Shown here piece after piece: positions 1 to 64,000 of a stretch of DNA of 64,000 bases. The stretch is from Thermodesulfobacteriota bacterium (lineage in GTDB: Bacteria; Desulfobacterota_D; UBA1144; Nemesobacterales; Mycalebacteriaceae): the NCBI GenBank assembly GCA_965205855.1, contig OZ242184.1, positions 1,120,001-1,184,000 of the forward strand, written 5' to 3'. A program made the translations under genes and the position numbers. How positions within the stretch are numbered: the first letter of the stretch is position 1; each line of letters starts with the position of its first letter. The notes beneath the pieces are model-generated. The model made no database searches. It was not told the DNA's origin and saw only the letters and a list, made by a program, of their open reading frames with translations.

Positions 1-714
1 GTCTGTTTGCGATTCGGTTGGTTGTGCTATGCCTATTGTCTTATGGGAAACCATTACCACATTGTGTTTGAGACTCCAAAACCCAACCTTTCCGAGGGCA
101 TGAGGCAATTGAACGGTGTTTACACGCAGTCTTTCAACAGAAAAAACAACAGGTCGGGACATCTTTTCATGGGGAGATTCCATTCCGTGGTTTTCCAGAA
201 AGAAAAGTATTTAAAGCCCCTTGTCAGATATGCGCTTTCAAACCCTGTCAGAAAAGGGTTGATCAAGACCCCAATTCAGTGGAAGTGGAGTAGTTACCGA
301 GCCTCTTCCGGCAGGGAAGATTGCTCTTTTATGGATTCAAGCGCGCTTGCAGGTATTTTCGGTGGCGTTTCGGGTTTTGAAGATTTCATTTCTAGCGAGC
401 TGCAAGACGACGTATGGAAAGACCTAAAGCATCAAATCTATCTGGGCGATAACTCTTTCAGAGAAAATGCCGGCAGGTTTGCCACCGGTGGCCATTCAAA
501 GGAAATCCCCATTATTCAAAGAGCGGGACTGAGGAGCATCGCACGGCTTGTTGACGGAATCGCGAACAGAAACGAGGCTATTTTCAAGGCTTACAAATCT
601 GGCGCTTTCTCAATGAAGGAAATATCGGACCATTTCAAGATTCATTACTCAACCGTAAGCAGAATAGTAAGAGAACATGAAAACTCCTTTGTTAAATTCC
701 GCCAAACCGGATAG
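1..714 (+). mobile_element. REP-associated tyrosine transposase (RAYT/IS200-like Y1 HUH) with C-terminal HTH; probably 5'-truncated by the window edge
   Basis: AYCLMGNHYH (HUH motif), GHLFMGRF, RYALSNPV (catalytic Tyr region), WKWSSY; C-terminal SMKEISDHFKIHYSTVSR HTH. Confidence 0.85.
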
Positions 715-742
715 TTACCGGAGTTACGGCTTTCAGTCTTAG

Positions 743-1405
743 CTATTGCTGGCGTTTGCGCTTGCGCCTCAAAACTTCAATCCTTTCGCATTCATTCAAA
801 ATCAGGACAAAAAGCAGTATGAAAGCAACCATGTTCACTATCAATGTATTCATCATTTCAGGCCCTATGCCGCCCCCGTCCGAACCGAAAACAACCGGGG
901 AGATGTCTCTCTTTACCACTCGCGCCGAGATATAAACCCAGGGTAAGTCCAGAAAAGCAAGGCACGAGAACACCGCCGCGAGCACGGAGCTTTTTTCGGT
1001 TTCGGGCAAGGTTCTTCTGAGAAGAATATAAGCGGAATAAAGCATAAGCAGCACAAAAGTGGCTTGCAGTTGAGCGTCCCACCAGACCCACCAAGTTCCC
1101 CACGACTGTTTTGCCCAAATTGCTCCCGTAAGGATTGTTATAAGCGTAAAAACAACCCCCACCTCGGCGGATGAGGCCGCGCGAATATCCCACTTTGGAT
1201 TTCTTCCGCGCAAAAATACGATACTGGATACAAACACCGTGACAAAAGCCACGGTCAGGGCGGCAACGGACCCCATATGAAAATAGAAAATCCTCTGAGC
1301 GTGCCCCATTCTTATCTCGGTCGGGGCGTAGAAGATTGACATCCAGAATGCCGCCACGACAAAGACCGCAGTCAGCACAAAAACGGTTTTTCTTAAAGCG
1401 CTCAA
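743..1405 (-). CDS. ccmC: Cytochrome c biogenesis heme exporter CcmC
   Basis: RIFYFH and the WWD motif TGAIWAKQSWGTWWVWWD; downstream of ccmAB. Confidence 0.9.
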   Translation of the reverse strand: MSALRKTVFVLTAVFVVAAFWMSIFYAPTEIRMGHAQRIFYFHMGSVAALTVAFVTVFVSSIVFLRGRNPKWDIRAASSAEVGVVFTLITILTGAIWAKQSWGTWWVWWDAQLQATFVLLMLYSAYILLRRTLPETEKSSVLAAVFSCLAFLDLPWVYISARVVKRDISPVVFGSDGGGIGPEMMNTLIVNMVAFILLFVLILNECERIEVLRRKRKRQQ

Positions 1406-1414
1406 TCTTTCCTC

Positions 1415-2089
1415 CTAAATCTCGTCAATGATATATCCGTAAATAAGCGTTCCGGCCGATATAAAAGCCAAATCAAAACTGATGAGAAGTTTCAAGTGCC
1501 GGGCAAAGTCCTGTTCAACACCCTCCACTCCCAGAGCAACCGAAGATGCCTGAGACGCGCTTATGAGAACCGGAATCAGAAGCGGAAACAACAGAACGGG
1601 GAAAATGACTCCCTTCATATCCGTCTGCGCCGACAGAGCGGAAAGGATCGTTCCCACCGCAGCGACTCCGACAGTTCCCGCAAACACAACCGCGAAAAAA
1701 GGAACGGCCGCAGAGAATATGTCAATTCGGAAAAAAAGCGAAAAAACCGGAATAAAAACTGCCTCAACCGCGAAAAGCAACAGCAGGTTGGCAAGCATCT
1801 TTCCTATAAAAACCTCACCTCTGCCAACTGGCGACATAAGAATTGAGCGCAGGGCCCGGGATTTTCTCTCAACTTCAAATGAGCGCTCAAATGCCACAGT
1901 GGACGCAAACAGGACGGAAATCCAAAACACTGAGGGCGCCGCAGAAACAGCGGCGGCGGAAGGAAAGACACCGGCAAAATGGAAAACGGACGCGCAGACA
2001 ACCGCAAAAGCCGAAACAGCCGGGAAAATTCCTCCGCCCGCCGTCTCAATGGAAATATCCTTGCGCAGAATTGTCAGAATGTGCCTCAT
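1415..2089 (-). CDS. ccmB: Heme exporter permease CcmB
   Basis: Multi-TM protein with FPVLLFPLLIPVLI motif, between ccmA and ccmC. Confidence 0.9.
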   Translation of the reverse strand: MRHILTILRKDISIETAGGGIFPAVSAFAVVCASVFHFAGVFPSAAAVSAAPSVFWISVLFASTVAFERSFEVERKSRALRSILMSPVGRGEVFIGKMLANLLLLFAVEAVFIPVFSLFFRIDIFSAAVPFFAVVFAGTVGVAAVGTILSALSAQTDMKGVIFPVLLFPLLIPVLISASQASSVALGVEGVEQDFARHLKLLISFDLAFISAGTLIYGYIIDEI

Positions 2090-2139
2090 AAAAAACCCTG
2101 ATTACAACTCCAGTATACGGGGCGAAAAGTCCGCTTCCG

Positions 2140-2841
2140 TCATAGTTTCCTCGGAAGCCTGGATTCAATGGGGTCTGGGCTTGCTCCATTTGCGCTTTTA
2201 TAAGAATGTATGCGCCCGTCCGCAAGGAAAACGGTAAAGTCCGATAACGCAACGCCCTCCGCAACAAGGTGCGTGCTAAGTAAAGTCGTTGTTCCCAGTC
2301 GGCTTAAACGCTCAAGGAGTTCCGAAAGAATTGTCGTTCCTTTACGGTCAAGGCCCGAGAAAGGCTCGTCCAGAAGAAGAACTTCGGGATTGTGCAGTAC
2401 GGCGCGCGCTATGGAAACCCGTTTTTTCATTCCGGCGGAAAGAAATCCCGAAGGAGAAAAAGCGGAGGGAATTTCAAAGTTTTCAATCAACTCTCTGGCT
2501 CTGCCACGAGGGTCGGCAACGCTCTGGAGTTCACAGAAAAAACGCAGGTTGTCAAAAGCGCTCAACCCTTCATAAAGACAGTCTTCGTGAGAAACAAAGC
2601 CAATCTTGCCTCTCACTTTTTCGGGTAGCAATACCGGGTCAAACCCCGCGACGGCCACTCTGCCAGAGCTAGGCTTTGCAAGAGCGGAAGCGATTTTCAA
2701 CAATGAGGTTTTCCCCGAACCATTTTCACCGAAAAGAGAAACGGTTTTACCCTTCTCCACTTGAAGGTTCAGATCGCGGAGAACCCTGCGCCCGCCATGG
2801 CTCTTGGCAACCTTTTCCATCTCTATCGCGTATCTTGACAT
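2140..2841 (-). CDS. ccmA: Heme ABC exporter ATPase CcmA
   Basis: Walker A GENGSGKT, signature LSAGMKKR, Walker B LLLDEPF; start placed at ATG 2841 (MSRYAIE). Confidence 0.88.
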   Translation of the reverse strand: MSRYAIEMEKVAKSHGGRRVLRDLNLQVEKGKTVSLFGENGSGKTSLLKIASALAKPSSGRVAVAGFDPVLLPEKVRGKIGFVSHEDCLYEGLSAFDNLRFFCELQSVADPRGRARELIENFEIPSAFSPSGFLSAGMKKRVSIARAVLHNPEVLLLDEPFSGLDRKGTTILSELLERLSRLGTTTLLSTHLVAEGVALSDFTVFLADGRIHSYKSANGASPDPIESRLPRKL

Positions 2842-2961
2842 ATGATATCCCGGACTGTTCCAGAATATATGAGACGGCAGATACGGGCAAGAAAGGCGCA
2901 AAGAATCAGGCAATTTGTTCATGGTGAAACAGCCTCTTTGCAAATAGGAGGCGGGAAACCG

Positions 2962-2990
2962 TTGACAATTTCCCTTCAAACTTCTACCTT
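2962..2990 (+). promoter_or_regulatory. sigma70-type promoter for the epimerase gene
   Basis: TTGACA (2962-2967), 17 nt, TACCTT (2985-2990); GGAGG SD just before ATG 3011. Confidence 0.65.
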
Positions 2991-3010
2991 CTAATCGGAG
3001 GTCTGTACTC

Positions 3011-4006
3011 ATGGCGGTTTTAATAACAGGGGCAACAGGATTTATCGGATCCAATATAGCGCGTAAACTCAGGGAAAAGGAAAGAGAAGTTCGCGTCCTT
3101 GTGCGTCCGACAAGCAAAACGGAAAACATTGACAGGCTTGGCGTTATAAAAATTAACGGTGACATAACCAACTTTGATTCGGTGCTCGGCGCGCTTGACG
3201 AATGCGACACTCTTTATCACTGTGCGGGGTTTGTTTCGTTCAGAAAAAAAGATTACGAAAAAATGTACGAAATAAATGTCGAGGGGGCGAAGAATGTTCT
3301 CTCTGCCGCCCTTGAGGCGGGAGTCGGCAAGGTTGTCTTCACAAGCAGTGTGGCGGCTCTCGGCCCCGCGCCCGAAGGAGAGTTGATAAACGAAGAAACG
3401 GTTCCGGATCCCGATTTCCGCACAGCAGACATAGGGTATATGAACGTAAAGCGCGCCGCGGAAGCCGCCGCGTTTGATTTCTGCGACAAGGGGCTCAATG
3501 TTGTGATAACCAACCCGTCCGTTGTTGTCGGCGCGGGGGATGTTCATCTTTCCAGTGTCGGGTCGGTTCTGTGGTACTGCAAGAGGAGATTTCCAGGATA
3601 CATGGACGGAACCCTTAATCTCACCGATGTTGAGGATGTTGCGTTGGGACACATCCTCGCCGAGGAAAAAGGCAAAACGGGAGAACGTTACATCCTGAGT
3701 AATAAAAACCTGACGGTGATGGAATATTTCTCGTTGCTTGAAAAAATAACGGGAATTGTCGCGCCGAAGCTTAAAATCCCTTATCAAGTGGCATATCTGT
3801 CCGCATTTTTAGCGGAGCGGGTTCTTGGCTTCGCGTTTCCAAACTATTCAACAATGGACTTGGATTCGGTAAAACTTTCACGTTACAACTGGCATGTTGA
3901 CTGCTCCAAAGCGGAGCGCGAACTCGGATACAAAAGAAGTCCCATAGAGGAAAGTTTAAAAAAAACCGTTGAGTGGTTCAAATCCGAAGGGTTGCTCGAA
4001 CGATAG
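3011..4006 (+). CDS. NAD-dependent epimerase/dehydratase (extended SDR, HpnA/dihydroflavonol reductase-like)
   Basis: GATGFIG Rossmann motif, TSSVAA, YxxxK (YMNVK), GERYIL. Confidence 0.85.
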
Positions 4007-4076
4007 GGTTCGGAAAGGGGAAAGTCTCGAACCGCAGAACGGACTTGCAAGTTTCAAATTAAGGTATCATATCCAA

Positions 4077-5147
4077 ATGCCCGGAAACACATTCGGAAGA
4101 TTTTTCAGAATAACAACATGGGGAGAATCCCATGGCGAGGCGGTCGGTGTCGTACTGGACGGGTGTCCGGCGGGGCTTAAACTTACCGAAACAGATATCC
4201 AAACCGAACTTGACCGCCGCCGTCCGGGGCAGAGCAAGGTTACAACACAGCGAAAAGAGGCAGACAAGGTTGAAATACTGTCGGGAGTTTTCAAAAACAA
4301 AACCCTCGGCTCTCCTATATCAATGCTTGTTCGCAATACCGATGTTATTTCCTCATCTTACGAAAAAATAAAAGACATATACCGTCCCGGACATGCGGAT
4401 CTTACCTACGATAAAAAATACGGGTTCAGGGATTATAGGGGCGGAGGCAGGGCTTCCGCGCGCGAAACGGTTGGTCGTGTCGCGGCCGGAGCGGTCGCGA
4501 AGAAAATACTTAAAAAATACGGAGCGCAAACGCGCGGATTTGTCAGAAGTGTCGGACACATAGTCGCGGAGAAAGTGAACTTCAGCCAGATAGAGAAAAA
4601 CCCCGTGCGGTGCCCCGATTCCAAAAAAGCTCAAGAGATGTTTGACCTTATAGATTCGGTCAGAAGGCAGGGAGATTCCATCGGCGGAACGGTTGAAGTC
4701 GTAACAAAAGGATTGCCTGCCGGCCTCGGAGACCCGGTATTCCACAAACTTGATGCCGACCTCGCATCCGCTCTTATGAGCATCGGGGGAATAAGGGGTT
4801 TTGAGGTTGGCATGGGCTTCGAGGTAACAAGAAAAAAAGGCTCACAAGCCAACGATTTAATGGTAAACCGCGGCGACAACTCTACAGGCTTCAAAACAAA
4901 CAACGCGGGCGGTATACTCGGCGGCATCACAAACGGAGAAGACCTTGTTGTGAGAATAGCCGTAAAACCGACATCCTCAATATCCAAAACTCAGAAAACC
5001 GTTGACAAAAAAGGCTCCATGCGAGATTTGATTGTCAGAGGCAGGCACGACCCCTGTCTCTGCCCGAGAGCGGTTCCAATCGCCGAAGCGATGGTCAATC
5101 TGGTGCTGGCCGACCATATTCTCATACATAAGGGGTCAAGAATCTGA
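4077..5147 (+). CDS. aroC: Chorismate synthase
   Basis: [35 protein letters not shown]; start at ATG 4077. Confidence 0.97.
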
Positions 5148-5494
5148 TGGCGCGGAATTTCGGAGTTTACGCCGCGGGAAAGCGCGTCTACAGCGGCGAT
5201 TTTAGCGAAGTCCCCGAACCGTACAGAAAAGAGCTGATTGAAGCAATCGACCAATGGGGAAGCATAATGGTGGGCTGGGGTCTTAACGAACTGATTTACT
5301 CTTTCATGTGTTGGCATAATGAGACGGTTTTTAACTGCGCGGAGTGCGGTTTTTCCTCCGGCGTCTCAAAACGGTGCGAAGATTGCTGCAAACTGCTTGA
5401 ACCAAAACCGAAATACGAAAGAAGTGAAAAAATTTCGCGGCTTCTTATGTGTGTGGGGTCCATAAACAGAGTGGTAGTTGAGGAGAGGGCATGA
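5147..5494 (+). CDS. Hypothetical protein with putative C4 zinc ribbon
   Basis: Start overlaps the aroC stop; CAEC-x9-CEDC motif. Confidence 0.65.
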   Translation: MARNFGVYAAGKRVYSGDFSEVPEPYRKELIEAIDQWGSIMVGWGLNELIYSFMCWHNETVFNCAECGFSSGVSKRCEDCCKLLEPKPKYERSEKISRLLMCVGSINRVVVEERA

Positions 5495-5793
5495 AAATAG
5501 AAGTCAGAGGCCAGGTTTTTCCATGCGCGCGAGATTCCACTGTCAGGGTAAAAAAAATTTGCGAGAAGCGCAGAAAATTCAACTTGGGTTCCCAAACCCT
5601 GTCCTTTTCAGTTTATGAAGTCGAGATGCCCGAAGGTTGTGAAATATCTGGCAACTACATAACAACCCCTTCGGGAGTTCGCCTTTATCACAACAGAGGC
5701 GGGGAGTACGAACAGGGCTATCTTATATCCGAAGCCGACGAGGGCGTCCTTGCTGTCGGACATTTCGGAAAAAACACTACAACTCGCTCATAA
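5491..5793 (+). CDS. Hypothetical protein
   Basis: ATGA overlap with the upstream ORF and GAGGAG SD; fills the gap to the convergent gene. Confidence 0.6.
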   Translation: MKIEVRGQVFPCARDSTVRVKKICEKRRKFNLGSQTLSFSVYEVEMPEGCEISGNYITTPSGVRLYHNRGGEYEQGYLISEADEGVLAVGHFGKNTTTRS

Positions 5794-6916
5794 TCTCTCC
5801 AGCTTTTGCCGTTCCGGCGCCGAAGTCAAATTTGTGTCCGAGTTTTTTCAATGTCTGCTCAACCGCTGAAATTACGGCGATTGTGTCAGACCGGTCTATG
5901 TATCCAATATGGGAAATACGGAAGATTTTTCCTTTTGCTTGATCCTGACCGCCTGCAACTGTTATGCCGAAATCGTCTTTCAGATTTTTAATCACAGGTC
6001 CCGCGCCTATCTCCGGCGGTGCAATGGCAACCGAAAGCGCCGTGCTGGGCTCATCCTTTGTGAACAATTCCATGTTCATCGCTTCAAACGCTTTTCTTGT
6101 GGCGAGAGAAAGAGTTGCGTGTCTTTTGTGCATATTTTCCAAACCTTCCGCGGTGAACATTTTCAGCACTTGTGACAAACCCCTTACGAGGCTTACGGCC
6201 GGAGTCCAGGGGGTTGTGTTTTGAAGAGTGCTTTTCAGAGCCAGTTGAAAATCAAAATAAAATTTTGGAAGATCCGAAGATTCGCGGAATTTCCACGCTT
6301 TTTCACTCATTGCCACAAATGACAGCCCCGGCGGTAACATAAAAGCTTTCTGCGAACCGGCCACAAGCACATCCACGCCAAGTTCGTCAAAAGGAAGTGG
6401 GAACGCTCCAACCGCCGTTATACCGTCCACAATCAGAATCACATCGTCTCTCTCACGCGTAATTGCCGCGATTTCCCGGGTGGGATGTTTGATGCCCGTT
6501 GAGGTTTCGCTCGCCTGCATTAAAACAGCGCGTATGCCTGGGTCTTTTTCCAGCTTCTCGCGTATCAAGCCCGGGTCGACCGCCTGTCCCCATTCCACTC
6601 CTATCTCCTCTGTTTCAACGGAGAAAGCGCGACAGATTTTCCCCCATCTTTCGCCAAACTTTCCCCCGTTAACCACAATCGCCTTGCTGCCACGGCAAAG
6701 AGTGTTTGATACCGCACCCTCCATTGCTCCGGTTCCGGAAGACGCAAGAGTCAGAACCTCCTGAGAGGTTTGAAATATGTATTTCAAATCGTCCCGATTC
6801 TTTTCCATTATCGCCTCAAACTCGGCGGTTCTGTGGTGTATTATGGGCCTTGCCATCTCAATCAGTGCATTATTCGGCACGGGCACCGGACCGGGGGTGA
6901 AAACGTAGTTTTTCAA
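5777..6916 (-). CDS. Class V PLP aminotransferase (serine-pyruvate/alanine-glyoxylate type)
   Basis: TPGPVP, SGTGAME, ETSTG, GSQKAFMLPPGL (PLP lysine), FRISHIG. Confidence 0.93.
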   Translation of the reverse strand: MKNYVFTPGPVPVPNNALIEMARPIIHHRTAEFEAIMEKNRDDLKYIFQTSQEVLTLASSGTGAMEGAVSNTLCRGSKAIVVNGGKFGERWGKICRAFSVETEEIGVEWGQAVDPGLIREKLEKDPGIRAVLMQASETSTGIKHPTREIAAITRERDDVILIVDGITAVGAFPLPFDELGVDVLVAGSQKAFMLPPGLSFVAMSEKAWKFRESSDLPKFYFDFQLALKSTLQNTTPWTPAVSLVRGLSQVLKMFTAEGLENMHKRHATLSLATRKAFEAMNMELFTKDEPSTALSVAIAPPEIGAGPVIKNLKDDFGITVAGGQDQAKGKIFRISHIGYIDRSDTIAVISAVEQTLKKLGHKFDFGAGTAKAGEIMSEL

Positions 6917-7105
6917 TATTTTCTCCTTATTATTGGGATGTTTTCGGGCAACACACGCACCTTACACAAACAGGCGGGATTTTCAAATCCGCCCCGGACG
7001 CGGCAAAAATACCCCTTTGTTTGCTCTTTGCGGTTGAATCCGCCATTCTCTTACCAACGAATGGCGCGCGGCAGCCTTTCGCATAGATAAGAAAACAGGC
7101 AATGA

Positions 7106-7993
7106 ATGGCTGAAGGAGAAAAATACAGATTTGGCTTCGTACCCGTGGTCGGCGGGACAAATGTGGGCAAGTCCACGCTTGTTAACACCCTTGTCGGTGA
7201 AAAAATCTGCGCTACATCGCCAAAACCCAACACAACACGCAATCGCATAAACGGAATTTTTACCGATTCTGAAGCGCAGATAGTTTTTACCGACACTCCG
7301 GGGATAGTCCGCCCCGTGGGGGAACTGCGAAAAAGAATGGCCGCCGCCTCTCTCGGATGTCTGGAAGGGAGAACAATACTTGCGGTTACAGACGCTTCCA
7401 AACCTTTTGGCAGGGGCGAAGTCAAGGCGATTGAGCAGTCTTCACAACCGGTGATAGTCGCGCTTAACAAAATTGACATTTCAAGTGAAAAGGCGGTGCT
7501 TGAAGCAATTCAGGCTTCAACAAAATTCGGCGGCAAAATATCGGACATTGTCCCCGTTTCCGCGCTTAGGAAAAAAGGCACGGGCCGTTTGCTTCAAGTG
7601 CTCAAAAACGCCCTGCCCGAAGGCGAAAAAATGTTTCCCGAAGGAAACTCCACCGATCAGCCGGAAAAATTTCTCGCCGCCGAATTTGTCAGGGAAAAAA
7701 TATTCCGGCTGACTCACGGGGAAATCCCTTATATGGCTGCGGTTGTTGTCCGTGAGATGCGACCGGGCAAAGGTAAAACCATTTATATCATGGCGGACGT
7801 GCTGCTTGAAAAAGAGACGCACAGAAAGATAGTTATAGGAAGCCGCGGCGGGATGATAAAAAAAATAGGCTCATACGCGCGCAAAGATTTGGAAATTTTT
7901 CTGACAACAAAAGTTTTTCTGGACTTGAATGTGCTTGTCAAACCGGGATGGAGCAAAGACAACCCCTTCCCGGACGGCATATACGGGGTATAG
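7106..7993 (+). CDS. era: GTPase Era
   Basis: NVGKSTL, TTR, DTPG, NKID; KH domain EIPY...VIGSRGGMIKKIG. Confidence 0.95.
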   Translation: MAEGEKYRFGFVPVVGGTNVGKSTLVNTLVGEKICATSPKPNTTRNRINGIFTDSEAQIVFTDTPGIVRPVGELRKRMAAASLGCLEGRTILAVTDASKPFGRGEVKAIEQSSQPVIVALNKIDISSEKAVLEAIQASTKFGGKISDIVPVSALRKKGTGRLLQVLKNALPEGEKMFPEGNSTDQPEKFLAAEFVREKIFRLTHGEIPYMAAVVVREMRPGKGKTIYIMADVLLEKETHRKIVIGSRGGMIKKIGSYARKDLEIFLTTKVFLDLNVLVKPGWSKDNPFPDGIYGV

Positions 7994-8057
7994 GCTTATC
8001 ATGGTCTTATTATATTTTGGTTGGCAGGAGATTAACTGACCCGTGAATCTAGTAAGA

Positions 8058-8330
8058 ATGGGTAATCAAACAAATAACATAACTGCATTAATCAAGAGTT
8101 TTTTTCAAGTTGTAGAAGTAAATATTAGATACAGCTGCAACTAAATTAGCATTTGCTCTTTTGCTTCCCTTTGGATTGTGACTTATCAGCAAATTGGAAA
8201 GTTTAGTGGATGGTTGGAAAGCAAGGCCAAAAGCAAGGAAAGTAGCAAGTACAAATCAGTTCGTTTGTTAGAACCAAAATTAGAACCTCCCAAAAAGTCA
8301 AAACAAAGGCTAAAACCAGAAAAAAAATAG
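8058..8330 (+). pseudogene. AT-rich degenerate ORF of about 90 codons with one internal stop
   Basis: Frame from ATG 8058 to TAG 8330 is broken only by TAA 8142-8144; lies in an AT-rich stretch between convergent genes. Confidence 0.35.
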
Positions 8331-8443
8331 ATGAAGTAATTTGCCTGTTAAAAATTCTCAATAAGTTAGAGGATAAAACAAGAAATATAGATACGGATAG
8401 AAAATTTGAGAATTCAGCTCAGATACGTAATTCTCTCATAAAT

Positions 8444-9244
8444 TCAACGCCCTTTAAAAACGGGCTTTCTTTTTTGAGAAACGGATTTCATCCCCTCTTT
8501 GAAATCGGAGCTTGACTGCGCCCGTTGAATAATATCCCTTACGCTGTCTTCGTCTTCAGGCGCTATTTTGCGGGACTTCTTCAATATGTTTACGCTCCTT
8601 TTGGCGGCCTCAACTGAAAGTGGAGCGTTTCGGGCTATACTATCGGCTATTTTGTAAGTCGTATCCCTCAAAGACTGTCGCGGCACCACTTCGCTTACAA
8701 GACCCATCTCCAGGGATTTTTGCGCCGTAAAAATCTCCGAGGTGAAAAACATACGTTTTGCATTTGAGAAACCCACAGCCCCGACAATCCTTTGAAGCCC
8801 GGAGAACGGGTACGCGATTCCAAGTTTCCCCGGAGGCACGGACATCTTTGAATCATCCGAGCATATGATAAAGTCGCAAGCTACGGCAAGCTCAAGGCCT
8901 CCGCCCATCGCGTAGCCGCAAACCATCGCAATAACAGGACGGGGAAATCTCTCTATCGCATCGCACGCTGTGGCAAGAGGATGGGTTCGCCCGCCGTAGT
9001 CACGCAACATATCGTCGGATTCCAGAAAAGAAAAATCGTATCCCGATGAAAACGCTTTGCCTCCGCGACCCGAAAGCACCACACACCTGACAGACCCGTC
9101 TTTTCCGAATTCTTCAAGCGATGCGACAATCGAGCCAAGCACACCGGGAGAAAGAGAGTTCATTTTCTCCAGCCTGTTGATTTCAAGAGATGCGACCGCT
9201 CCTGACACTTCAACAATTAGCTCAGGGGTAGAAAAAAAATTCAA
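8444..9244 (-). CDS. Enoyl-CoA hydratase/isomerase (crotonase family)
   Basis: AFSSGYD, PVIAMVCGYAMGGGLELAVACD, RKPVFKGR. Confidence 0.92.
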   Translation of the reverse strand: MNFFSTPELIVEVSGAVASLEINRLEKMNSLSPGVLGSIVASLEEFGKDGSVRCVVLSGRGGKAFSSGYDFSFLESDDMLRDYGGRTHPLATACDAIERFPRPVIAMVCGYAMGGGLELAVACDFIICSDDSKMSVPPGKLGIAYPFSGLQRIVGAVGFSNAKRMFFTSEIFTAQKSLEMGLVSEVVPRQSLRDTTYKIADSIARNAPLSVEAAKRSVNILKKSRKIAPEDEDSVRDIIQRAQSSSDFKEGMKSVSQKRKPVFKGR

Positions 9245-9296
9245 AACAAGTACCTTTTAAAAGCCTCAAATATGTGTAGCATTTGATGGTTACATT

Positions 9297-9785
9297 ATGC
9301 CCCTTTATGAGTATGAATGCGAAGAGTGCGTGGACAGGTTCAACAGAGATATATCAAAACTTGTCAAGCAACTCAACAAGAAAACCGCCTCCGGAATTTC
9401 ACGGGAAAACCCCGGGTTTCTCTACATAGAGGTTACAAGAGAAAAAACGGGCGAGAAGGTGTTCTTACTTGGCAAAAAAAGCACTTCGCGATATGTCCGA
9501 AGGTTCAAATACCCTCTTGATCAAGGTAAAATTCTCTATCTTGAACTCAAAGACTTCAAGTTCAGCGAGCTGATGAGTCCGGGCGAAGCCTCTCCGGACT
9601 GTCCGTCATGCGGTGGCAAGGTAAGAAGAATTTTTTCAACATTCAAGGCTATATTTGACAAAAGAGACAGGGAGCCGCGCCCCGGAGATGACATTGGCTG
9701 GCATAAAGACTATAAAATTCAAAAGGATGAAGAACAGCAAAACTGGGTTGGACAGGAGAGCCTAAACCAGCGTTTCAAGGGGTAA
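9297..9785 (+). CDS. FmdB-type zinc-ribbon protein with large inserted domain (paralog 1)
   Basis: MPLYEYECEEC ... FSEL...CPSCGGKVRRIFS; 90 aa between Cys11 and Cys102. Confidence 0.8.
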   Translation: MPLYEYECEECVDRFNRDISKLVKQLNKKTASGISRENPGFLYIEVTREKTGEKVFLLGKKSTSRYVRRFKYPLDQGKILYLELKDFKFSELMSPGEASPDCPSCGGKVRRIFSTFKAIFDKRDREPRPGDDIGWHKDYKIQKDEEQQNWVGQESLNQRFKG

Positions 9786-9789
9786 AAAA

Positions 9790-10272
9790 ATGCCTTTGTT
9801 TGAATACGAATGCGTGCCTTGCAGAAGCACCGTTGAAAAAGCGATCGGGAAGATAATGGACGACCCGGCAAAGAAGTCGGTATCTTCGGTCGTAAAGAGC
9901 AACGACACTGTTAACAGCGTTCAAGTAATAGACCTGAAAAAAGGGAAAGTGGAAACCGAAGCCGGAAAGCCGGGAAAAAACGGACAGGACATTGTTCGTT
10001 ACTCCGATGACGGCTCAAAAATGTTTTGGATAAACACTGTGGTCTTCCGCTTCGCGGAACTGATATATGAAAGCGGTGATGAAAAAAAGGTTAAATGTCC
10101 TTCCTGTAATTCAAAGAAAGCGGAGAAAATTGTGTCATCATTCTCTTTTACAAGCGACCTTTCAACTGATATGCCAAAACCCGATCTCAGCAACTTGCCG
10201 CCGGAAGTCCAAAGCAAATTTCAACTGAAAGGCTACATAGAGGAAAAAGACAGACCAAAGAAAAACAGATAG
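9790..10272 (+). CDS. FmdB-type zinc-ribbon protein with large inserted domain (paralog 2)
   Basis: MPLFEYECVPC ... FAEL...CPSCNSKKAEKIVSSF; 91 aa between Cys11 and Cys103. Confidence 0.8.
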   Translation: MPLFEYECVPCRSTVEKAIGKIMDDPAKKSVSSVVKSNDTVNSVQVIDLKKGKVETEAGKPGKNGQDIVRYSDDGSKMFWINTVVFRFAELIYESGDEKKVKCPSCNSKKAEKIVSSFSFTSDLSTDMPKPDLSNLPPEVQSKFQLKGYIEEKDRPKKNR

Positions 10273-10310
10273 GAGACAGAAAAAAATCCTGAAATTGTCA
10301 GGCTCAATTG

Positions 10311-10339
10311 TTGTCTACAACCAAAATCTGTATTAAGAT
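10311..10339 (+). promoter_or_regulatory. Putative sigma70 promoter of sucAB
   Basis: TTGTCT (10311-10316), 17 nt, TAAGAT (10334-10339). Confidence 0.5.
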
Positions 10340-10374
10340 TGCTTGGCTTTCAAAAAGTGAGAATCGCCACTTCA

Positions 10375-13260
10375 ATGGTTCAGGAAAGTAAAATTTCAAT
10401 GATGCTGGAAGACCTTTTCCACGGCCCCAACTCGGCTGTCGTAGTGGAGTTGCACAACCGCTATATGGAAGACCGTGGGTCCGTTGACCCAGAAGTGCGC
10501 GCGCTCTTTGATGTGTGGAGCCCGTCGGAAAACGGATTGTCCGGAAAAGAAAGTGAAACCTTCAACGATTCCTCAACCGTTGTGGTTGACGCATACGGGA
10601 ACCCCGTGAGCACGGTGGGGGCGGCAAACCTTGCTCTGGCAATACGACTGAACGGTCATCTTGAAAGCATGATAGATCCCCTTGGAAGTCCTCCTCCCGG
10701 AGATGACCTTTTGAAAACTGAATCTCACGGACTGACTGAAAAAGACCTTGAAACGCTTCCACCGTCGCTAATCAGAAGCCCTATTACAAAGAATTGCAAG
10801 AACATTGCGGAAGTTCTGGACAAACTCAGGAAAGTGTATTCATCCTTTTCTGGCTACGATTTTCAACATATCTACTACTCAAACGAAAGGTTATGGATGA
10901 TAAACGCCGCAGAGTCGGGAAAGTTCAGATCACCGAACCAACCTATTGACCTCAAACTGATTCTGGAGCAATTGAGCAAGGTGGAAGCGCTTGAAAGGTT
11001 TCTGCACAAGATTTTTCCGGGCAAATTCCGTTTTTCCATTGAGGGAGTGGACATGCTTGTGCCAATGCTCAACGAGCTTACGTTCCTCTGCTCATACTCG
11101 GGCATCTATCATATAATGCTCGGAATGGCTCACAGAGGGCGTCTTAATGTGATGCACAATGTGATGGACAAGCCCTTTGAACATTTATTGACAACCTTCA
11201 AAGACCCTGTTTATGAAAGGGATTTCAGCGATGACATGGGCTGGACGGGCGATGTCAAATATCATGAAGGAGCAAAAAAACCAATAAAGTTGAATGGAGC
11301 AGGAACCGACTCGGAAGGAATACTGGAAATATTTCTGGCTCCCAACCCAAGCCACCTTGAATCGGTTAATCCCGTAATACAGGGGATGGCGCGCGGAGCA
11401 GGAACCAAGTCTTTGTCACCCGGAACTCCGACATTTGACCGGATGTATTCGCTACCCGTAATTGTCCACGGAGACGCAGCGTTTCCGGGACAGGGAATAA
11501 ACGCCGAAACAATTAACCTGTCTTTAATACCCGGATACGACACGGGAGGAACCCTTCACATAATAACCAACAACCAAATCGGCTACACAACCAATCCCAT
11601 GGAAAGCAGAAGCACTCTCTATTCAAGCGACCTTGTAAAAGGCTTTGAGGTGCCGATAATCCATGTCAACGCCGATGAGCCCGAAGCCTGCATAGAGGCG
11701 ATAAGAATAGCCTTCGCTTATATAAGTAAGTTTAACAAAGACTTTCTGATAGACCTTGTAGGTTACCGCCGCCACGGACATAATGAGGGAGACGAGCCCG
11801 CATTCACTCAGCCGCTTCTCTATGAGAAAATTAAAAACCACCCGACCGCAAGAGAAAAACTCGCCGAAGACTGTGTGAACAGGGGCATTATGGAAAAAAC
11901 GGCGGCGGACGAGCTGTTCGCAAAGCATAACGAAGTATTGGCAAAGGTTTTTGAAACTTTTTCAAAAAAAACCGAAGGTTTTGAAGACAATTCCGCTGTC
12001 CCGAAACCGAGGACGGCGACAAAGGCAAAAACTGCGGTCGTAGCGGCAAGACTGAAAGAGATACACAGATCCCTTCTTGAACTTCCGGACGGTTTTTCCG
12101 TTAACTACAAAATAGAGAAAATTCGCGAGAAAAAACGCGCCTCCCTGAAAGACATGAAAACTCATTCCATAGACTGGGCTGTTGGAGAAGAGCTCTGTTA
12201 CGCTTCAATCCTTGCGGACGGAACTCCCATAAGACTTACGGGCCAAGACTGCCAAAGGGGCACTTTCAGCCACAGGCACGCCGTGTTGCATGACATGAAT
12301 TCCGAAGAAAAATACGTGCCCCTTCAAAGCATTCCACAGGCGAAAGCGGGTTTTGAGATTATCAACAGCCCTCTGACTGAAAATGCGTGCATAGGTTTTG
12401 AATACGGATACAGCATACAGAGACCCGACACACTCGTAATCTGGGAGGCACAATACGGAGACTTCATAAACGGAGCGCAGCCACTGATAGACGAATACCT
12501 GGTCTCGGCGAGGTCCAAATGGGGACAGTACTGTTCCCTTGTATTGCTGTTGCCTCACGCCTACGAAGGTCAGGGTCCCGACCATTCCAGCGGACGGCTT
12601 GAAAGATTTCTCAATATGGCGGCGAAGAAGAACATCAGGGTGGTAAACTGCACGCGCTCGGCACAGTTTTTCCATGTTATAAGAAGACAGGCTGCGGTTC
12701 TGGAAACCGACCCGCTTCCACTTATCGTGATGACCCCGAAAAGTCTGCTCAGAAATCCGCTTGTTTCATCGTCTCTGAGAGAATTTTCCACGGGAGGTTT
12801 TATGCCGGTGATAGACGACCCCGTAAATGACAGGGATGCGGGCAAAGTCCACAGGGTAATTCTCTGCAGCGGCAAAGTGGCGATAGACCTTGAGATGTCA
12901 GAGTCCAGAAAAAAACATCCCGAAGTGGCGGTAATCAGAGTTGAGCAACTTTACTATCCGCCGGTCGATGAGATGGAATCCGCGATAGACAGATACGGCG
13001 GTGCGAAGGAGATAGTCTGGCTTCAGGAGGAGCCCCTGAACATGGGAGCATGGGGATTTATGAATTCTATTCTGCGCCGAATCGCGCGGGCGAAAAACCT
13101 TCCTCTTTCCCTCATAGCAAGAAAACGCAACTCAAGCCCCGCGGAAGGCTTTATGTCAATGCATAAAGTTAACCAATCTATTCTCATCAAGCAGGCTTTC
13201 AGCGCACTTGCTGTGGATAAAATTGAAAAAAGCGGCGTGATAATGGAAACGGATGTTTAA
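10375..13260 (+). CDS. sucA: 2-oxoglutarate dehydrogenase E1
   Basis: GMAHRGRLN, GDVKYH, NPSHLE, HGDAAF.GQG, WEAQYGDF, GPDHSSGRLERFL; exact start uncertain (ATG 10375 chosen, downstream of the promoter). Confidence 0.96.
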   Translation: MVQESKISMMLEDLFHGPNSAVVVELHNRYMEDRGSVDPEVRALFDVWSPSENGLSGKESETFNDSSTVVVDAYGNPVSTVGAANLALAIRLNGHLESMIDPLGSPPPGDDLLKTESHGLTEKDLETLPPSLIRSPITKNCKNIAEVLDKLRKVYSSFSGYDFQHIYYSNERLWMINAAESGKFRSPNQPIDLKLILEQLSKVEALERFLHKIFPGKFRFSIEGVDMLVPMLNELTFLCSYSGIYHIMLGMAHRGRLNVMHNVMDKPFEHLLTTFKDPVYERDFSDDMGWTGDVKYHEGAKKPIKLNGAGTDSEGILEIFLAPNPSHLESVNPVIQGMARGAGTKSLSPGTPTFDRMYSLPVIVHGDAAFPGQGINAETINLSLIPGYDTGGTLHIITNNQIGYTTNPMESRSTLYSSDLVKGFEVPIIHVNADEPEACIEAIRIAFAYISKFNKDFLIDLVGYRRHGHNEGDEPAFTQPLLYEKIKNHPTAREKLAEDCVNRGIMEKTAADELFAKHNEVLAKVFETFSKKTEGFEDNSAVPKPRTATKAKTAVVAARLKEIHRSLLELPDGFSVNYKIEKIREKKRASLKDMKTHSIDWAVGEELCYASILADGTPIRLTGQDCQRGTFSHRHAVLHDMNSEEKYVPLQSIPQAKAGFEIINSPLTENACIGFEYGYSIQRPDTLVIWEAQYGDFINGAQPLIDEYLVSARSKWGQYCSLVLLLPHAYEGQGPDHSSGRLERFLNMAAKKNIRVVNCTRSAQFFHVIRRQAAVLETDPLPLIVMTPKSLLRNPLVSSSLREFSTGGFMPVIDDPVNDRDAGKVHRVILCSGKVAIDLEMSESRKKHPEVAVIRVEQLYYPPVDEMESAIDRYGGAKEIVWLQEEPLNMGAWGFMNSILRRIARAKNLPLSLIARKRNSSPAEGFMSMHKVNQSILIKQAFSALAVDKIEKSGVIMETDV

Positions 13261-13284
13261 AAAGAAAAAAAGACGGAGGACAAA

Positions 13285-14517
13285 ATGGCAACATCAATAT
13301 TAGTGCCCGAACTCGGCGACTCGGTTATTGAGGCGACGGTTGTAAAATGGCTCAAACAGGAAGGAGACCCTGTCAACACGGGAGAAACCATAGTTGAACT
13401 TGAGACAGAAAAGGCGAATTTTGAAGTTCCCGCCATAACAAGCGGAGTGATCGCCGAGATTAGCAAACAAGAGGGAGACGAAGTGAAAGTGGGAGACCCC
13501 CTTGGCGCGATAGATGAATCCGCGAAAACTGAACCGGTCGCCGTATCGGAAAAAGAAGACACTCCCTCGGAGAGAGAAACGGCAAAGCCTGAGAAAACAG
13601 CGCCTCCAAAAGCGAAGACCGGGGAGCGCTCAACCCCGGTTGCGAGAAATATTGCTCGCAATAAAAACATAGACCTGTCATCGGTCAATCCAAGCGGTGA
13701 AGGTGGACGCATAATGAAAACTGATGTTGAAGAAGTCGCGCACAAGGCGGCACCGACGACTCCCGCAAAAGAACCCGATATTGAAAGCGGTATTTTCCCA
13801 TCGCTTTCCGCATTGCACCGCAGAGATAAAAGGGTAAAGATGACCCCGCGCCGCAAAACCATAGCGCGGCGCTTGCTTCAAGCTCAGCGCGACGCCGCGA
13901 TTCTCTCCACTTTCAACGAAGTAGACATGGGAGCCGTTATGGACCTTCGCAAAAGACGCAAAGACAACTTCAAGGAGAAATACGGAGTGTCGCTCGGAAT
14001 GTCGTCATTCTTCATCAAAGCCTCGGTTGGAGCTCTTAAAGCTTTTCCGCAGGTCAATTCCGAAATTCAGAAAGACGAGATTATCTACAAGCACTTTTAC
14101 GACATAGGAGTGGCGATAGGAGCCTCAAGCGGATTGGTTGTGCCGGTAATACGCGAGGCGGATAAAAAGAGTTTTGCCGAGATTGAAAAAGAAGTCAGAG
14201 ATTTCGCCGTAAAAGCCGAAGAAGGAAAATTGAAAATCGATGAGATTATCGGAGGAACTTTTTCCATAACCAACGGCGGTGTTTTCGGCTCCCTGCTGAG
14301 CACTCCGATACTGAACCCCCCACAGGTCGGAATACTCGGACTTCACGCTATTAAACAGAGACCGGTTGTCGTGGACGGAGAAATTGCCATACGTCCCATA
14401 ATGCTTGTCGCTCTCAGTTACGACCACAGAGTTGTGGACGGAAGGGAAGCGGTTCAGTTTCTTGTCAAGCTCAAGGAGCTTGTGGAAGACCCGGAATCCC
14501 TTCTCGTGGAAGGATAA
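13285..14517 (+). CDS. sucB: Dihydrolipoamide succinyltransferase E2
   Basis: Lipoyl domain ELETEKA, E3-binding domain, SYDHRVVDG. Confidence 0.96.
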   Translation: MATSILVPELGDSVIEATVVKWLKQEGDPVNTGETIVELETEKANFEVPAITSGVIAEISKQEGDEVKVGDPLGAIDESAKTEPVAVSEKEDTPSERETAKPEKTAPPKAKTGERSTPVARNIARNKNIDLSSVNPSGEGGRIMKTDVEEVAHKAAPTTPAKEPDIESGIFPSLSALHRRDKRVKMTPRRKTIARRLLQAQRDAAILSTFNEVDMGAVMDLRKRRKDNFKEKYGVSLGMSSFFIKASVGALKAFPQVNSEIQKDEIIYKHFYDIGVAIGASSGLVVPVIREADKKSFAEIEKEVRDFAVKAEEGKLKIDEIIGGTFSITNGGVFGSLLSTPILNPPQVGILGLHAIKQRPVVVDGEIAIRPIMLVALSYDHRVVDGREAVQFLVKLKELVEDPESLLVEG

Positions 14518-14530
14518 AAAACGCGGATTA

Positions 14531-16918
14531 TCAATTGCCGCCGGAAAAACGGCTTAGAATCCCAAGAGCCAGCTTTTTGAGTTCGGGATAATTTTTCAAC
14601 TCCGGATCGTTGCTGACAATTTTGTCCGCACTTTTACGCGCCTCCGAAAGAGCACCGGTATCCATCACAAGGTCGGCAAAGTGAAAGTCCGGAATTCCGG
14701 ACTGCTTAGTGCCAATAAACTCACCGGGCCCCCTCATTGCCAAATCCTTTTCAGCAATGGAAAAACCGTCCGAGCTTTTACTCAAGATTTCCAGTCTTTG
14801 CTCTCCTTCGGAAGAAATTCCCACTGATTTCAAAAGAATACACACAGACTTGCCGGTTCCGCGCCCCACCCTGCCTCTCAACTGATGAAGCTGCGAGAGT
14901 CCGAATCTATCAGCGTTTTCAACCGCTACCAAAGTCGCGTTCGGAACATCAATTCCAACCTCAACAACCGTTGTGGAAACAAGAACATCCGTCTCTCCGC
15001 GGGAAAAAGCGTCCATAATTGAATTTTTTTCTTCCGCCACCATCCTTCCGTGCAGAACCGATACCCGCGCGCCGGGAATATCTTTTCTCAAGACTTGTGC
15101 CGTTTCGGAAACTCGCGCGATGTCACCGGTTTTCGTGTCACCCGTGTCTTCCATGTTGTCGGACTCCCGGTCTATAAGCGGACAGACAATATAACACTGC
15201 CTGCCCGCTTCTATTTCCGCGTTCATTCTTTTAATCATTTTCTCTCTGTCGCGGGAGGAACTTCCAAGAAGCAGGGTTTCAATTTTTTTTCTTCCGCGCG
15301 GGAGGCTGCCAATCAACGCGACTTCCAAATCTCCGTAAACAGTCATGGCAAGAGAGCGGGGAATCGGAGTCGCGGTCATAACAAGTATGTCGGGAAAAAA
15401 ACCTTTGGCTCTCAGTTTCTCCCTCTGGGCAACTCCGAATTTATGTTGTTCGTCAACTACTGCGAGGCCGAGACGCTTGAATTTGACCCTGTCATACAGG
15501 AGCGCGTGCGTTCCGACCACAATTCCTGCTTCTCCGTTCGCAACACCTTCAAGACTTGCACCGGAGTCTCCTCCTTTCAGCATGACCATCTTTACCCCCA
15601 GCGCGGCGGCGTACGGTGATATAAACTTCGCATGTTGTTCGGCAAGAATCTGTGTCGGTGCCATTAAAACCGTCTGATATCCGGAATCAAGAGCCTTCAT
15701 CATCGCCTGAAGAGCCACCACCGTTTTTCCGCTTCCCACATCACCCTGAAGAAGCATATTCATCGAGGTTGGGCTTTCCATACGCTCGCGTATAAGGGAG
15801 AAAGCTTCGTTTTGAGCGCCTGTAAGCCTGAAGGGGAGTTCGCTTAAAAAACGGCGCGACAGCTCCCCTTCGGGTTTGAACGCCAACCCTCCGGATTTTT
15901 CACGATTGCGTTTACTGATTTCTATCGCAATTCTCAGAAGAAAAAACTCAAAAAAAGCCACAGTTCTCGGAGCGGGAAGCTCCCTGTCGCGTCCGCCCGC
16001 CTCCCACGCCCTTTGTGAAAAATCCGAGCATCTGTCCATAGTCACGGGAAAGTGCATCTCTTTTACCGCACCCGGGAGGGAAATAAGCCCGGGCGCGCAT
16101 CCTTCGGGCAAAATCCCGTCAAGCAAGGACGAATGTTCGGCGACATTTTTCATAATCCCCCTCAGGCGTCTTTGGCTAAGCCCGTCGGTCAATGCATAGA
16201 CAGGCACAATACGGTTGATATGTGGGCTGTTTTTTGCTTCATCCGCTTTGTCAAGAACTTCAACCCCGTCAGCCGCCGGATGTACGATCTGCAAATTCCG
16301 GCGGCGCGAATCCTCTCCTATGTCGCCGCTAACCAGTACCAGTTTTCCCTTCTTGTATTTGTTCCTCATATATCTTTCATCAAAATGAAACCACACAAGG
16401 TCAAGAGTCGTGTCTTTTTCCTTCAAAACAACTCTAAACTGCGCGCTGGCGCCGCGCCGTGTCCTCCCGGCATACTCCACCCTGCCGGACACGGTCTGCC
16501 ACCTGTTCGGCACGGCGGAGGAGACACCCATGATGTTTCTCCTGTCTTCATAACGGAAAGGAAAATAAAACAGCGCGTCCCAGACTGTGTAAACATTCTT
16601 TTTTGCCAGAAAGGAGGAAAGCGAAGAGCCCACTCCGGCAACTGTGTCAACCGAATCGGAAAGAGCCTTCGGCCGCGACCCCGGCTTTGTTGAAACGGTA
16701 TTGTGAAAATGAGATGCGACCGCGCTTATCCTGTCCGCACAGGTTCGCAAAACTTCCATTTTCTCCGAACCGGAAAGTGTGTCAAAACCCTGAAACAAAA
16801 CCCTGACGGATTTCAATTCCTCCGAAATATCTCCGGGAGGAGCTGTGGAAAGAATCTTGCGGAAAACAGAGTCCACGTTGCCTTCAAAACCGCTTGAAAA
16901 CCTCGCAAGGTAAGGCAT
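14531..16918 (-). CDS. recG: ATP-dependent DNA helicase RecG
   Basis: LQGDVGSGKT, DEQHKFG, MTATPIPR, QLHQLRGRVGRG, RGPGEF.G; start uncertain (ATG 16918, or slightly upstream near the topA end). Confidence 0.95.
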   Translation of the reverse strand: MPYLARFSSGFEGNVDSVFRKILSTAPPGDISEELKSVRVLFQGFDTLSGSEKMEVLRTCADRISAVASHFHNTVSTKPGSRPKALSDSVDTVAGVGSSLSSFLAKKNVYTVWDALFYFPFRYEDRRNIMGVSSAVPNRWQTVSGRVEYAGRTRRGASAQFRVVLKEKDTTLDLVWFHFDERYMRNKYKKGKLVLVSGDIGEDSRRRNLQIVHPAADGVEVLDKADEAKNSPHINRIVPVYALTDGLSQRRLRGIMKNVAEHSSLLDGILPEGCAPGLISLPGAVKEMHFPVTMDRCSDFSQRAWEAGGRDRELPAPRTVAFFEFFLLRIAIEISKRNREKSGGLAFKPEGELSRRFLSELPFRLTGAQNEAFSLIRERMESPTSMNMLLQGDVGSGKTVVALQAMMKALDSGYQTVLMAPTQILAEQHAKFISPYAAALGVKMVMLKGGDSGASLEGVANGEAGIVVGTHALLYDRVKFKRLGLAVVDEQHKFGVAQREKLRAKGFFPDILVMTATPIPRSLAMTVYGDLEVALIGSLPRGRKKIETLLLGSSSRDREKMIKRMNAEIEAGRQCYIVCPLIDRESDNMEDTGDTKTGDIARVSETAQVLRKDIPGARVSVLHGRMVAEEKNSIMDAFSRGETDVLVSTTVVEVGIDVPNATLVAVENADRFGLSQLHQLRGRVGRGTGKSVCILLKSVGISSEGEQRLEILSKSSDGFSIAEKDLAMRGPGEFIGTKQSGIPDFHFADLVMDTGALSEARKSADKIVSNDPELKNYPELKKLALGILSRFSGGN

Positions 16919-16985
16919 TCCGGCTTTCAGGGCGCTTGCAAGGCTTGACTCAAGGTTATTGAGAGCGCTGACAAAAACGCGCGAA

Positions 16986-19241
16986 TCAGCCGGATTCAGC
17001 TTTCCTTTTTGTACCTGTTTTTTTTCTGACAACGGGTTTAATCTCACCGTTTTCCAAACGCTCAAAATCAGAAGCGTTTCTACACTTGGGATAGCCCGAA
17101 CACGCAAGAAATTCCACGCCGTCCCGCCTTCTCTTCCTTATAAGCATTGGGTCGCCGCATTTGGCACAGTCGATACCGGCATCTTCGGGTTTCTCGGCTT
17201 GTTTGACCGTTATTTTATCTCCGTCCCTTTCAAAATCGGACGCGTTTTTACATTCGGGATAGCCCGAACACGCAAGAAATTCCGCGCCGTCCCGTCTTCT
17301 TTTTTTGATTACCATGGGCTTGTTGCAGGTTTCGCAAGCAATTCCCGTTTCTCCGGGCTCCTCGGACTTTATAACCAAAATCTTATCCCCGTCCCTTTCA
17401 AAATCGGACGCGTTTTTGCATTCGGGATAACTCGAGCAGGAAAGAAATTCCCCGCCTCCGCGCCGTCTGTTTTTGACCACCATGGGCCTGCCGCATTCGG
17501 CGCAGGCAATATCCGTTTCCTGAATCTGATTTGACGCTGTCTCCGCCGTCTCAATACGTTTTTTCAAACCCGATTCTTCGTCAAGATAAAAGTCCCGTAA
17601 CAACGCATCCCACGCTTCGCCTCCCTGTTCAACCCTGTCCAGTCTTTTCTCAACCTGTGCGGTAAATTTTTCATCCATTATGTCGGGAAAAGCCCTCACG
17701 AGGTAGTCGTTCACGGCACAACCCAACGGTGTGGGGAAAAGAGCTTTTTTATCTTTCCCGACATACTCTCTGTCCTGAATTGTGGAAAGAATGGAAGCGT
17801 AGGTTGACGGGCGTCCAATCCCCTTTTTCTCAAGTTCTTTGACAAGAGACGCCTCATTGTAGCGCGGAGGGGGTTTTGTAAAATGCTGAGAAGGAACGAC
17901 CTCCTCGCATTTGAGTTTTTCCCCCTCGCTGAGGCGCGGAAGCGTCGCCTCCTCATCCTCCGCTTTGCGTACCGGAGGTGAAACCGCTCTCCACCCCGCA
18001 AATACGTCAACCGTTCCAACGGCGCGAAAAACCGCCTTTCCGGCTTTTATCTCTGCCGTTGTTTTCTCATCAATCGCAGCGCTCATCTGGCAGACAGCAA
18101 ACCTTTTCCATATCAACTCATATAGGCGCGCCTGGTCTTTCTCAAGAAACTTTGCCATTTCTTGCGGGATTCTGGAAATTGAGGTAACCCTTATTGCCTC
18201 ATGCGCGTCCTGAGCGTCTTTTTTGACTTTCTGAACCGGAGGCTTTTCCGGAACAAATTCTCCGCCGTATTTCTGTGTCAGAAAACTCCTCGCTTCTTCA
18301 ACCGCCCTCGGGGAAAGGCGCACCGAATCGGTTCTCATATAGGTTATAAGTCCGACAGGCCCCTCGGAGCCAATTTCAACTCCCTCGTAAAGCCTCTGGG
18401 CAAGGTTCATTGTCTTCTTTACGGAAAAACCGAGTTTTGTTGACGCCTCGCGCTGGAGCGTGCTTGTTATAAAAGGCGCAGGCGGGTTTGATTTTACTTT
18501 TTTCTTTTCAATGGATGAAATATAAAACGGCTCGTTTTCCAACGCTTTGACAATCTCAAGTGCTTTCTCATTATTTGGAATTTCATTTTCCGAGCCGTCA
18601 AAACTGCGAAATTGAGCACTGAATGATTCACCTCCGGTCGTAAGCAGGTGCGCCTCTATCTTCCAGTATTCTGTCGGATTGAAGGCCTCAATTTCACGCT
18701 CCCGTTTTACGACAAAGCTTAGCGCGACGCTTTGAACCCTTCCCGCGCTGAGAGAACCCCCTATTTTTTTCCAGAGCAGAGGGCTTACCTTGTAGCCAAC
18801 AATTCTGTCCAGTATACGCCTTGCCTGTTGCGCTTCAAACTTTGCCTGATCAATCTCCGAGGCATTGTTGAAAGTTTCGAGAACACCTTCTTTTGTTATT
18901 TCCCTTATGAGAACCCGCTGCGCTTTTTCTCCGAGATTCAACTGCTGTGAGATATGCCATGCGATTGCCTCCCCCTCTCTGTCCGGGTCTGTTGCAAGAT
19001 AGACTCTATCCTTGCCTCTGGCGGACTTGCGCAGAGAGTCAAGAACTTTTCCCTTGCCCCTTATGACATCATAGTCGGGCTTAAATCCGTTTTCCAGATC
19101 AACACCGAGCCTGCCGTGGGTTTTATCGGAAAGGTCAACGACATGCCCCACAGACGCCTCCACATCATATTCCGCGCCGAGGTATCTTTTTATTGTCTTA
19201 GCCTTTGCAGGCGATTCCACTATTACAAGAGATTTAGCCAT
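16986..19241 (-). CDS. topA: DNA topoisomerase I with three C-terminal zinc ribbons
   Basis: VIVESPAKAK, DPDREGE, SAGRVQS, ITYMRTD, GIGRPSTY. Confidence 0.97.
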   Translation of the reverse strand: MAKSLVIVESPAKAKTIKRYLGAEYDVEASVGHVVDLSDKTHGRLGVDLENGFKPDYDVIRGKGKVLDSLRKSARGKDRVYLATDPDREGEAIAWHISQQLNLGEKAQRVLIREITKEGVLETFNNASEIDQAKFEAQQARRILDRIVGYKVSPLLWKKIGGSLSAGRVQSVALSFVVKREREIEAFNPTEYWKIEAHLLTTGGESFSAQFRSFDGSENEIPNNEKALEIVKALENEPFYISSIEKKKVKSNPPAPFITSTLQREASTKLGFSVKKTMNLAQRLYEGVEIGSEGPVGLITYMRTDSVRLSPRAVEEARSFLTQKYGGEFVPEKPPVQKVKKDAQDAHEAIRVTSISRIPQEMAKFLEKDQARLYELIWKRFAVCQMSAAIDEKTTAEIKAGKAVFRAVGTVDVFAGWRAVSPPVRKAEDEEATLPRLSEGEKLKCEEVVPSQHFTKPPPRYNEASLVKELEKKGIGRPSTYASILSTIQDREYVGKDKKALFPTPLGCAVNDYLVRAFPDIMDEKFTAQVEKRLDRVEQGGEAWDALLRDFYLDEESGLKKRIETAETASNQIQETDIACAECGRPMVVKNRRRGGGEFLSCSSYPECKNASDFERDGDKILVIKSEEPGETGIACETCNKPMVIKKRRRDGAEFLACSGYPECKNASDFERDGDKITVKQAEKPEDAGIDCAKCGDPMLIRKRRRDGVEFLACSGYPKCRNASDFERLENGEIKPVVRKKTGTKRKAESG
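17060..17515 (-). repeat. Three tandem 168-nt repeats encoding TopA zinc ribbons
   Basis: Identical 29-mers at 17221 and 17389, identical 28-mers at 17088 and 17256 (period 168 nt). Confidence 0.85.
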
Positions 19242-19259
19242 TGTCAGTCTCACATTATA

Positions 19260-20249
19260 TCAAATTTCAGGCATTCTCAGGCGTCTTACCCATTGCCTGT
19301 TCTCAAGATACCACTCAACGCAGGATTTTACGCCTTTTTCAATGTTAACTTCCGGCTTCCAGCCGAGGAGTTTTTCCGCTTTTGATATGTCCGCTCCTGT
19401 CGCTTCCGAATCGGCCGGATGCATGGGCTTGTTTTTCAAGACCGCTTTTTTCCCAACGCAACCTTCTATCATGGCGATAACACTGTTGAGTGCAACGGAA
19501 TTTCCGCCCGCTATGTTAAGCGGCTCAAACCCCGCATGCTTGACTGAGAGCAAAGTTGCTCTCGCTACGTCCTCAACAAATGTAAAGTCTCTGCTCTGTG
19601 TTCCGTCTCCGTAAACCGTAATCTCCTCGCCCTCCACAATGGCGCGTACGAAGCGGAAAATGCTCATATCGGGTCTCCCCGCCGGACCGTAAACCGTAAA
19701 ATACCTCAGAGCGGAAATATCAATATTGAAAAGTCTGTGATATGAATGGCAAAGCCCCTCGCCCGCGGCCTTGGATGCTGCATATGGAGATAAAGGTCTG
19801 TCAGTCGCGGAATTTTTCTCGGAAAGAGGAAGTCTCCCGTCTCCGTAAACACTTGACGAGGAGGCAAAAACAAACTTTTTGATGCCGTTCCTCTGGCATG
19901 CTTCAAGAAGGTTGAGAGTGCCGATTACATTTGTTCTGTAATACTCGGAAGGAATTTCCGCGCTTTTCCTGACTCCAGCGCGCGCCGCGAGGTGAATTAC
20001 CGCTTGAGGAGAAAAACGTCCCTTCAACTCCGAGAAAAAACCGCTAACCGTTTTCGCGTCCGAAATGTCCGACTTGTAAAACACAAACCCGTCCGAACCG
20101 GACAGGCTTTCAAGCCGCCTTTGTTTAAGCGTCGGGTCATAAGAGTCGTTCAGATTGTCAACTCCAGCAACCCCATCCCCTCTCTCAAGTAGCATTGCGC
20201 AAACCCGTGCCCCTATAAACCCCGCACAACCCGTTACAACAAAATCCAT
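19260..20249 (-). CDS. NAD-dependent nucleotide-sugar epimerase (UDP-glucuronate 4-epimerase-like)
   Basis: GCAGFIG, HLAARAGVR, SSSSVYG, YAASK, FTVYGPAGRPDM. Confidence 0.9.
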   Translation of the reverse strand: MDFVVTGCAGFIGARVCAMLLERGDGVAGVDNLNDSYDPTLKQRRLESLSGSDGFVFYKSDISDAKTVSGFFSELKGRFSPQAVIHLAARAGVRKSAEIPSEYYRTNVIGTLNLLEACQRNGIKKFVFASSSSVYGDGRLPLSEKNSATDRPLSPYAASKAAGEGLCHSYHRLFNIDISALRYFTVYGPAGRPDMSIFRFVRAIVEGEEITVYGDGTQSRDFTFVEDVARATLLSVKHAGFEPLNIAGGNSVALNSVIAMIEGCVGKKAVLKNKPMHPADSEATGADISKAEKLLGWKPEVNIEKGVKSCVEWYLENRQWVRRLRMPEI

Positions 20250-20270
20250 TTTTTTACACTGTTCTCCTTA

Positions 20271-21581
20271 CTAATCAGGCTCGCCCAAGCAAAAATACCG
20301 GAAGCCCATTTTTTTCATTGACTGAGGAGAATACATATTCCTGCCGTCAACAATAACGGGAGATTTCATTACGGAAAGAAGCTTGCCGAAATCGGGCTGT
20401 CTGTATTCGTTCCATTCCGTGCTTATAAATAGCGCATTGGCCCCCTCGCACGCCTCGTAGGAAGTGCGTGCCTTCTTAAGACCGGAGGGAATGGAGTCTT
20501 TGGAAGCGCCGTCAAAAGCCACTGGGTCGTGAGCGCATATTTCCGCCCCTGCGGTCAGGAGTTCATTGATAACATACAGAGCGGGCGCCTCTCTTGTGTC
20601 ATCAGTGTTGGGCTTGAAAGACACACCCCAGAAAGCAATTTTGACCCCCTCAAACCCTCTGGGAAACAAGACGTTCACCTTGTCCAGAAACAACCCGCGC
20701 TGCCCTGTGTTTACTTCATCCACGGCAGAACAGAGTTTCATGTCAAAACCCAAATCGGCGGCGGTTTCTACAATGGCCTTGACGTCTTTGGGCAAGCATG
20801 AGCCTCCGTATCCAATTCCGGGATACAGAAATTTGCCGCCTATCCTGTCATCGGACGCCATAACGGAACGCACTTGAGAAATGCTCGCGCCGGTTATTTC
20901 GCAAAGGCGGGCCATTTCATTCACAAATGATATGCGTGTCGCAAGCATGGCGTTTGAGGCGTATTTGGCAGTTTCGGATGAGCGTATGGAGATTGAAATC
21001 AACCTTTCACTGCGCCTCATATAAGGAGAGTAGAGAGACCGGAGGATGTCTTCGGCTTTCTTGGATTCGGTTCCTATGACAATCCTGTCTGGACTGAGAA
21101 AATCTTTTACCGCGGAGCCTTCTTTGAGAAATTCGGGATTGGAGGCGACATCAAAATTTCGTGCGCCGTTTTGTAATACAATCTCCCTGACCTTCTCAGT
21201 TGTTCCCGGGGGAATGGTGCTTTTTGTTACTATAAGTTTGTAATCGCCTCCGCACAGACCGCCAATTTGTTTCGCGACATCAAAAACAAAACTCAAATCG
21301 GGCGAGCCATTCTCCGTCGGGGGCGTCCCGACCGCTATAAAGACAATTTCCGAATCTGAAACGGCTTTTTCCGTGGAGTCTGAGAAAACAAGCCTTCCCG
21401 CCTCAATGTTTTTAACGACTATCTCTTCAAGGTTCGGCTCATAAAAAGGCACGATGCCTTTTTGAAGAGATTCTATTTTACCGCCGTCTATGTCGGCGCA
21501 TGTAACAAAGTTTCCACTGTCCGCCAGACACGCGCCCGTGACCAAACCAACATATCCGGTTCCTATAATTCCTACTTTCAA
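20271..21581 (-). CDS. ugd: UDP-glucose 6-dehydrogenase
   Basis: GTGYVGL, NPEFLKEG, GYGGSCLPKD, FKPNTDD.RE. Confidence 0.95.
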   Translation of the reverse strand: MKVGIIGTGYVGLVTGACLADSGNFVTCADIDGGKIESLQKGIVPFYEPNLEEIVVKNIEAGRLVFSDSTEKAVSDSEIVFIAVGTPPTENGSPDLSFVFDVAKQIGGLCGGDYKLIVTKSTIPPGTTEKVREIVLQNGARNFDVASNPEFLKEGSAVKDFLSPDRIVIGTESKKAEDILRSLYSPYMRRSERLISISIRSSETAKYASNAMLATRISFVNEMARLCEITGASISQVRSVMASDDRIGGKFLYPGIGYGGSCLPKDVKAIVETAADLGFDMKLCSAVDEVNTGQRGLFLDKVNVLFPRGFEGVKIAFWGVSFKPNTDDTREAPALYVINELLTAGAEICAHDPVAFDGASKDSIPSGLKKARTSYEACEGANALFISTEWNEYRQPDFGKLLSVMKSPVIVDGRNMYSPQSMKKMGFRYFCLGEPD

Positions 21582-21699
21582 GGGAGCTTCACCGATTGTG
21601 AATTTTTAACTCTATACGCAAAGAAAAAACATTCAAAGAGCAAACAAATCTTGCAATTAAGAAAGTATGGATGAGGCTTTGCGAAAATCGCAGCCAACA

Positions 21700-22158
21700 T
21701 CAACCTTCCCGTAAGAACCTGTATTCTCTCCCAGCAGATTCAACAACAAAACCACCTTCGGGAAGTGGGCGGGCAGCGTTTGCGATTGAGTAATACGCTC
21801 GGCTCAGAAAGCGTGCCGGAAACTCGCCGCCTTTGATGAGCGCGTAGGGAATGTTTTCCAAATTGACGGTCAGAGCGTTCTTTTCTGTGAGAACCTCCGA
21901 AGTTTCATCGTTTATACCGACTGATATTCCATTTTCCGTCACTGCCGCGGAAACAATAACAAAAGGCGTGTCCTCAACCTCAACGGGAATACTGACACTG
22001 CCTTCAACAACCTTGTAGCTTCCATCCTCCATACGGCGGAGATTGCGGTTGTTCTCAAGATAGGTCCACCTGTGTGTTATCGGAACGTCGTTCTGAAACC
22101 ACCTACCCTTTTTGTCTATAAATATCCGCTGTATCGGCGGCTTTTCGGGGCAATTCAT
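21700..22158 (-). CDS. DUF1285-like conserved hypothetical protein
   Basis: [23 protein letters not shown]...ARFLSRAYY pattern; ATGA-coupled to the ABC ATPase. Confidence 0.65.
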
Positions 22159-22835
22159 ACTATTTTCCCGTCTTTCATCGTAACAACCTTGCGCGCGCAG
22201 TCCGCGACCTCTTTCTCGTGGGTAATCATAACAACCGTTGTTCCGGAACAGTTCACCTCTTTGAGAAGATTCATAATCTCGGTCGTATTGCCGCTGTCAA
22301 GGTTTCCTGTCGGCTCGTCGGCAAGAACAACCGCCGGGCTAGTGCACAGAGAGCGCGCTATGGCAACCCTCTGCTGCTGTCCACCCGAAAGCTGGTAAGG
22401 CATATGGTTGCTCCTGTCAGACAAACCCACGGAATCAAGCATCTCATCCGCCCTCTTCCGCCTTTTCCGTGAAGACAAACCACCGTATAGAAGCGGAAGC
22501 TCCACATTCTCCCGTGCGGTGGAGCGCGGAAGCAGGTTAAAGCTCTGGAAAATGAACCCTATTCTCTTCCGCCGCAACTCGGAAATATCGTCTTCGGACA
22601 GATGGGAAGTTTCCGTTCCCTCAAAAATGTAGGAACCGGAATCCTGAATATCCAGAAGACCCAGAACATTCATCAAAGTGCTTTTGCCAGAACCGGAAGA
22701 ACCCATAATCGCCACAAAATCCCCGGAGAAAATCTCAAGTGAAACTCCCCGCAAAGCGTGAACCGAATTGTCACCGGAAAGATAGGTTTTTTCGATACAG
22801 GAAAGTGATATTATCGGATCATGAGAAGACGGCAT
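22155..22835 (-). CDS. ABC transporter ATPase (MacB/LolD family)
   Basis: [42 protein letters not shown]. Confidence 0.95.
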
Positions 22836-22850
22836 ATCGGCAGGGTTGAA

Positions 22851-23963
22851 TCAGAAACGCTTGGGTTGAGGAAGAGACATGCCCCGTCTGGAACCTTCTC
22901 CGCCTGTGCCCGGCACAATTCCCACTATAACATTGTCACCTTCCGATATTTCACCTTTTACAACCTCGGTGAAGATTTCATTGCTCTCACCAACGGTAAC
23001 GGGAAGGCGTTTTATCGCTCCTGACCGGGTTTTTATCCAGACTTCCGATGATGTTGAAGCATGAGCGGAGCCATCCGGGGGAATAAATCGCAGGGCGTCA
23101 GTTGGGATGCGCACAACCCCGTCAACCTGACCGATTTTTACCGTAACATCGGCCGTCATACCGGACTTGAGCATATAATTGGGATTTTCAACAAACGCGG
23201 AAACCTCGTATATGACAGCTCCGGTTCCCTCGATTGGAGACTCCGGCACCGAGAGCACCTTGCCGGAAAACGACTTGTCTTTGAAAGCGGAAACCGTAAA
23301 AAGCACCTCCTGTTTTTGTGAAACACGACCTATGTCCGCTTCGCTAATGCGGATAAACAACCTCATTTTGTCCGAACTTCCGGCGACCTTCATCAACACT
23401 CCGCCTTTGCTGTCAACCGAACGGCCGACTTCAACCGCGCGGAAAATAACCGTTCCGTCAATCGGGGATTTTATCTCCGAGGATTGGAACCTCTTTTTCG
23501 CCTCGGAGAACTCCGCATTTGCCTGCTCCATTGCTATCTTGGCTTTGTTGTAGTCGTTTGTTGAAGTCAGCTGCTTGGCGTAAAGCTCGGACTCGTATTT
23601 AAAATCCGCTTTTTTTGTCTCAAGCTCCGTGCGCGTATTCTCATAACGGGATTTCAGCACCGTCGCATCAAGACGAATAATAACCTCACCGGCGGCAACC
23701 GGTTCGCTCTGCTCCTTCAAAACCTCAACAACGGAGCCTTGTATGGCGCTGTGTATCTCGGCTTCCTCAAAGTGTCTCAATGTTCCAACGGAGGTGATTG
23801 TGGAAATAACGCTGCCAATTGATGCGGGCTCGGTCTTATACTCCACAGAACTGTCATCGGATACGGAAATCCATACGCATCCGACAAAAACGGCGACAAA
23901 AATGACGCGCCATTTCATGCCCATGCCACCCACCGCAGAAATTAGATTTTGAAGCCTTTTCAC
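22851..23963 (-). CDS. Periplasmic adaptor (membrane fusion protein, MacA-like)
   Basis: N-terminal TM, IKSPIDGTV, SEADIG, LKSGMTA, IPTDAL. Confidence 0.9.
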   Translation of the reverse strand: MKRLQNLISAVGGMGMKWRVIFVAVFVGCVWISVSDDSSVEYKTEPASIGSVISTITSVGTLRHFEEAEIHSAIQGSVVEVLKEQSEPVAAGEVIIRLDATVLKSRYENTRTELETKKADFKYESELYAKQLTSTNDYNKAKIAMEQANAEFSEAKKRFQSSEIKSPIDGTVIFRAVEVGRSVDSKGGVLMKVAGSSDKMRLFIRISEADIGRVSQKQEVLFTVSAFKDKSFSGKVLSVPESPIEGTGAVIYEVSAFVENPNYMLKSGMTADVTVKIGQVDGVVRIPTDALRFIPPDGSAHASTSSEVWIKTRSGAIKRLPVTVGESNEIFTEVVKGEISEGDNVIVGIVPGTGGEGSRRGMSLPQPKRF

Positions 23964-25261
23964 TTACCCACACCCTTGCCGGTTGTTGAGTCTTCGGCGG
24001 ATATTTCACCCGCAACAAAGCTCAACTGCCCAACCAATACCCTTTTAGTATACAACGATTCTTCGTATTTGAGGTAAAATTTTGCATATTCCTTTTCGGA
24101 AAAAACGAGGTCCAGATTTGAGATCACTCCAAGAGACTCTTTCTCACGCGCAAGTATAAGCCTCTTCTCCGCCGTGCCGAGTATCTGTCTGCTCAGCTTT
24201 ATTTCCGCTTCCGCATGGGAAATATCAAGCAACAGACGTTTGATTTCTCTCTCAAGACGCTGTTTTTCAAGCGCGATTTGTATCTCGGTTCTTTCGCTCT
24301 CCGCGCGCACTCTGTCCAGAGCGGCGAAACGCGAAAAACCTTGAAAAATCGGTATTGTCGCTCCGGCGCCCGCGATGAACGCGGGTGTTTCCGCACCTTC
24401 GCCCTCAAATCTGTAAGCTACCCTCCCATAAACCACGGGAAGGAATTCCGCTTTTGCGGCAGCAATATTAGCCTTGTCGCTTTTTAACCGCTCCTCAAGA
24501 CTCAGAAGATATGAATTACTCTTGAACAAGTCCGGCAGAATGTCTTTTTCATCAAGTTTTAAGTCCCTCCGGTCAGCGGGAGACTCAAAAATTATTCCGC
24601 TTCCGTCCCGGACTCCCACCAACTGAAAAAGCGCAAACCGCGCACTTTCAACCTGATTACGCACTCCGCCGGCCTCAAAAACAGCGCTCTGTTCATCAGA
24701 TTCCTGCTGGGCTAATTCAAGCGGGGAAATACGTCCGTTTTTCTCAAGGATGCGGCTTCTTTCAAGTCTAAGCCGTGCGAGTTTTCTGTTTTTCTCCGCA
24801 TAAATAAGACGCGCTTGCTCAAGAAGAACCTTGTGGAAAGCGTTTCTTACCCGCAAGACCACTTCATTGATCGCGTGCTGTTTTGAAAATTCCGCCGCAG
24901 TAATGAGATTTTTGCTTGATTTGACGCGGTTTTTCGTGCGTCCAAAATCCCAGATTATCTGGTCGGCAAAGAACCCCGATTCACGACCGACAAAAGGGGC
25001 GATAATCCTTGAATAAATATTCGGATAGTAGGATGCGGTTGCCTCTTTGCGCAAACCGTCCCGTATTTTCACATCCGCGTGCGCAAGCCTCACTTCAAGG
25101 CTGCTCTCAACGGCCATACGCTCCGCGTCTTCAATCGTGAGCGTTTTGGCAAAAACAGAAGGCGTAACCGAAACGGCAAACACAAAAGCCATGACAAACC
25201 AGCCTCTGAGCGGCAGTTTTTGAAACGGATTGAATTTGAAAATCAGAAACGGAGGACGCAT
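23960..25261 (-). CDS. TolC-family outer membrane efflux protein
   Basis: Signal peptide, QIIWDFG and IPIFQG motifs, helical repeats. Confidence 0.85.
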   Translation of the reverse strand: MRPPFLIFKFNPFQKLPLRGWFVMAFVFAVSVTPSVFAKTLTIEDAERMAVESSLEVRLAHADVKIRDGLRKEATASYYPNIYSRIIAPFVGRESGFFADQIIWDFGRTKNRVKSSKNLITAAEFSKQHAINEVVLRVRNAFHKVLLEQARLIYAEKNRKLARLRLERSRILEKNGRISPLELAQQESDEQSAVFEAGGVRNQVESARFALFQLVGVRDGSGIIFESPADRRDLKLDEKDILPDLFKSNSYLLSLEERLKSDKANIAAAKAEFLPVVYGRVAYRFEGEGAETPAFIAGAGATIPIFQGFSRFAALDRVRAESERTEIQIALEKQRLEREIKRLLLDISHAEAEIKLSRQILGTAEKRLILAREKESLGVISNLDLVFSEKEYAKFYLKYEESLYTKRVLVGQLSFVAGEISAEDSTTGKGVGK

Positions 25262-25408
25262 TTTTCTCCGGAGGATGTTGAAAAGTGAAATTAATTATAA
25301 CACAAGATTGTCCTTACATTGACCCTAAAAGCGCGTGGCGAATATGGAGAAAAAATCCTCACGCTGTGTAGATTAAAGCCGCAATCCGGTAACAAGGCGA
25401 GTAGTTAA

Positions 25409-26581
25409 GTGAAAAAAAACCTGTCAATTTACATCCATCTGCCCTACTGCGACATCAAATGCCCGTTCTGCAATTTGAACGCATGGGCGGAGAAGGGATT
25501 TGACGAAAATCTCTACATAAAGTCTCTGGAAAAAGAATATGAATCCGTAACCGCCACGATGCCGAATATGGGTTCGGGATATGTCATTGAAACCGTGTTT
25601 ATCGGAGGAGGAACTCCGTCCCTATTCTCTCCGGAGTCAATCGGTCGCATACTGAAAGCGACCGCGGAAAAATGCGAAACCGCCGAAGATGCGGAAATAT
25701 CAATCGAGGCACATCCTCTTTCCTGCGGGTTCGAAAAAACAAGCGGCTACCGCGAGGCGGGAGTCAACCGTATAAGCATCGGGGCGCAATCGTTCTCTTC
25801 GGCAAAACTCGAAACACTCGGAAGGGAACACGGAGCGGAAAGTTGCTTCGAAGCCGTTGAAAACGCGAAAGCCGCGGGTTTTCAAAACATAAGCATAGAC
25901 ATTATCGCCGGAGCGCCCGGAGAAACTCCGGAGATGTTTGAAAATGACATAAAGAACTGCGGCTCCACAGCGGTGACTCATATCTCGGTCTACGGCCTTG
26001 AAATTGAACGGGGAACGCGGTTTTACTCCCTTTTCAAAAGTGGGGGAATATCCTTTCCCTCGCAGGATGAGTCCGCTAGGATGATTGAGACGGCCGAGAA
26101 CAGATTGCGGGAATACGGAATGGAGCGCTATGAGATTTCAAGTTTTGCCGCCAAAAAAAACCGTTGTCGGCACAACATAAACTACTGGCGCCTCGGTGAT
26201 TACATCGGGCTTGGCGCTGGCGCGCATTCCCATATGACAACCGCCGAAGCGCCCTTCGGAATAAGGTGGAAAAACCCGAGAAATCCGTCAGAATATATGA
26301 AAAAAACCATGCGCGGAGTCATCGCAAAACATGAGCCAGTTGATCCGGAAACGGGATTTTCCGACTCCGTGATGATGGGACTCAGGCTTTCCGAAGGCAT
26401 GGATGTAAGGTCTGCCGAGAGGAAATTCGGCGTTTGTGTTAACTCAGGCTCGCTTTCAAAACTTGAAACCGGCGGGTTTATAAGCAGGGAGAACGGGGTT
26501 ACAAAAATGACGGAAAAAGGTTTTCTGGTGGCAAACCGGATTGTTCTGGAAATCACAAGCGGAGCAAAGACGGATTTATAG
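25409..26581 (+). CDS. hemW: Radical SAM heme chaperone HemW
   Basis: [40 protein letters not shown]. Confidence 0.9.
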
Positions 26582-26622
26582 GATATAATTGCCGGAAATT
26601 TTTCGTTTTCCGGAGAATAAAA

Positions 26623-27906
26623 ATGGCAAAAATCAAAACCGTAAAAGCGCGTGAGATACTGGACTCGCGCGGAAACCCGACCGTTGAAGTTGATGTTGTT
26701 TGCTCAGACGGCTCGTCTGGAAGAGCCGCGGCACCATCCGGAGCGTCAACGGGGAAATACGAAGCGTATGAACTCAGAGACTCGCGCAAAAAAAGATACG
26801 GCGGAAAAGGCGTTCAAAAAGCCGTTGAAAATGTGAACCACAAATTGTCGCGCGCGGTCAAAGGGGTTCACGCGCAAAACCAGCGGGAACTTGACCGCAG
26901 GATAAACGGGCAGGACCCGACAAAGTCGAAGTCCCGTATCGGCGCAAATGCTGCTCTGGGCGTTTCTCTTGCGGCGGCACGGGCGGGCGCGGAAGCGGAT
27001 AAAAAGCCTCTTTACCGTCATCTCTCATCCTTGAACGGCAAAACCCCTCTGTGTCTTCCGGTTCCCTTTATGAACATAATCAACGGTGGGGCGCACGCCG
27101 ACAACAACATAGACATTCAGGAGTTTATGATAGCACCGCACGGGTTTGACGGGTTTTCCGACTCCCTGCGCGCCGGAGTTGAAATATTCCACAGCCTTAA
27201 ATCCCTTCTGAAATCAAAGGGGCTTTCCACCTCGGTCGGAGACGAAGGCGGGTTTGCTCCGAATCTGCGCTCCAATGAGCAGGCGATGGAGTTCATAGTC
27301 CGCGCGATAGAAAAGGCCGGATATAAAACCGGAAAACAAGTGTCTCTTGCGCTGGATGCGGCGGCAAGCGAGTTGTTCGCGGATGGAAAATACAGAATCG
27401 GACGCGCGAAACTCTCATCGGACGCGCTTGGAAAAATATACGAGAAATGGTTAAAAGACTGGCCGCTTGTCTCCATTGAAGACCCGATGGATGAAAATGA
27501 CTGGGAAGGATGGCGGGGAATTACGCAAAGCATCGGAGACCATGTTCAGATTGTCGGAGACGACCTGTTTGTTACAAACCGAAAGCGACTTGAAAGAGGG
27601 ATAGAACTTTCCGCCGCAAATTCAATCCTCATAAAAGTCAATCAGATAGGAACGCTTTGCGAAACCTTTGATGCCATGAACCTCGCGGCTGAAAACGGAT
27701 ATTCCCAAATGGTGTCGCATCGTTCCGGGGAGACCGAAGATACGGCAATCGCCGACATAGCGGTCGCCACGGGGTGCGGAATGATAAAAACCGGCGCGCC
27801 GTGCAGAGGCGAAAGAACGGCAAAATACAACCGGTTGCTGAGAATTGAAGAAGAACTCGGCGGCAAAGCGGTGTTTGCGGGAAAAGACATCTTTGATAAA
27901 ACCTGA
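26623..27906 (+). CDS. eno: Enolase
   Basis: [39 protein letters not shown]. Confidence 0.98.
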
Positions 27907-27934
27907 TAGGATTATTTTACGGAGAAAAAAAGAG

Positions 27935-28021
27935 ATGTATCGAGGGAAAAAACACAGAGTTTACCGGTTATTGGCAACAGACAGACGGGTTTGGCAACCT
28001 TTCCCTCGCACCTCTTTTTGA
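27935..28021 (+). other. Putative 28-aa leader peptide upstream of leuC
   Basis: GGAG SD at 27921; [28 protein letters not shown] with tandem TTA-TTG Leu codons; alternative base pairings are present. Confidence 0.35.
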
Positions 28022-28046
28022 AGGAGGGTTTGCAAAAATCCCAAAA

Positions 28047-29471
28047 ATGAGCGGAAAAACACTTTTTGAAAAAATCTGGCAGTCTCACCTCGTCAGCCCG
28101 GGCGAGGGCGGGCAACCCGACATTCTCTACATAGACCTGCATCTGGTTCACGAAGTAACCTCCCCTCAGGCGTTTGAAGGACTCGCCATGGAAGAAAGAA
28201 AAATCCGCCGTCCGGATTTGACCTTTGCAACTATGGACCACAACGTTCCGACCACGGGAAGGAACAAACCTATAGAAGATGAAATATCCGCGCGGCAGAT
28301 TGAGACTCTGAGAAAAAACTGCCGCGATTTTGGCGTTTCACTTTTTGACATCACCCCCGGAGCGGGGATAGAAGACCTTCAGGGGATAGTCCATGTAATA
28401 GGCCCCGAACTCGGCCTCACAAAACCCGGAATGACCATAGTGTGCGGCGACAGCCACACCTCAACCCATGGCGCGTTCGGCTCTCTCGCCTTCGGAATCG
28501 GAACAAGCGAGGTTGAGCATGTTTTCGCAACGCAATGCCTCAGGCAGAAGCGGCCAGAAACTTTTGAGATAAAGGTGAACGGCAAAAGAGGGTTGGGAGT
28601 TACGGCGAAAGATATAATCCTCGCGATTATAGGGAGGACGGGAACTGCGGGAGCAACCGGGCATGCCGTTGAATATACTGGAGAGGCAATCAGAGACCTG
28701 TCAATGGAAGAGAGAATGACCGTATGCAACATGTCCATAGAAGCCGGGGCAAAAGCGGGAATGATAGCGGCGGATGACAAAACCTTTGAGTATGTCAGGG
28801 GAAGACGCTACTCTCCGCCCGAAGAGCAGTTCGAGCAAGCGTTGCGGGAGTGGAAGGATTGCGTATCCGATGAAGATGCAGTTTTTGACAAAACCCTTGT
28901 TATGGACGCCGCCAAGATCGCGCCGCAGGTTACATGGGGAACAAACCCCGGAATGGTGGCGGAAGTAAGCGATTCGGTTCCAAACCCGAATGATGAAGAG
29001 AACAAAGCTCAATACGAGACAATACAAAGAGCGCTTGAATACATGGGGCTGAAAGCCGGAACTCCAATAACCGACATAAAAATTGACAGGGTTTTCATCG
29101 GCTCCTGCACAAACTCTCGCATTGAAGACCTCACGGCGGTGGCAAACCTTGTGAAAGGGAAAAAGGTGGCAAAAGGGGTAAGAGCAATGGTTGTTCCCGG
29201 CTCTCAGACGGTCAAGAAAAAGGCCGAAGAGATGGGAATAGACGCCATACTGAAAGAGGCGGGATTTGAATGGCGCGAATCGGGATGCAGCATGTGCCTC
29301 GGAATGAATCCGGACATACTGTCCCCCGGTGAAAGGTGCGCGAGCACTTCCAACAGAAATTTTGAGGGGCGGCAGGGAAAGGGCGGCAGAACACACCTTG
29401 CAAGTCCTGTAATGGCGGCGGCTGCCGCGATTGAGGGGCATTTTATCGACATCCGCGAGTGGGAAAACTGA
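28047..29471 (+). CDS. leuC: 3-isopropylmalate dehydratase large subunit
   Basis: [43 protein letters not shown]. Confidence 0.98.
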
Positions 29472-30104
29472 ATGGAGAAATTCACAAAAATCAAGGCCAA
29501 GGTCGCGCCGCTTGACCGCGCCAATGTTGACACCGACCAGATAATCCCGAAACAGTTTTTGAAAAGGATTGAAAGAACGGGATTCGGCGAGTTCCTCTTC
29601 TACGACTGGAGGTTTTATGACAACGGCAAGACCCTGAATCCGGACTTTGAGATGAATGAGCAGCGCTACAAAAACGCGGGGATATTGATTGCTAGAGAAA
29701 ATTTCGGAAGCGGAAGTTCGCGCGAACACGCGCCATGGGCCATAAGAGAGTTCGGCTTCAGGGTCATCATAGCCCCGTCTTTTGCCGATATTTTTTATAA
29801 CAACTGTTTCACAAACTCCATACTTCCCGTCAAACTTGACAACGCGAAAATAGAAACGCTTTTTGAAACCGTAAGATCAAATCCGGAATTTGAGTTGGAA
29901 GTAGATTTGGAAAAACAGTCAATAGCCGGCAAGGGAGTCAATATGGAATTTTATTTGGACCCGTTCAGAAAACGGACTCTCCTTGAAGGACTTGACAACA
30001 TATCGCAAACTCTAGACAAGGAGAAACTCATAGACGAATACGAAAACCGGAGAGTAACGCCCAGGCCCTGGGGTTTTCCCGCGAGAAGAGGACAACAACG
30101 ATGA
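29472..30104 (+). CDS. leuD: 3-isopropylmalate dehydratase small subunit
   Basis: NVDTDQIIPKQFL, GSSREHAPWA, SFADIF. Confidence 0.98.
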   Translation: MEKFTKIKAKVAPLDRANVDTDQIIPKQFLKRIERTGFGEFLFYDWRFYDNGKTLNPDFEMNEQRYKNAGILIARENFGSGSSREHAPWAIREFGFRVIIAPSFADIFYNNCFTNSILPVKLDNAKIETLFETVRSNPEFELEVDLEKQSIAGKGVNMEFYLDPFRKRTLLEGLDNISQTLDKEKLIDEYENRRVTPRPWGFPARRGQQR

Positions 30105-30619
30105 ATATTAAAGTAACAACAAGACGCATAAGCGACAGAAAAACCGCGAAACAGAAGAAAAAGTACGCGCTTACAAAGATTCCGCGCATAAGCAAGTATC
30201 TACGGCATCAGGGGCGGGACGCCGAAGTCAGCATTATCCTCTCATCGGAGAAACTGAGACATACAGCCGAAATTATAGTCATGGGAACACGCCTGAGGGC
30301 GACCGCGAGCGTAACATCCGATGACTTGAGCTCATCCATAGACAACGTTATGGACGCCGTAACAAAACAACTGAGGCGGAAAAGTGACAAACAAATCTCA
30401 ACAAGACGCAGAATTTCCGGCGGGGAGCCACCGAGGGAAAAAACAAAAACTCCCGAAGTGAAGATTCAGAGAGTTGCCGCAAAACCGATGTCCGTTGAAG
30501 AAGCCGTCCTGCGGGTGGGTGTTTCCGAAAAAGAATTTCTCGCCTTTATCAACAGCGAAACCCAAGAGATGAACGTTGCCTACAGGCGGAATAAGAAAAC
30601 AGTTCTGATAGTTCCCTGA
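30101..30619 (+). CDS. hpf: Ribosome hibernation promoting factor (long HPF)
   Basis: MNIKVT.R, SIDNVMD..KQLRR, C-terminal KPMSVEEA..NVAYRR. Confidence 0.85.
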   Translation: MNIKVTTRRISDRKTAKQKKKYALTKIPRISKYLRHQGRDAEVSIILSSEKLRHTAEIIVMGTRLRATASVTSDDLSSSIDNVMDAVTKQLRRKSDKQISTRRRISGGEPPREKTKTPEVKIQRVAAKPMSVEEAVLRVGVSEKEFLAFINSETQEMNVAYRRNKKTVLIVP

Positions 30620-30639
30620 AAACGGTCGCGGAAAACATC

Positions 30640-31110
30640 ATGAAAATCGCCGATATCCTTACCAGAGAATCAATAATAGAATCCCTCGAGGCAACCAACA
30701 AAAAAGATACTCTGCTGGAAATATCTGAAAGAGCGGCAAGCCTTTCCCCGTTGCTGAAAGCCGATAAGCTTTTCAAGATGCTAATGGAAAGGGAAGAGGT
30801 GTGTAGCACGGCTCTTGACCACGGCGTGGCGGTGCCGCATCTGAGAATGCACGGACTTTTGGAACCCATAGCAACATTCGCGAGAAGCACAGAAGGCGTT
30901 GAGTTCGGCTCGCTGGACGGCAAACCGACACATCTTTTTATGACCATCATAGCGTCCGAGGCGCGCGCGGATGAATACATCTACCTGCTCTCCAAAGTAA
31001 CCTCGACTCTGAAAAAACCCCAAACCCGCGAGCGGATCGCCTCGGCGAATTCGGGAAAAGACATTCTTGAAACCCTCATTGAGGAAGACGACAGGAATGA
31101 CAACAGATAA
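30640..31110 (+). CDS. ptsN: PTS EIIA(Ntr)-type protein
   Basis: ERE..STA..GVAVPH phospho-His motif, FGSLDGKP. Confidence 0.88.
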   Translation: MKIADILTRESIIESLEATNKKDTLLEISERAASLSPLLKADKLFKMLMEREEVCSTALDHGVAVPHLRMHGLLEPIATFARSTEGVEFGSLDGKPTHLFMTIIASEARADEYIYLLSKVTSTLKKPQTRERIASANSGKDILETLIEEDDRNDNR

Positions 31111-32029
31111 AAAGGTCAGTGTCGGCGAACTCAAGAAGCAATGGTTCTCATCTCTTAAGCTGAGCAAAACTGCAGACGAAACCGGTTTTTCCGCTGTGAT
31201 AACAGGGGCGTCTGTACGCAAACCGGGGCTCAGAATGACCGAGAGGCCCATGAAGCTGGAAGCGGGATATGTCCATGTACTTGGAGAAACCGAATGCGCT
31301 TATATAGACAAACTGTCTTTGAAAAAGCGTGAAGAGCTTGCCGATGAGTTTGTTCGGCAGAAAATCCCATGCTTTATCGTATCGGATGGCATAAAGATAA
31401 ACGCCAAATTTAAGTCTTTTATGGAAGAAAGAGAAATCGCGGTTTTTAGGAGCAATATCGCCCTGGAAGCCCTTATGCTGAAACTCGGCGAGCTGCTTGA
31501 GTGGCAACTCGCTCCGTTCACGACAATGCACGCCACATTTGTGGTTGTGCACGGAACCGGAATCCTGCTTATGGGAAAAAGCGGAATGGGCAAAAGCGAA
31601 TGCGCACTGGAACTTATTGTGAGAGGCGGGAAATTTGTTTCGGATGATATTGTGGAAGTTAAAAGAGTGGGCAACCGCCTGATCGGCTCGGCTCCCGAAG
31701 CAGTCAAGCATTTTATAGAGATACGGGGAGTGGGCATATTAAATATAGGCGACCTGTTCGGTAGAACTTCGGTTATGGAAAGCCATTTTATTGACATGGT
31801 TATAAACATTGAGCCGTGGGGGAAAAACATGGAATTCGAGCGGCTCGGGTTTGAAAATAGAACAATGAAAATCCTTAAAATAGACCTTCCCGCGGCGGAC
31901 ATCCCCGTGCGTCCCGGAAGAAACATCTCCACGCTCGCGGAAGTCGCGGTCAGAAATCACATTTTGAAAACAAACGGGATAAGTCCTTACGACTCTCTCC
32001 CCGAAAGCATAACGGGACCGAAAAAGTGA
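31097..32029 (+). CDS. hprK: HPr kinase/phosphorylase
   Basis: GKSGMGKSECALEL, SDD, EIRGVGI, PVRPGRN. Confidence 0.94.
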   Translation: MTTDKKVSVGELKKQWFSSLKLSKTADETGFSAVITGASVRKPGLRMTERPMKLEAGYVHVLGETECAYIDKLSLKKREELADEFVRQKIPCFIVSDGIKINAKFKSFMEEREIAVFRSNIALEALMLKLGELLEWQLAPFTTMHATFVVVHGTGILLMGKSGMGKSECALELIVRGGKFVSDDIVEVKRVGNRLIGSAPEAVKHFIEIRGVGILNIGDLFGRTSVMESHFIDMVINIEPWGKNMEFERLGFENRTMKILKIDLPAADIPVRPGRNISTLAEVAVRNHILKTNGISPYDSLPESITGPKK

Positions 32030-32871
32030 AACTACTTCTGATAATCACCGGTCTTTCCGGCGCGGGAAAAAGCACGGCACTAAGTCTTTTTGAAGATATG
32101 AATTTTATGTGCACCGATAATATGCCGACAAACCTGATAATTCCTTTTGTGGAAGAGCACGAGGGGCCCTTTGCCGTTGTTGTTGATTCCCGAACCCTCG
32201 GAGGAAATCTTTTTGAAAGCATCTCCGGGGTCGCGGAGGAATTAAAAAGCCGCGCGAAGGTTGAGATTGTCTTTCTTGAATCCTCGGATGAAACGCTTTT
32301 GAAACGCTACGGAGAAACACGCAGAAACCATCCTCTCGCGAGGGACGGAAACATTGCTGAGGGAATAAAAAAAGAGCGGTTTCTGCTAAAGGGGTTGAGA
32401 GAAAATTCGGACACCATCCTGGATACAAGCCACCTCAACACTCATGAACTCAGGGAGCGGCTTGCGTCTTCGGTATCGGTGAAAGAAACACGCGATATGC
32501 GAGTCAACATAACCTCTTTCGGGTTCAAGCACGGCCGTCCTCCCGACGCGGATATGGTATTTGACGCGCGTATCCTACCAAATCCGAACTTCACCCCGCA
32601 GCTCAAACCCCTCAACGGGAAGGACGGGGAAATCAGGGAGTTTGTTTTCTCGGGCGGAGTCGCCGAAAGGTTTCTTGACAAAACCGCGGACATAATTGAT
32701 TTTGTAGTCGGTTCATACAAGGGAAAGGATAAACTTTATCTGAATGTCGCAATCGGGTGCACGGGAGGCAGACACAGGTCTGTCGCAATCGCGGAAGCGC
32801 TTGGAGAAAGACTCACGACCGGCAACATAAAAGATATGAGCGTAAGCCACAGGGACATAGGGAAAAACTGA
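32026..32871 (+). CDS. rapZ: RNase adaptor RapZ/YvcJ
   Basis: GLSGAGKS, ETRRNHPL, SFGFKHG, GCTGGRHRSV. Confidence 0.95.
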   Translation: MKLLLIITGLSGAGKSTALSLFEDMNFMCTDNMPTNLIIPFVEEHEGPFAVVVDSRTLGGNLFESISGVAEELKSRAKVEIVFLESSDETLLKRYGETRRNHPLARDGNIAEGIKKERFLLKGLRENSDTILDTSHLNTHELRERLASSVSVKETRDMRVNITSFGFKHGRPPDADMVFDARILPNPNFTPQLKPLNGKDGEIREFVFSGGVAERFLDKTADIIDFVVGSYKGKDKLYLNVAIGCTGGRHRSVAIAEALGERLTTGNIKDMSVSHRDIGKN

Positions 32872-32872
32872 G

Positions 32873-33307
32873 ATGAAACTCATACTTGTCGTAACACACG
32901 GGGAGCTTGCCGATGAACTCATAAAAACTGTTGAGTTTGTTCTCGGTGAAAAGCCCGCCGTTGAAATCAGAAGCGTCTCATTTGTCCCCAAAGGCGGATT
33001 TGAAGCGCTGTCGGGCGAGATAAAAAAACACCTCAAGGGCAACTGGAAAGGAGTAATAATCCTGACCGATATGTTCGGAGGAACACCGTCAAACGTCAGT
33101 CTTACCTTCCTTGAGCCGGGAGAGGTTGAGATTCTAACTGGCGTAAACCTCCCGATGCTTTTAAAACTCGCCACCCTCAAACCGGACACGCCCATTGAGA
33201 AATCCGTAAACGCGGCGAAAAAAGCCGGCAGAGAAAATGTTGTTTCGGCAAGCGATATTCTAAACAAAAGCATCACGAGAAAAACATCCGGAAAAGGCGC
33301 GAAATGA
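32873..33307 (+). CDS. PTS mannose-type EIIA component
   Basis: VVTHG, LTDMFGGTPSN, GVNLPML. Confidence 0.92.
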   Translation: MKLILVVTHGELADELIKTVEFVLGEKPAVEIRSVSFVPKGGFEALSGEIKKHLKGNWKGVIILTDMFGGTPSNVSLTFLEPGEVEILTGVNLPMLLKLATLKPDTPIEKSVNAAKKAGRENVVSASDILNKSITRKTSGKGAK

Positions 33308-33633
33308 ACGAAGAACAGTTCAACAAAGCGGTTGATAGGTGGAAAAAGTTCATACTGAACGGCCCCCTTGCCGAATACAGCCTTGAGATAGACCCCAAAA
33401 TTCCGAGAGAGTTCGCCGCAGTCGCATTATTTCTGGATATTCAGACCATCAGAGCATCGGGAAACGAGGGAAAATACTACGAGGGTTACAGGGAGGCGTC
33501 TTCGGACACTCTGAAATTTATGGGAATTGAGATGTTTCAGGACGATTCGCAAAAGAAAATAGCGCTTGTTCCCTCATCCCACGACCCCGAGGCGCAGGCG
33601 AAACTCACCCGCTCAATGTGGGGAGAAGTGTAA
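33304..33633 (+). CDS. Hypothetical protein
   Basis: ATGA overlap with EIIA gene; 109-aa ORF inside the operon. Confidence 0.7.
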   Translation: MNEEQFNKAVDRWKKFILNGPLAEYSLEIDPKIPREFAAVALFLDIQTIRASGNEGKYYEGYREASSDTLKFMGIEMFQDDSQKKIALVPSSHDPEAQAKLTRSMWGEV

Positions 33634-33650
33634 AAACCGCCAGAGATGCC

Positions 33651-34448
33651 ATGCGGCTTGTTGACAGATTTGACGCCTTTCTCATAGATATTGACGGCAC
33701 GGTGGTATCGGGAGAAAAACCTGTTGCGAAATCCAAAAACTCTCTGCGGAAACTGCGTAAAACGGGAAAGCCCTTTCTGTTTGTAACAAACAACGCGCGG
33801 CTCACGCCTGCGAAATGGGCAACTCGGCTTGAGAAAACCGGAATAGAGGCGAAACCGGATGAAGTTGTAACATCGGCAAATTCAACCGCGGATTTCATAA
33901 AACGGAAATATAAAAACCCCGAATTAAAAAAAGCGTTTGTATCGGGCAGTGTCGCGCTTGTTTCCGAGGTAAAGAAAACCGGAATTAAACTTATAAAACC
34001 CGATGAGGTTTGTGGCGGATGCGATCTTGTAATAATCGGCGGACATCCGGGTTTCGGGTATGCGGATATTGCTACGGCGGGAACCGCGATAATAAACGGC
34101 GCGGAGTTTATTGCGACAAATTCAAATTTTGTCTATCCGGCGGGGGATGGAAGATTTATGCCCGCAACTGGGGCGCTTGCGGCGGCTATAGAAAAAGTTT
34201 CAGGGAAAAGGCCAGTAATTACGGGGAAACCGCATCGGGGGATTTTCAGAATGTGTCTGGAGATTCTCGGTGTGCCAGCAGATAAAATGGCGGTTGTTGG
34301 AGACAGTTTGAAAACTGATATAAAAGGCGGAAAACAGGCGGGGGTTAAAACTGTTCTTACGCTTACGGGGATTTCATCGCGGGAAGATGCGGGAAAGTTT
34401 CGGTATAAGCCGGATTATGTGATTGGGGATTTGAGTGGGTTATTTTGA
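33651..34448 (+). CDS. HAD-IIA hydrolase (NagD-like)
   Basis: DIDGT, VTNNA, GKP, VGDSLKTDI..G, LTGIS. Confidence 0.92.
   Translation: MRLVDRFDAFLIDIDGTVVSGEKPVAKSKNSLRKLRKTGKPFLFVTNNARLTPAKWATRLEKTGIEAKPDEVVTSANSTADFIKRKYKNPELKKAFVSGSVALVSEVKKTGIKLIKPDEVCGGCDLVIIGGHPGFGYADIATAGTAIINGAEFIATNSNFVYPAGDGRFMPATGALAAAIEKVSGKRPVITGKPHRGIFRMCLEILGVPADKMAVVGDSLKTDIKGGKQAGVKTVLTLTGISSREDAGKFRYKPDYVIGDLSGLF
34293..34448 (+). repeat. Direct repeat copy 1 (native 3' end of the HAD gene, ends TGA)
   Basis: 156 nt; 143/156 identical to 37145-37300 by hand alignment; last 36 nt also match 36308-36343. Confidence 0.95.
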
Positions 34449-34512
34449 GAAGTTAGTATTATATACTAGATAGCAGTCGTTTCTGGTAGAATTCACTTAT
34501 CGGGAGAATTTG

Positions 34513-35700
34513 ATGAAAATTGAAAATTTAAAACTAAAAAATTTTAAGGCTTTTCGTAACACAGAAATGACTAACCTGCCTGGTTTCTGCGTTATAGTCG
34601 GTGCCAACGGTAGTGGCAAAAGTACTATCTTCAGTGTGTTTGGGTTCTTGCGCGATGCAATGAATGCAAATGTTAATACAGCACTGACACGCCTTGGAGG
34701 TAGTAAGGGCTTTCAAGAGGTGCGAAGTCGTAAATCTGATGGTCCAATCGGAATTGAATTGAAGTTCCGTAAGGAAAGTGGAAGCCCACTGATAACATAC
34801 TATCTTGAGATTAATGAGAAGGATGGAAACGCCTTTGTGCAAAGAGAACTGCTTAAATATAGACGAGGAAGTCACGGACAACCATGGCGTTTTCTAGACT
34901 TCAACAATGGAAGTGGCATGGCAGTTACCAATGAACTTGATGAAGTTCGGCAGGATAGTGATTTAAAGCGAGAAGAACAGAAACTCAAATCCAATGACAT
35001 TCTTGCAATTAAGGGACTTGCACAATTTGAAAAGTTTCCAGCCGTTGTAGCGCTGGGAAATCTGATTGAGCGTTGGCATATTTCTGATTTTCATATTAGT
35101 AAAGCAAGACCTGAACAAGAAGCCGGTTATGCCGAACATCTTTCACGAGAAGGAGAAAATCTCTCTCTGGTTGTAGAATATTTACACAATCATCACCAAA
35201 AAATATTTATTCAAATTCTTGAGTCACTGAAAAATCGAGTTCCCGGAATTTCCAATGTTGAATCAAAAACTACTGAAGAAGGCAGAGTATTATTAAAATT
35301 TCAAGATGGTGCCTTTGAAGACCCGTTTCTTGCACGCTATGTGTCAGACGGCACAATTAAAATGCTTGCTTATTTAACTCTGCTCTACGACCCTGCTCCC
35401 CATGACTTACTTTGCGTTGAAGAGCCAGAAAATCAGCTTTATCCTAAATTACTAGATGAACTGGCTGAAGAATTCAGAGGATATGCTGAACGAGGTGGTC
35501 AAGTGTTTGTTTCCACACACTCTCCAGATTTTTTAAATGCCACTAAATTGGACGAAGTTTTCTGGTTGGAAAAACAGGGTGGTTATACTGCAATTAAAAG
35601 AGCATCAAAGGATGGGCAAGTCAAGAGATATATGCAAGACGGTGACAAGATGGGTTATCTTTGGAAAGAAGGCTTTTTCGGAGATGTAAACCCGAAATGA
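34513..35700 (+). CDS. ABC-type (AAA_21/OLD-like) ATPase
   Basis: LKNFKAF, GANGSGKS, SDGT signature, VEEPENQLYP, STHSP; AT-rich. Confidence 0.9.
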   Translation: MKIENLKLKNFKAFRNTEMTNLPGFCVIVGANGSGKSTIFSVFGFLRDAMNANVNTALTRLGGSKGFQEVRSRKSDGPIGIELKFRKESGSPLITYYLEINEKDGNAFVQRELLKYRRGSHGQPWRFLDFNNGSGMAVTNELDEVRQDSDLKREEQKLKSNDILAIKGLAQFEKFPAVVALGNLIERWHISDFHISKARPEQEAGYAEHLSREGENLSLVVEYLHNHHQKIFIQILESLKNRVPGISNVESKTTEEGRVLLKFQDGAFEDPFLARYVSDGTIKMLAYLTLLYDPAPHDLLCVEEPENQLYPKLLDELAEEFRGYAERGGQVFVSTHSPDFLNATKLDEVFWLEKQGGYTAIKRASKDGQVKRYMQDGDKMGYLWKEGFFGDVNPK

Positions 35701-36257
35701 GGACTCTTGCTTGTTTCCTTGAGGAACCTTCGGCACAAGAAATGTTGAAAGGTATTTTACCTCGTCTCTTACCCGAAGATATTTATGTTCGCTATATTAT
35801 ATTTGAAGGCAAACAAGACTTAGACAAAAAAGTTGAACGGAAACTTAGGAGTTGGTTAAAGCCAAATTCACTATTTTTAATAATGAGAGATCAAGACATG
35901 AATGATTGTAGAGATATTAAGCAATCTCTAATGCAGAAAATTCATAAAAGCAAAAAGTCTAATTCTGCTTGTTGCGTAAGAATTGCATGTCACGAACTGG
36001 AAAGCTTCTATCTTGGAGATTTAGATGCTGTAAAAAATGGACTTGCAATTAACAATATACAAACAAGCTACTCAGACCCCGACAGCATACAAAACCCTTC
36101 TCAACTATTGAAAAAAATAACTCGTAACAAATATAAAAAAATTGCTGGCTCAAGAAAAATTGCACACTATCTCAATCTGGATGGCAGGAATTGCTCCAGA
36201 AGTTTCAATGCTCTACTATATGGATTGAGAACACTAACAAATATAACTCTCTATTAA
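35697..36257 (+). CDS. DUF4276-like protein (TOPRIM/RloB-like nuclease partner)
   Basis: FLEEPSA, FEGKQDL, RDQD, ELESFYLGD, SRSF; ATGA-coupled to the ATPase. Confidence 0.8.
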   Translation: MRTLACFLEEPSAQEMLKGILPRLLPEDIYVRYIIFEGKQDLDKKVERKLRSWLKPNSLFLIMRDQDMNDCRDIKQSLMQKIHKSKKSNSACCVRIACHELESFYLGDLDAVKNGLAINNIQTSYSDPDSIQNPSQLLKKITRNKYKKIAGSRKIAHYLNLDGRNCSRSFNALLYGLRTLTNITLY

Positions 36258-36307
36258 TCTTTGCAGAAATTTCATTGAAGACACAAAGAGGCTTCATTAT
36301 AAACATA

Positions 36308-36343
36308 GATTATGTGATTGAGGATTTGAGTGGGTTATTTTAG
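36308..36343 (+). repeat. Direct repeat copy 2 (36-nt copy of the HAD 3' end, ends TAG)
   Basis: gattatgtgattgaggatttgagtgggttattttag; 33/36 identical to 34413-34448. Confidence 0.9.
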
Positions 36344-36348
36344 AAATA

Positions 36349-36570
36349 TCAGGATTTTGTAAATTCAGATCTGGACAATCTGGTTTTTCTTATAATGGAT
36401 TTTAGAGTGCCTACGGGTATGTCTTTTGACTTGCGGGGAACAGTAACCTCTATCCCGCTTTTGGCATGAACATATGTAAAATGACTTCCTTTTGTCCGGT
36501 CAAGTCTAAACCCGTTATTCATAAGGATTTCCCTAACCTTGAGGAAAGGCAGAGGTCTCAGTTTGCTCAA
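36349..36570 (-). CDS. hicA: HicA-family toxin (mRNA interferase)
   Basis: GF..R.KGSH...H...VTVP...IPVGTLKSIIR. Confidence 0.88.
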   Translation of the reverse strand: MSKLRPLPFLKVREILMNNGFRLDRTKGSHFTYVHAKSGIEVTVPRKSKDIPVGTLKSIIRKTRLSRSEFTKS

Positions 36571-36824
36571 CTGTTAAGATCCAGAGGTATTATCTTTCTG
36601 ACACTATCCAGAGGAATTGTCAGGTCTGGTTGAATCGCATTCGTAATCACTTTTCCAATATCTTCACCGGAGGCGCCGGAAATGTGCAATTCCACGGCTT
36701 CTTTCAGACTGTCAACTGCTTCCTCGACTGTCTCCCCATAACTGGAAACATCTACATTAAGGCATTGAGATACAAAAACATCTTCTTCCTGCCAAACTGC
36801 AATATCAATAACAACTTTTTCCAT
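36567..36824 (-). CDS. hicB: HicB-family antitoxin (short form)
   Basis: SQC..VSSYGETVEEAVDSLKEAVEL; TTGA overlap with hicA. Confidence 0.85.
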   Translation of the reverse strand: MEKVVIDIAVWQEEDVFVSQCLNVDVSSYGETVEEAVDSLKEAVELHISGASGEDIGKVITNAIQPDLTIPLDSVRKIIPLDLNS

Positions 36825-36876
36825 TAACTCACCTCTTACTATAGGGAAGGAATTATAGTTTCCATCTGTGTAAGTG

Positions 36877-37149
36877 TCAAAGTTTCAGATACACGTTATA
36901 CATCTCAAACCGTAAGCCAGCCTTCAAAAAATCTGACTCCATTTTCCTTTCACAAAGCAAATACAACTTCTCTTTTGCTCTCGTCATTCCCACATAAAAT
37001 AGTCTTTGCTCCTCTGCCAACACTTTGGCAGGTGTTGAACCAAAAATCTCATTAAGGCTCTCATCAGGATGTATAAGCGGATACTCCCCTTGATTAACAC
37101 AAAGCATAATTACAATATCTGCTTCAAGTCCCTTAAAACTGTGTGTTGT
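36877..37149 (-). pseudogene. C-terminal fragment of a UvrD/HelD-like helicase
   Basis: TTHSFKGLEADIV (motif V) and EEQRLFYVGMTRAK (motif VI); the upstream part is replaced by repeat copy 3. Confidence 0.85.
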
Positions 37150-37300
37150 TGGAGACAGTTTGAAAACTGATATAAAAGGCGGAAAACAGGCGAGGATTAA
37201 AACTGTTTTTACGCTTATGGGAATTTCATCGCGGGAGAATTCTGGAAAGTTTCGGTATAAGCCGGATTATGTGATTGAGGGTTTGAGTGGGTTGTTTTAA
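37145..37300 (+). repeat. Direct repeat copy 3 (156-nt copy of the HAD 3' end, ends TAA)
   Basis: First 48 nt identical to 34293-34340; no indels; about 92% identity overall. Confidence 0.95.
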
Positions 37301-37348
37301 GAACGACGACTCCAAATCTTCTCCATAAATAGATTTAAACCTGAAATG

Positions 37349-40039
37349 TCAATGTGTCGGCAGACTTTCTGTGTAAGAACACTTTGCAACACTATTATAT
37401 TGAGAACAACCTAAAAACTCCCCATAACTACCTGTTTTTCTTTCCAAAACACCCTTTCCACACTGCGGGCAAATTTTGTACTTAAGCCCACAAAAGCATA
37501 TATAAGACTTGTTACTATCCAGCTCATTTAAGTCAACGGCAGCGTCACATCCTTCATTTGTACAAATTGGCAAAACACCATTACATAAGGGCCAATGTGA
37601 ACAACCATAGAAATATTTGCCATCATTGGTTGGTTTTTTTTGAATTGTTTGCCCCTTACACTCAGGGCAGAACAGTATCATTGATACTGCATTCTTCTCT
37701 ACATCAACAAAAGGTTCGTATACACCTTTACTTTCCTCCATTTTTCCCCTTGTATCTGCACGCGGTTCTATTTCCTTAATGAATTTGGACGCTTTCCCAG
37801 TTGGCACAAGTAGAAACACACCTTGTCGTGTACGAGTAACTGCAACGTAGAAAAGCCGTCTCTCTTCCGCGTTCGGGTAACTGTCATTATCCGGCAATAT
37901 CATTCTTAAAACTGGGTCATCTTGGACTTCAGACGGAAACCCCAAACCATCTGGATCTGATTTGTTTTCAAGTATGACAACCCAATCACTTTCTCTGCCT
38001 TTCGACTTGTGAATTGTGCTGAATTCCATGTCAACCTCATTTGATTTGGCGTATTGCGTAATCTCTCTCCACCTAACAGGCTTGTTGTAATTGTAGCGCC
38101 CCAGAACAAAACATTTATGTGTTTTTTGCCCCGATTGGCTGACAATATAATCAACAACTTTATCAAATGCTTTCTTGTATTCCATTGGTTCGTGGTAAAT
38201 AATTTTTATTGGCCTATCTTCATCTTTGGAAGCAATGCTTGATTTAATATCTTTGTTTAATTGTGCTGGATTTTGCGTGATAAAGGTGCTACTAAAATCA
38301 CTAACTTTTTGAGGGTATCGAAATGTTTGGTCTAAATCAGTACGTTGCATTGCATCCACATAATTTTCAAAGCCTGTAATCAGGCTTACATTTGCGCCTT
38401 GAAATTGGTAAATAGATTGCCAATCATCACCAACGCAGAATAATCTGGCATTTTCTACCTGACTTTGTAGGGATAACAAGAACTCCAAACGAACCTTTGT
38501 TATGTCTTGATATTCATCCACCAGAATATATTTATAGTTAGATTGATATTTTCCATTTTTTACATATTCCATGCCATGAACAATCATATCAGTAAAATCT
38601 ACTTCGTCATCAGATTGCAATTTATCTTCATAGAATTTCCTCAGAATATTAAATATCAGTAAAAACGCTCGGTCTCTAATAGAAACTGAACTTTCTTCAA
38701 GTTTTTGTTTGTCTAATTTGTTTTCTCTACATAAAGAGAGAAACCGTACAACCAGTTTAATAAAATTGGGAATGGGCTTGAATCTATTTTCTACAATTTG
38801 GTTAATAGTTTTATTAGATATTTGCCGTTTTTTCACACCATAATTCACTAGTTTCTCTTCAAGAGATTTTGTCAATCCACCATTCTTTTTTGTTTCGTAA
38901 CTGTATGTTTCTACAAGACGGGTTTTATTCTGCTTGTGTATATTACGTTTCCACTCAATTCCTTCATTATATTCTTTTTTATTAACATAAGGGGCGGTAT
39001 TGCCATGCTCGTCAATGCCAAAGTGTTCAACCCATATATTATATTCCGGTAAATAAAAATCCGGTTTGTATTGTTTTTTGCTTTCGTTATGTGGGTAGTC
39101 CCGTTCGTATTCCCATTCTATACCATTCAGAATCAACCAGTTCGCAATCGCAACTTCCTGGCGACTTTTGAGTTTGCTACCATCAAGACTCCTAAGTTCA
39201 AAAGGGCTAATCCTGCTAAGATATTCATCTTTGGTTTTCACTCCCTTCTCCAGATCTCCTTCAAATTGGGAAGCAGTAAAGAAATTTATAAGCAAATCAT
39301 TGGTGGAGTTACTTTTGAACAATTCCTTTATTTTTTCAATAAAAAAACCTCCCATTTTCCTTTCATCATCTGCAAAACTGCTTATGACAACTTGGGTGCT
39401 TTCAGTCTCTCGCATAATCTCAAGACCGAGAGAATGGAATGTCGTAACTTTGATATCAGAGGATATTTTTTCAATTTTTTCCTCTATCTCCTCTTGGATT
39501 TTTTTATTGTAAACAACAATCAAAATTTCAGCAGGTTTTGCCAAATTCCACTCAAAAATATATTGAATTTTACCGAGTATGGTCCGAGTCTTACCAGAAC
39601 CCGCACCGGCATTAACTAAATTGGCATCTTCATCTCTTACAACAGCAAGCCGTTGAGATTCTGTCAACCCCAGACTGTCAAACAATTTCCCGGACTCTTC
39701 CAGACGCTTCCGAACAAATTGTTTGTTAATTTCATACGATAGACCATTCTGTCTTGCCTTGAGATAAGACAGACGCAAACTTTCATCAAAAAGGTCGGGA
39801 TTTATTAATGAATGGTCAAAAGTTTTTATATAAACGCCTTCACGCGAATTCAGCCATTTTTGCACTTTTGCGTTATTTAGGTATTCACCACCGGCAAGTC
39901 TTTCAAGTTTCGCTTTGGCATTTTCAAATAAAGTCAAAAAAGATTTTGCATATTTGGCGGATTTTTCTCTTTTTTTTCTTTTATGAAGAAAGTAGAGCGT
40001 AGTAATGGAAACTGCTACGACAACAATCAAACTAAACAT
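37349..40039 (-). CDS. UvrD/helicase IV-like SF1 helicase with N-terminal TM segment, inserted PD-(D/E)xK-like domain and C-terminal zinc ribbons
   Basis: AGAGSGKT, VDEYQD, VGDDWQSIY, TIHKSKG, ERRLFYVAVTR; KSRQE..IANWL..YE..PDFYL...VEHFG; CPEC/CPQC ribbons; AT-rich. Confidence 0.9.
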   Translation of the reverse strand: MFSLIVVVAVSITTLYFLHKRKKREKSAKYAKSFLTLFENAKAKLERLAGGEYLNNAKVQKWLNSREGVYIKTFDHSLINPDLFDESLRLSYLKARQNGLSYEINKQFVRKRLEESGKLFDSLGLTESQRLAVVRDEDANLVNAGAGSGKTRTILGKIQYIFEWNLAKPAEILIVVYNKKIQEEIEEKIEKISSDIKVTTFHSLGLEIMRETESTQVVISSFADDERKMGGFFIEKIKELFKSNSTNDLLINFFTASQFEGDLEKGVKTKDEYLSRISPFELRSLDGSKLKSRQEVAIANWLILNGIEWEYERDYPHNESKKQYKPDFYLPEYNIWVEHFGIDEHGNTAPYVNKKEYNEGIEWKRNIHKQNKTRLVETYSYETKKNGGLTKSLEEKLVNYGVKKRQISNKTINQIVENRFKPIPNFIKLVVRFLSLCRENKLDKQKLEESSVSIRDRAFLLIFNILRKFYEDKLQSDDEVDFTDMIVHGMEYVKNGKYQSNYKYILVDEYQDITKVRLEFLLSLQSQVENARLFCVGDDWQSIYQFQGANVSLITGFENYVDAMQRTDLDQTFRYPQKVSDFSSTFITQNPAQLNKDIKSSIASKDEDRPIKIIYHEPMEYKKAFDKVVDYIVSQSGQKTHKCFVLGRYNYNKPVRWREITQYAKSNEVDMEFSTIHKSKGRESDWVVILENKSDPDGLGFPSEVQDDPVLRMILPDNDSYPNAEERRLFYVAVTRTRQGVFLLVPTGKASKFIKEIEPRADTRGKMEESKGVYEPFVDVEKNAVSMILFCPECKGQTIQKKPTNDGKYFYGCSHWPLCNGVLPICTNEGCDAAVDLNELDSNKSYICFCGLKYKICPQCGKGVLERKTGSYGEFLGCSQYNSVAKCSYTESLPTH

Positions 40040-40044
40040 ATCCC

Positions 40045-41292
40045 CTACCCTTTTCTAACTTCCTCCTGGTTCCTCAACCCAACCTTCGGTGCCTGCACAA
40101 GAACCGCCATTTTCCCCGAATGCTTATTCTCAAGCATATTCTGGTGCGCAAGCGGAATATCCTTATATTCAAAAACTTCCGAAATCACCGGATTTATAAT
40201 CCCCTTCTCAACAAGCGCGTTTGCGCGAATGCACTCGAGCGCATTCGCAAAATGTGAGCCGAGAATTTTTTTCTGGTGCATCCACAGATAGCGCACATCA
40301 AACGAGCAGTCATAACCCGTTGTTCCCGCGCAAATTACAATCCTTCCGAAACGGTTGCACACAAAAACGCTTGTCGGAAAAGTCCCCTCTCCGGGATGCT
40401 CAAAAACAACATTGGGGTTTTTTCTCTCCCCCATAATCTCCCAAATCGCCTTGCCGAATTTCTTTGTGTCGTCCAACCGCTCTTTTTTACGCTCCGGGCT
40501 TTCGTCCTTTGAATACATCAGTTTCGGAAAGTTTTTTCTGTTAATCGCCCCCTTCGCACCGAGTTCCACGCACATCTTCGCCTTTTCTTCGGAGGAGACA
40601 ACCGCGATTGCGTCCGCGCCCATCATTTTGCAGATCTGTATCGCAAACACTCCGAGCCCTCCGGCACCGCCCCAGATAAGAGCAAGCTCTCCGGGCTGAA
40701 TGTCGCACTGTGAAACCAGCATTCTGTAGGCGGTGAAATAGCAAAGCCCGTATGAAGCCGCCTCCTCCCATGTGAGATGGGCGGGTTTTGAGAGAATCTG
40801 CTGCGCCTGAACGCATGTGAACTGCGCAAACGAGCCGTTTGGGGTTTCGTATCCCCAAATCTGGTCTCCGGGACTTGCCATCGGGTCGTATGTTACAAAA
40901 TCCGCCGCGCTCTTTGTGCGTCTGGCATGCGAATAGTCCTCAACGTTGCAGTGGATAATCACCTCATCGCCCGGTTTCCAGCTTTTGACCTCGCTTCCTA
41001 CAGCCCAGACAATTCCCGCGGCATCGCTACCCGCTATGTGAAAATCCTGCTTGTGAATATCAAGAACCGACACCGGCTCTCCGAGACCCGCCCAGACGCC
41101 GTTGAAGTTGACGCCCGCCGCCATTACAAGAACAAGAACCTCGTCCGGCCCCGGCTTCGGAACAGCAATGGTCTCCTCCTGAAACGACTTCATCGGCTCA
41201 CCGTGCCGCTCCTTGCGTATAACCCATGCCTTCATCTTCTCAGGCATTTCCCCGATTTCGGGGAGAGTTCCCATTTCTATTGTTTCAGCCAT
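40045..41292 (-). CDS. ccr: Crotonyl-CoA carboxylase/reductase
   Basis: VMAAGVNFNGVWA, HIAGSDAAG, IWGYETP.GSFAQF, FEHPG, RYLWMHQK..GSHFAN. Confidence 0.93.
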   Translation of the reverse strand: MAETIEMGTLPEIGEMPEKMKAWVIRKERHGEPMKSFQEETIAVPKPGPDEVLVLVMAAGVNFNGVWAGLGEPVSVLDIHKQDFHIAGSDAAGIVWAVGSEVKSWKPGDEVIIHCNVEDYSHARRTKSAADFVTYDPMASPGDQIWGYETPNGSFAQFTCVQAQQILSKPAHLTWEEAASYGLCYFTAYRMLVSQCDIQPGELALIWGGAGGLGVFAIQICKMMGADAIAVVSSEEKAKMCVELGAKGAINRKNFPKLMYSKDESPERKKERLDDTKKFGKAIWEIMGERKNPNVVFEHPGEGTFPTSVFVCNRFGRIVICAGTTGYDCSFDVRYLWMHQKKILGSHFANALECIRANALVEKGIINPVISEVFEYKDIPLAHQNMLENKHSGKMAVLVQAPKVGLRNQEEVRKG

Positions 41293-41321
41293 TTTTTTTG
41301 CCCTCCGTTTGTTTTGCTTTG

Positions 41322-42323
41322 TCAGGGCGTGAAAAGCCCCGTTTTTTTCATTATCTCATCAATGTTGCGGTTTGCGCACTCATTGGCTTTTTTGGTTCCC
41401 TCTTTGAGAATATCTTTCACATTGTCCGGTCTTTTTTCAAACTCCGCCCTTTTCTCGCGAAACGGCTCAAGCATTGCGTTTATCGCCGTGCTGAGTTTCC
41501 TCTTAACCTCCACATCGCCGACCGCGCCCTTTCTGTAACGGTCTTTGAGGTCGTGAACCTCCGCCGTGTTAGGGTTGAAGGCATCGTGATATTCAAAGAC
41601 AGGGTTACCCTCAACCGTGCCGGGAATATCCGCCCTTATGCGCTTGGGATCTGTGAACATCCCGCCGACCTTTTTGCTCACCTCTTTTTCGGTGTCGGAA
41701 AGATAGATGCAGTTGTTGAGACTCTTGCTCATCTTGCGTCCGCCGTCCGTCCCTGTCAGACGCGACACCTTGCTGATTATCGGCTCCGGTTCATCAAAGG
41801 TTTCGCCGTAAAGAGAGTTGAACCTGCGGGCGAGTTCGCGCGTGAGCTCTATGTGGCTCAATTGGTCTTCCCCGACCGGAACCTTGCCGGCTTTGAAAAC
41901 CAGTATGTCCGAAGCCATAAGCACGGGATAGCCGAGTAGCCCAACGGAATAAGCCTCGCCGACTCCCATATCTTGTATCTTCTCCTTGAGGGTGGGAATT
42001 CTGCCGCAACGGGGAACCGAGCACAGCATTGACAGAATTACAGAAAGGCGCGAAATGGCGGGAATTTGCGACTGGATGTAAAAAACGGATTTTTCCGGAT
42101 CCATTCCGACAGAAAGCCAATCCGTTACCATTTCAACGGTGTTTTTCTCCACCTCGCGCGTTTTGTCAAAATGGGTTGTCAGCATGTGCAAATCCGCGAC
42201 AAGAAAAAAGCAGTCGTATTCGCCCTGAAATTTGAGGCGGTTGTAAAGCGAACCGACAAGATGCCCCAGATGAAGACGTCCGGTCGGTCTGTCGCCGGTT
42301 ACAAGTATGGGTTTGCGAGACAT
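41322..42323 (-). CDS. trpS: Tryptophan--tRNA ligase
   Basis: GDRPTG.LHLGH, VPVGEDQ, KMSKS. Confidence 0.96.
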   Translation of the reverse strand: MSRKPILVTGDRPTGRLHLGHLVGSLYNRLKFQGEYDCFFLVADLHMLTTHFDKTREVEKNTVEMVTDWLSVGMDPEKSVFYIQSQIPAISRLSVILSMLCSVPRCGRIPTLKEKIQDMGVGEAYSVGLLGYPVLMASDILVFKAGKVPVGEDQLSHIELTRELARRFNSLYGETFDEPEPIISKVSRLTGTDGGRKMSKSLNNCIYLSDTEKEVSKKVGGMFTDPKRIRADIPGTVEGNPVFEYHDAFNPNTAEVHDLKDRYRKGAVGDVEVKRKLSTAINAMLEPFREKRAEFEKRPDNVKDILKEGTKKANECANRNIDEIMKKTGLFTP

Positions 42324-42454
42324 TTAAGGGTTTTATGCTACTTGAGACTCGGGAAAGGTTCAATCAACTGTGAGAACAAAACGCTTCAATTTTCAAACTC
42401 CTCAATTCCGCATATAATACCGCGAGCGTTACGCCACGAACACAAGGACAGCAA

Positions 42455-44164
42455 ATGCCGGAACAGAAAAAATCCAAAGTTGAAGTTATCAAAGAAGACA
42501 GCAACTACCTGCACGGAACCATAAGCAAAACGCTTACGGGAGACGACACCCATTTTTCCGAGGCGGACTACCAGATTCTGAAATTCCACGGAATCTACCA
42601 ACAAGACGACCGCGACCTTCGCCAGCAACTTAAAAAAGAAAAAAAAGAGCGCAAATATATCTTCATGGTGCGCACAAAAAACCCCGGCGGCGGCGAGCTT
42701 TCACCGCGCCAGTGGGAAGCGCTGTGCGAAACATCGGACAGATACACAGACGGCACTCTGAGAATAACTACGCGCCAGACCATACAGTTCCACGGGATAG
42801 GAAAAGAAAACCTGAAAATGGCAATGCGGCACCTTAACGACAACTTTGTGCCGACAAACGGCGCCTGCGGCGATGTGAACAGAAACACCATTGCGGGACC
42901 CGTTTCGGACATCACTTCGGGCGATTTCAACGCCCAGCAACTCGCGCGCGAAATCTCCGAAACACTTTCGTATGAAACGGGCGCCTACTACGATGTGTGG
43001 ATGGACGGCGAGATGCTGACAAAAGAGAAACCCGTCCGAAACGGGGAAACCGAACCCCTTTACGGCAAAACATACCTGCCACGCAAATTCAAAATCAGCA
43101 TCGCCGAAGAGCATGACAATTCCGTTGACGCGCATACAAACGACATAGCCGTAATCCCCGTAACGGAGAAGGAAACGTTAAAGGGCTACAACATCCTTGT
43201 CGGCGGCGGACTGGGCAGCCATCACAGGCAGAAAAAAACCTTCCCGCGCCTTGCAGACACTCTGGGTTTTGTCGGCAAAGACAAAATTTTGCAAACGCTC
43301 AAAACAATCCTTGAGTTCCAGAGGGACAACGGAGACAGAAGCGACCGCAAACACGCGCGCATGAAATATGTGATTGAGGAATGGGGGATTGAAAAAGTCC
43401 GCGAGGAACTTGAAAATCGGCTCGGTTTTGAGATTGAACCGGCAACGGAATTTTCCCTCCGCCAGCCGGAAAACCACCTCGGATGGCATACTCAGAGCGA
43501 CCCAGGACTTATGTATGTCGGCATATTCATCGAGAACGGGAGAATCAAAGACATTACGGAAAAACCCGTGAAAACCTGCATAAGGGAGATAGTAAGGGAT
43601 TTCGGCGCGGGAGTCCGGCTGACGGCTTTGCAGAACATCATACTTTCAAACATCCCGAAAGACAGAGTTGAGGAAGCGAAGGCGCGCTTGAAAAAGGGTG
43701 GTGTCAAAACGGAGTCCGAATACTCAAATGTGCGCCTCAACTCAATGGCCTGTCCCGCCCTTCCCACTTGCGGGCTCGCGCTTGCCGAGGCCGAAAGGTA
43801 TATGCCGTCCCTCATCTCCCGCCTTGAGAGAATGGGATACGGGGACGAGAATATCAAAATCAGAATGAGCGGATGCCCGAATTCATGCTCGCGTCCGCCG
43901 GTTTCCGAAATCGGACTGATAGGAGCGTCTCCGGGCAAATACAACATCTACCTAGGCGGAAATTTTGAAGGCACGCGTATGAACAGCCTTTACGAGGAGA
44001 TGGTCGGCGAAAACGAACTTGCTCGCAGAATTGCGGAATTCATAGACTTTTACAGGGAAAACGGCAAAAACGGCGAAGCGTTCGGGGATTTCTGCAACAG
44101 GGTGGGCTTTGAGAAAATCAGAGAAGCAACGCGCCCGGAGGGAGTCGAACCCCCAACCTCCTGA
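42455..44164 (+). CDS. cysI: Sulfite/nitrite reductase hemoprotein (CysI/Sir)
   Basis: KFHGIYQQDDRD, TTRQ..QFHG, YLPRKFK, CPALPTC...SGCPNSC siroheme/4Fe-4S ligands. Confidence 0.9.
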   Translation: MPEQKKSKVEVIKEDSNYLHGTISKTLTGDDTHFSEADYQILKFHGIYQQDDRDLRQQLKKEKKERKYIFMVRTKNPGGGELSPRQWEALCETSDRYTDGTLRITTRQTIQFHGIGKENLKMAMRHLNDNFVPTNGACGDVNRNTIAGPVSDITSGDFNAQQLAREISETLSYETGAYYDVWMDGEMLTKEKPVRNGETEPLYGKTYLPRKFKISIAEEHDNSVDAHTNDIAVIPVTEKETLKGYNILVGGGLGSHHRQKKTFPRLADTLGFVGKDKILQTLKTILEFQRDNGDRSDRKHARMKYVIEEWGIEKVREELENRLGFEIEPATEFSLRQPENHLGWHTQSDPGLMYVGIFIENGRIKDITEKPVKTCIREIVRDFGAGVRLTALQNIILSNIPKDRVEEAKARLKKGGVKTESEYSNVRLNSMACPALPTCGLALAEAERYMPSLISRLERMGYGDENIKIRMSGCPNSCSRPPVSEIGLIGASPGKYNIYLGGNFEGTRMNSLYEEMVGENELARRIAEFIDFYRENGKNGEAFGDFCNRVGFEKIREATRPEGVEPPTS

Positions 44165-44203
44165 TCCGTAGTCAGACGCTCTGTCCAGTTGAGCTACGGG
44201 CGC
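44130..44203 (-). tRNA. tRNA-Arg (ACG)
   Basis: GCGCCCG acceptor stem, TAGCTCAACTGGACAGAGC D-arm, CTGA-CTACGGA-TCAG anticodon arm, GGTTCGACTCC T-arm; CCA not encoded. Confidence 0.96.
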
Positions 44204-44237
44204 TTGCAAGAGGGCATTGTAACAGAGATAAGCGAGT

Positions 44238-44861
44238 ATGGAAAAACTTGAGACACTTCTTGACTCCGAAATGGGCTCTTTTCTCACAAAAGCGCGCGAA
44301 CTTCCCGAAGTAAAAGCGCTTGTTTCCGGAAAAGTGACCCGTGCGCAGTATAAGAAACTGCTGAAAACCTTCTGTCTGGTGGAGCAGATAAGCCACAGGG
44401 CGGTTAACACTGCCGCAATCTACGCGAGGGAAAAAGGAAACGCATATCTTGCCGGACGTCTCGGCTCATGCGCCGCGGGAGAGCTCGGACACGCGGAACT
44501 TGCGCTTGAGGATTTGCGGGATTTGGGAGACAAAAGCGCAAAAATTCCCAAAGCGGAAAATTGGGAGGCGGAGTTGTTGAAAAAAGCGAGGGAGTTTCCG
44601 CCCGCGATTATCGGGCATTCGTATCTTTTTGAAGGCGCGTCCGGAATTTTGTTTCAGGATGCGGTTGTGCCAAAGGGAATGCCGGAAAGGTTTGTGATTG
44701 TTCACGCAAAGGAAGACCCCGCGCACGCAAGGGCGATAAAGCGCACAATTCGGGTAATGGAAAAAAACCTGACCCGAAAACAAACCGAAGAGATTGTGAA
44801 GTTTGCACGTAAAAGCGGCGTGCGTTTAATGAAAATATTTGAGGAAAACAGAACCATTTGA
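44238..44861 (+). CDS. Heme-oxygenase-like diiron oxidase (iron-containing redox enzyme)
   Basis: Helical protein with ELGH..LALEDL, YLFEG and HAKEDPAH metal-ligand pattern. Confidence 0.7.
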   Translation: MEKLETLLDSEMGSFLTKARELPEVKALVSGKVTRAQYKKLLKTFCLVEQISHRAVNTAAIYAREKGNAYLAGRLGSCAAGELGHAELALEDLRDLGDKSAKIPKAENWEAELLKKAREFPPAIIGHSYLFEGASGILFQDAVVPKGMPERFVIVHAKEDPAHARAIKRTIRVMEKNLTRKQTEEIVKFARKSGVRLMKIFEENRTI

Positions 44862-45115
44862 AGATTTGAGAAAAACCGTCAATAAAATATTAAACTCTGC
44901 ACATCTTTTTGGAGGTTTATGGGGTTACGAAGAAGAAAATTTGAAAGAGTAATGAAAACAAGAAGCAATATTTTGGGATAAATCTGGAGAAGATGACCCA
45001 ATTAACTCAGAACTAAAAAAAAATCATCTCGGAGATAGAAGGCACATGTAAAAACATAATATCTCAAGAACAAAACCTTATTAAAATTGTCTACAAAAAT
45101 TTACGGAAAAAATAA
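44857..45115 (+). pseudogene. AT-rich gene remnant
   Basis: Protein-like frame broken by TAA-TGA (44950-44955) and an apparent frameshift in the A9 run 45015-45023. Confidence 0.4.
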
Positions 45116-45205
45116 AAACAATTAGTCTCTTTATCCTTAATATATTTTTTAATTTCACTTTTGTTGTCAACCAAAATCCTATGGTAACTGAACGTATTTA
45201 CACCC

Positions 45206-45673
45206 TCACCTCGGCTCAAAAACTACAACCTCAACCCCGTCCATCCCTTCAAAAGCCCCAACAACAAGTGGCTTCACATTTCTCCAATCCAAACCTCCTA
45301 ACCCACAACCCAGCGCCGGAATTGCAATTAATTCAATCGCCCGTTTTTCAATTTCGTTTATGAGCGCAATAAGCCCGCTTTCTATGTATTCCATTCTGCT
45401 CTTGTCGCGGTAATGGTTTTCGGTTGGAAAATTGATTATGTATTTCGGGAACATAACGCCCGTTTCAAAAACAAACATTTCTCCGGTTTTCACCCTTCCC
45501 TGTTTGCATGCAACGGCATACGCCTCAAAATTCGCCGCAAAACGCTTTTTGAATTGAAACGCGAGCCCCGCGCCCATCGCACCAACGCAGTTAACGGGAT
45601 TGACCAACGCGTCCGCCGGTTCGTCAAAAATGCTTCCCGCTGTTTTACGCTGAATTCCCAAAATAATCCTCAC
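45206..45673 (-). CDS. Macrodomain protein (DarG-like)
   Basis: ALVNPVNCVGAMGAGLA.QFK, IINFPT, IAIPALGCGLGGLDW; GTGA overlap with the permease stop. Confidence 0.88.
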   Translation of the reverse strand: MRIILGIQRKTAGSIFDEPADALVNPVNCVGAMGAGLAFQFKKRFAANFEAYAVACKQGRVKTGEMFVFETGVMFPKYIINFPTENHYRDKSRMEYIESGLIALINEIEKRAIELIAIPALGCGLGGLDWRNVKPLVVGAFEGMDGVEVVVFEPR

Positions 45674-46707
45674 CCCGTAAAAGCGCCGTTGAGAACAACC
45701 GCAATCGCAACAATCTGCGGAACCGCCACAAGCGGGATAAATAGCGACAGTTTCCACGAACGTGTTGTGTCCTGAACGGCCATTATCTCCGTATAGTCGG
45801 TTGCGGCTCCCGCCATAAGAAAAGTGAACGAATTGCCCGGTGCGCCCGCGCGCGTGAGCAGGTCTGCGGCGAGAGGAGTCGAACCCTCGGAGCAGACTTC
45901 AATCACCGTTGCGGCAACAAGAGTCAACCCCAGACCCGCAAGGGTGGGACCGAAAAGGGTTTCATATCCGATTTCCGCCCCGAAAACTCTGACTGCGGAC
46001 GCAAAAACCACCCCGAACAGAAGCCAGCGCAAAACGGGTTTTGAATCGCGGAAAGCGGACTTGCCCACAAAAAGGGCGGTCGCCCTGTCCAGGCGGATTG
46101 CGGAAAACACTGAGAAAACCGACACTCCGTCTGGAAGCGGTTGCGCGGTGTTGGGGTTTGCCGGCAGAACGGAGATCTTCTCAAACCAGACGAAAACCAG
46201 ACCGGTAACAAACGCCACTACGGTTGAGAGAACGACAAATGCAAAAGTCCACCAGAAACCCACAAGCGCTATAAGAACAAAAGTCAACGAGAGCGAATTC
46301 CACGGACTTGCAATAAGAAAAGCCGCAACTTGCCCCATGCTTGCGCCGCGTTCGTAAAGTTTCATTCCAAGAAAAATTATTCCGTGATTGCATACATCGA
46401 AAAGCACTCCGGCAAAAACCGCCCGCGCAATTCCGCGCGCGGTTGCGCCGTTGCCGAGAACAGAAACAATTGCCTCGCGGGGAACAAGCGAAAGAAACGC
46501 AATTGAGACAACCCCCAAAGCAATTCCGGGAAGAACTGTGTTTGTTATTTCACGAACAGAAAGGGTTAAATCCGCAAAACGGACGGAAGACGGAGAGAAA
46601 AAATCCGCAATGTAAAAGAAAACAACCGCCGAAAGAGAAAGCCAGAAAAGATAATCAAAGGAACCGGTTTGATGGCAACAGCCTGATTGAGAGTTCCTCT
46701 CTTCCAT
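45670..46707 (-). CDS. Predicted permease (DUF318/ArsP-like)
   Basis: Multi-TM; DVCNHG, AFLIASPW, EVCSEGSTP, TFLMAG; start at ATG 46707. Confidence 0.85.
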   Translation of the reverse strand: MEERNSQSGCCHQTGSFDYLFWLSLSAVVFFYIADFFSPSSVRFADLTLSVREITNTVLPGIALGVVSIAFLSLVPREAIVSVLGNGATARGIARAVFAGVLFDVCNHGIIFLGMKLYERGASMGQVAAFLIASPWNSLSLTFVLIALVGFWWTFAFVVLSTVVAFVTGLVFVWFEKISVLPANPNTAQPLPDGVSVFSVFSAIRLDRATALFVGKSAFRDSKPVLRWLLFGVVFASAVRVFGAEIGYETLFGPTLAGLGLTLVAATVIEVCSEGSTPLAADLLTRAGAPGNSFTFLMAGAATDYTEIMAVQDTTRSWKLSLFIPLVAVPQIVAIAVVLNGAFTG

Positions 46708-46723
46708 AAAAATGCCCTCTTTT

Positions 46724-46806
46724 CGGAGGGCGAGGGATTCGAACCCCCAAGTCCGCAAGGACGCCGGTTTTCAAGACCGGTGCATTAGCCGTTCTGCCAG
46801 CCCTCC
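46724..46806 (-). tRNA. tRNA-Ser (TGA)
   Basis: GGAGGGC/GCCCTCC acceptor stem, CCGGT-CTTGAAA-ACCGG anticodon arm, variable arm, GGTTCGAATCC; CCA not encoded. Confidence 0.95.
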
Positions 46807-46832
46807 ATGCAAGAAAAACTATATTATCATAC

Positions 46833-48497
46833 TCAAACCGCAGTTCTGTGCGCGGTTTCGTCTTCTTTGAGCATGGGAAGGTATTTTCCACCAAGTATTA
46901 TGTTGCCTTGTTGTGCGCCGCTCAGAAGTCTTTCCACCATGTAATCCCTGTTCGTGCCGACTATGTTCACCCCGTGGTCGCTCTCCACAAGGCAGAGAAG
47001 CTTCATATCACGGTTCTCCGACGGAGCTGTATCGGCAACCTTATATACCGCCGCATAATTTAGAAGAGCCGCTTCAACGGTTCCGCACGGAAGAGACGGA
47101 TTGCGCGCGCCTTCGCAGAATTCGCCGTTTTTAAACCATTCGGGAGACGGATAGCCGTGAAAATGCAGTATTGACATACCGTCATTTTCCACAAGCTCCG
47201 GCATATAAATAGCAAAAGAAAACGCTTGGGCAAGAATTACAAAGGTGTCAAAAGAAGGTCTGATGTCACGGCGCGAAAGATCCATGCCACGCGGGATTTG
47301 AAGATGAAGCTGCCCGTTAACAATTCCCATTCGCACAATGTCACTCATCGGGTCAAGGTTTGTTTTATCGCACCCCGAACGCGAGGTTACCGTCCAGAGA
47401 TGGGGAACCTGTCTGAAAAATTCCCTGCCTGCCACTCTTATTTTCACATACCACCTACCGGACTGTGCCGTCCTGACATCGGTAAGCTCTTTCACGGAAG
47501 AAAAAGTCTCCCATTCCGCCGCCGTGACTTCTCTGGGGCCTTCGTATTCGGGCGGCTCAACAATTGCTATAAACCCGTAGGAAACGCCCGTTCTGCCGTC
47601 AAGTATGTTGCTTAAAACATCGCGGTGGGAAACGCGCCGTATCCTCTCACTGAATTTGTATCCCTCCGGGAAAAGCCCGGACGGACGGACCATCTTGCCG
47701 AGGTTTGCAAGCGCTTCGGTATTTTCATTTTCCGCAGGGTCAAATTCCTCTATTTTGAATCTGCTCAAAATTGGCGGTTTTATCGGAGCGTAGATTTTCG
47801 GCACAAGTGAGTTAAGAACAAAACCGTCAATCTGCTCATGAGCATAAACCGAATCTGACAGGTTCATGTTGATAATGGCGAAGTTCTCACCGGAAACCCC
47901 GATGACAATCTCCGACATGGTGCCGAGAAGATGGCTGAGCCCTATCTCTATTTTGACATTGTATGCCGTATCCTTGTCTTCAAACTCTTCCTCAAGCGGC
48001 ACAATTGTTATAACCTGCGTGCCGAAAGGGTCCTGGATGTACTTCTGTGTAAAATCGTCCGCCCAGCCGCTTATTTTCAGTATCTCCATAACAGACCTAC
48101 CGGGCTTTCTGACCAGTCCGTAAATACCCTCGGCAAACGCGCTCATAGCTCTGCGCAGGATTGAAGGACGCCTCTCAACATCCACAACAGCATTTATGTC
48201 ACGCTTGACGCGTCTTATTTTGAACAGACGGGAAATTAATCCGTAGGCGTTGTCCTGAACGGTCGCGTCCTCCCACGACACAACAACCACGCCAAGTACT
48301 TCAAGGCTTTTTTGAAGCTTTTCTGCGAAGGATTTTATTTGAGTGTTTCCATAGCCGTCCGGGACGGGACGGAAAGTAACCCTGACATTCGGCGCCATCT
48401 CGCGCGGGTCGGTCGGGTTGGCAATATCACGCAACTGAGGCATTCCCGTGAGGGAAACTATGGTTTGAAGGTCAATGTCGGCTAATCTCTGGCTCAT
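46833..48497 (-). CDS. 554-aa protein: unknown N-terminal domain plus class II aldolase/adducin-like C-terminal domain
   Basis: GVSYGFI, TSRSGCDK, RPSFD, ILHFHG, PCGT.E.A, DHGV.IVG occur in class II aldolase order; the ORF is secure, the function is inferred. Confidence 0.7.
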   Translation of the reverse strand: MSQRLADIDLQTIVSLTGMPQLRDIANPTDPREMAPNVRVTFRPVPDGYGNTQIKSFAEKLQKSLEVLGVVVVSWEDATVQDNAYGLISRLFKIRRVKRDINAVVDVERRPSILRRAMSAFAEGIYGLVRKPGRSVMEILKISGWADDFTQKYIQDPFGTQVITIVPLEEEFEDKDTAYNVKIEIGLSHLLGTMSEIVIGVSGENFAIINMNLSDSVYAHEQIDGFVLNSLVPKIYAPIKPPILSRFKIEEFDPAENENTEALANLGKMVRPSGLFPEGYKFSERIRRVSHRDVLSNILDGRTGVSYGFIAIVEPPEYEGPREVTAAEWETFSSVKELTDVRTAQSGRWYVKIRVAGREFFRQVPHLWTVTSRSGCDKTNLDPMSDIVRMGIVNGQLHLQIPRGMDLSRRDIRPSFDTFVILAQAFSFAIYMPELVENDGMSILHFHGYPSPEWFKNGEFCEGARNPSLPCGTVEAALLNYAAVYKVADTAPSENRDMKLLCLVESDHGVNIVGTNRDYMVERLLSGAQQGNIILGGKYLPMLKEDETAHRTAV

Positions 48498-48506
48498 TCT
48501 TTCTCC

Positions 48507-49283
48507 TTATTTCAACGTACCGATGAGGGCTTCTTCGCTTCCGATATGTTTTTCCACCTCGTCAAGCATCACACTTCTTACCGCCTGTTCAAGTTTCTCC
48601 ATTCCCTCTCTGCCCGACGGGAAATTGTCTGGATAGACGGGAGGAAGAAACTCAACCGTCATCTCCGTGCCCGTGCCGAGTTTGAATTCGCCCTTTTTTT
48701 TCACTTTCCTTCCACCCCATATAACCATTGGAACAACCGGTGCGCCAGAAAGAGACGCAAGCAGAAAACCACCTTTTTTGAAACTCAAAAGCCGCCCGCT
48801 TTCGCTCCGTGTGCCTTCGGGGGCAAGCACAACGGTATGTTTTTTTCTACTGATTGCACGTGCCATCAACTTCAACTGTCTGGAATCTCCGCTTCCCCCG
48901 TCTCTGGATACAAAATAATGCCCTGACGTCTTTGAAAGCCACCCGACAAAAGGAATCTTCAAAACCTCGTCTTTCATAACCAGCTTATACTGCCCCGGCA
49001 GGGAGGCGACAAGAGCGGGAATGTCAAACGAGCTCTGATGATTGTACATTATAACTGACGGCACGGACGGAATATTTTCAGTACCACCCACATTCAAGCC
49101 CACTCCGTGGAAGATAAACATGGATTTTCCCCACGGACGAACCGCAAGCGGTATGACCAATTTCGGCGCGATAAGGGAAAGAACCATCCCAATAGTGCCA
49201 AATACCACGATGGCAATCAAAGAAAGAAAAAGAGCGAAAAGTGTTTTCAGCATTGGAAAGGGGAAGATTACATTCCGCGCCAC
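48507..49283 (-). CDS. plsC: 1-acyl-sn-glycerol-3-phosphate acyltransferase family
   Basis: NHQSSFD, PFVGW, PEGTRS, FKKGGF. Confidence 0.9.
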   Translation of the reverse strand: MARNVIFPFPMLKTLFALFLSLIAIVVFGTIGMVLSLIAPKLVIPLAVRPWGKSMFIFHGVGLNVGGTENIPSVPSVIMYNHQSSFDIPALVASLPGQYKLVMKDEVLKIPFVGWLSKTSGHYFVSRDGGSGDSRQLKLMARAISRKKHTVVLAPEGTRSESGRLLSFKKGGFLLASLSGAPVVPMVIWGGRKVKKKGEFKLGTGTEMTVEFLPPVYPDNFPSGREGMEKLEQAVRSVMLDEVEKHIGSEEALIGTLK

Positions 49284-49289
49284 TCTGTT

Positions 49290-50189
49290 TCAAGCGGACA
49301 GGATGCCCGAAGGTGTCAGCACATTAAGTGCCCCCGCGTCTGTCGACACATTATGACAGCCGGCTTTTAGAACAAAAGGCTCGCCGTCCATATGGGCGGG
49401 AAGGTCTCTTTCCGTTTCCACTGTCGCACAGCGAGATTGAAACCGTCTCATCCACCCGCCTTGCGCCGCACCGCCCATAACAGACACAAGTCGTGCGATC
49501 CGCATAAAAAAAGACATGTCGCTTATGAAATGAAAATCAAGCAGACCGTCATTGGGGCGGGCGGCGGGAGAGATTTTGAACCCTCCCTGACCGGCCCCGT
49601 TGGAAACCCCGGTGAGAAGGCAGCGCCCCTCTACCTCCACGGAGGAAGACGACAAACGCACGGGAAAACCCTCAAACCCGAACGCCGTCGCGCCTGCGGA
49701 CGCGAGATATCCGAAAAAACCACCGAGAAATCTGAACCTGGGAAAGACCGACGCTATGGCTCCGTCCATCCCTATCCCAAGCCCGTTGATAAAACCCCTG
49801 CCATCGAGCAAACCCATATCAACCTTCATACATTTCCCCGAGAACACCGTCTCAAGAGCTTCCGCCGTGGAAACCGGCACACCGCACGCGGCTGGGAAAT
49901 CATTGCCGCTTCCGCCCGCGACAATGCCGAATTTCACATTGGAGCCCGCAATTGCGTTTGCTATGTCGCTCGAAGTCCCGTCTCCGCCAACCGAAACTAT
50001 GTGTGAAAAACCCTCCCTTACGCCGTCAGAAGCAATGCGTCCGGCGTCTCCGGACGAACCGGTAAGGCGGATTTCAAATACCATCCGTTTCGAACGGGAA
50101 AAAGACGATATAGCTTTCTCGCTATCCCGCGCGTTACGCCTACCGGCAACCGGGTTGACAATAAAAAGATAGGATTTTCCGTCTGTCAT
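49290..50189 (-). CDS. Diacylglycerol/lipid kinase (YegS/DgkB family)
   Basis: VNPVAG, VGGDGT, GSGNDF, GIGMDG, DGE; start at ATG 50189. Confidence 0.9.
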   Translation of the reverse strand: MTDGKSYLFIVNPVAGRRNARDSEKAISSFSRSKRMVFEIRLTGSSGDAGRIASDGVREGFSHIVSVGGDGTSSDIANAIAGSNVKFGIVAGGSGNDFPAACGVPVSTAEALETVFSGKCMKVDMGLLDGRGFINGLGIGMDGAIASVFPRFRFLGGFFGYLASAGATAFGFEGFPVRLSSSSVEVEGRCLLTGVSNGAGQGGFKISPAARPNDGLLDFHFISDMSFFMRIARLVSVMGGAAQGGWMRRFQSRCATVETERDLPAHMDGEPFVLKAGCHNVSTDAGALNVLTPSGILSA

Positions 50190-50342
50190 ACCGGTTAGAC
50201 TATAACAGAAAGGAAAAAAATTCCGCCGGACAAACATGGAACGGAGGCGGTCGGCAAAGCGTTGGTCTATTGGGGAAAACCGGTTGAATCTGCTAGAAAA
50301 ACTTGATAAAAACTCCGCATTTGTGTAAAAAACTCGCCTTGC

Positions 50343-50373
50343 GTTCCTTACGGGGTGCTGGCAAAAGGAGAAC
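50343..50373 (+). promoter_or_regulatory. Possible rpsB leader hairpin
   Basis: GTTCCTT pairs with AAGGAGAAC (covering the SD) around a CGGGGTGC loop. Confidence 0.35.
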
Positions 50374-50376
50374 TTA

Positions 50377-51342
50377 ATGAACGAAAAAACACAAGAAATG
50401 CAAGTTGGCCACGAAGACCTGAGTATGAAACAGCTTCTTGAAGCCGGAGCACATTTCGGACATCAGAAAAGCTACTGGAACCCGAAGATGAAATCCCATA
50501 TCTTCGGTGTCAGGAACGGCGTTCATATAATTGACCTACAGAGAACCGTGAAACTTTTCAAAGTTGCCTATAATTTTGTTTTCAACCTGACTTCAAAAGG
50601 CGGAACGGTTCTGTTTGTGGGAACGAAACAACAGGCGCGCGGAATAATAAAAGAAGAGAGCGAGAGGTGTTCCATGCCTTATGTTAATGTGCGGTGGCTC
50701 GGAGGAACTCTGACAAATTTCAGCACAATACGCTCACGGCTCCAATACATGGACAGTCTGAAAAAGCTTGAAGAAGAAAATAAAATGGAACTGCTTCCAA
50801 ACAAAGAGGCAATAAAGCTCAGAAAAGAGATGGCGAAACTGTCAAGCCTCATAGGCGGGCTTCCATCAATGAAAAGACTTCCGGAGGCAATGTTCATAAT
50901 TGATACAAACAAGGAAATAAACGCTTTCAAGGAAGCAAAAAAACTCGGTATATCGGTTGTGGGTCTGGTTGACACAAATTGCGACCCGTCCGAGGTTGAC
51001 TACGTGATACCGACAAATGACGACGCAATGAAGGCAATCAAACTGTTCACTTCCAAGATCGCCGAAGCATGCATTGAAGGTACGAAAATTTACGCGGAAA
51101 CCATAAAAGATATGCCCGAAGAGAAAATCAGGGAGCAGATTGAAGAGACCGACGGCCCCGTTGTGGAGAAGAAAATGTATGTGTTCAAAAAATTCGGAGA
51201 AGATGAAGAAGACTCAGAGGACACAAACGTCGCGTCCTCCGGGCCAAGCCAAAGCGCAAATCCGCAAAAAAGCGGGGACAGCAATGAGAATGAAAACACA
51301 AACCAAACCACGAAGTCCGGCGAGGTTGAGAAAACGGAATAA
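50377..51342 (+). CDS. rpsB: 30S ribosomal protein S2
   Basis: LLEAGAHFGH, WNPKM, RWLGGTLTN, DTNCDP; acidic C-terminal tail. Confidence 0.98.
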   Translation: MNEKTQEMQVGHEDLSMKQLLEAGAHFGHQKSYWNPKMKSHIFGVRNGVHIIDLQRTVKLFKVAYNFVFNLTSKGGTVLFVGTKQQARGIIKEESERCSMPYVNVRWLGGTLTNFSTIRSRLQYMDSLKKLEEENKMELLPNKEAIKLRKEMAKLSSLIGGLPSMKRLPEAMFIIDTNKEINAFKEAKKLGISVVGLVDTNCDPSEVDYVIPTNDDAMKAIKLFTSKIAEACIEGTKIYAETIKDMPEEKIREQIEETDGPVVEKKMYVFKKFGEDEEDSEDTNVASSGPSQSANPQKSGDSNENENTNQTTKSGEVEKTE

Positions 51343-51944
51343 TGGCGGAAATCACTTCAGCGATGGTGAGGGAGGCAAGAGACCGCACCGGAGCGTCTTT
51401 TATTGACTGTAAAAACGCTCTTGCGGAATCAGGCGGTGACATGGAGAAGGCCCTTGATATCCTCAAGATAAAAGGCGCGTCTCGCGCGTCGAAAAAGTCC
51501 GGCAGGAAAACCCCCGAAGGAATCATAACCTCCTACATACACCCCGGAGGAAAAATAGGAGTTATGCTTGAACTCAACTGCGAGACCGATTTTGTCGCAA
51601 GAAACGAAGAGTTCCAACAACTTTCAAAAGAAATAACCATGCAGGTAGCAGCAACGGGTCCGCTATACACTTCAAGGAAGGAAATTCCCACGGAGATAGT
51701 TGAGAAAGAGAAGGAAATCATCAAAGCCCGCGCGAAAGAATTGAGAAAACCAGACAAGATAATGGACAAAATAGTTGAGGGCGGAATTGAAAAATTTTAC
51801 AAAGAGGTTTGCCTTCTGGAACAGGACTACATAAGGGAACCGAAAACACGTGTCAACGACCTTGTCGCCGCGGCGATATCAAAAACCGGCGAAAACATAG
51901 TGGTAAAAAGGTTTGCCAGATTCCAATTAGGAGAGCCCGATTGA
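51342..51944 (+). CDS. tsf: Elongation factor Ts (short form)
   Basis: [27 protein letters not shown]. Confidence 0.97.
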
Positions 51945-51957
51945 GGCTCGCCCCGCA

Positions 51958-52695
51958 ATGCCTTCAACAGAAAAAAAAAACATCTACAAAAGAATACTTC
52001 TGAAAATCGGAGGTGAGGCGTTTCAGGGTAAGGATGAGTTTGGAATAGACACGGACACTCTGGACAAAGTCTCCGAAGAACTGAAAGAACTGACATCTCT
52101 CGGCGTAGATATCGCGCTCGTAATCGGCGGCGGCAACTTCTTCAGGGGAAGCTCCAAAGACGCGCGCAAAATGGACAGGTCAACGGCGGATTACATGGGA
52201 ATGCTGGCGACCGTAATAAACTCAATCGCACTTCAGGATTCCCTTGAAAAACAGGGAGTAGACACAAGGGTGCAGAGCGGGCTTGAAATCAAACAGGTCG
52301 CGGAGCCTTTTATCAAACGCCGCGCTTTAAGACACATTGAAAAAGGCAGGGTTGTTATCTTCGCCGCGGGGACGGGAAACCCTTTCTTCACAACCGACAC
52401 CGCAGCCTCTCTTCGGGCGCTTCAAATCGGGGCGGATATTGTCCTTAAAGGAACAAAGGTTGACGGAATATACGACAGAGACCCTGAGAAACACAGCGAC
52501 GCGAAAATGTTCAAAGAGCTTACATACATGGAAGTTATCCAAAAAGAGCTCAATGTAATGGACACAACAGCCATATCACTTTGTATGCAGAGCGGGATTC
52601 CGGTAGTGGTGTTCAATCTGTTCAAAAAAGGAAACATGAAAAAAGTCGTGCGCGGGGAAAAAATCGGAACAAAGGTCTGGAACGGGCAAAAATGA
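51958..52695 (+). CDS. pyrH: Uridylate kinase
   Basis: [30 protein letters not shown]. Confidence 0.97.
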
Positions 52696-53258
52696 GCAAA
52701 GCGCTTGCGGAAATTAAAAAGTTGATGGAACAAAGGATGGGAAAAACCATATCCGCGCTTGAATCCGAGTTGGCAAAACTGAGAACCGGCAAAGCGTCAA
52801 CCGGTCTTATTGAGGGGCTTGAGATTGACTACCACGGAACAAAGATGCCCTTGAATCAAGTTGCGGGGCTGAATGTGCCAGACCCGCAAACCGTCCTCAT
52901 ACAACCATGGGACGAAACGGTTATAGGCGAAATAGAAAAAGCGGTCAACCAATCCGACCTCGGCCTCAACCCCGCGCGGGACGGCAAAATGATTCGCCTT
53001 TCCATTCCGCCACTGAGCGAGGAAAGAAGAAAAGATCTTGTAAAAGTTGCCGGCAGAATAGCGGAAGAACACAGGGTTTCTATAAGACAGACAAGAAAAG
53101 ACCTGAACACAAAAGTGAAAAATATGGAGAAAGGCGGCGAATTTTCGGAAGACGAAAGTAAAAAAGCCCTGGCAGATATTCAGAAATCCACCGATGATTT
53201 CATTAAGAAAATAAACTCCGCACTTGAAAGGAAGGAAAAAGAAGTTCTGGAGATTTAA
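52692..53258 (+). CDS. frr: Ribosome recycling factor
   Basis: [25 protein letters not shown]; start at ATG 52692. Confidence 0.97.
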
Positions 53259-54541
53259 GCAATCTGTCCCGCCGTAATTCTCTCCATCCCTCCCATATAC
53301 GGCACAAGAGCTGGAGGGATATTCACATTCCCGTCCTTTTGTTGAAAATTCTCAAGAATTGCCACAACCGTTCTGCCAATTGCGAGACCGGAACCGTTCA
53401 GCGTGTGAATAAAATCCGTCTTCTTTCCGTCTTTGAACCTGATACCCAACCTTCTCGCCTGAAAATCCTCAAAGTTGCTGCATGATGATATCTCTCTGTA
53501 TGCGCCTTCGCCGGGAAGCCATACCTCAATGTCGTAGGTTTTCGCGGAAGAAAACCCCATGTCTCCGGAGCACAGAACGACAACTCTGTAATGAATCCCG
53601 AGACGCTCAAGCATATTGCAGGCGTTTGATGTGAGAGACTCAAGTTCGGCGTATGAATTCTCAGGGCGCGCAAGTTTGACAAGCTCCACCTTGTTGAACT
53701 GATGCTGTCTGATAATCCCCCGTGTGTCTTTTCCGTACGAGCCCGCCTCTTTGCGGAAACACGGCGTGCATGCCACATATTTCAGGGGCAAATCCCCGGC
53801 GGAGATTATTTCGTCACGGTGTATGTTTGTAACCGGAACCTCGGCGGTCGGTATAAGGAAATAGTCCGTACCTTCAAGTTTGAAAAGATCCTCCTCAAAC
53901 TTGGGAAGATTGCCCGTTCCGGTCAGACTCGCGGTGTTTGCGGCAAACGGTGGGAGCGTTTCCGTGTAACCGTTCTCCCTTGTGTGGATGTCAAGCATGA
54001 AGTTTGCAAGCGCCCTTTCAAGAAGAGCGCCCGCGCCAAAATAAAGCACGAAACGGGAACCGGTTATCTTTGCCGCTCTCTCAAGGTCAAGAATGCCGAG
54101 CTTTGAGCCAACCTCGTCGTGAGTCAAAGGATCAAAATCAAACTGCGGTTTCTCTCCCCATTTTTTTATTTCAACATTATCCTGCTCGCCCGCGCCGCGT
54201 GGAACACTCTCATGCGGAATGTTGGGAATTTCGAGCATGGCGGTTCTGATTTCTTCCTCAATTTCAGCCCTTTGTGAATTAAGGGACTTCACCTTCTCCG
54301 AAATGGTTTTGAGTTCTTTGGAAAGTCCGGCAAAGGCCTTTCCGTCCCCCTGTTGTTTAAGCGCCGCCATTTCGCGCGAGCCCTTGTTGCGCTCGCTCTC
54401 AAACGCCTCAACATTGACAATCAACTCACGCCGCCGTGCGGCAAGTGTTTTCAGTGTCTCGAAGTCCGCTTCAAAACCGCGCGCGGACAGCTTTTCAGTC
54501 ACTTCATCAATATTGCTTTCAACAAATTTCCAGTCAAGCAT
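53255..54541 (-). CDS. serS: Serine--tRNA ligase
   Basis: [40 protein letters not shown]. Confidence 0.98.
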
Positions 54542-54614
54542 GGATTACAATTCCGTTTGAACAGAATTACAGGATAACCCAAAACCAAATACGAATAAAC
54601 TCCGGAAAGCATTT

Positions 54615-54643
54615 TTGACAATGAAAATTCTCACGGTTAATTT
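54615..54643 (+). promoter_or_regulatory. sigma70-type promoter
   Basis: TTGACA (54615-54620), 17 nt, TAATTT (54638-54643); GGAGG SD before TTG 54676. Confidence 0.6.
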
Positions 54644-54675
54644 GAGTTTGCATATTCATCAAGGGAGGAAATACT

Positions 54676-55395
54676 TTGAGTAAACTTACGGACGGAACCG
54701 AGATAACTTTCTACGGTCAATCGACTTTTTCAATCAAAACACCGGGCGGAAAAACCGTTTTAATAGACCCGTGGGTCAAGGGCAATCCGGCCTGCCCGGA
54801 AAATCTGCATGAAATCGAAAAACTTGATGTCATGGCAATCACCCACGGGCACTTTGACCATATGAGCGACGCCATTGAAATCGCAAAAGAGCACAAGCCG
54901 CAGGTGGTGGCGAACTGGGAGATATGCTCATGGCTCGGCGGCAAAGGCATTGAGAGCTGCCTTCCGATGAACAAAGGCGGAGGACAGACCGTTGAGGGAA
55001 TCCGTTTTGTGATGACTCATGCTCAGCACTCAAGCGGCATAACAGAGGAGGACGGAACACTTTCTGAAGGCGGGGAAGCGGCGGGTTTTATTATTGAGCT
55101 TGAAAACGGATACAGGATGTATCACGCCGGAGACACAAACATATTCAGCGATATGAAACTTATAAGGGAGATTTACGCTCCGAAACTCGCTTTTCTGCCG
55201 ATAGGAGACCTGTTCACAATGTCGCCGCTTGAGGCGTCCTACGCATGCAGGTTTATCTCTCCGGAAATTGTTATTCCCATGCATTATGCCACTTTCCCGG
55301 TTCTGACGGGCACCCCCGGCGAACTTGAAAAACTCACCTCGGACATAAAAGAGCTTGAAGTAGTCGCGCTCACACCGGGAGAAACCCTGAAATAG
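54676..55395 (+). CDS. Metallo-beta-lactamase fold hydrolase (UPF0173)
   Basis: IDPW, THGHFDH, HSS, YHAGDT, IPMHY. Confidence 0.92.
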   Translation: MSKLTDGTEITFYGQSTFSIKTPGGKTVLIDPWVKGNPACPENLHEIEKLDVMAITHGHFDHMSDAIEIAKEHKPQVVANWEICSWLGGKGIESCLPMNKGGGQTVEGIRFVMTHAQHSSGITEEDGTLSEGGEAAGFIIELENGYRMYHAGDTNIFSDMKLIREIYAPKLAFLPIGDLFTMSPLEASYACRFISPEIVIPMHYATFPVLTGTPGELEKLTSDIKELEVVALTPGETLK

Positions 55396-55398
55396 GCA

Positions 55399-56457
55399 AT
55401 GGAAATAGGAATTCCAAAAGAGATAAAGACCTTTGAATTCAGGGTCGCACTCACACCGCGCGCCGTGAACACGCTAGTTGAAGCGGGACACAAAACCTTC
55501 GTTGAAAAAGGAGCCGGAAACGGTATCGGCATAAAAGACGACCAATATGTGGCGGCCGGAGCGGAGATTGCGGAATCGGCGCAAGAAGTTTTTGAAAAAG
55601 CATCCCTGATTGTCAAAGTCAAGGAGCCGCAAAAAAGCGAGTATCCGCTCATCAAGGAAAAACACACGCTTTTTTGCTATCTGCACCTTGCGGCCGAAGA
55701 GGAACTGGCAGGCGCCCTTGTCGCTTCGGGAACGAAAGCGATTGCTTTTGAAACCGTGCAACTTGATGACGGCTCTCTCCCTCTTCTTGAGCCGATGAGC
55801 ATAATAGCGGGAAGAATTTCCATCCAGGTGGGCGCGACCTTTCTTCAAAAAGACAACGGCGGTAAGGGAGTGCTTTTCGGCGGAGTTCCGGGAGTGCTTC
55901 CCGCAAAAGTGCTTGTGGTGGGCGGGGGAACGGCCGGGTACGCGGCGGTGGATGTCGCTTTTGGAATGGGCGCCGAAGTTACGGTAATAGACAAAAACTA
56001 CACCAGACTCGCCTTTTTTCAGGAGAGGTTCGGGGGCCACATCAAAACATTACCTTCTTACAAATCACTCATAGAAGAAGAGTGCGCCGTCGCGGACCTT
56101 ATTGTAGGGGCGGTTCTCGTTCCGGGTCTGAAAGCGCCGAAAGTCATAAGCGGAGACGCGATTGCGGAAATGGAAAACGGGACTGTTTTTGTTGATATCT
56201 CCATAGATCAGGGAGGATGCTCGGAAACAAGCCGTCCGACCTCCCACGCCGATCCGGTTTACAAGGTGGGTGGAGCAATTCATTACTGCGTAACAAACAT
56301 TCCCTCGCTTACGGCAAGAACATCAACATACGCGCTTTCGGGCAAGATACTCCCCTATGTTATGAAGATTGCGGACGGAAATTGTGACCGCGCCTTGGAT
56401 AAAGGCGTGAACACCGAAAATGGGAAACTCATCATAGACCTTCACGGAGACGGATGA
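55399..56457 (+). CDS. ald: Alanine dehydrogenase
   Basis: IGIPKEIK..EFRV, KVKEP, YLHLA, PMS.IAGR, IDQGGC.ETS. Confidence 0.95.
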   Translation: MEIGIPKEIKTFEFRVALTPRAVNTLVEAGHKTFVEKGAGNGIGIKDDQYVAAGAEIAESAQEVFEKASLIVKVKEPQKSEYPLIKEKHTLFCYLHLAAEEELAGALVASGTKAIAFETVQLDDGSLPLLEPMSIIAGRISIQVGATFLQKDNGGKGVLFGGVPGVLPAKVLVVGGGTAGYAAVDVAFGMGAEVTVIDKNYTRLAFFQERFGGHIKTLPSYKSLIEEECAVADLIVGAVLVPGLKAPKVISGDAIAEMENGTVFVDISIDQGGCSETSRPTSHADPVYKVGGAIHYCVTNIPSLTARTSTYALSGKILPYVMKIADGNCDRALDKGVNTENGKLIIDLHGDG

Positions 56458-56504
56458 GCGTCAAACTTGACTGTCGGGATTGATAGTTGATATTTAGTTA
56501 CCAA

Positions 56505-57185
56505 ATGCGCGGAAGACTTTTTTTTATTATTTTTGTCGCCATTGCGGCGATAACTGGCTCATGCGGAGGAAAACCCGATTATTCAAATATGTCCGCCGAG
56601 CAAATGTTTATGAAAGCGTCAAAAATGTCCGACGAGAAAAAAAGGTTTTTCTCCAGAAACGACAAGAAAATCCCGCTTGAAATGCTCAAAGAAATTCAAA
56701 TAAGACACGCGTTCAGTTCGTATACGCCTCTTGCATCTTTGAAAACCGCGGACATTTACTTCATTCAGGAGAAATACAAAACAGCTTCTGACCAGTATAA
56801 AAAATTCCTCGAGGACAATCCCAAACATGAAAAACGCGAGTACGCCATGCACAGGCTTTTTGAAAGTTTCTACAGTATAAAAGAATCATATCAAAGAGAC
56901 CAGCGTCCCTGCAAGCAGGCAATCTACTGGGGTCAGTCTTTTCTGTCATATCATCCGGAATCCGAATACAAAGACGAAACCCTGTCCAAAATACAAACAT
57001 GCTTTGACACCATTGCGAAAGGTGAGCTGGAAATAGGGAAATTCTATTTAAAGCGCAAAAAATACAAAGCGGCAAGACGCAGATTTCTCTATCTGGCGGA
57101 CAATTTTCCTCAAACCGAAGCCGCCCGTCAGTCAGAGGCGCTTATAGCGTCAATCCCCGAAAAAGAAGAGAAAAAAGCCCAATAG
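56505..57185 (+). CDS. bamD: Outer membrane assembly lipoprotein BamD
   Basis: Lipobox-like ITGSC, TPR helices, RDQ motif, ELEIGKFYLKR. Confidence 0.85.
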   Translation: MRGRLFFIIFVAIAAITGSCGGKPDYSNMSAEQMFMKASKMSDEKKRFFSRNDKKIPLEMLKEIQIRHAFSSYTPLASLKTADIYFIQEKYKTASDQYKKFLEDNPKHEKREYAMHRLFESFYSIKESYQRDQRPCKQAIYWGQSFLSYHPESEYKDETLSKIQTCFDTIAKGELEIGKFYLKRKKYKAARRRFLYLADNFPQTEAARQSEALIASIPEKEEKKAQ

Positions 57186-57197
57186 AGCTCAACTTCA

Positions 57198-58238
57198 ATG
57201 CCTTTCAGGACGATTGAATGGAAAAACGGTTCGGCGGTAGTAATTCTTGACCAGAGAAAACTGCCTGAAGAAGAAAGTTATCTTCAGTGCTCAACGCACG
57301 AAGAAGTGGCGTATGCGATAAGTTCCATGGCGATAAGGGGAGCTCCGGCAATCGGCATTGCGGCGTCAATGGGGTTCGCACTGGGAGCGGCGCAAAACAG
57401 CGGCGCAAAAACAAAAGAGATATTTCTCGAAAGCATGATAAATGTTCGCGAGACTCTTGAGCAAACCCGTCCCACGGCGGTCAATCTTTTCTGGGCACTT
57501 GAGCGGATGGAAAATCTGTTGTTGAAAAACCCACAGGCGGCGCCCGGAGAACTTGCAGGAATCTTGAGAACTGAAGCCGTGACTATATGCGAGGAAGACC
57601 TCAATCTCTGTAAAAAAATAGGGAAGAACGGGCAATCCCTCATTAAAAACGATTCTACCATTATGACTCACTGCAACGCGGGAGGTCTCGCAACCGCCGG
57701 ATACGGGACGGCTCTGGGAATTATAAGAGCCGCGCATGACTCTGGCAAAAAAGTGAATGTCATATCACCCGAAACGCGACCGCTGTTACAGGGTTCCCGT
57801 CTTACCGCCTGGGAACTCTCGTATGACAAAATACCCGTTACTGTTATAACAGACACTGCGGCGGGATACACAATGAAAAACAAAACCGTGGATGCGATAA
57901 TCGTTGGTGCGGACAGAATTGCCGCAAACGGTGATGTGGCAAATAAAATAGGAACCTACCAGCTGTCGGTACTCGCAAAGCATCACGGAATCCCGTTCCA
58001 TGTGGCGGCGCCATGGTCAACATTTGACATGAATTGCGCCAGCGGAAAAGGCATTCCCATTGAGCAAAGGTCGTGGCGGGAAGTGTCCGGAATCGGGAAT
58101 AAAAGAACCGCGGCGGAGGGAGCGGAAATCATAAACCCGGCTTTTGATGTTACTCCGGCAGAAAATATAGACAGCATCATAACCGACAGGGGAGTAATCA
58201 GACATCCCTGCCGTGAAGAGATTGAGAAGTTGCGTTAA
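57198..58238 (+). CDS. mtnA: S-methyl-5-thioribose-1-phosphate isomerase
   Basis: DQRKLP, IRGAPAIG, RPTAVNL, THCNAG, ETRP..QG.RLTAWE, ANKIGT. Confidence 0.96.
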   Translation: MPFRTIEWKNGSAVVILDQRKLPEEESYLQCSTHEEVAYAISSMAIRGAPAIGIAASMGFALGAAQNSGAKTKEIFLESMINVRETLEQTRPTAVNLFWALERMENLLLKNPQAAPGELAGILRTEAVTICEEDLNLCKKIGKNGQSLIKNDSTIMTHCNAGGLATAGYGTALGIIRAAHDSGKKVNVISPETRPLLQGSRLTAWELSYDKIPVTVITDTAAGYTMKNKTVDAIIVGADRIAANGDVANKIGTYQLSVLAKHHGIPFHVAAPWSTFDMNCASGKGIPIEQRSWREVSGIGNKRTAAEGAEIINPAFDVTPAENIDSIITDRGVIRHPCREEIEKLR

Positions 58239-58756
58239 GATTTTTCTATCTCTTCCTGGGCCTCAATGGTGAATTTGGCAAAAGGCATTACGCGCAACCT
58301 GTCTTCGCCTATTTTCTCACCGGTCATTTCGCAAATCCCATATGTCCCATCGCGTACGCGCGCCAACGCGTCTTCTATCTGCTTCAGTTTCTGACGCTCG
58401 CGCTCGGAGAAGGTCAGGGACAGAATTCTTTCCCTGTCATCGGAAGCCTTGTCATAAAAATCGCCCACACCGGAATTCGTATTATTGGTTTCATGTTGGA
58501 TTGAGCGCGAAACTCCCTTGAGCAAACTGTCCCTCATTGAAACAAGATCTTTTGTTATTTCATCAAGAAACCGCTTCCCGTATTTGGATTTAACCGGACT
58601 TGAGGATTTGGGCTTTGACACTTTTGCGGTTTTTCGGGTTTTTGTCATCTTCGGGGCAACTTTTGCGGGTGTTGGATTATCAGTCACTTTCCCGGTTTTC
58701 CCGGAAGAGGTTTTGCTGCCGGACACAACTTTTTTTCTCAATTTTTTCTCAGCCAT
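58235..58756 (-). CDS. dksA: DksA/TraR family regulator lacking the four-Cys zinc finger
   Basis: DFYDKA (DxxDxA), IEDAL.R...GTYGICEMTGE.I...RL..MPFA. Confidence 0.85.
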   Translation of the reverse strand: MAEKKLRKKVVSGSKTSSGKTGKVTDNPTPAKVAPKMTKTRKTAKVSKPKSSSPVKSKYGKRFLDEITKDLVSMRDSLLKGVSRSIQHETNNTNSGVGDFYDKASDDRERILSLTFSERERQKLKQIEDALARVRDGTYGICEMTGEKIGEDRLRVMPFAKFTIEAQEEIEKS

Positions 58757-58916
58757 ATTCCACCTTGAAGTCTGATTTTTAAGTTTCGCAGGGACTATTA
58801 AGTATGTGAAGAGTGGTCAATTGTCAAGCCCTCCCGAAGCGGGCGTATTGAGTTTGACAAAAGAAGCTCTTTTATTACTATTGAGTTCAGTCTGTGTAAA
58901 CAGGGACCCTTTGTTA

Positions 58917-60401
58917 GTGTTAAGGTTTTTTTCAATTATTTCAGCGCTATGCGTTGTGTTTCTCCCCAATACCTCATATGCAGGATTTGACGAATCCATA
59001 GAAAGGACTATAAGACCCATATCGGACTTTATGCTGCAATGGGTTTTCTATTCGGTTCCGGTTTTCGGATCCGATGTCAAACTCATTGTCGCCCTGCTTC
59101 TCGGCTCTGGAGTTTTCTGCACTTTCTATTTTCGATTTATAAACATAAGGGGATTCCGCCGAGCCGTAGAACTTGTGACCGGAAAATTTGACACCGCAAG
59201 CGACCCCGGAGAGATATCACATTTTCAGGCTCTCACAACCGCTCTTTCCGCAACCATAGGCCTTGGCAACATCGCGGGAGTCGCCATTGCTGTTTCAAAA
59301 GGCGGACCCGGGGCGACATTCTGGATGATAGTCGCGGGATTTCTCGGAATGTCCCTGAAGTTCTGCGAGTGCACTCTGGCCGTCAAATACAGAAAAGAAA
59401 ATCCGGACGGCTCGGTTTCGGGCGGTCCGATGTACTACCTTTCACAAGGTTTGGGGGAAATTGGGAAGAAAAATCTTGGAAAAGTGCTTGCGGTATTTTT
59501 CGCAATTTTCTGCATAGGCGGATCAATAGGCGCCGGATGTATGTTTCAGGCAAACCAGCTGTTCAAACAGGTTTTATATGTCACGGGCGAACCGGCAATG
59601 CTGTCCGGGTGGCTTTTCGGTATTGTAGTCGCGGCGTTGGTCGCATTGGTGATAATCGGCGGGATTAGGAAAATAGCCAGAGTAACTTCCAAACTTGTTC
59701 CGTTTATGACGGTTTTATACCTTACGGCGGCCGGCGTAGTAATTGCGTTTTATATTGAGCGGGTGCCCGAAGCCGTGGGAATTATGTTGAGCGGCGCTTT
59801 CACACCGGAGGGTGTGGAGGGTGGAGTGCTGGGGGTGATGACATGGGGATTTCAGAGAGCCGTATTTTCCAACGAAGCGGGAATCGGTTCGGCGGCCATA
59901 GCTCACAGCGCGGTTAAAACCAAATATCCCGCGACCGAGGGGCTGGTCTCTATCATCGGGCCGTTTGTGGACACCATTATCATCTGCACCATGACTGCTC
60001 TTGTAATAGTCATGGCGGGAACCTACAAAATGTCCGGGGGTGAAATTGGCGGGATTGAGATAACATCCGCAGCTTTCGCGTCTTCAATAAGTTGGTTTCC
60101 GTACGTTCTGGCTCTTGTGGTAATGATATTCGCTTTCTCTACGATGATATCGTGGAGTTACTACGGAATGAAATCCTGGACTTTTCTGTTCGGCGAAACT
60201 AAAGCAAACAGACTCACCTTCAATATGCTGTTCTGTGTTTTTATCGTAATCGGTTCGGCGGTCAGTCTGTCATCGGTCATAAACATCACGGACGCGATGA
60301 TATTCCTTATGGGAGTTGTCAATATGACCGGGGTTTTTCTGCTGATAAGAAAAGTCAGAGAGGATTTGCAATCCTACACTGACACCACAAAGGGCCTCTA
60401 A
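58917..60401 (+). CDS. Alanine/glycine:cation symporter (AGCS family)
   Basis: SHFQAL..ALSATIGLGNIAGV, GGPGA.FWM, GGPMYY, FSNEAG.GS; start uncertain (GTG 58917 follows TTGACA-16-TACTAT at 58854-58881). Confidence 0.93.
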   Translation: MLRFFSIISALCVVFLPNTSYAGFDESIERTIRPISDFMLQWVFYSVPVFGSDVKLIVALLLGSGVFCTFYFRFINIRGFRRAVELVTGKFDTASDPGEISHFQALTTALSATIGLGNIAGVAIAVSKGGPGATFWMIVAGFLGMSLKFCECTLAVKYRKENPDGSVSGGPMYYLSQGLGEIGKKNLGKVLAVFFAIFCIGGSIGAGCMFQANQLFKQVLYVTGEPAMLSGWLFGIVVAALVALVIIGGIRKIARVTSKLVPFMTVLYLTAAGVVIAFYIERVPEAVGIMLSGAFTPEGVEGGVLGVMTWGFQRAVFSNEAGIGSAAIAHSAVKTKYPATEGLVSIIGPFVDTIIICTMTALVIVMAGTYKMSGGEIGGIEITSAAFASSISWFPYVLALVVMIFAFSTMISWSYYGMKSWTFLFGETKANRLTFNMLFCVFIVIGSAVSLSSVINITDAMIFLMGVVNMTGVFLLIRKVREDLQSYTDTTKGL

Positions 60402-61699
60402 AATCCCTTACGCAGGTATCGTCCCCTGACTATTCTGAATATATCTTCCAACTGGTGGATGAAAATACCGACAAGGCCAAGCGTTGTTATGCCAAGAACC
60501 CAGGGATAGCCTCCCATAGCGGCAAAAAAGACAAAAGCCAAAGAGTAAAGATTTCTTCTCATTACCGGACGCAGAAAAGCCAGCAAACGCCTGACGAGAG
60601 AGAGAGTTTCGTTTCCGACAATCTCATCAACACGGTGATATGAAACCAGACTGCCCGAATGCGTATAGCGAACCATAAAAATGAAAGACCATATAAGAAA
60701 AAACACAAAGACGGATATGTTTACCAGACCCAGGAAAAGAGCAAGAGACTGATTCTCGCCGTGCAGGTAGTAGCCTATGGGAACGCTGATAACAAAACCG
60801 GCTATTGTTATCTGATCACTTATGGTATCCACCCATTCTCCTCTTTTTGTTTCAAGAAGTTTTATTCTGGCAACTTCGCCGTCACAACGGTCAAGTATCG
60901 CGGCAATCTGCATAAACACCGCGCCTAGGAGAGGATAACCCGCAAGGTAGGACAAAATACAAGGCACACCCGCCACAATATTGGTCAAAACACTAATATG
61001 ATTGGGAGTCAGGGAGGTTTTCCGCGCAAGCCATGAACTTATCGGCAATGACAGCCTGCCGTTTATATTTCTCGCTATCCAGCCGGTTGCATTTTTACCA
61101 ACACTTGCAAAAAGAAACCGTTGTGCTTCGACAATAACTGCCAGAGTGTTTTCCAGATTCATCGCATACATATCTTCAGGAACCTCGTATTCCTTCATCC
61201 CCTCTTCTCTGTAGCGATCTATCCATCTGAACATATCGCAGTCTTCAACAAGGTCAGAGGTCGCTTCGGGCTCCACAATAACCGCGCCAAGCCTTTTTTC
61301 ATTGTTGCCGTTTGGTGTACCTTCTCCGGAAATTTTCATCAAAACCGCTCCGCCGGATGACGGCTTTTCTTCCAAAAACTTTTCCAGAAGCTGTCTCTTG
61401 ATAAACAGGTTTGACTGCAAGACCAGAATATTACCGCCACCGCGCGCACAACTGTTGAACGCCTTTCCCGGATTTGCGAAGGTTATTTTCGCTTCTCCCG
61501 AAACGGTTTCGGGGAGCATCTCAATCAGCGCGGAGTCCGGTGTGGTTGAAACAACGGTAATATCTTTAACGCCCGCTTTGATACACAAGCGCACAAGCCT
61601 TCGAAGTTGCGTAAGGCCTCCTATTGAAATTGCAGAGAAATCCTTGAGGGACTCGCCGCTCAAACCGGTCCCGTGAGCCAGAATCAGGGCGTTCGTCAT
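60398..61699 (-). CDS. CDP-alcohol phosphatidyltransferase with degenerate N-terminal nucleotidyltransferase-like domain
   Basis: TPN, DRCDGEVAR...GEWVDTISD CDP-OH motif; N-terminal ALILAHG. Confidence 0.85.
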   Translation of the reverse strand: MTNALILAHGTGLSGESLKDFSAISIGGLTQLRRLVRLCIKAGVKDITVVSTTPDSALIEMLPETVSGEAKITFANPGKAFNSCARGGGNILVLQSNLFIKRQLLEKFLEEKPSSGGAVLMKISGEGTPNGNNEKRLGAVIVEPEATSDLVEDCDMFRWIDRYREEGMKEYEVPEDMYAMNLENTLAVIVEAQRFLFASVGKNATGWIARNINGRLSLPISSWLARKTSLTPNHISVLTNIVAGVPCILSYLAGYPLLGAVFMQIAAILDRCDGEVARIKLLETKRGEWVDTISDQITIAGFVISVPIGYYLHGENQSLALFLGLVNISVFVFFLIWSFIFMVRYTHSGSLVSYHRVDEIVGNETLSLVRRLLAFLRPVMRRNLYSLAFVFFAAMGGYPWVLGITTLGLVGIFIHQLEDIFRIVRGRYLRKGF

Positions 61700-61706
61700 T
61701 GAATGG

Positions 61707-62507
61707 TTAACCCGAAGAAACTATCTTGAGAGGTTTCTTAACATTGGAACCCACAAGCGAAGCACGGCGATAGTTGCGGAATATAAATTTGTCCGAATTG
61801 TTTTTTGCGGCAAACAAGTCTCGTGGATAGTCCACATCCATCCAGAACATGTCGCCTATGTCAAACGGTGTTATCTTGTAACCTTTATTCAAAAGTCTCT
61901 GTATGCAGGAGACATACCATTTCTGGTGGACGTTTCCTCCCCTGATTTCCTCTTCGGAGGCTCTTTTTATCATCTCCACACCCGTGCCCCTGAAAAGTCG
62001 CACTCCCACGGATTCATAATGGATATCATCTTTAATATCTTTTGTTACCAGTGATACATAGCCGCTTTCCAGTCTGATCTTCATGTCCTCTTCATCGTAG
62101 CATTCCTTTTTTTTAACTGGAAGGACTATGTTTTCTCCTCTTGTGTTGATCATTTTATCCAGAATATCTATCTCAAAGATGTCGTCTCCGTTCATTATGA
62201 TAAGGTCATCATCCATCTCTCCCCGCGCCAGACAAAGCGAAACAAGACTGTTTGTGGTTTTATAAAAAGGGTTGTAGATGGTGCTGATCTTCATTCCGAG
62301 ACTGTCGTAGTTGCGAATAAACGACTCAACTTTGTCAAAACCGAAACCGACAACAATAACAACATCATTGATGCCACAGTCTCTTATGTGGTTTATCTGG
62401 TTTCGAAGAATTGAAGTGCCACCCACATTGAGAAGACACTTGGGAACGTGTTCGGTATAGGGACGTAACCTGCTCCCAAGACCCGCGGCAAGAATTATCG
62501 CTTTCAT
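61707..62507 (-). CDS. Phosphocholine/sugar-phosphate cytidylyltransferase (LicC/IPCT-like)
   Basis: AIILAAGLGSRL...PKCLL, NPFY..TN, NGD, EEDMK, WMDVD. Confidence 0.88.
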   Translation of the reverse strand: MKAIILAAGLGSRLRPYTEHVPKCLLNVGGTSILRNQINHIRDCGINDVVIVVGFGFDKVESFIRNYDSLGMKISTIYNPFYKTTNSLVSLCLARGEMDDDLIIMNGDDIFEIDILDKMINTRGENIVLPVKKKECYDEEDMKIRLESGYVSLVTKDIKDDIHYESVGVRLFRGTGVEMIKRASEEEIRGGNVHQKWYVSCIQRLLNKGYKITPFDIGDMFWMDVDYPRDLFAAKNNSDKFIFRNYRRASLVGSNVKKPLKIVSSG

Positions 62508-62548
62508 TGTTTCATTATCTCCAGAAAATAAAGACCGGAAAGGTCTAT

Positions 62549-62578
62549 AAAAAAGGACAGCAATACAAAACGGCTGTC
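62549..62578 (-). terminator. Rho-independent terminator-like hairpin downstream of panD
   Basis: Minus strand GACAGC-11 nt-GCTGTC followed by CTTTTTT. Confidence 0.5.
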
Positions 62579-62621
62579 ACGTTTTCGATATTATCTCTAT
62601 ATACTGAGCAAATTTCAAGAC

Positions 62622-63023
62622 TTATTGTTCATTTTCAATATTCGGTATGGTAAACGCGCAAACTTCATGCTTGATGTCTTTGATGTTGTTATGCTCGTCA
62701 ACATACACGAATTTGGGTCTGTGACTTTTGCATTCGTTCTCGTCATACAGAGCGAAAGTCGCAATTATAAGCGAGTCTCCCTCACGCGCGAGATGAGCGG
62801 CCGCGCCGTTCACGCACACGACATTTGTGCCCCTTTTCCCTTCTATGGCGTAGGTATTAAACCTGTGACCGTTTGTAACATTGAATATTGAAACTTTCTC
62901 ATGAGGAAGCAAATCCGCCGCTTCCATAAGTATCGGGTCAAGAGTCAGACTTCCCTCATACTCAAGGTCCGCCTCAGTGACAAAAGCCTTGTGAATCTTG
63001 GATTTCAGTAAACTTCTTCTGAT
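62622..63023 (-). CDS. panD: Aspartate 1-decarboxylase (apparent ATC start)
   Basis: KSKIH, YEGS (Gly24-Ser25 cleavage site when ATC is residue 1), NG.RF.TY, NGAAA. Confidence 0.95.
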
Positions 63024-63037
63024 GGTTAACCTCCTTT

Positions 63038-63883
63038 TTACAACCTCAAGTTGTCTATAAGACGCGCCTTGCCAACTCTGGCGGCAATTGCCACAAGACT
63101 TCCCTTGGACACCTTTTCTGTCGGGACAAGAGTTTCCGGATCGCAAATTTCAAGGTAATCAACCTGAATCCCTCCCTCGCGGGCTATCAAATCCTCACCC
63201 GCCTTCAGAAGTTCCACGCTTTGCCGGGTTCCCGAATCAAAAAGTTGTTTTATTTTAAACAAAATATGCGGAATGACAACCGCCTGTTTTCTCTCACTTT
63301 CGGAAAGATATTCGTTCCGGGAGCTTATCGCAAGACCCGCGCCGTCCCTGACCGTGGGAACGGCAAGAATTTGAACATCGAGGCCAAGATCTTCAACAGC
63401 TCTCTTTATTATCGCGAGTTGCTGGAAATCTTTCTCGCCAAAACCTGCGACCGCAGGTCGGACGATATTGAAAAGTTTGACAACAACCGTTGCGACACCC
63501 TTGAAATGTCCGGGTCTTGAAGCACCGCACAGGAAATTCTGGAGATTTTCAACCTCAACGGAGGTTTGAAAGCCAGCGGGATACATCTCTTCCACAGACG
63601 GAATGAAAACCGCGTCAACTTCGGAGTCTGAGAGTTTATCAATATCGCCCTTTTCATCCCGCTTGTAGTTCTCATAGTCTTCTCCAGCGGAAAACTGGAG
63701 TGGATTGACAAAAATGCTTGCTACGCAAACATCGGCACGTGCGCAAACAGCCTCCACAATCCGCAGATGCCCTTCGTGAATGGCTCCCATGGTCGGGACA
63801 AAGGCAATTTCCCCCCCCTCTCTACGGGCGGCAAACGAGTATTCCCTCATTTCCGCGACCGTTTTGAGAACAGTGCGGGTCAC
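63038..63883 (-). CDS. panC: Pantoate--beta-alanine ligase
   Basis: [42 protein letters not shown]. Confidence 0.97.
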
Positions 63884-64000
63884 TTTTTCCCCTCCGGTGC
63901 GGGGAATATCCCCTCCCTGACTTCATAAGCGTATCTTTCGGTCGCGTCCGCAAACATCTTTCTCGCTTCGGCGTATTGCTTCACAAAACCCGCAACGGAA
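63880..64000 (-). CDS. panB: 3' end of ketopantoate hydroxymethyltransferase (partial)
   Basis: Minus-strand frame ...[36 protein letters not shown]; GTGA overlap with panC. Confidence 0.8.
   Translation of the reverse strand, partial: SVAGFVKQYAEARKMFADATERYAYEVREGIFPAPEGKK

Follow-up and report, generated by a model that had tools for sequence, protein, structure and literature searches.

The interval considered here lies at about position 1,154,000 of a 1.40-Mb genome (G000), within a window of 64,000 nucleotides, the whole stretch of DNA that was analysed and to which the feature coordinates refer. It is bounded on the left by a HAD-family phosphatase gene, which we take to be NagD-like, and on the right by a convergent reductase gene for which we keep the name ccr, the label given in the first-pass annotation of this DNA. 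HAD was matched in 41/41 genomes searched and ccr was found in all six genus genomes. HAD forms the left core flank and the proposed homology anchor. The features are as follows.

33651..34448, +: HAD-family phosphatase gene (Hydrolase_6; Pfam PF13344/PF13242)
34293..34448, +: copy 1, the functional HAD 3' end, retaining the conserved residues of 29 orthologues
34398..34425, +: weak dif-like 28-mer in the HAD end, with a second occurrence at 37250-37277
34513..35700, +: cargo 1a, ABC/AAA_21 ATPase of candidate defence system HEC-01 (PADLOC HEC-01, E 2e-199)
35697..36257, +: cargo 1b, DUF4276 (TOPRIM-like) HEC-01 partner (Pfam PF14103; PADLOC HEC-01, E 4e-69)
36308..36343, +: copy 2, orphan HAD 3' end of 36 nt, 33/36 identical to each of copies 1 and 3
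36349..36570, -: cargo 2a, hicA toxin gene of a bacterial TA pair (Pfam PF07927)
36567..36824, -: cargo 2b, hicB-like antitoxin gene (weak, sub-threshold matches to Pfam PF24113/PF15919)
36852..36880, -: predicted promoter upstream of hicB, a perfect sigma-70 consensus match (12/12)
36877..37144, -: cargo 2c, UvrD-type helicase C-terminus of 88 aa (Pfam UvrD_C)
37145..37300, +: copy 3, orphan and apparently decaying HAD 3' end of 156 nt, 143/156 identical to copy 1 without indels
37349..40039, -: cargo 3, intact UvrD helicase of 896 aa (Pfam/PADLOC)
40045..41292, -: ccr-like zinc-dependent reductase, the right core flank (Pfam ADH_N/ADH_zinc_N)

Gene-end copies and cargo

The HAD 3' end is present three times in direct orientation, and re-measurement returned the identities given in the first-pass annotation. 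Its further observations, that all copies encode DYVI(G/E)(D/G)LSGLF, that they stop with TGA, TAG and TAA (copies 1, 2 and 3) and that similarity ends at or near the stop, were likewise borne out. By BLASTN the match runs 3 nt beyond the stop codon; the right ends of the copies coincide at this point, and the left ends lie 120 nt apart. With one gap, copy 2 aligns over 39 nt at 94.9% (BLASTN), suggesting its TAG may reflect a one-base deletion of the copy 1 end. In 500 resampled intervals no 36-nt match exceeded 24/36, compared to the 33/36 observed, and no further copy of the HAD end exists elsewhere in the genome. A terminator role for the copies was rejected, given that none of the three has a terminator-like site.

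Relative to the 29 orthologues, copy 3 carries substitutions at four nearly invariant residues (G231R, L236F, T239M and D260G). Its pN/pS of 0.61, versus 0.18-0.22 between functional orthologues, is only suggestive of decay and alone not significant (Fisher p 0.18), and approximately 4 of the 12 coding differences are unique to copy 1. The longest perfect blocks it shares with copy 1 are 48 and 34 nt. The right ends at the stop, the unequal left ends and the conserved-residue changes of copy 3 together make the orphan HAD ends look like decaying scars.

Different cargo follows each copy, as originally described, with Pfam and PADLOC identifying ATPase plus DUF4276, hicBA plus a cut helicase, and an intact helicase. 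In the first block, the ABC ATPase gene adjoins that of its TOPRIM-like partner through an ATGA overlap, and both PADLOC models for HEC-01 are matched; a homologue of the ATPase gene occurs at another locus of relative G001 (78% nt). The 5' part of the second block's helicase is cut off by copy 3 at 37144. The nearest full-length relatives of this fragment (37-46%) come from eight genomes among 100 others of the order, with none in the five genus members. The -35 box of the predicted hicB promoter lies across the helicase fragment's stop codon. The intact helicase of the third block carries an inserted nuclease-like segment and a Topo Zn ribbon. The interval had been called integrase-free, and no integrase or transposase family match was obtained among the cargo proteins scanned.

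Relatives and other loci

Comparison with five genus relatives shows HAD-ccr to be a variable hotspot: in the four where the interval is contiguous (G001, G002, G003 and G005), length and content vary and none has the same cargo. The genus relatives have one HAD end and other cargo, and no HAD-end repeats were found in the four contiguous intervals. Unit 2 resembles a hotspot allele, because the HAD stop is followed by hicBA in G005 as well (68% nt). Copies 2 and 3 may stem from other HAD alleles or may have diverged in place. At the same hotspot in G003, TA cargo lies between two decayed ends of an ACT gene, which have an identity of 30/39 (best of 200 resamples, 28). A metagenome scan with a single protein gave no relative, and a scan with an alignment gave 57 loci, only one of which exceeded 44% identity; a search of genome contigs gave four loci, three of them genus-level. 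As neither a conspecific genome nor an empty site was found in the metagenome scans or the genome contig search, donor, recipient and order of arrival as given below are what we infer.

A search for similar gene-end duplications elsewhere had been proposed. In addition to that of G003, two more loci were found in the G000 genome, with equivalent stacks located at a thpR-like gene (934,854-938,827) and at a Type IIG R-M gene (1,386,758-1,389,476). The two orphan copies at the thpR-like locus are 100% identical over 164 nt, which indicates that orphan ends can undergo further, recent duplication. A reading of the 934-938 kb repeats as IS1380 remnants was rejected, and they were confirmed as thpR ends. 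Gene-end repeats are absent from the relatives' counterparts of these two stacks in 5/5 loci fetched. The pgk-fba interval is nearly empty in G001-G003 and contains different cargo in G005.

Origin of the stack

We propose, with a probability of roughly 0.6, that the stack arose by sequential displacement, i.e. insertion with long target duplication, in which host recombination anchored in HAD is combined with an illegitimate joint, placing the newest block beside HAD and the oldest beside ccr. Donor DNA from a relative would carry HAD and its own cargo, with RecA recombination occurring in HAD or upstream, while the far end of the donor would form an illegitimate joint within the HAD 3' end of the recipient. 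Alternatively, the donor piece may have closed into a circle through such a joint before entering by a single crossover, a route the sequence cannot separate from the former. The donor HAD end would become the working one, the recipient tail and cargo being displaced rightward. A first event would have placed hicBA and the helicase, cut, before HAD end-helicase-ccr, yielding copy 3; a second would have placed HEC-01 before the resulting block, yielding copy 2. The orphan ends would then decay as scars. Furthermore, hicBA with its consensus promoter may guard against deletion of the block that copies 1 and 3 enclose. The genes recA, dprA and comEC are present, which is consistent with this proposal; the comEC and dprA searches match 10-11 of 14 control genomes and are thus weak evidence of competence.

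Stacking had been proposed to be homology-anchored and microhomology-resolved. Right ends at stop +3 and unequal left ends, a cut right edge of the cargo, and a ccr 3' end that is repeated in none of five HAD-ccr intervals are consistent with an anchor plus an illegitimate joint, the one-sided homology of homology-facilitated illegitimate recombination (HFIR) or sequential displacement. The TGTTGT microhomology, reportedly shared at the junction of copy 3 and the helicase fragment, was not demonstrated by comparison with homologues. The corresponding motif is T-V-H in 6/7 homologues compared and S-I-H in one, compared to T-T-H in the fragment, suggesting the helicase sequence most likely stops at 37144 and any junction overlap is interrupted. 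No microhomology of the 3-10 bp expected under HFIR was demonstrable at either joint by comparison with homologue motifs rather than parent alleles. An experimental precedent is the HFIR assay of PMC3240628, in which partial anchor duplications of 109-950 bp are found in 56/60 clones, although HFIR is described there as rare and mostly accompanied by loss of recipient DNA.

The same final sequence would result from the opposite polarity, with ccr as anchor, donors ending in HAD, each orphan HAD end a donor tip and the newest block beside ccr. Indeed, conservation is higher for the ccr flank than for HAD (88% versus 75% nt to G005), and the cut helicase could represent deleted recipient DNA, as is typical of HFIR where PMC3240628 describes it. 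We consider this polarity unlikely, as the right block appears old: the orthologue of its helicase also adjoins ccr in G005, from which it has diverged as far as HAD (73.7% and 74.6% nt, respectively), and decay has gone further in copy 3 than in the other copy. Under sequential displacement, the near-equality of these values suggests that the ccr-proximal helicase block would be the oldest.

The HAD-end copies had also been envisaged as retained, reusable anchors of a live cassette array, with blocks added, swapped and excised by RecA. While one right border is common to two blocks, three such stacks lie within one 1.4-Mb genome and the thpR-like locus has its identical orphan pair, the state of copy 3 makes such reuse improbable. 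It is down to 92% identity with short perfect blocks, and a crossover in the first of these would give HAD all four substitutions at nearly invariant residues. Deletion products between copies 1 and 3 were expected, yet no joint skipping the middle block is listed in four runs of assembled contigs, which lose rare variants and cannot resolve repeat-mediated deletion. The X1 middle contig has a depth of 374 compared to 361-363 for its flanks, and in X5, which is patchy, the middle is also not below the flanks. The middle depth is 46.7 in X3 (flanks 72.1 and 212.4, themselves threefold apart) and ~3 in X4 (flanks 11-21, coverage patchy), contig depth being no measure of the share of cells. Because there are four stacks in two genomes and an identical thpR pair, a lineage-wide version can be entertained, unlikely as it is: in this small-genome lineage, additive stacking behind gene 3' ends would be a routine means of acquiring defence genes throughout the genome, with orphan ends acting as standing RecA sites at which populations gain, exchange and lose blocks, in a functional integron analogue without a dedicated enzyme, polymorphic in populations.

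Site-specific integration, whether by XerCD on the dif-like word or by an integrase, lost or distant, for which the gene end would serve as attB, is very unlikely. XerCD/dif-integrated elements (IMEX, pdif modules) have a dif-like 28-bp site at every joint. Here, copy 2 starts within the 6-nt spacer of the dif-like 28-mer, and the genome possesses a small element between two dif-like sites as well as three tyrosine recombinases, one of which adjoins an attC array. However, the site is weak in copies 1 and 3 and half present in copy 2, its arms match the genome's own dif at 5/11 and 7/11 positions (hand count), and copy 3 begins 105 nt upstream of it. The loose motif RTAA-N6-TTATG is common (43 occurrences in the genome) and unconserved, the 28-mer not being retained in the four relatives with DNA compared, and the repeats of the other two stacks are without such a motif. 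The 28-mer is probably incidental to the YKPDYV codons. The HAD gene end matched 0 viral contigs.

The genome's tyrosine recombinases number only three, at 303,009, 389,349 and 915,020, and no resolvase match was found in the genome. There is no intI beside the array and no attC between blocks, with 0 relaxed attC-like hairpin matches in 34200-40200 compared to 15 strand matches in the genome's own integron region. IntI acting in trans was rejected, the interval being without attC. An integrase island bounded by attL/attR would have a fixed crossover core, at odds with the staggered left ends; the locus also has no integrase of its own and no tRNA target, the HAD-ccr interval containing no tRNA (nearest at 44130).

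An assembly chimera of strain variants, named beforehand as a possible refutation, is scarcely credible: although none of the contigs listed covers the stretch from end to end and X1 may be the source sample, the copy-1 and copy-3 contigs each have full depth in X1 (362.6 and 364.6; flanks 361 and 363), a 48-mer common to both has a depth of 694, the middle contig of 2779 nt is found again, unaltered, in the second sample X3, and a second-study contig (X4 record 21, 36082-36339) bridges the left joint of copy 2. These data show two genomic copies of the HAD end, not merged strains. The middle contig extends 30 nt into copy 3, the bridging rule of the contig comparison being 31 nt. Among the X3 pieces listed (33 others are not among them) there is no copy-3-specific contig, which bubble removal would explain.

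Relation to known systems

Insertion with long target duplication is described by Furuta 2010 (PMC2853133). In the parts of that paper that define the class, inserts are <20 kb without any other mobile element, the direct repeats are >30 bp, variable in length and in some cases extend over a gene 3' end, and hosts are mostly naturally competent. The present duplications of 36 and 156 nt, with 1.9 kb and 0.8 kb between copies and no mobile-element family match, are similar. The Furuta class, as these parts present it (PMC2853133), has R-M cargo and single inserts judged against an empty site, whereas here two inserts are stacked, the repeats have diverged and the cargo is non-R-M, consisting of HEC-01, hicBA and helicases. 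The locus works like the long-target-duplication class and is no member of it as defined. Nobusato 2000 is reportedly also a reference for this type of insertion.

The V. cholerae T6SS/Rhs arrays (Kirchberger 2017, PMC5361080) are integrase-free and, in the sections describing them, explicitly likened to integrons. Their anchor lies upstream and the illegitimate joint downstream, as proposed here, and the newest module comes first, older modules and orphan 3' gene ends having been moved behind it. In those arrays an effector gene is displaced and immunity genes are maintained by selection; in the present locus the tail of a housekeeping gene would be both anchor and displaced piece, and the retained modules are unrelated defence-type genes. 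On these accounts (PMC2853133, PMC5361080) the process is not new in kind, and the locus looks like known integrase-free DNA gain and not like a novel type of mobile element. Present evidence reveals no new enzyme or element. A description of stacked defence cargo separated by housekeeping-gene 3' ends was not found in the literature searched, which covered few subscription papers and no supplements.

Many transfer hotspots lack mobile elements, and gene addition there, as opposed to swap, is mostly inferred. Where Oliveira 2017 (PMC5635113) describes such hotspots, variable cargo lies between core genes without integrase and is exchanged by flank recombination, as here; the model given is double homologous replacement that leaves no repeats, whereas here gain would be additive and gene-end copies are left. 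The locus thus offers a readable record of what would be two additive events. With the scar at three loci and in a relative, orphan 3' gene ends are therefore usable as a searchable mark of one-sided defence-gene acquisition and of arrival order.

Integrons share with this locus stacked single-function blocks with the newest beside a fixed core site (the order here being that proposed above). Unlike integrons, the locus is without nearby intI or attC, and its cargo lies on both strands, has its own promoter and is in part truncated. The additive flexible genomic islands of Alteromonas also have stacked cassettes, marked by a partial copy of the target gene in direct repeat (PMC4898812); as characterised in the sections on these islands, their targets are mostly tRNA/tmRNA genes and insertion is site-directed, whereas the target here is a protein-coding gene and the repeats are unequal.

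Copies of the HAD 3' end and their cargo

The 3' end of the HAD phosphatase gene occurs three times before the convergent reductase gene ccr, with the positions, peptides and TGA, TAG and TAA stops described in the first-pass annotation.

33651..34448 (+), HAD, left core flank
34293..34448 (+), copy 1, native HAD 3' end
36308..36343 (+), copy 2, orphan HAD 3' end
36852..36880 (-), predicted hicBA promoter
37145..37300 (+), copy 3, orphan HAD 3' end
40045..41292 (-), ccr, right core flank

Copy 3 matches copy 1 at 143/156 positions without gaps. Copy 2 matches the last 36 nt of HAD at 33/36, against a best match of 24/36 among 500 resampled intervals. Identity of the copies extends 3 nt beyond the stop codon, and no additional copy was found anywhere in the source genome G000 (1.40 Mb, single contig). 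Across the interval GC drops to 0.30-0.41 from about 0.48.

The HAD-end repeats are no artefact. Contigs of four of the nine listed read runs were compared. In run X1, possibly the source sample, the copy-1-specific and copy-3-specific contigs have depths of 362.6 and 364.6, the flanks 361.2 and 362.8 and the middle 373.8, while a 48-mer common to both copies stands at 694, as expected for two copies per genome. A chimeric assembly of strain variants would divide depth between the variants; full depth of both contigs thus argues against it. The 2779-nt middle contig recurred in a second sample (X3) with no differences, and copy 2 has its left joint bridged in a contig of a different study (X4); none of the listed contigs of the four runs covers the whole stretch in a single piece.

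Block 1, following copy 1, is the PADLOC system HEC-01 (ATPase and DUF4276). Block 2 comprises hicB-hicA and a C-terminal 88-aa fragment of a UvrD-type helicase; block 3 is a UvrD helicase that is intact at 896 aa and carries Zn ribbons. HEC-01 is a candidate system, for which the source paper detected no defence (10.1101/2024.01.29.577857); given this and the cargo family identities, 'defence' is to be taken as a family-based label. A sigma-70 consensus match (12/12) lies upstream of hicBA, and its -35 box includes the truncated helicase's stop codon. The TGTTGT overlap proposed between this fragment and copy 3 is not demonstrable: at the T-T-H of the fragment, 6/7 homologues compared read T-V-H, hence helicase sequence probably ends at 37144.

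Copy 3 carries the changes G231R (G in 28/29 HAD orthologues), L236F (L in 29/29), T239M (only S or T in orthologues) and D260G. When polarised on five genus orthologues, five differences are found in copy 3 alone, at sites where the five orthologues all agree, about four are found in copy 1 alone, and the remainder are ambiguous. pN/pS between the copies is 0.61 versus 0.18-0.22 between working genes, a difference that does not reach significance with the counts available (p 0.18). The longest perfect blocks shared with copy 1 are 48 and 34 nt. The state of copy 3 is more in keeping with an old scar than with a site under maintenance. Reuse of the orphan copies as recombination sites seems unlikely.

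The HAD-ccr hotspot in relatives

HAD was matched in 41/41 genomes searched and ccr in 6/6 genus genomes. The interval is variable at genus level, with different cargo in each contiguous relative and lengths of 5.6 kb (G000), 5.1 kb (G005), 4.8 kb (G001), 3.8 kb (G002) and 1.1 kb (G003); in G004 both edges of the interval are contig breaks. In G005, hicBA comes directly after the stop codon of HAD (68% nt), and ccr has the same helicase next to it (73.7% nt, compared with 74.6% for HAD and 88.4% for ccr). The HEC-01 pair of G001, 78% identical to cargo 1, is located at an unrelated locus (L103, G001:C1:470000-471800) and has no detected flanking repeat.

A repeat of the genome's own HAD end was found in 0/4 contiguous relative intervals, and of the ccr end in 0/5 intervals. 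In G003 (L032, G003:C1:1100780-1101820) two decayed ACT-domain gene 3' ends surround a TA-like gene pair plus a relic of hicB at the same hotspot, matching at 30/39 positions (best of 200 resamples, 28). The ACT-domain gene is absent from the G003 interval and comes after HAD in G002 and G004 (L033, L034), together with a 390-aa gene, presumably PLP decarboxylase-like. The G004 contig ends within the last codons of the ACT gene, and ccr of G002 is split by a frameshift.

Proposed mechanism and known systems

We infer, with a probability of roughly 0.6, that two rounds of anchor-plus-illegitimate displacement produced the array. A donor HAD with cargo would recombine within HAD while its far end joins inside the recipient HAD tail, displacing that tail and the older cargo rightward; two such rounds would yield the present array, with the helicase block oldest, an order suggested by how far this helicase has diverged from that of G005 and by the decayed state of copy 3. 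Right ends that all lie at the core/variable border, with left ends that vary, are as expected when one joint is homologous and the other illegitimate. The 3'-end pattern partly reflects ascertainment, because a joint downstream of the stop would not produce a repeat. recA, dprA and comEC are present in G000 and common in control genomes too.

The array is a real, well-preserved case of known integrase-free gene gain, unusual in its anchor, cargo and recurrence. Kirchberger 2017 (PMC5361080) proposed the same displacement mode for T6SS arrays with orphan 3' ends, likening them to integrons without integrase; a homology-facilitated illegitimate recombination assay found the anchor partly duplicated in 56/60 clones (PMC3240628); Oliveira 2017 (PMC5635113) described hotspots free of MGE; and Alteromonas additive islands carry tRNA-end repeats (PMC4898812). 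Furuta 2010 (PMC2853133) described insertion with long, variable target duplication and no other mobile elements, mostly in competent species; the HAD locus agrees with that class in size and repeat but not in R-M cargo. Within partial literature coverage, no description was found of an array in which the ends of a housekeeping gene separate stacked blocks of defence-type cargo.

Further gene-end stacks and site-specific recombination in G000

For each of 921 ORFs (150-1499 aa), the two ends and the middle served as probes for copies on the same strand no more than 15 kb away. Manual curation then removed one IS pair, pairs of paralogues, a repeat outside coding sequence and spurious ORFs that lie in repeats. 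Orphan downstream 3'-end copies were left for three genes (HAD, a thpR-like phosphoesterase and a Type IIG R-M gene), each with two extra ends and low-GC cargo between. Orphan 5' ends were found for none of the 921 ORFs; one 5' hit (652,944) is the 3' end of a neighbouring small gene, copied upstream.

The two orphan ends of the thpR-like stack (G000:C1:934854-938827; L111:4855-8828) are 100% identical over 164 nt and 91-94% identical to the native end, and its cargo comprises a membrane protein, a Type II R-M pair and an IS1380-type remnant. At G000:C1:1386758-1390532 (L112), the 3' end of the 1204-aa Type IIG R-M gene is repeated twice (48 and about 112 nt) around a 561-aa ATPase. The stack is convergent on pgk and is followed by REP-like repeats of 110 nt in arrays; this site is empty or different in four relatives. 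Gene-end repeats at the two sites were seen in 0/5 relative loci. Three other local direct repeats measure 60-83 nt; two overlap the 3' ends of genes but are positioned upstream of the gene that is intact.

Local direct repeat pairs, G000:C1
652944-653014 and 654361-654431
30586-30668 and 40182-40264
631471-631531 and 639994-640058

G000 encodes three tyrosine recombinases, all far from the HAD-ccr interval, and gave no resolvase match. One is part of a genuine integron, in which attC-like hairpins occur; the same scan finds none in the HAD-ccr interval, in line with the initial reading. The HAD end contains a weak dif-like word, common in the genome and not conserved. The integron-like region (G000:C1:302997-320000) has a 321-aa tyrosine recombinase, then many short ORFs with attC-like hairpins between. 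A 5.9-kb low-GC element with ORFs of 553 and 453 aa lies between two direct dif-like sites (G000:C1:703979-709868), and we take it to resemble a microvirus prophage integrated at dif. Giant repetitive ORFs of 1,700-12,400 aa cluster at G000:C1:456877-585631 and 6216-15107 of this 1.4-Mb genome.

Follow-up and report, generated by a model that had tools for sequence, protein, structure and literature searches.

The operon and the X554 protein

The window analysed here, a stretch of 64,000 nucleotides, carries on its minus strand three open reading frames that encode a lipid kinase, a PlsC-type acyltransferase and X554, a protein of an uncharacterised family (Table 1). An earlier note on this DNA had described three close, co-oriented genes, and the ORF calls confirm them, with gaps of only 6 and 9 nt. 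The right end given there would be that of a kinase gene beginning at the internal Met17, a possible alternative start, and the full reading frame extends beyond it.

Table 1. Features of the X554 locus (positions in the window; aa, amino acids)
Feature	Position	Strand	Remarks
YegS/BmrU/DAGK-family soluble lipid kinase, 315 aa	49290..50237	-	PF00781, PF19279, TIGR00147
Possible alternative start of the kinase	Met17, gene end 50189	-	
PlsC-type 1-acylglycerol-3-phosphate acyltransferase, 258 aa	48507..49283	-	PF01553; hydrophobic N-terminal anchor
X554, 554 aa	46833..48497	-	Uncharacterised family; candidate enzyme for entry into phosphatidate synthesis
X554 N-terminal region, aa 1-255	47733..48497	-	Alpha/beta-looking, weakly conserved, length varies among subfamilies
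X554 C-terminal candidate catalytic region, aa 286-554	46836..47642	-	Carries 14/16 invariant residues
RSGCDK, aa 373-378	47364..47381	-	Candidate phosphate-binding loop; S374, G375, K378 invariant in 61/61
PSFDT, aa 414-418	47244..47258	-	Candidate acid / fourth metal ligand; S415, D417 invariant
HFH, aa 445-447	47157..47165	-	Candidate metal ligands; H445, H447 invariant
C471 in NPxxxC	47085..47087	-	Candidate acyl-thioester or metal-site residue; invariant
DHG, aa 507-509	46971..46979	-	H508, G509 invariant
Terminator-like hairpin, then T-run	46714..46731	-	~100 nt past the X554 stop codon
IF-2B/MtnA-like gene	57198-58238		

The kinase matches PF00781 (DAGK_cat) with 84 bits and PF19279 (YegS_C) with 44 bits, and its score against TIGR00147 (122.6 bits) is over the cut-off of 118.65. 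Based on its DAGK_cat and YegS_C domains it is assigned to the YegS/BmrU/DAGK lipid kinases, an assignment that does not imply a substrate. The acyltransferase scores 96 bits against PF01553 and its translation contains the HX4D (NHQSSFD) and PEGTR (EGTR) motifs, which place it in the PlsC/LPAAT family. Against TIGR00530 it reaches 86.8 bits, under the cut-off of 103, and since it stays below the equivalog cut-offs its acceptor specificity is not fixed by the HMM match. A genome-wide scan shows that it is the sole PF01553 protein of the host. The hairpin behind X554 is likely the end of the transcription unit, on weak evidence, as the region has 13 terminator-like sites where 9.2 would be expected.

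X554 matches no Pfam and no NCBIfam family at E<=0.1 and has no sequence relative in the PDB. A sequence search found more than 747 homologues, and at 50% identity the family forms 134 clusters in a set of 1.84 billion representatives. It is a narrow and well conserved family, found in Dadabacteria, in some Patescibacteria and in forms docked to fatty-acid/polyketide assembly lines. In an alignment of 61 sequences the invariant columns are R302, G308, S374, G375, K378, D386, S415, D417, H445, H447, G463, C471, E505, H508 and G509; all the motifs quoted in the earlier note are present in the translation and coincide with such columns. Mean conservation (top-residue frequency) is 0.33 in the N-terminal half versus 0.43 in the C-terminal half. 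The insertion of ~50 amino acids that had been noticed is found at residues 321-362, where conservation is lowest (mean 0.23). The proposed N-terminal domain of ~255 amino acids is also present, but the basic amphipathic helices ascribed to it are not conserved across the family. Neither the family alignment nor profile comparison reveals a conserved nucleotide-binding motif in this region, and no membrane-spanning segment is evident in the X554 translation when read by eye.

Gene neighbourhood and lipid-pathway gene content

The link to lipid genes claimed from the locus proves stronger than it first seemed, as the acyltransferase adjoins X554 homologues in two distant phyla. A PF01553 acyltransferase is the neighbour in 20/20 Dadabacteria genus-representative loci (one for each of 19 genera and a second genome of genus g19) and lies upstream of the X554 homologue in 40/59 Patescibacteria loci. 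The link to the kinase is restricted to Dadabacteria, where a DAGK-family kinase belongs to the cluster in 19/20 loci; the 59 Patescibacteria loci, in which 635 ORFs were called, contain no DAGK. In family f2 the order is rearranged (PlsC-X554-HisPhos-kinase) and located away from rpsB, with the trio still together, and in one genome of family f9 the flanking genes rpsB and rsmI-gatA-gshB are kept, with the whole block gone from between them. The rpsB-tsf-pyrH-frr surroundings are conserved in Dadabacteria too, so that the synteny there is partly inheritance. In the Patescibacteria order PF01553 is commoner than X554 (47 vs 4 of 121 genomes). The next gene after X554 encodes a histidine phosphatase in 12 of the 20 Dadabacteria loci and a HIBADH-like dehydrogenase in six; the host genome has no homologue of the latter.

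It was suggested in the earlier note that X554 is a membrane-associated lyase, epimerase or decarboxylase of the class II aldolase type, whose substrate would be a phosphorylated lipid or head group produced by the kinase. The near-constant presence of the kinase in the Dadabacteria clusters and the aldolase-like motifs would agree with this, and the phosphatase or dehydrogenase gene that follows suggests small phospho-metabolite chemistry. However, since the kinase is absent from the Patescibacteria loci, action on its product is not the conserved logic. The protein has neither an evident membrane-spanning segment nor conserved amphipathic helices, and the complementarity with GpsA and PlsX described below would be left unexplained. 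Taken as a whole, we consider such an activity very unlikely.

Some relatives of X554 are linked to carrier-protein machinery. In P0136 a TubC_N docking domain is followed by the X554 core and a thioesterase, and TubC_N is found in six further proteins. The domain (PF18563) was detected in 4 of 86 scanned members (P0124, P0125, P0127 and P0138) and, in a separate scan, in P0131, P0134, P0136 and P0160; where present, it precedes the X554 N-terminal region. It is absent from X554 and from seven other Dadabacteria-type members (P0003, P0007, P0011, P0012, P0014, P0020 and P0044), and in P0007, which bears the database name 'TubC N-terminal docking domain-related', the scan did not find it. At locus L133 the last member of a Pfa-type cluster (ACP-KR-DH, KS/AT, PfaD and a PapA5-like acyltransferase) is an X554 homologue with a TubC_N domain. 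In the tree, the Dadabacteria X554 proteins group with these docking-domain/assembly-line forms.

The main point of this analysis, which the earlier note passed over, is that phospholipid synthesis in the host lacks its canonical opening steps. The host genome (1.4 Mb, one contig, 98% complete) encodes FAS II (FabF), ACP and CdsA and is without GpsA, GlpK, PlsX, PlsY, PlsB, GlpQ/UgpQ and GlpT/Ugp. PlsX, PlsY and GpsA were found neither by Pfam nor by unfiltered lineage-specific HMMs among 9,655 six-frame ORFs, and the genome contains no homologue of E. coli GlpQ, UgpQ, GlpT, UgpA/E/B or GlpA. Neither a source of glycerol-3-phosphate nor a first acyltransferase could be recognised in the host.

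Among 120 genomes of the phylum, X554 is present in 89. PlsX occurs in eight, all of them X554-negative, PlsY in one, as a fragment, and GlpK in two. With true GpsA defined by our own criterion (E<1e-30 and a full-length match), 85 genomes carry X554 without GpsA, 27 GpsA without X554, four both and four neither; at least one of the two is found in 116 genomes and exactly one in 112. The genomes that bear GpsA or PlsX and lack X554 belong to few lineages (g3 and g10 of f2, g11 and g12 of f3, and f9) and, as kin genomes are not independent, the complementarity may go back to only one to three evolutionary events. It is not replicable in the Patescibacteria order, in which GpsA is rare (2/121 genomes).

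One possible option is that X554 supplies the backbone only, as a non-homologous, metal-dependent enzyme producing sn-3 (or even sn-1) glycerol phosphate out of dihydroxyacetone phosphate (DHAP) or a related triose phosphate, with PlsC-type enzymes performing both acylations. GpsA is indeed the cleanest phyletic complement of X554, GlpK is almost absent from the phylum, the f9 genomes keep GpsA and do without PlsX, PlsY and X554, and X554 has motifs of a DHAP-type binding site. Yet neither half of X554 has a conserved dinucleotide-binding motif: there is no Pfam match to GpsA (PF01210/PF07479), no conserved glycine-rich GxGxxG motif, and a probability in hhalign of 0.1-0.2% against GpsA (0.1-0.6% with the HIBADH-like reductase included). 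The docking-domain and thioesterase fusions and the Pfa-type cluster fit acyl handling better than a reductase. In addition, exactly one PF01553 protein is encoded in 6/6 genomes of the host genus, compared with two to three strong copies in each GpsA-bearing, X554-lacking f9 genome. Most g19 genomes have two PF01553 matches, so that a PlsC-like first acyltransferase is possible outside the host genus. On balance, a supply of the backbone alone seems unlikely to us.

Another option is that X554 is an analogue of PlsX (an acyl-ACP:phosphate transacylase), or a transacylase working on scavenged lipids, which feeds PlsC while the backbone comes from elsewhere. X554 and PlsX are together in none of the 120 genomes, the relatives of X554 point to carrier proteins, and its invariant Cys and His residues could form an acyl-enzyme. 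The Patescibacteria carriers are also without another acyl-activating enzyme: in the three examined, FabF, AMP-binding ligases and CdsA were found in 0/3 and a weak ACP match in 1/3, so that an acyl-ACP donor cannot be general there. On the other hand, PlsY, which would use the acyl-phosphate, is absent from the phylum except for the one fragment, and the PlsX function is dispensable in the f9 genomes, which have neither PlsX nor X554. The missing GpsA and GlpK would be left unexplained, and no homology to PlsX was detected (no match to PF02504; hhalign against the PlsX of five relatives 0.14%). A PlsX-like role is hardly probable.

It should also be asked whether X554 belongs to core lipid synthesis at all. 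It could be an accessory, regulatory or natural-product tailoring protein, with GpsA and PlsX lost in parallel as an effect of lineage, for instance through reliance on imported lipids. The partly inherited synteny and the relatives in secondary-metabolite-like clusters may be read in this way, and a published Dadabacteria genome analysis predicts phospholipid uptake (PMC8115339), by which de novo backbone synthesis could be less needed. But the link between PlsC and X554 recurs in a second phylum and survives the rearrangement in f2, and X554 is near-universal and single-copy even in genomes of 1.2-2 Mb. Moreover, FAS II, PlsC and CdsA are kept, which would be senseless without a route to lysophosphatidate. 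A place outside core lipid synthesis is in our opinion quite improbable.

The class II aldolase question

A class II aldolase fold in the C-terminal region of X554 is unproven, as the sequence tests neither show nor refute it. The motifs named for such a fold are collinear and in register, but the HMM and profile scores are insignificant. PF00596 (Aldolase_II) does not match X554 at E<=0.1, and among 86 family members none is over the cut-off; the single match, in P0162 (12 bits, E=0.2), falls on the RSGCDK block at HMM positions 28-59, in the same register as in hhalign. With shallow templates (Neff 2-4), hhalign gives a probability of 0.2% against 11 aldolases of the f9 family and of 0.57% against an eight-sequence alignment that includes AraD, FucA, RhaD and UlaF, with a score of 18.1 versus 16.7 for the reversed control.

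In the hhalign alignment itself the SG loop and the PS.D, HxH and HG motifs fall in the same order and register, and five motifs agree. At motif level only, RSG..K..L..SDIV..G of X554 aligns with KPSG...DMVV..G of AraD. PSFDT aligns with KPSSDT of AraD and PSSE of FucA, and D417/H445/H447/H508, invariant in 61/61 family sequences, are in register with AraD D76/H95/H97/H171 and FucA E73/H92/H94/H155. In FucA and AraD the S/T-G loop binds phosphate, and the acid and His residues are metal ligands. X554 has, at motif level, the HxH pair, the upstream acid in P-S-x-[DE] and a third His ~60-70 residues on, H508 being placed 61 residues after H447 as in class II aldolases. The pattern PS.[DE]...H.H...HG was found in 14/16 real aldolases, in 1/1,865 genome ORFs (X554 itself) and in 0/1,220 shuffled family sequences; within our own spacing window just 15/61 family members pass the full pattern and 60/61 pass H.H...HG.

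X554 and the PF00596 enzymes (FucA, RhaD, AraD/UlaF and MtnB) have in common an S/T-G loop, D-[ILM]-V...G, P-S-x-[DE], HxH and H-G in the same order, with a similar overall spacing (60-73 residues from HxH to H-G). Unlike the aldolases, X554 contains the extra N-terminal region of ~255 amino acids and the insertion of ~40-50 amino acids, and its acid lies 27 residues before HxH, compared with 12-18 in the aldolases examined. It has the added invariant residues R302, K378, C471 and E505, and C471 has no counterpart in class II aldolases. The gene context differs as well, with lipid genes around X554 and sugar-phosphate genes around class II aldolases.

It was also proposed that X554 is a divergent MtnB; as such, or as an Ald2, it would work with the MtnA-like isomerase 9 kb away in methionine/5'-deoxynucleoside salvage. 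A search for a separate mtnB gave 0 Aldolase_II matches in the host genome, as would be expected if X554 filled this place, and whole-genome scans found Aldolase_II in 0/101 genomes of the X554-bearing order. However, the MtnA-like gene is found in 116/120 genomes (94/94 of the high-quality ones) and persists in all nine genomes of g3, g7, g10, g11 and g12, genera in which X554 and Aldolase_II are both missing. The MtnA-like gene is never a neighbour of X554, which is linked to PlsC instead. A part in this salvage pathway is extremely improbable.

Proposed role and known lipid-entry systems

The position of X554 beside PlsC, in bacteria without the usual starting enzymes, suggests a new route for starting membrane lipids, in which X554 probably supplies the substrate of PlsC in a non-canonical way. 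Judging from gene context and conserved residues, we propose that X554 is an enzyme of an uncharacterised family that, together with the PlsC encoded next to it, opens the route to phosphatidic acid and replaces GpsA and either PlsX/PlsY or PlsB. We give this reading slightly less than an even chance.

In the mechanism that we envisage, the C-terminal region would hold a putative metal site of D417, H445, H447 and H508, laid out as in class II aldolases, and a putative phosphate loop of S374-G375, K378 and S415, and would bind a phosphorylated three-carbon backbone of the DHAP type. X554 may link an acyl chain carried by ACP to this backbone, possibly via C471, giving acyl-DHAP or lysophosphatidate, from which PlsC would make the phosphatidate used by CdsA. 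A probable part for the kinase is to feed diacylglycerol or some other lipid alcohol back into this pool. If acyl-DHAP is the product, its keto group would have to be reduced, and no reductase is linked in the host genome. The bolder version, that Dadabacteria and a Patescibacteria clade begin phospholipids without free glycerol-3-phosphate, by an aldolase-like metal enzyme with a DHAP site that takes the acyl chain from ACP and forms acyl-DHAP or lysophosphatidate, is doubtful but conceivable. If true, one protein would replace GpsA, PlsX/PlsY and PlsB, bacteria would have a third, previously unrecognised system for initiating membrane lipids, and acyl transfer would be new chemistry for a class II aldolase-like fold.

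Like PlsX, PlsY, PlsB and GpsA, X554 would be positioned upstream of PlsC; the difference is that one soluble two-domain protein appears to replace two or three enzymes. A second comparison can be made with the acyltransferase domains attached to PUFA synthases, such as the AGPAT domain of a myxobacterial Pfa protein. The TubC_N-X554 protein of L133, docked to a Pfa-type synthase, may in a similar way pass the finished acyl chain into lipids, but the PUFA-synthase domains belong to PF01553, to which the X554 core is unrelated. An acyl-DHAP route exists in eukaryotes, with GNPAT/DHAPAT and an acyl-DHAP reductase, and in bacteria AfsA-type transfer from acyl-ACP to DHAP serves butyrolactone synthesis; in the literature searched, we found no description of a housekeeping acyl-DHAP route in bacteria. 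GNPAT is a PF01553 enzyme and AfsA a protein of the hot-dog fold, and X554 matches neither family in Pfam scans. What X554 would share with both routes is the proposed transfer of a carrier-bound acyl chain to a DHAP-type acceptor, by which free glycerol-3-phosphate is bypassed.

X554 and its neighborhood

The genome is a single contig of 1.40 Mb that is 98% complete, of which the window covers positions 1120001 to 1184000, and its placement is based on the source names of its closest protein relatives, Dadabacteria and 'Candidatus Mycalebacterium'. X554, an uncharacterised protein, is encoded beside a PlsC-type acyltransferase and a lipid kinase, and the gaps between the three minus-strand ORFs are 6 and 9 nt. 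This tight, co-oriented arrangement, first noted by eye, is confirmed by the ORF calls and by the family matches of the kinase and the acyltransferase. At E≤0.1, X554 itself falls into neither a Pfam nor an NCBIfam family, and it has no solved-structure match when the PDB is searched by sequence and by profile. A terminator-like hairpin is located ~100 nt past X554, which is weak evidence, as the region has only slightly more of these sites than expected.

Features of the window (plain coordinates) and of related loci (L) and a genome (G)
Feature	Position	Strand	Family or remark
Lipid kinase, YegS/BmrU/DAGK family	49290-50237	-	PF00781, PF19279; TIGR00147 122.6 bits, over cut-off
Acyltransferase	48507-49283	-	PF01553; HX4D and EGTR motifs intact
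X554, 554 aa	46833-48497	-	ORF; no family match
Macro-domain protein, 183 aa	45206-45757	-	DarG antitoxin model over macro domain only
Low-GC region	34000-40000		GC 0.35-0.41 vs ~0.49 elsewhere
ATPase	34510-35700		AAA_21/AbiEii-type
Helicase, 896 aa	37349-40039		UvrD family; C-terminal Top1-type zinc ribbons
Nucleotidyltransferase, 266 aa, with CDP-alcohol phosphatidyltransferase-domain protein, 433 aa, right after it	60398-62507	-	
Histidine phosphatase after X554	L032:8144-8755; L040:2230-2835; 10 other Dadabacteria loci		PF00300
Dehydrogenase after X554	L038:9227-10132; 5 other loci		HIBADH-type
Pfa/PUFA-synthase-like cluster	L133:44-9534		
Second stretch noted at this locus	L133:19615-20376		
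Fusion frame, 861 aa	G002:C21:24357-26720		AMP-binding, carrier (PP-binding) and PF01553 domains

Regions of ~16 kb around X554 were taken from 20 genomes in 19 genera of the phylum. A PlsC homologue adjoins X554 in all 20 loci and the kinase is found within the cluster in 19 of them. The usual order is rpsB <> kinase-PlsC-X554, while family f2 has PlsC-X554-(histidine phosphatase)-kinase at a place apart from rpsB, so that the three genes remain linked through rearrangement. In a genome of f9, a GpsA-bearing family without X554, rpsB is followed directly by rsmI-gatA-gshB, which is the far-side flank of the block in X554-bearing genomes; these contiguous flanks indicate that the block was gained or lost as a unit. 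One rival explanation of such linkage is that X554 has an accessory role with inherited synteny, and we place it fourth by weight among the rivals. Directly downstream of X554, on the same strand, a histidine phosphatase is found in 12/20 loci and a HIBADH-type NAD(P) dehydrogenase in 6/20. Either could be a further step of the X554 route, for example a phosphatase/mutase or a keto-reductase. In the window's genus neither is present at the X554 locus; a phosphatase homologue is found elsewhere in the genome, and no such dehydrogenase.

Three other parts of the window can be mentioned. The macro-domain protein scores 217.9 bits against the DarG cut-off of 250, over model positions 4-148 of 338, with no DarT-like partner evident among the listed nearby ORFs, and it may be a stand-alone ADP-ribose hydrolase. 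The low-GC region, with its ATPase and helicase, looks like a horizontally acquired defence-type islet. Pairs of a nucleotidyltransferase and a CDP-alcohol phosphatidyltransferase are typical of CDP-alcohol head-group or compatible-solute synthesis, e.g., of the inositol-phosphate type, and the pair in the window may bear on the polar lipids or solutes of the organism.

First steps of phosphatidate synthesis

The window's genome has FabF, ACP, CdsA and seven AMP-binding enzymes, and exactly one PF01553 acyltransferase, the one beside X554, as is the case in 6/6 genomes of the genus. PlsY, PlsX and GpsA are absent from this genome in whole-genome Pfam scans whose positive controls fired, and neither GpsA nor PlsX was found among 9,655 six-frame ORFs by unfiltered HMMs made from the relatives' own proteins. 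The single PF01553 match implies that PlsB is absent as well. The same genome yielded no GlpK and no homologue of E. coli GlpQ, UgpQ, GlpT, UgpA/E/B or GlpA. Fatty acids are made in this organism and its CdsA requires phosphatidate, yet neither a glycerol-3-phosphate source nor a first acyltransferase can be recognised.

Among 120 genomes of the phylum, 94 of them high-quality, X554 is found in 89 (73 of the 94). PlsX is present in eight genomes (genera g3, g10, g11, and g12), none of which has X554, and PlsY is represented in the 120 by a single fragment. The raw PF01210 tally of 106/120 mixes true GpsA with weak partial matches to other Rossmann proteins. True GpsA, taken as a full-length match with E<1e-30, is found in the eight PlsX genomes, in all 19 f9 genomes and in four X554 carriers (G021, G029, G098, and G100). 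It is present in 4 and absent from 85 of the genomes with X554, and present in 27 and absent from 4 of the 31 without it, the last four being G010, G045, G082, and G091; these 120 genomes are kin, the X554-negative, GpsA-positive state is found in few lineages and the independent events possibly number one to three. As GlpK occurs in only 2/120 genomes, 83 X554 carriers are without both GpsA and GlpK. The f9 genomes, which have neither PlsX nor PlsY, hold two to three strong PF01553 copies vs one in the window's genus, and a second PF01553 match is found in most genomes of g19.

Among the rival readings, the heaviest is that X554 is a backbone-only enzyme, a non-homologous glycerol-phosphate synthase; the second is that it is an acyl-donor enzyme of a PlsX-like or transacylase type. 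When the N- and C-terminal halves of X554 were compared by hhalign with GpsA, PlsX, the HIBADH-like reductase, DAGK, the histidine phosphatase and PlsC, all gave ≤3% probability.

Several genomes deserve separate mention. The eight genomes with PlsX have no detectable PlsY, so that another protein may use acyl-phosphate there, or PlsX may have another role. One of the genomes with PlsX and GpsA and without X554, G002, encodes an Aas-like acyl-ACP synthetase/acyltransferase fusion. G045 (g19, a single contig, 91% complete) has no X554, true GpsA or PlsX and only a weak PF01553 match (E=1.6e-7), while X554 is found in 35/36 genomes of its genus; the whole cassette may have been lost, or this may be an assembly gap; a genuine loss may have left the organism auxotrophic for lipids.

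The X554 family and class II aldolases

X554 has more than 747 homologues in a collection of 5.8 billion proteins. At 50% identity the family amounts to only 134 clusters in a set of 1.84 billion representatives, which marks it as genuine but narrow. A FastTree phylogeny of 66 members gives two deep clades, A (16 rows), with the Dadabacteria proteins and the forms that carry an N-terminal TubC_N docking domain, and B (50 rows), which includes every member source-named Patescibacteria. The source names 'non-ribosomal peptide synthase' and 'TubC N-terminal docking domain-related' do not hold for the Dadabacteria proteins, in which the docking domain is absent. A protein atlas searched with the whole X554 and with its C-terminal part returned only PLAT clusters (0.77-0.79), below the level reached by shuffled sequences.

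In an alignment of 61 diverse full-length members, 16 residues are invariant (P241, R302, G308, S374, G375, K378, D386, S415, D417, H445, H447, G463, C471, E505, H508, and G509), of which 14 are within the C-terminal 270 residues, while the N-terminal half is weakly conserved and variable in length. The motifs that the earlier note had picked by eye are among these invariant residues, and of the insertion described there residues 321-362 do behave as one in the conservation profile.

The earlier note had seen class II aldolase/adducin motifs in the C-terminal part. Pfam Aldolase_II is below cut-off in 86/86 members, with one 12-bit match at E=0.2, and it is not found in 101 genomes of the X554-bearing order by the same scan that finds genuine aldolases in 18/19 f9 genomes. 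These f9 proteins, from ~1-Mb class-level relatives (e.g., L122-L132), are ~370 aa long with Aldolase_II over about half the length. An hhalign comparison of X554 with them gives 0.2% probability, and one with a diverse alignment that includes E. coli AraD, FucA, RhaD, and UlaF gives 0.57%, with a score of 18.1 vs 16.7 for the reversed query. A local HMM made from 12 aldolases, run on 442 proteins from the family and its search matches, gave scattered noise. By every statistical test run, then, X554 would not be placed among the class II aldolases.

Yet, the motifs named in the earlier note are collinear with those of AraD. A single hhalign alignment runs collinearly through 172 columns of the two proteins and keeps each functional motif in register: RSG with KPSG, SDIV..G with DMVV..G, RPSFDT with KPSSDT, HFH with HTH and DHGVNIVG with SHGPFAWG (X554 first). 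The lone Pfam match (P0162 319-351, HMM 28-59) corresponds to X554 365-398, the SG...DIV...G block, in the same register. We take the metal ligands to be E73/H92/H94/H155 in FucA and D76/H95/H97/H171 in AraD, and these positions were located in the sequences used here. The pattern PS.[DE]...H.H...HG, with generous spacings, matches 14/16 aldolases, one of 1,865 six-frame genome ORFs (X554 itself) and none of 1,220 shuffled family sequences, but only 15/61 family members, owing to the longer insert of clade B; the looser H.H-(55-75)-HG matches 60/61 members and 16/16 aldolases over a background of ~1%. In the hhalign consensus lines, the aldolases have 22 strongly conserved columns, five of which are paired with an identical conserved residue in X554 (G, H, H, H, G). 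The reversed aldolase alignment gives 0/22, and twelve decoy comparisons together give 52/1,724. As a raw count, five is within the decoy range of 0-10, and it is notable only in relation to the number of conserved template columns. All these motif, pattern and column tests are post hoc. We give about even chances to a class II aldolase-like active site in X554.

Two rivals come from the earlier note. One is that X554 is a lyase acting on the product of the kinase, as first proposed, and it is third by weight. The other, offered in the same place, is that X554 is a divergent MtnB working with the mtnA 9 kb away; this is the last by weight and is disfavoured, as an MtnA-like gene is found in 116/120 genomes, including lineages that have neither X554 nor a class II aldolase of any kind.

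Carrier proteins, Patescibacteria and the proposed role

Some relatives of X554 are tied to carrier-protein enzymes. P0136, a family protein of 837 aa, joins in one chain a TubC_N docking domain, the X554 core and a PF00975 thioesterase; it has no relative among the metagenome contigs. TubC_N is found on six other proteins as well. In L133, the one metagenome locus recovered for the docking-domain form, the TubC_N-X554 homologue is the last gene of a Pfa/PUFA-synthase-type cluster that encodes an ACP-KR-DH protein, a KS/AT protein, a PfaD-type enoyl reductase and a PapA5/condensation-type acyltransferase. In these docking architectures the X554 core stands at the point where a fatty acyl chain on ACP has to be handed on. 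A complex prediction for X554, with the family alignment, and the genome's own ACP had a score of 0.00 and a mark of 0.32, which speaks neither for nor against binding. A canonical class II aldolase of 253 aa is also encoded in L133, 8 kb further downstream and on the other strand, probably by coincidence.

In 59 Patescibacteria loci a layout recurs in which a PF01553 acyltransferase (40/59) is followed by the X554 homologue and a 7TM histidine kinase (57/59). No DAGK-family kinase is found among the 635 ORFs called there, so the core conserved across phyla is the acyltransferase with X554. The histidine kinase (~540 aa; HisKA_7TM, HisKA, and HATPase_c) has its 7TM region at the N-terminal and lies directly downstream in 57/59 loci (L051-L109), and several loci have a second copy upstream on the other strand; such a sensor, embedded in the membrane and linked to a lipid module, could monitor the state of the membrane. 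X554 is rare here, with 4/121 genomes in the order of the carrier G120, itself counted, and 0/300 in an even sample of other Patescibacteria genomes. PF01553 is far commoner in that order (47/121, including all four carriers), and GpsA is found in only 2/121, so the complementarity of X554 and GpsA has no background for replication there. Carriers examined here encode one or two PF01553 proteins; FabF, CdsA, AMP-binding enzymes and PlsY are absent from them (0/3 each), as are PlsX (0/5) and true GpsA (0/8), and there is at most a weak ACP match (1/3). The acyltransferase-X554 pair must use scavenged material in these bacteria and an acyl-ACP donor cannot be general, which is the main difficulty for the acyl-ACP mechanism that we prefer.

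This preferred mechanism is that X554 would join a DHAP-type phosphorylated C3 backbone to an acyl chain borne by a carrier, and that the product would be handed to PlsC. An entry enzyme is suggested by the PlsC link in two phyla and the presence of X554 where GpsA and PlsX are missing, by a genome that has no other route to lysophosphatidate together with relatives docked to ACP-based synthases, and by invariant residues that appear to be laid out like a DHAP-binding metal site. That X554 acts where phosphatidate synthesis begins, replacing the canonical front end, has, in our estimate, a little under an even chance; that it forms acyl-DHAP/lysophosphatidate by this specific chemistry is clearly less likely. 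We regard the locus as a phosphatidate-synthesis module in which an unknown enzyme replaces the canonical first steps.

In the parts of the literature covered, with subscription journals outside that coverage, we found no description of the X554 family, no report of bacteria that lack GpsA, PlsX, PlsY, and PlsB and have FAS II, PlsC, and CdsA, and no housekeeping bacterial acyl-DHAP pathway. Across an entire order of widespread bacteria, marine and sponge-associated, fatty-acid synthesis, PlsC and CdsA are retained but the canonical first steps have no recognisable counterpart, and a conserved single-copy gene of an unknown family adjoins PlsC exactly at this gap. If X554 fills it, an essential pathway would have a new entry enzyme, metabolic reconstructions would be corrected where they make 'missing pathway' calls for Dadabacteria and some CPR bacteria, and the role of the docked homologues at the end of PUFA/polyketide-type synthases would be explained. 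The canonical bacterial start, in which PlsB or PlsX/PlsY acts on glycerol-3-phosphate from GpsA, is regarded as settled; if the proposed mechanism is right, the X554 enzyme would itself be categorically new.
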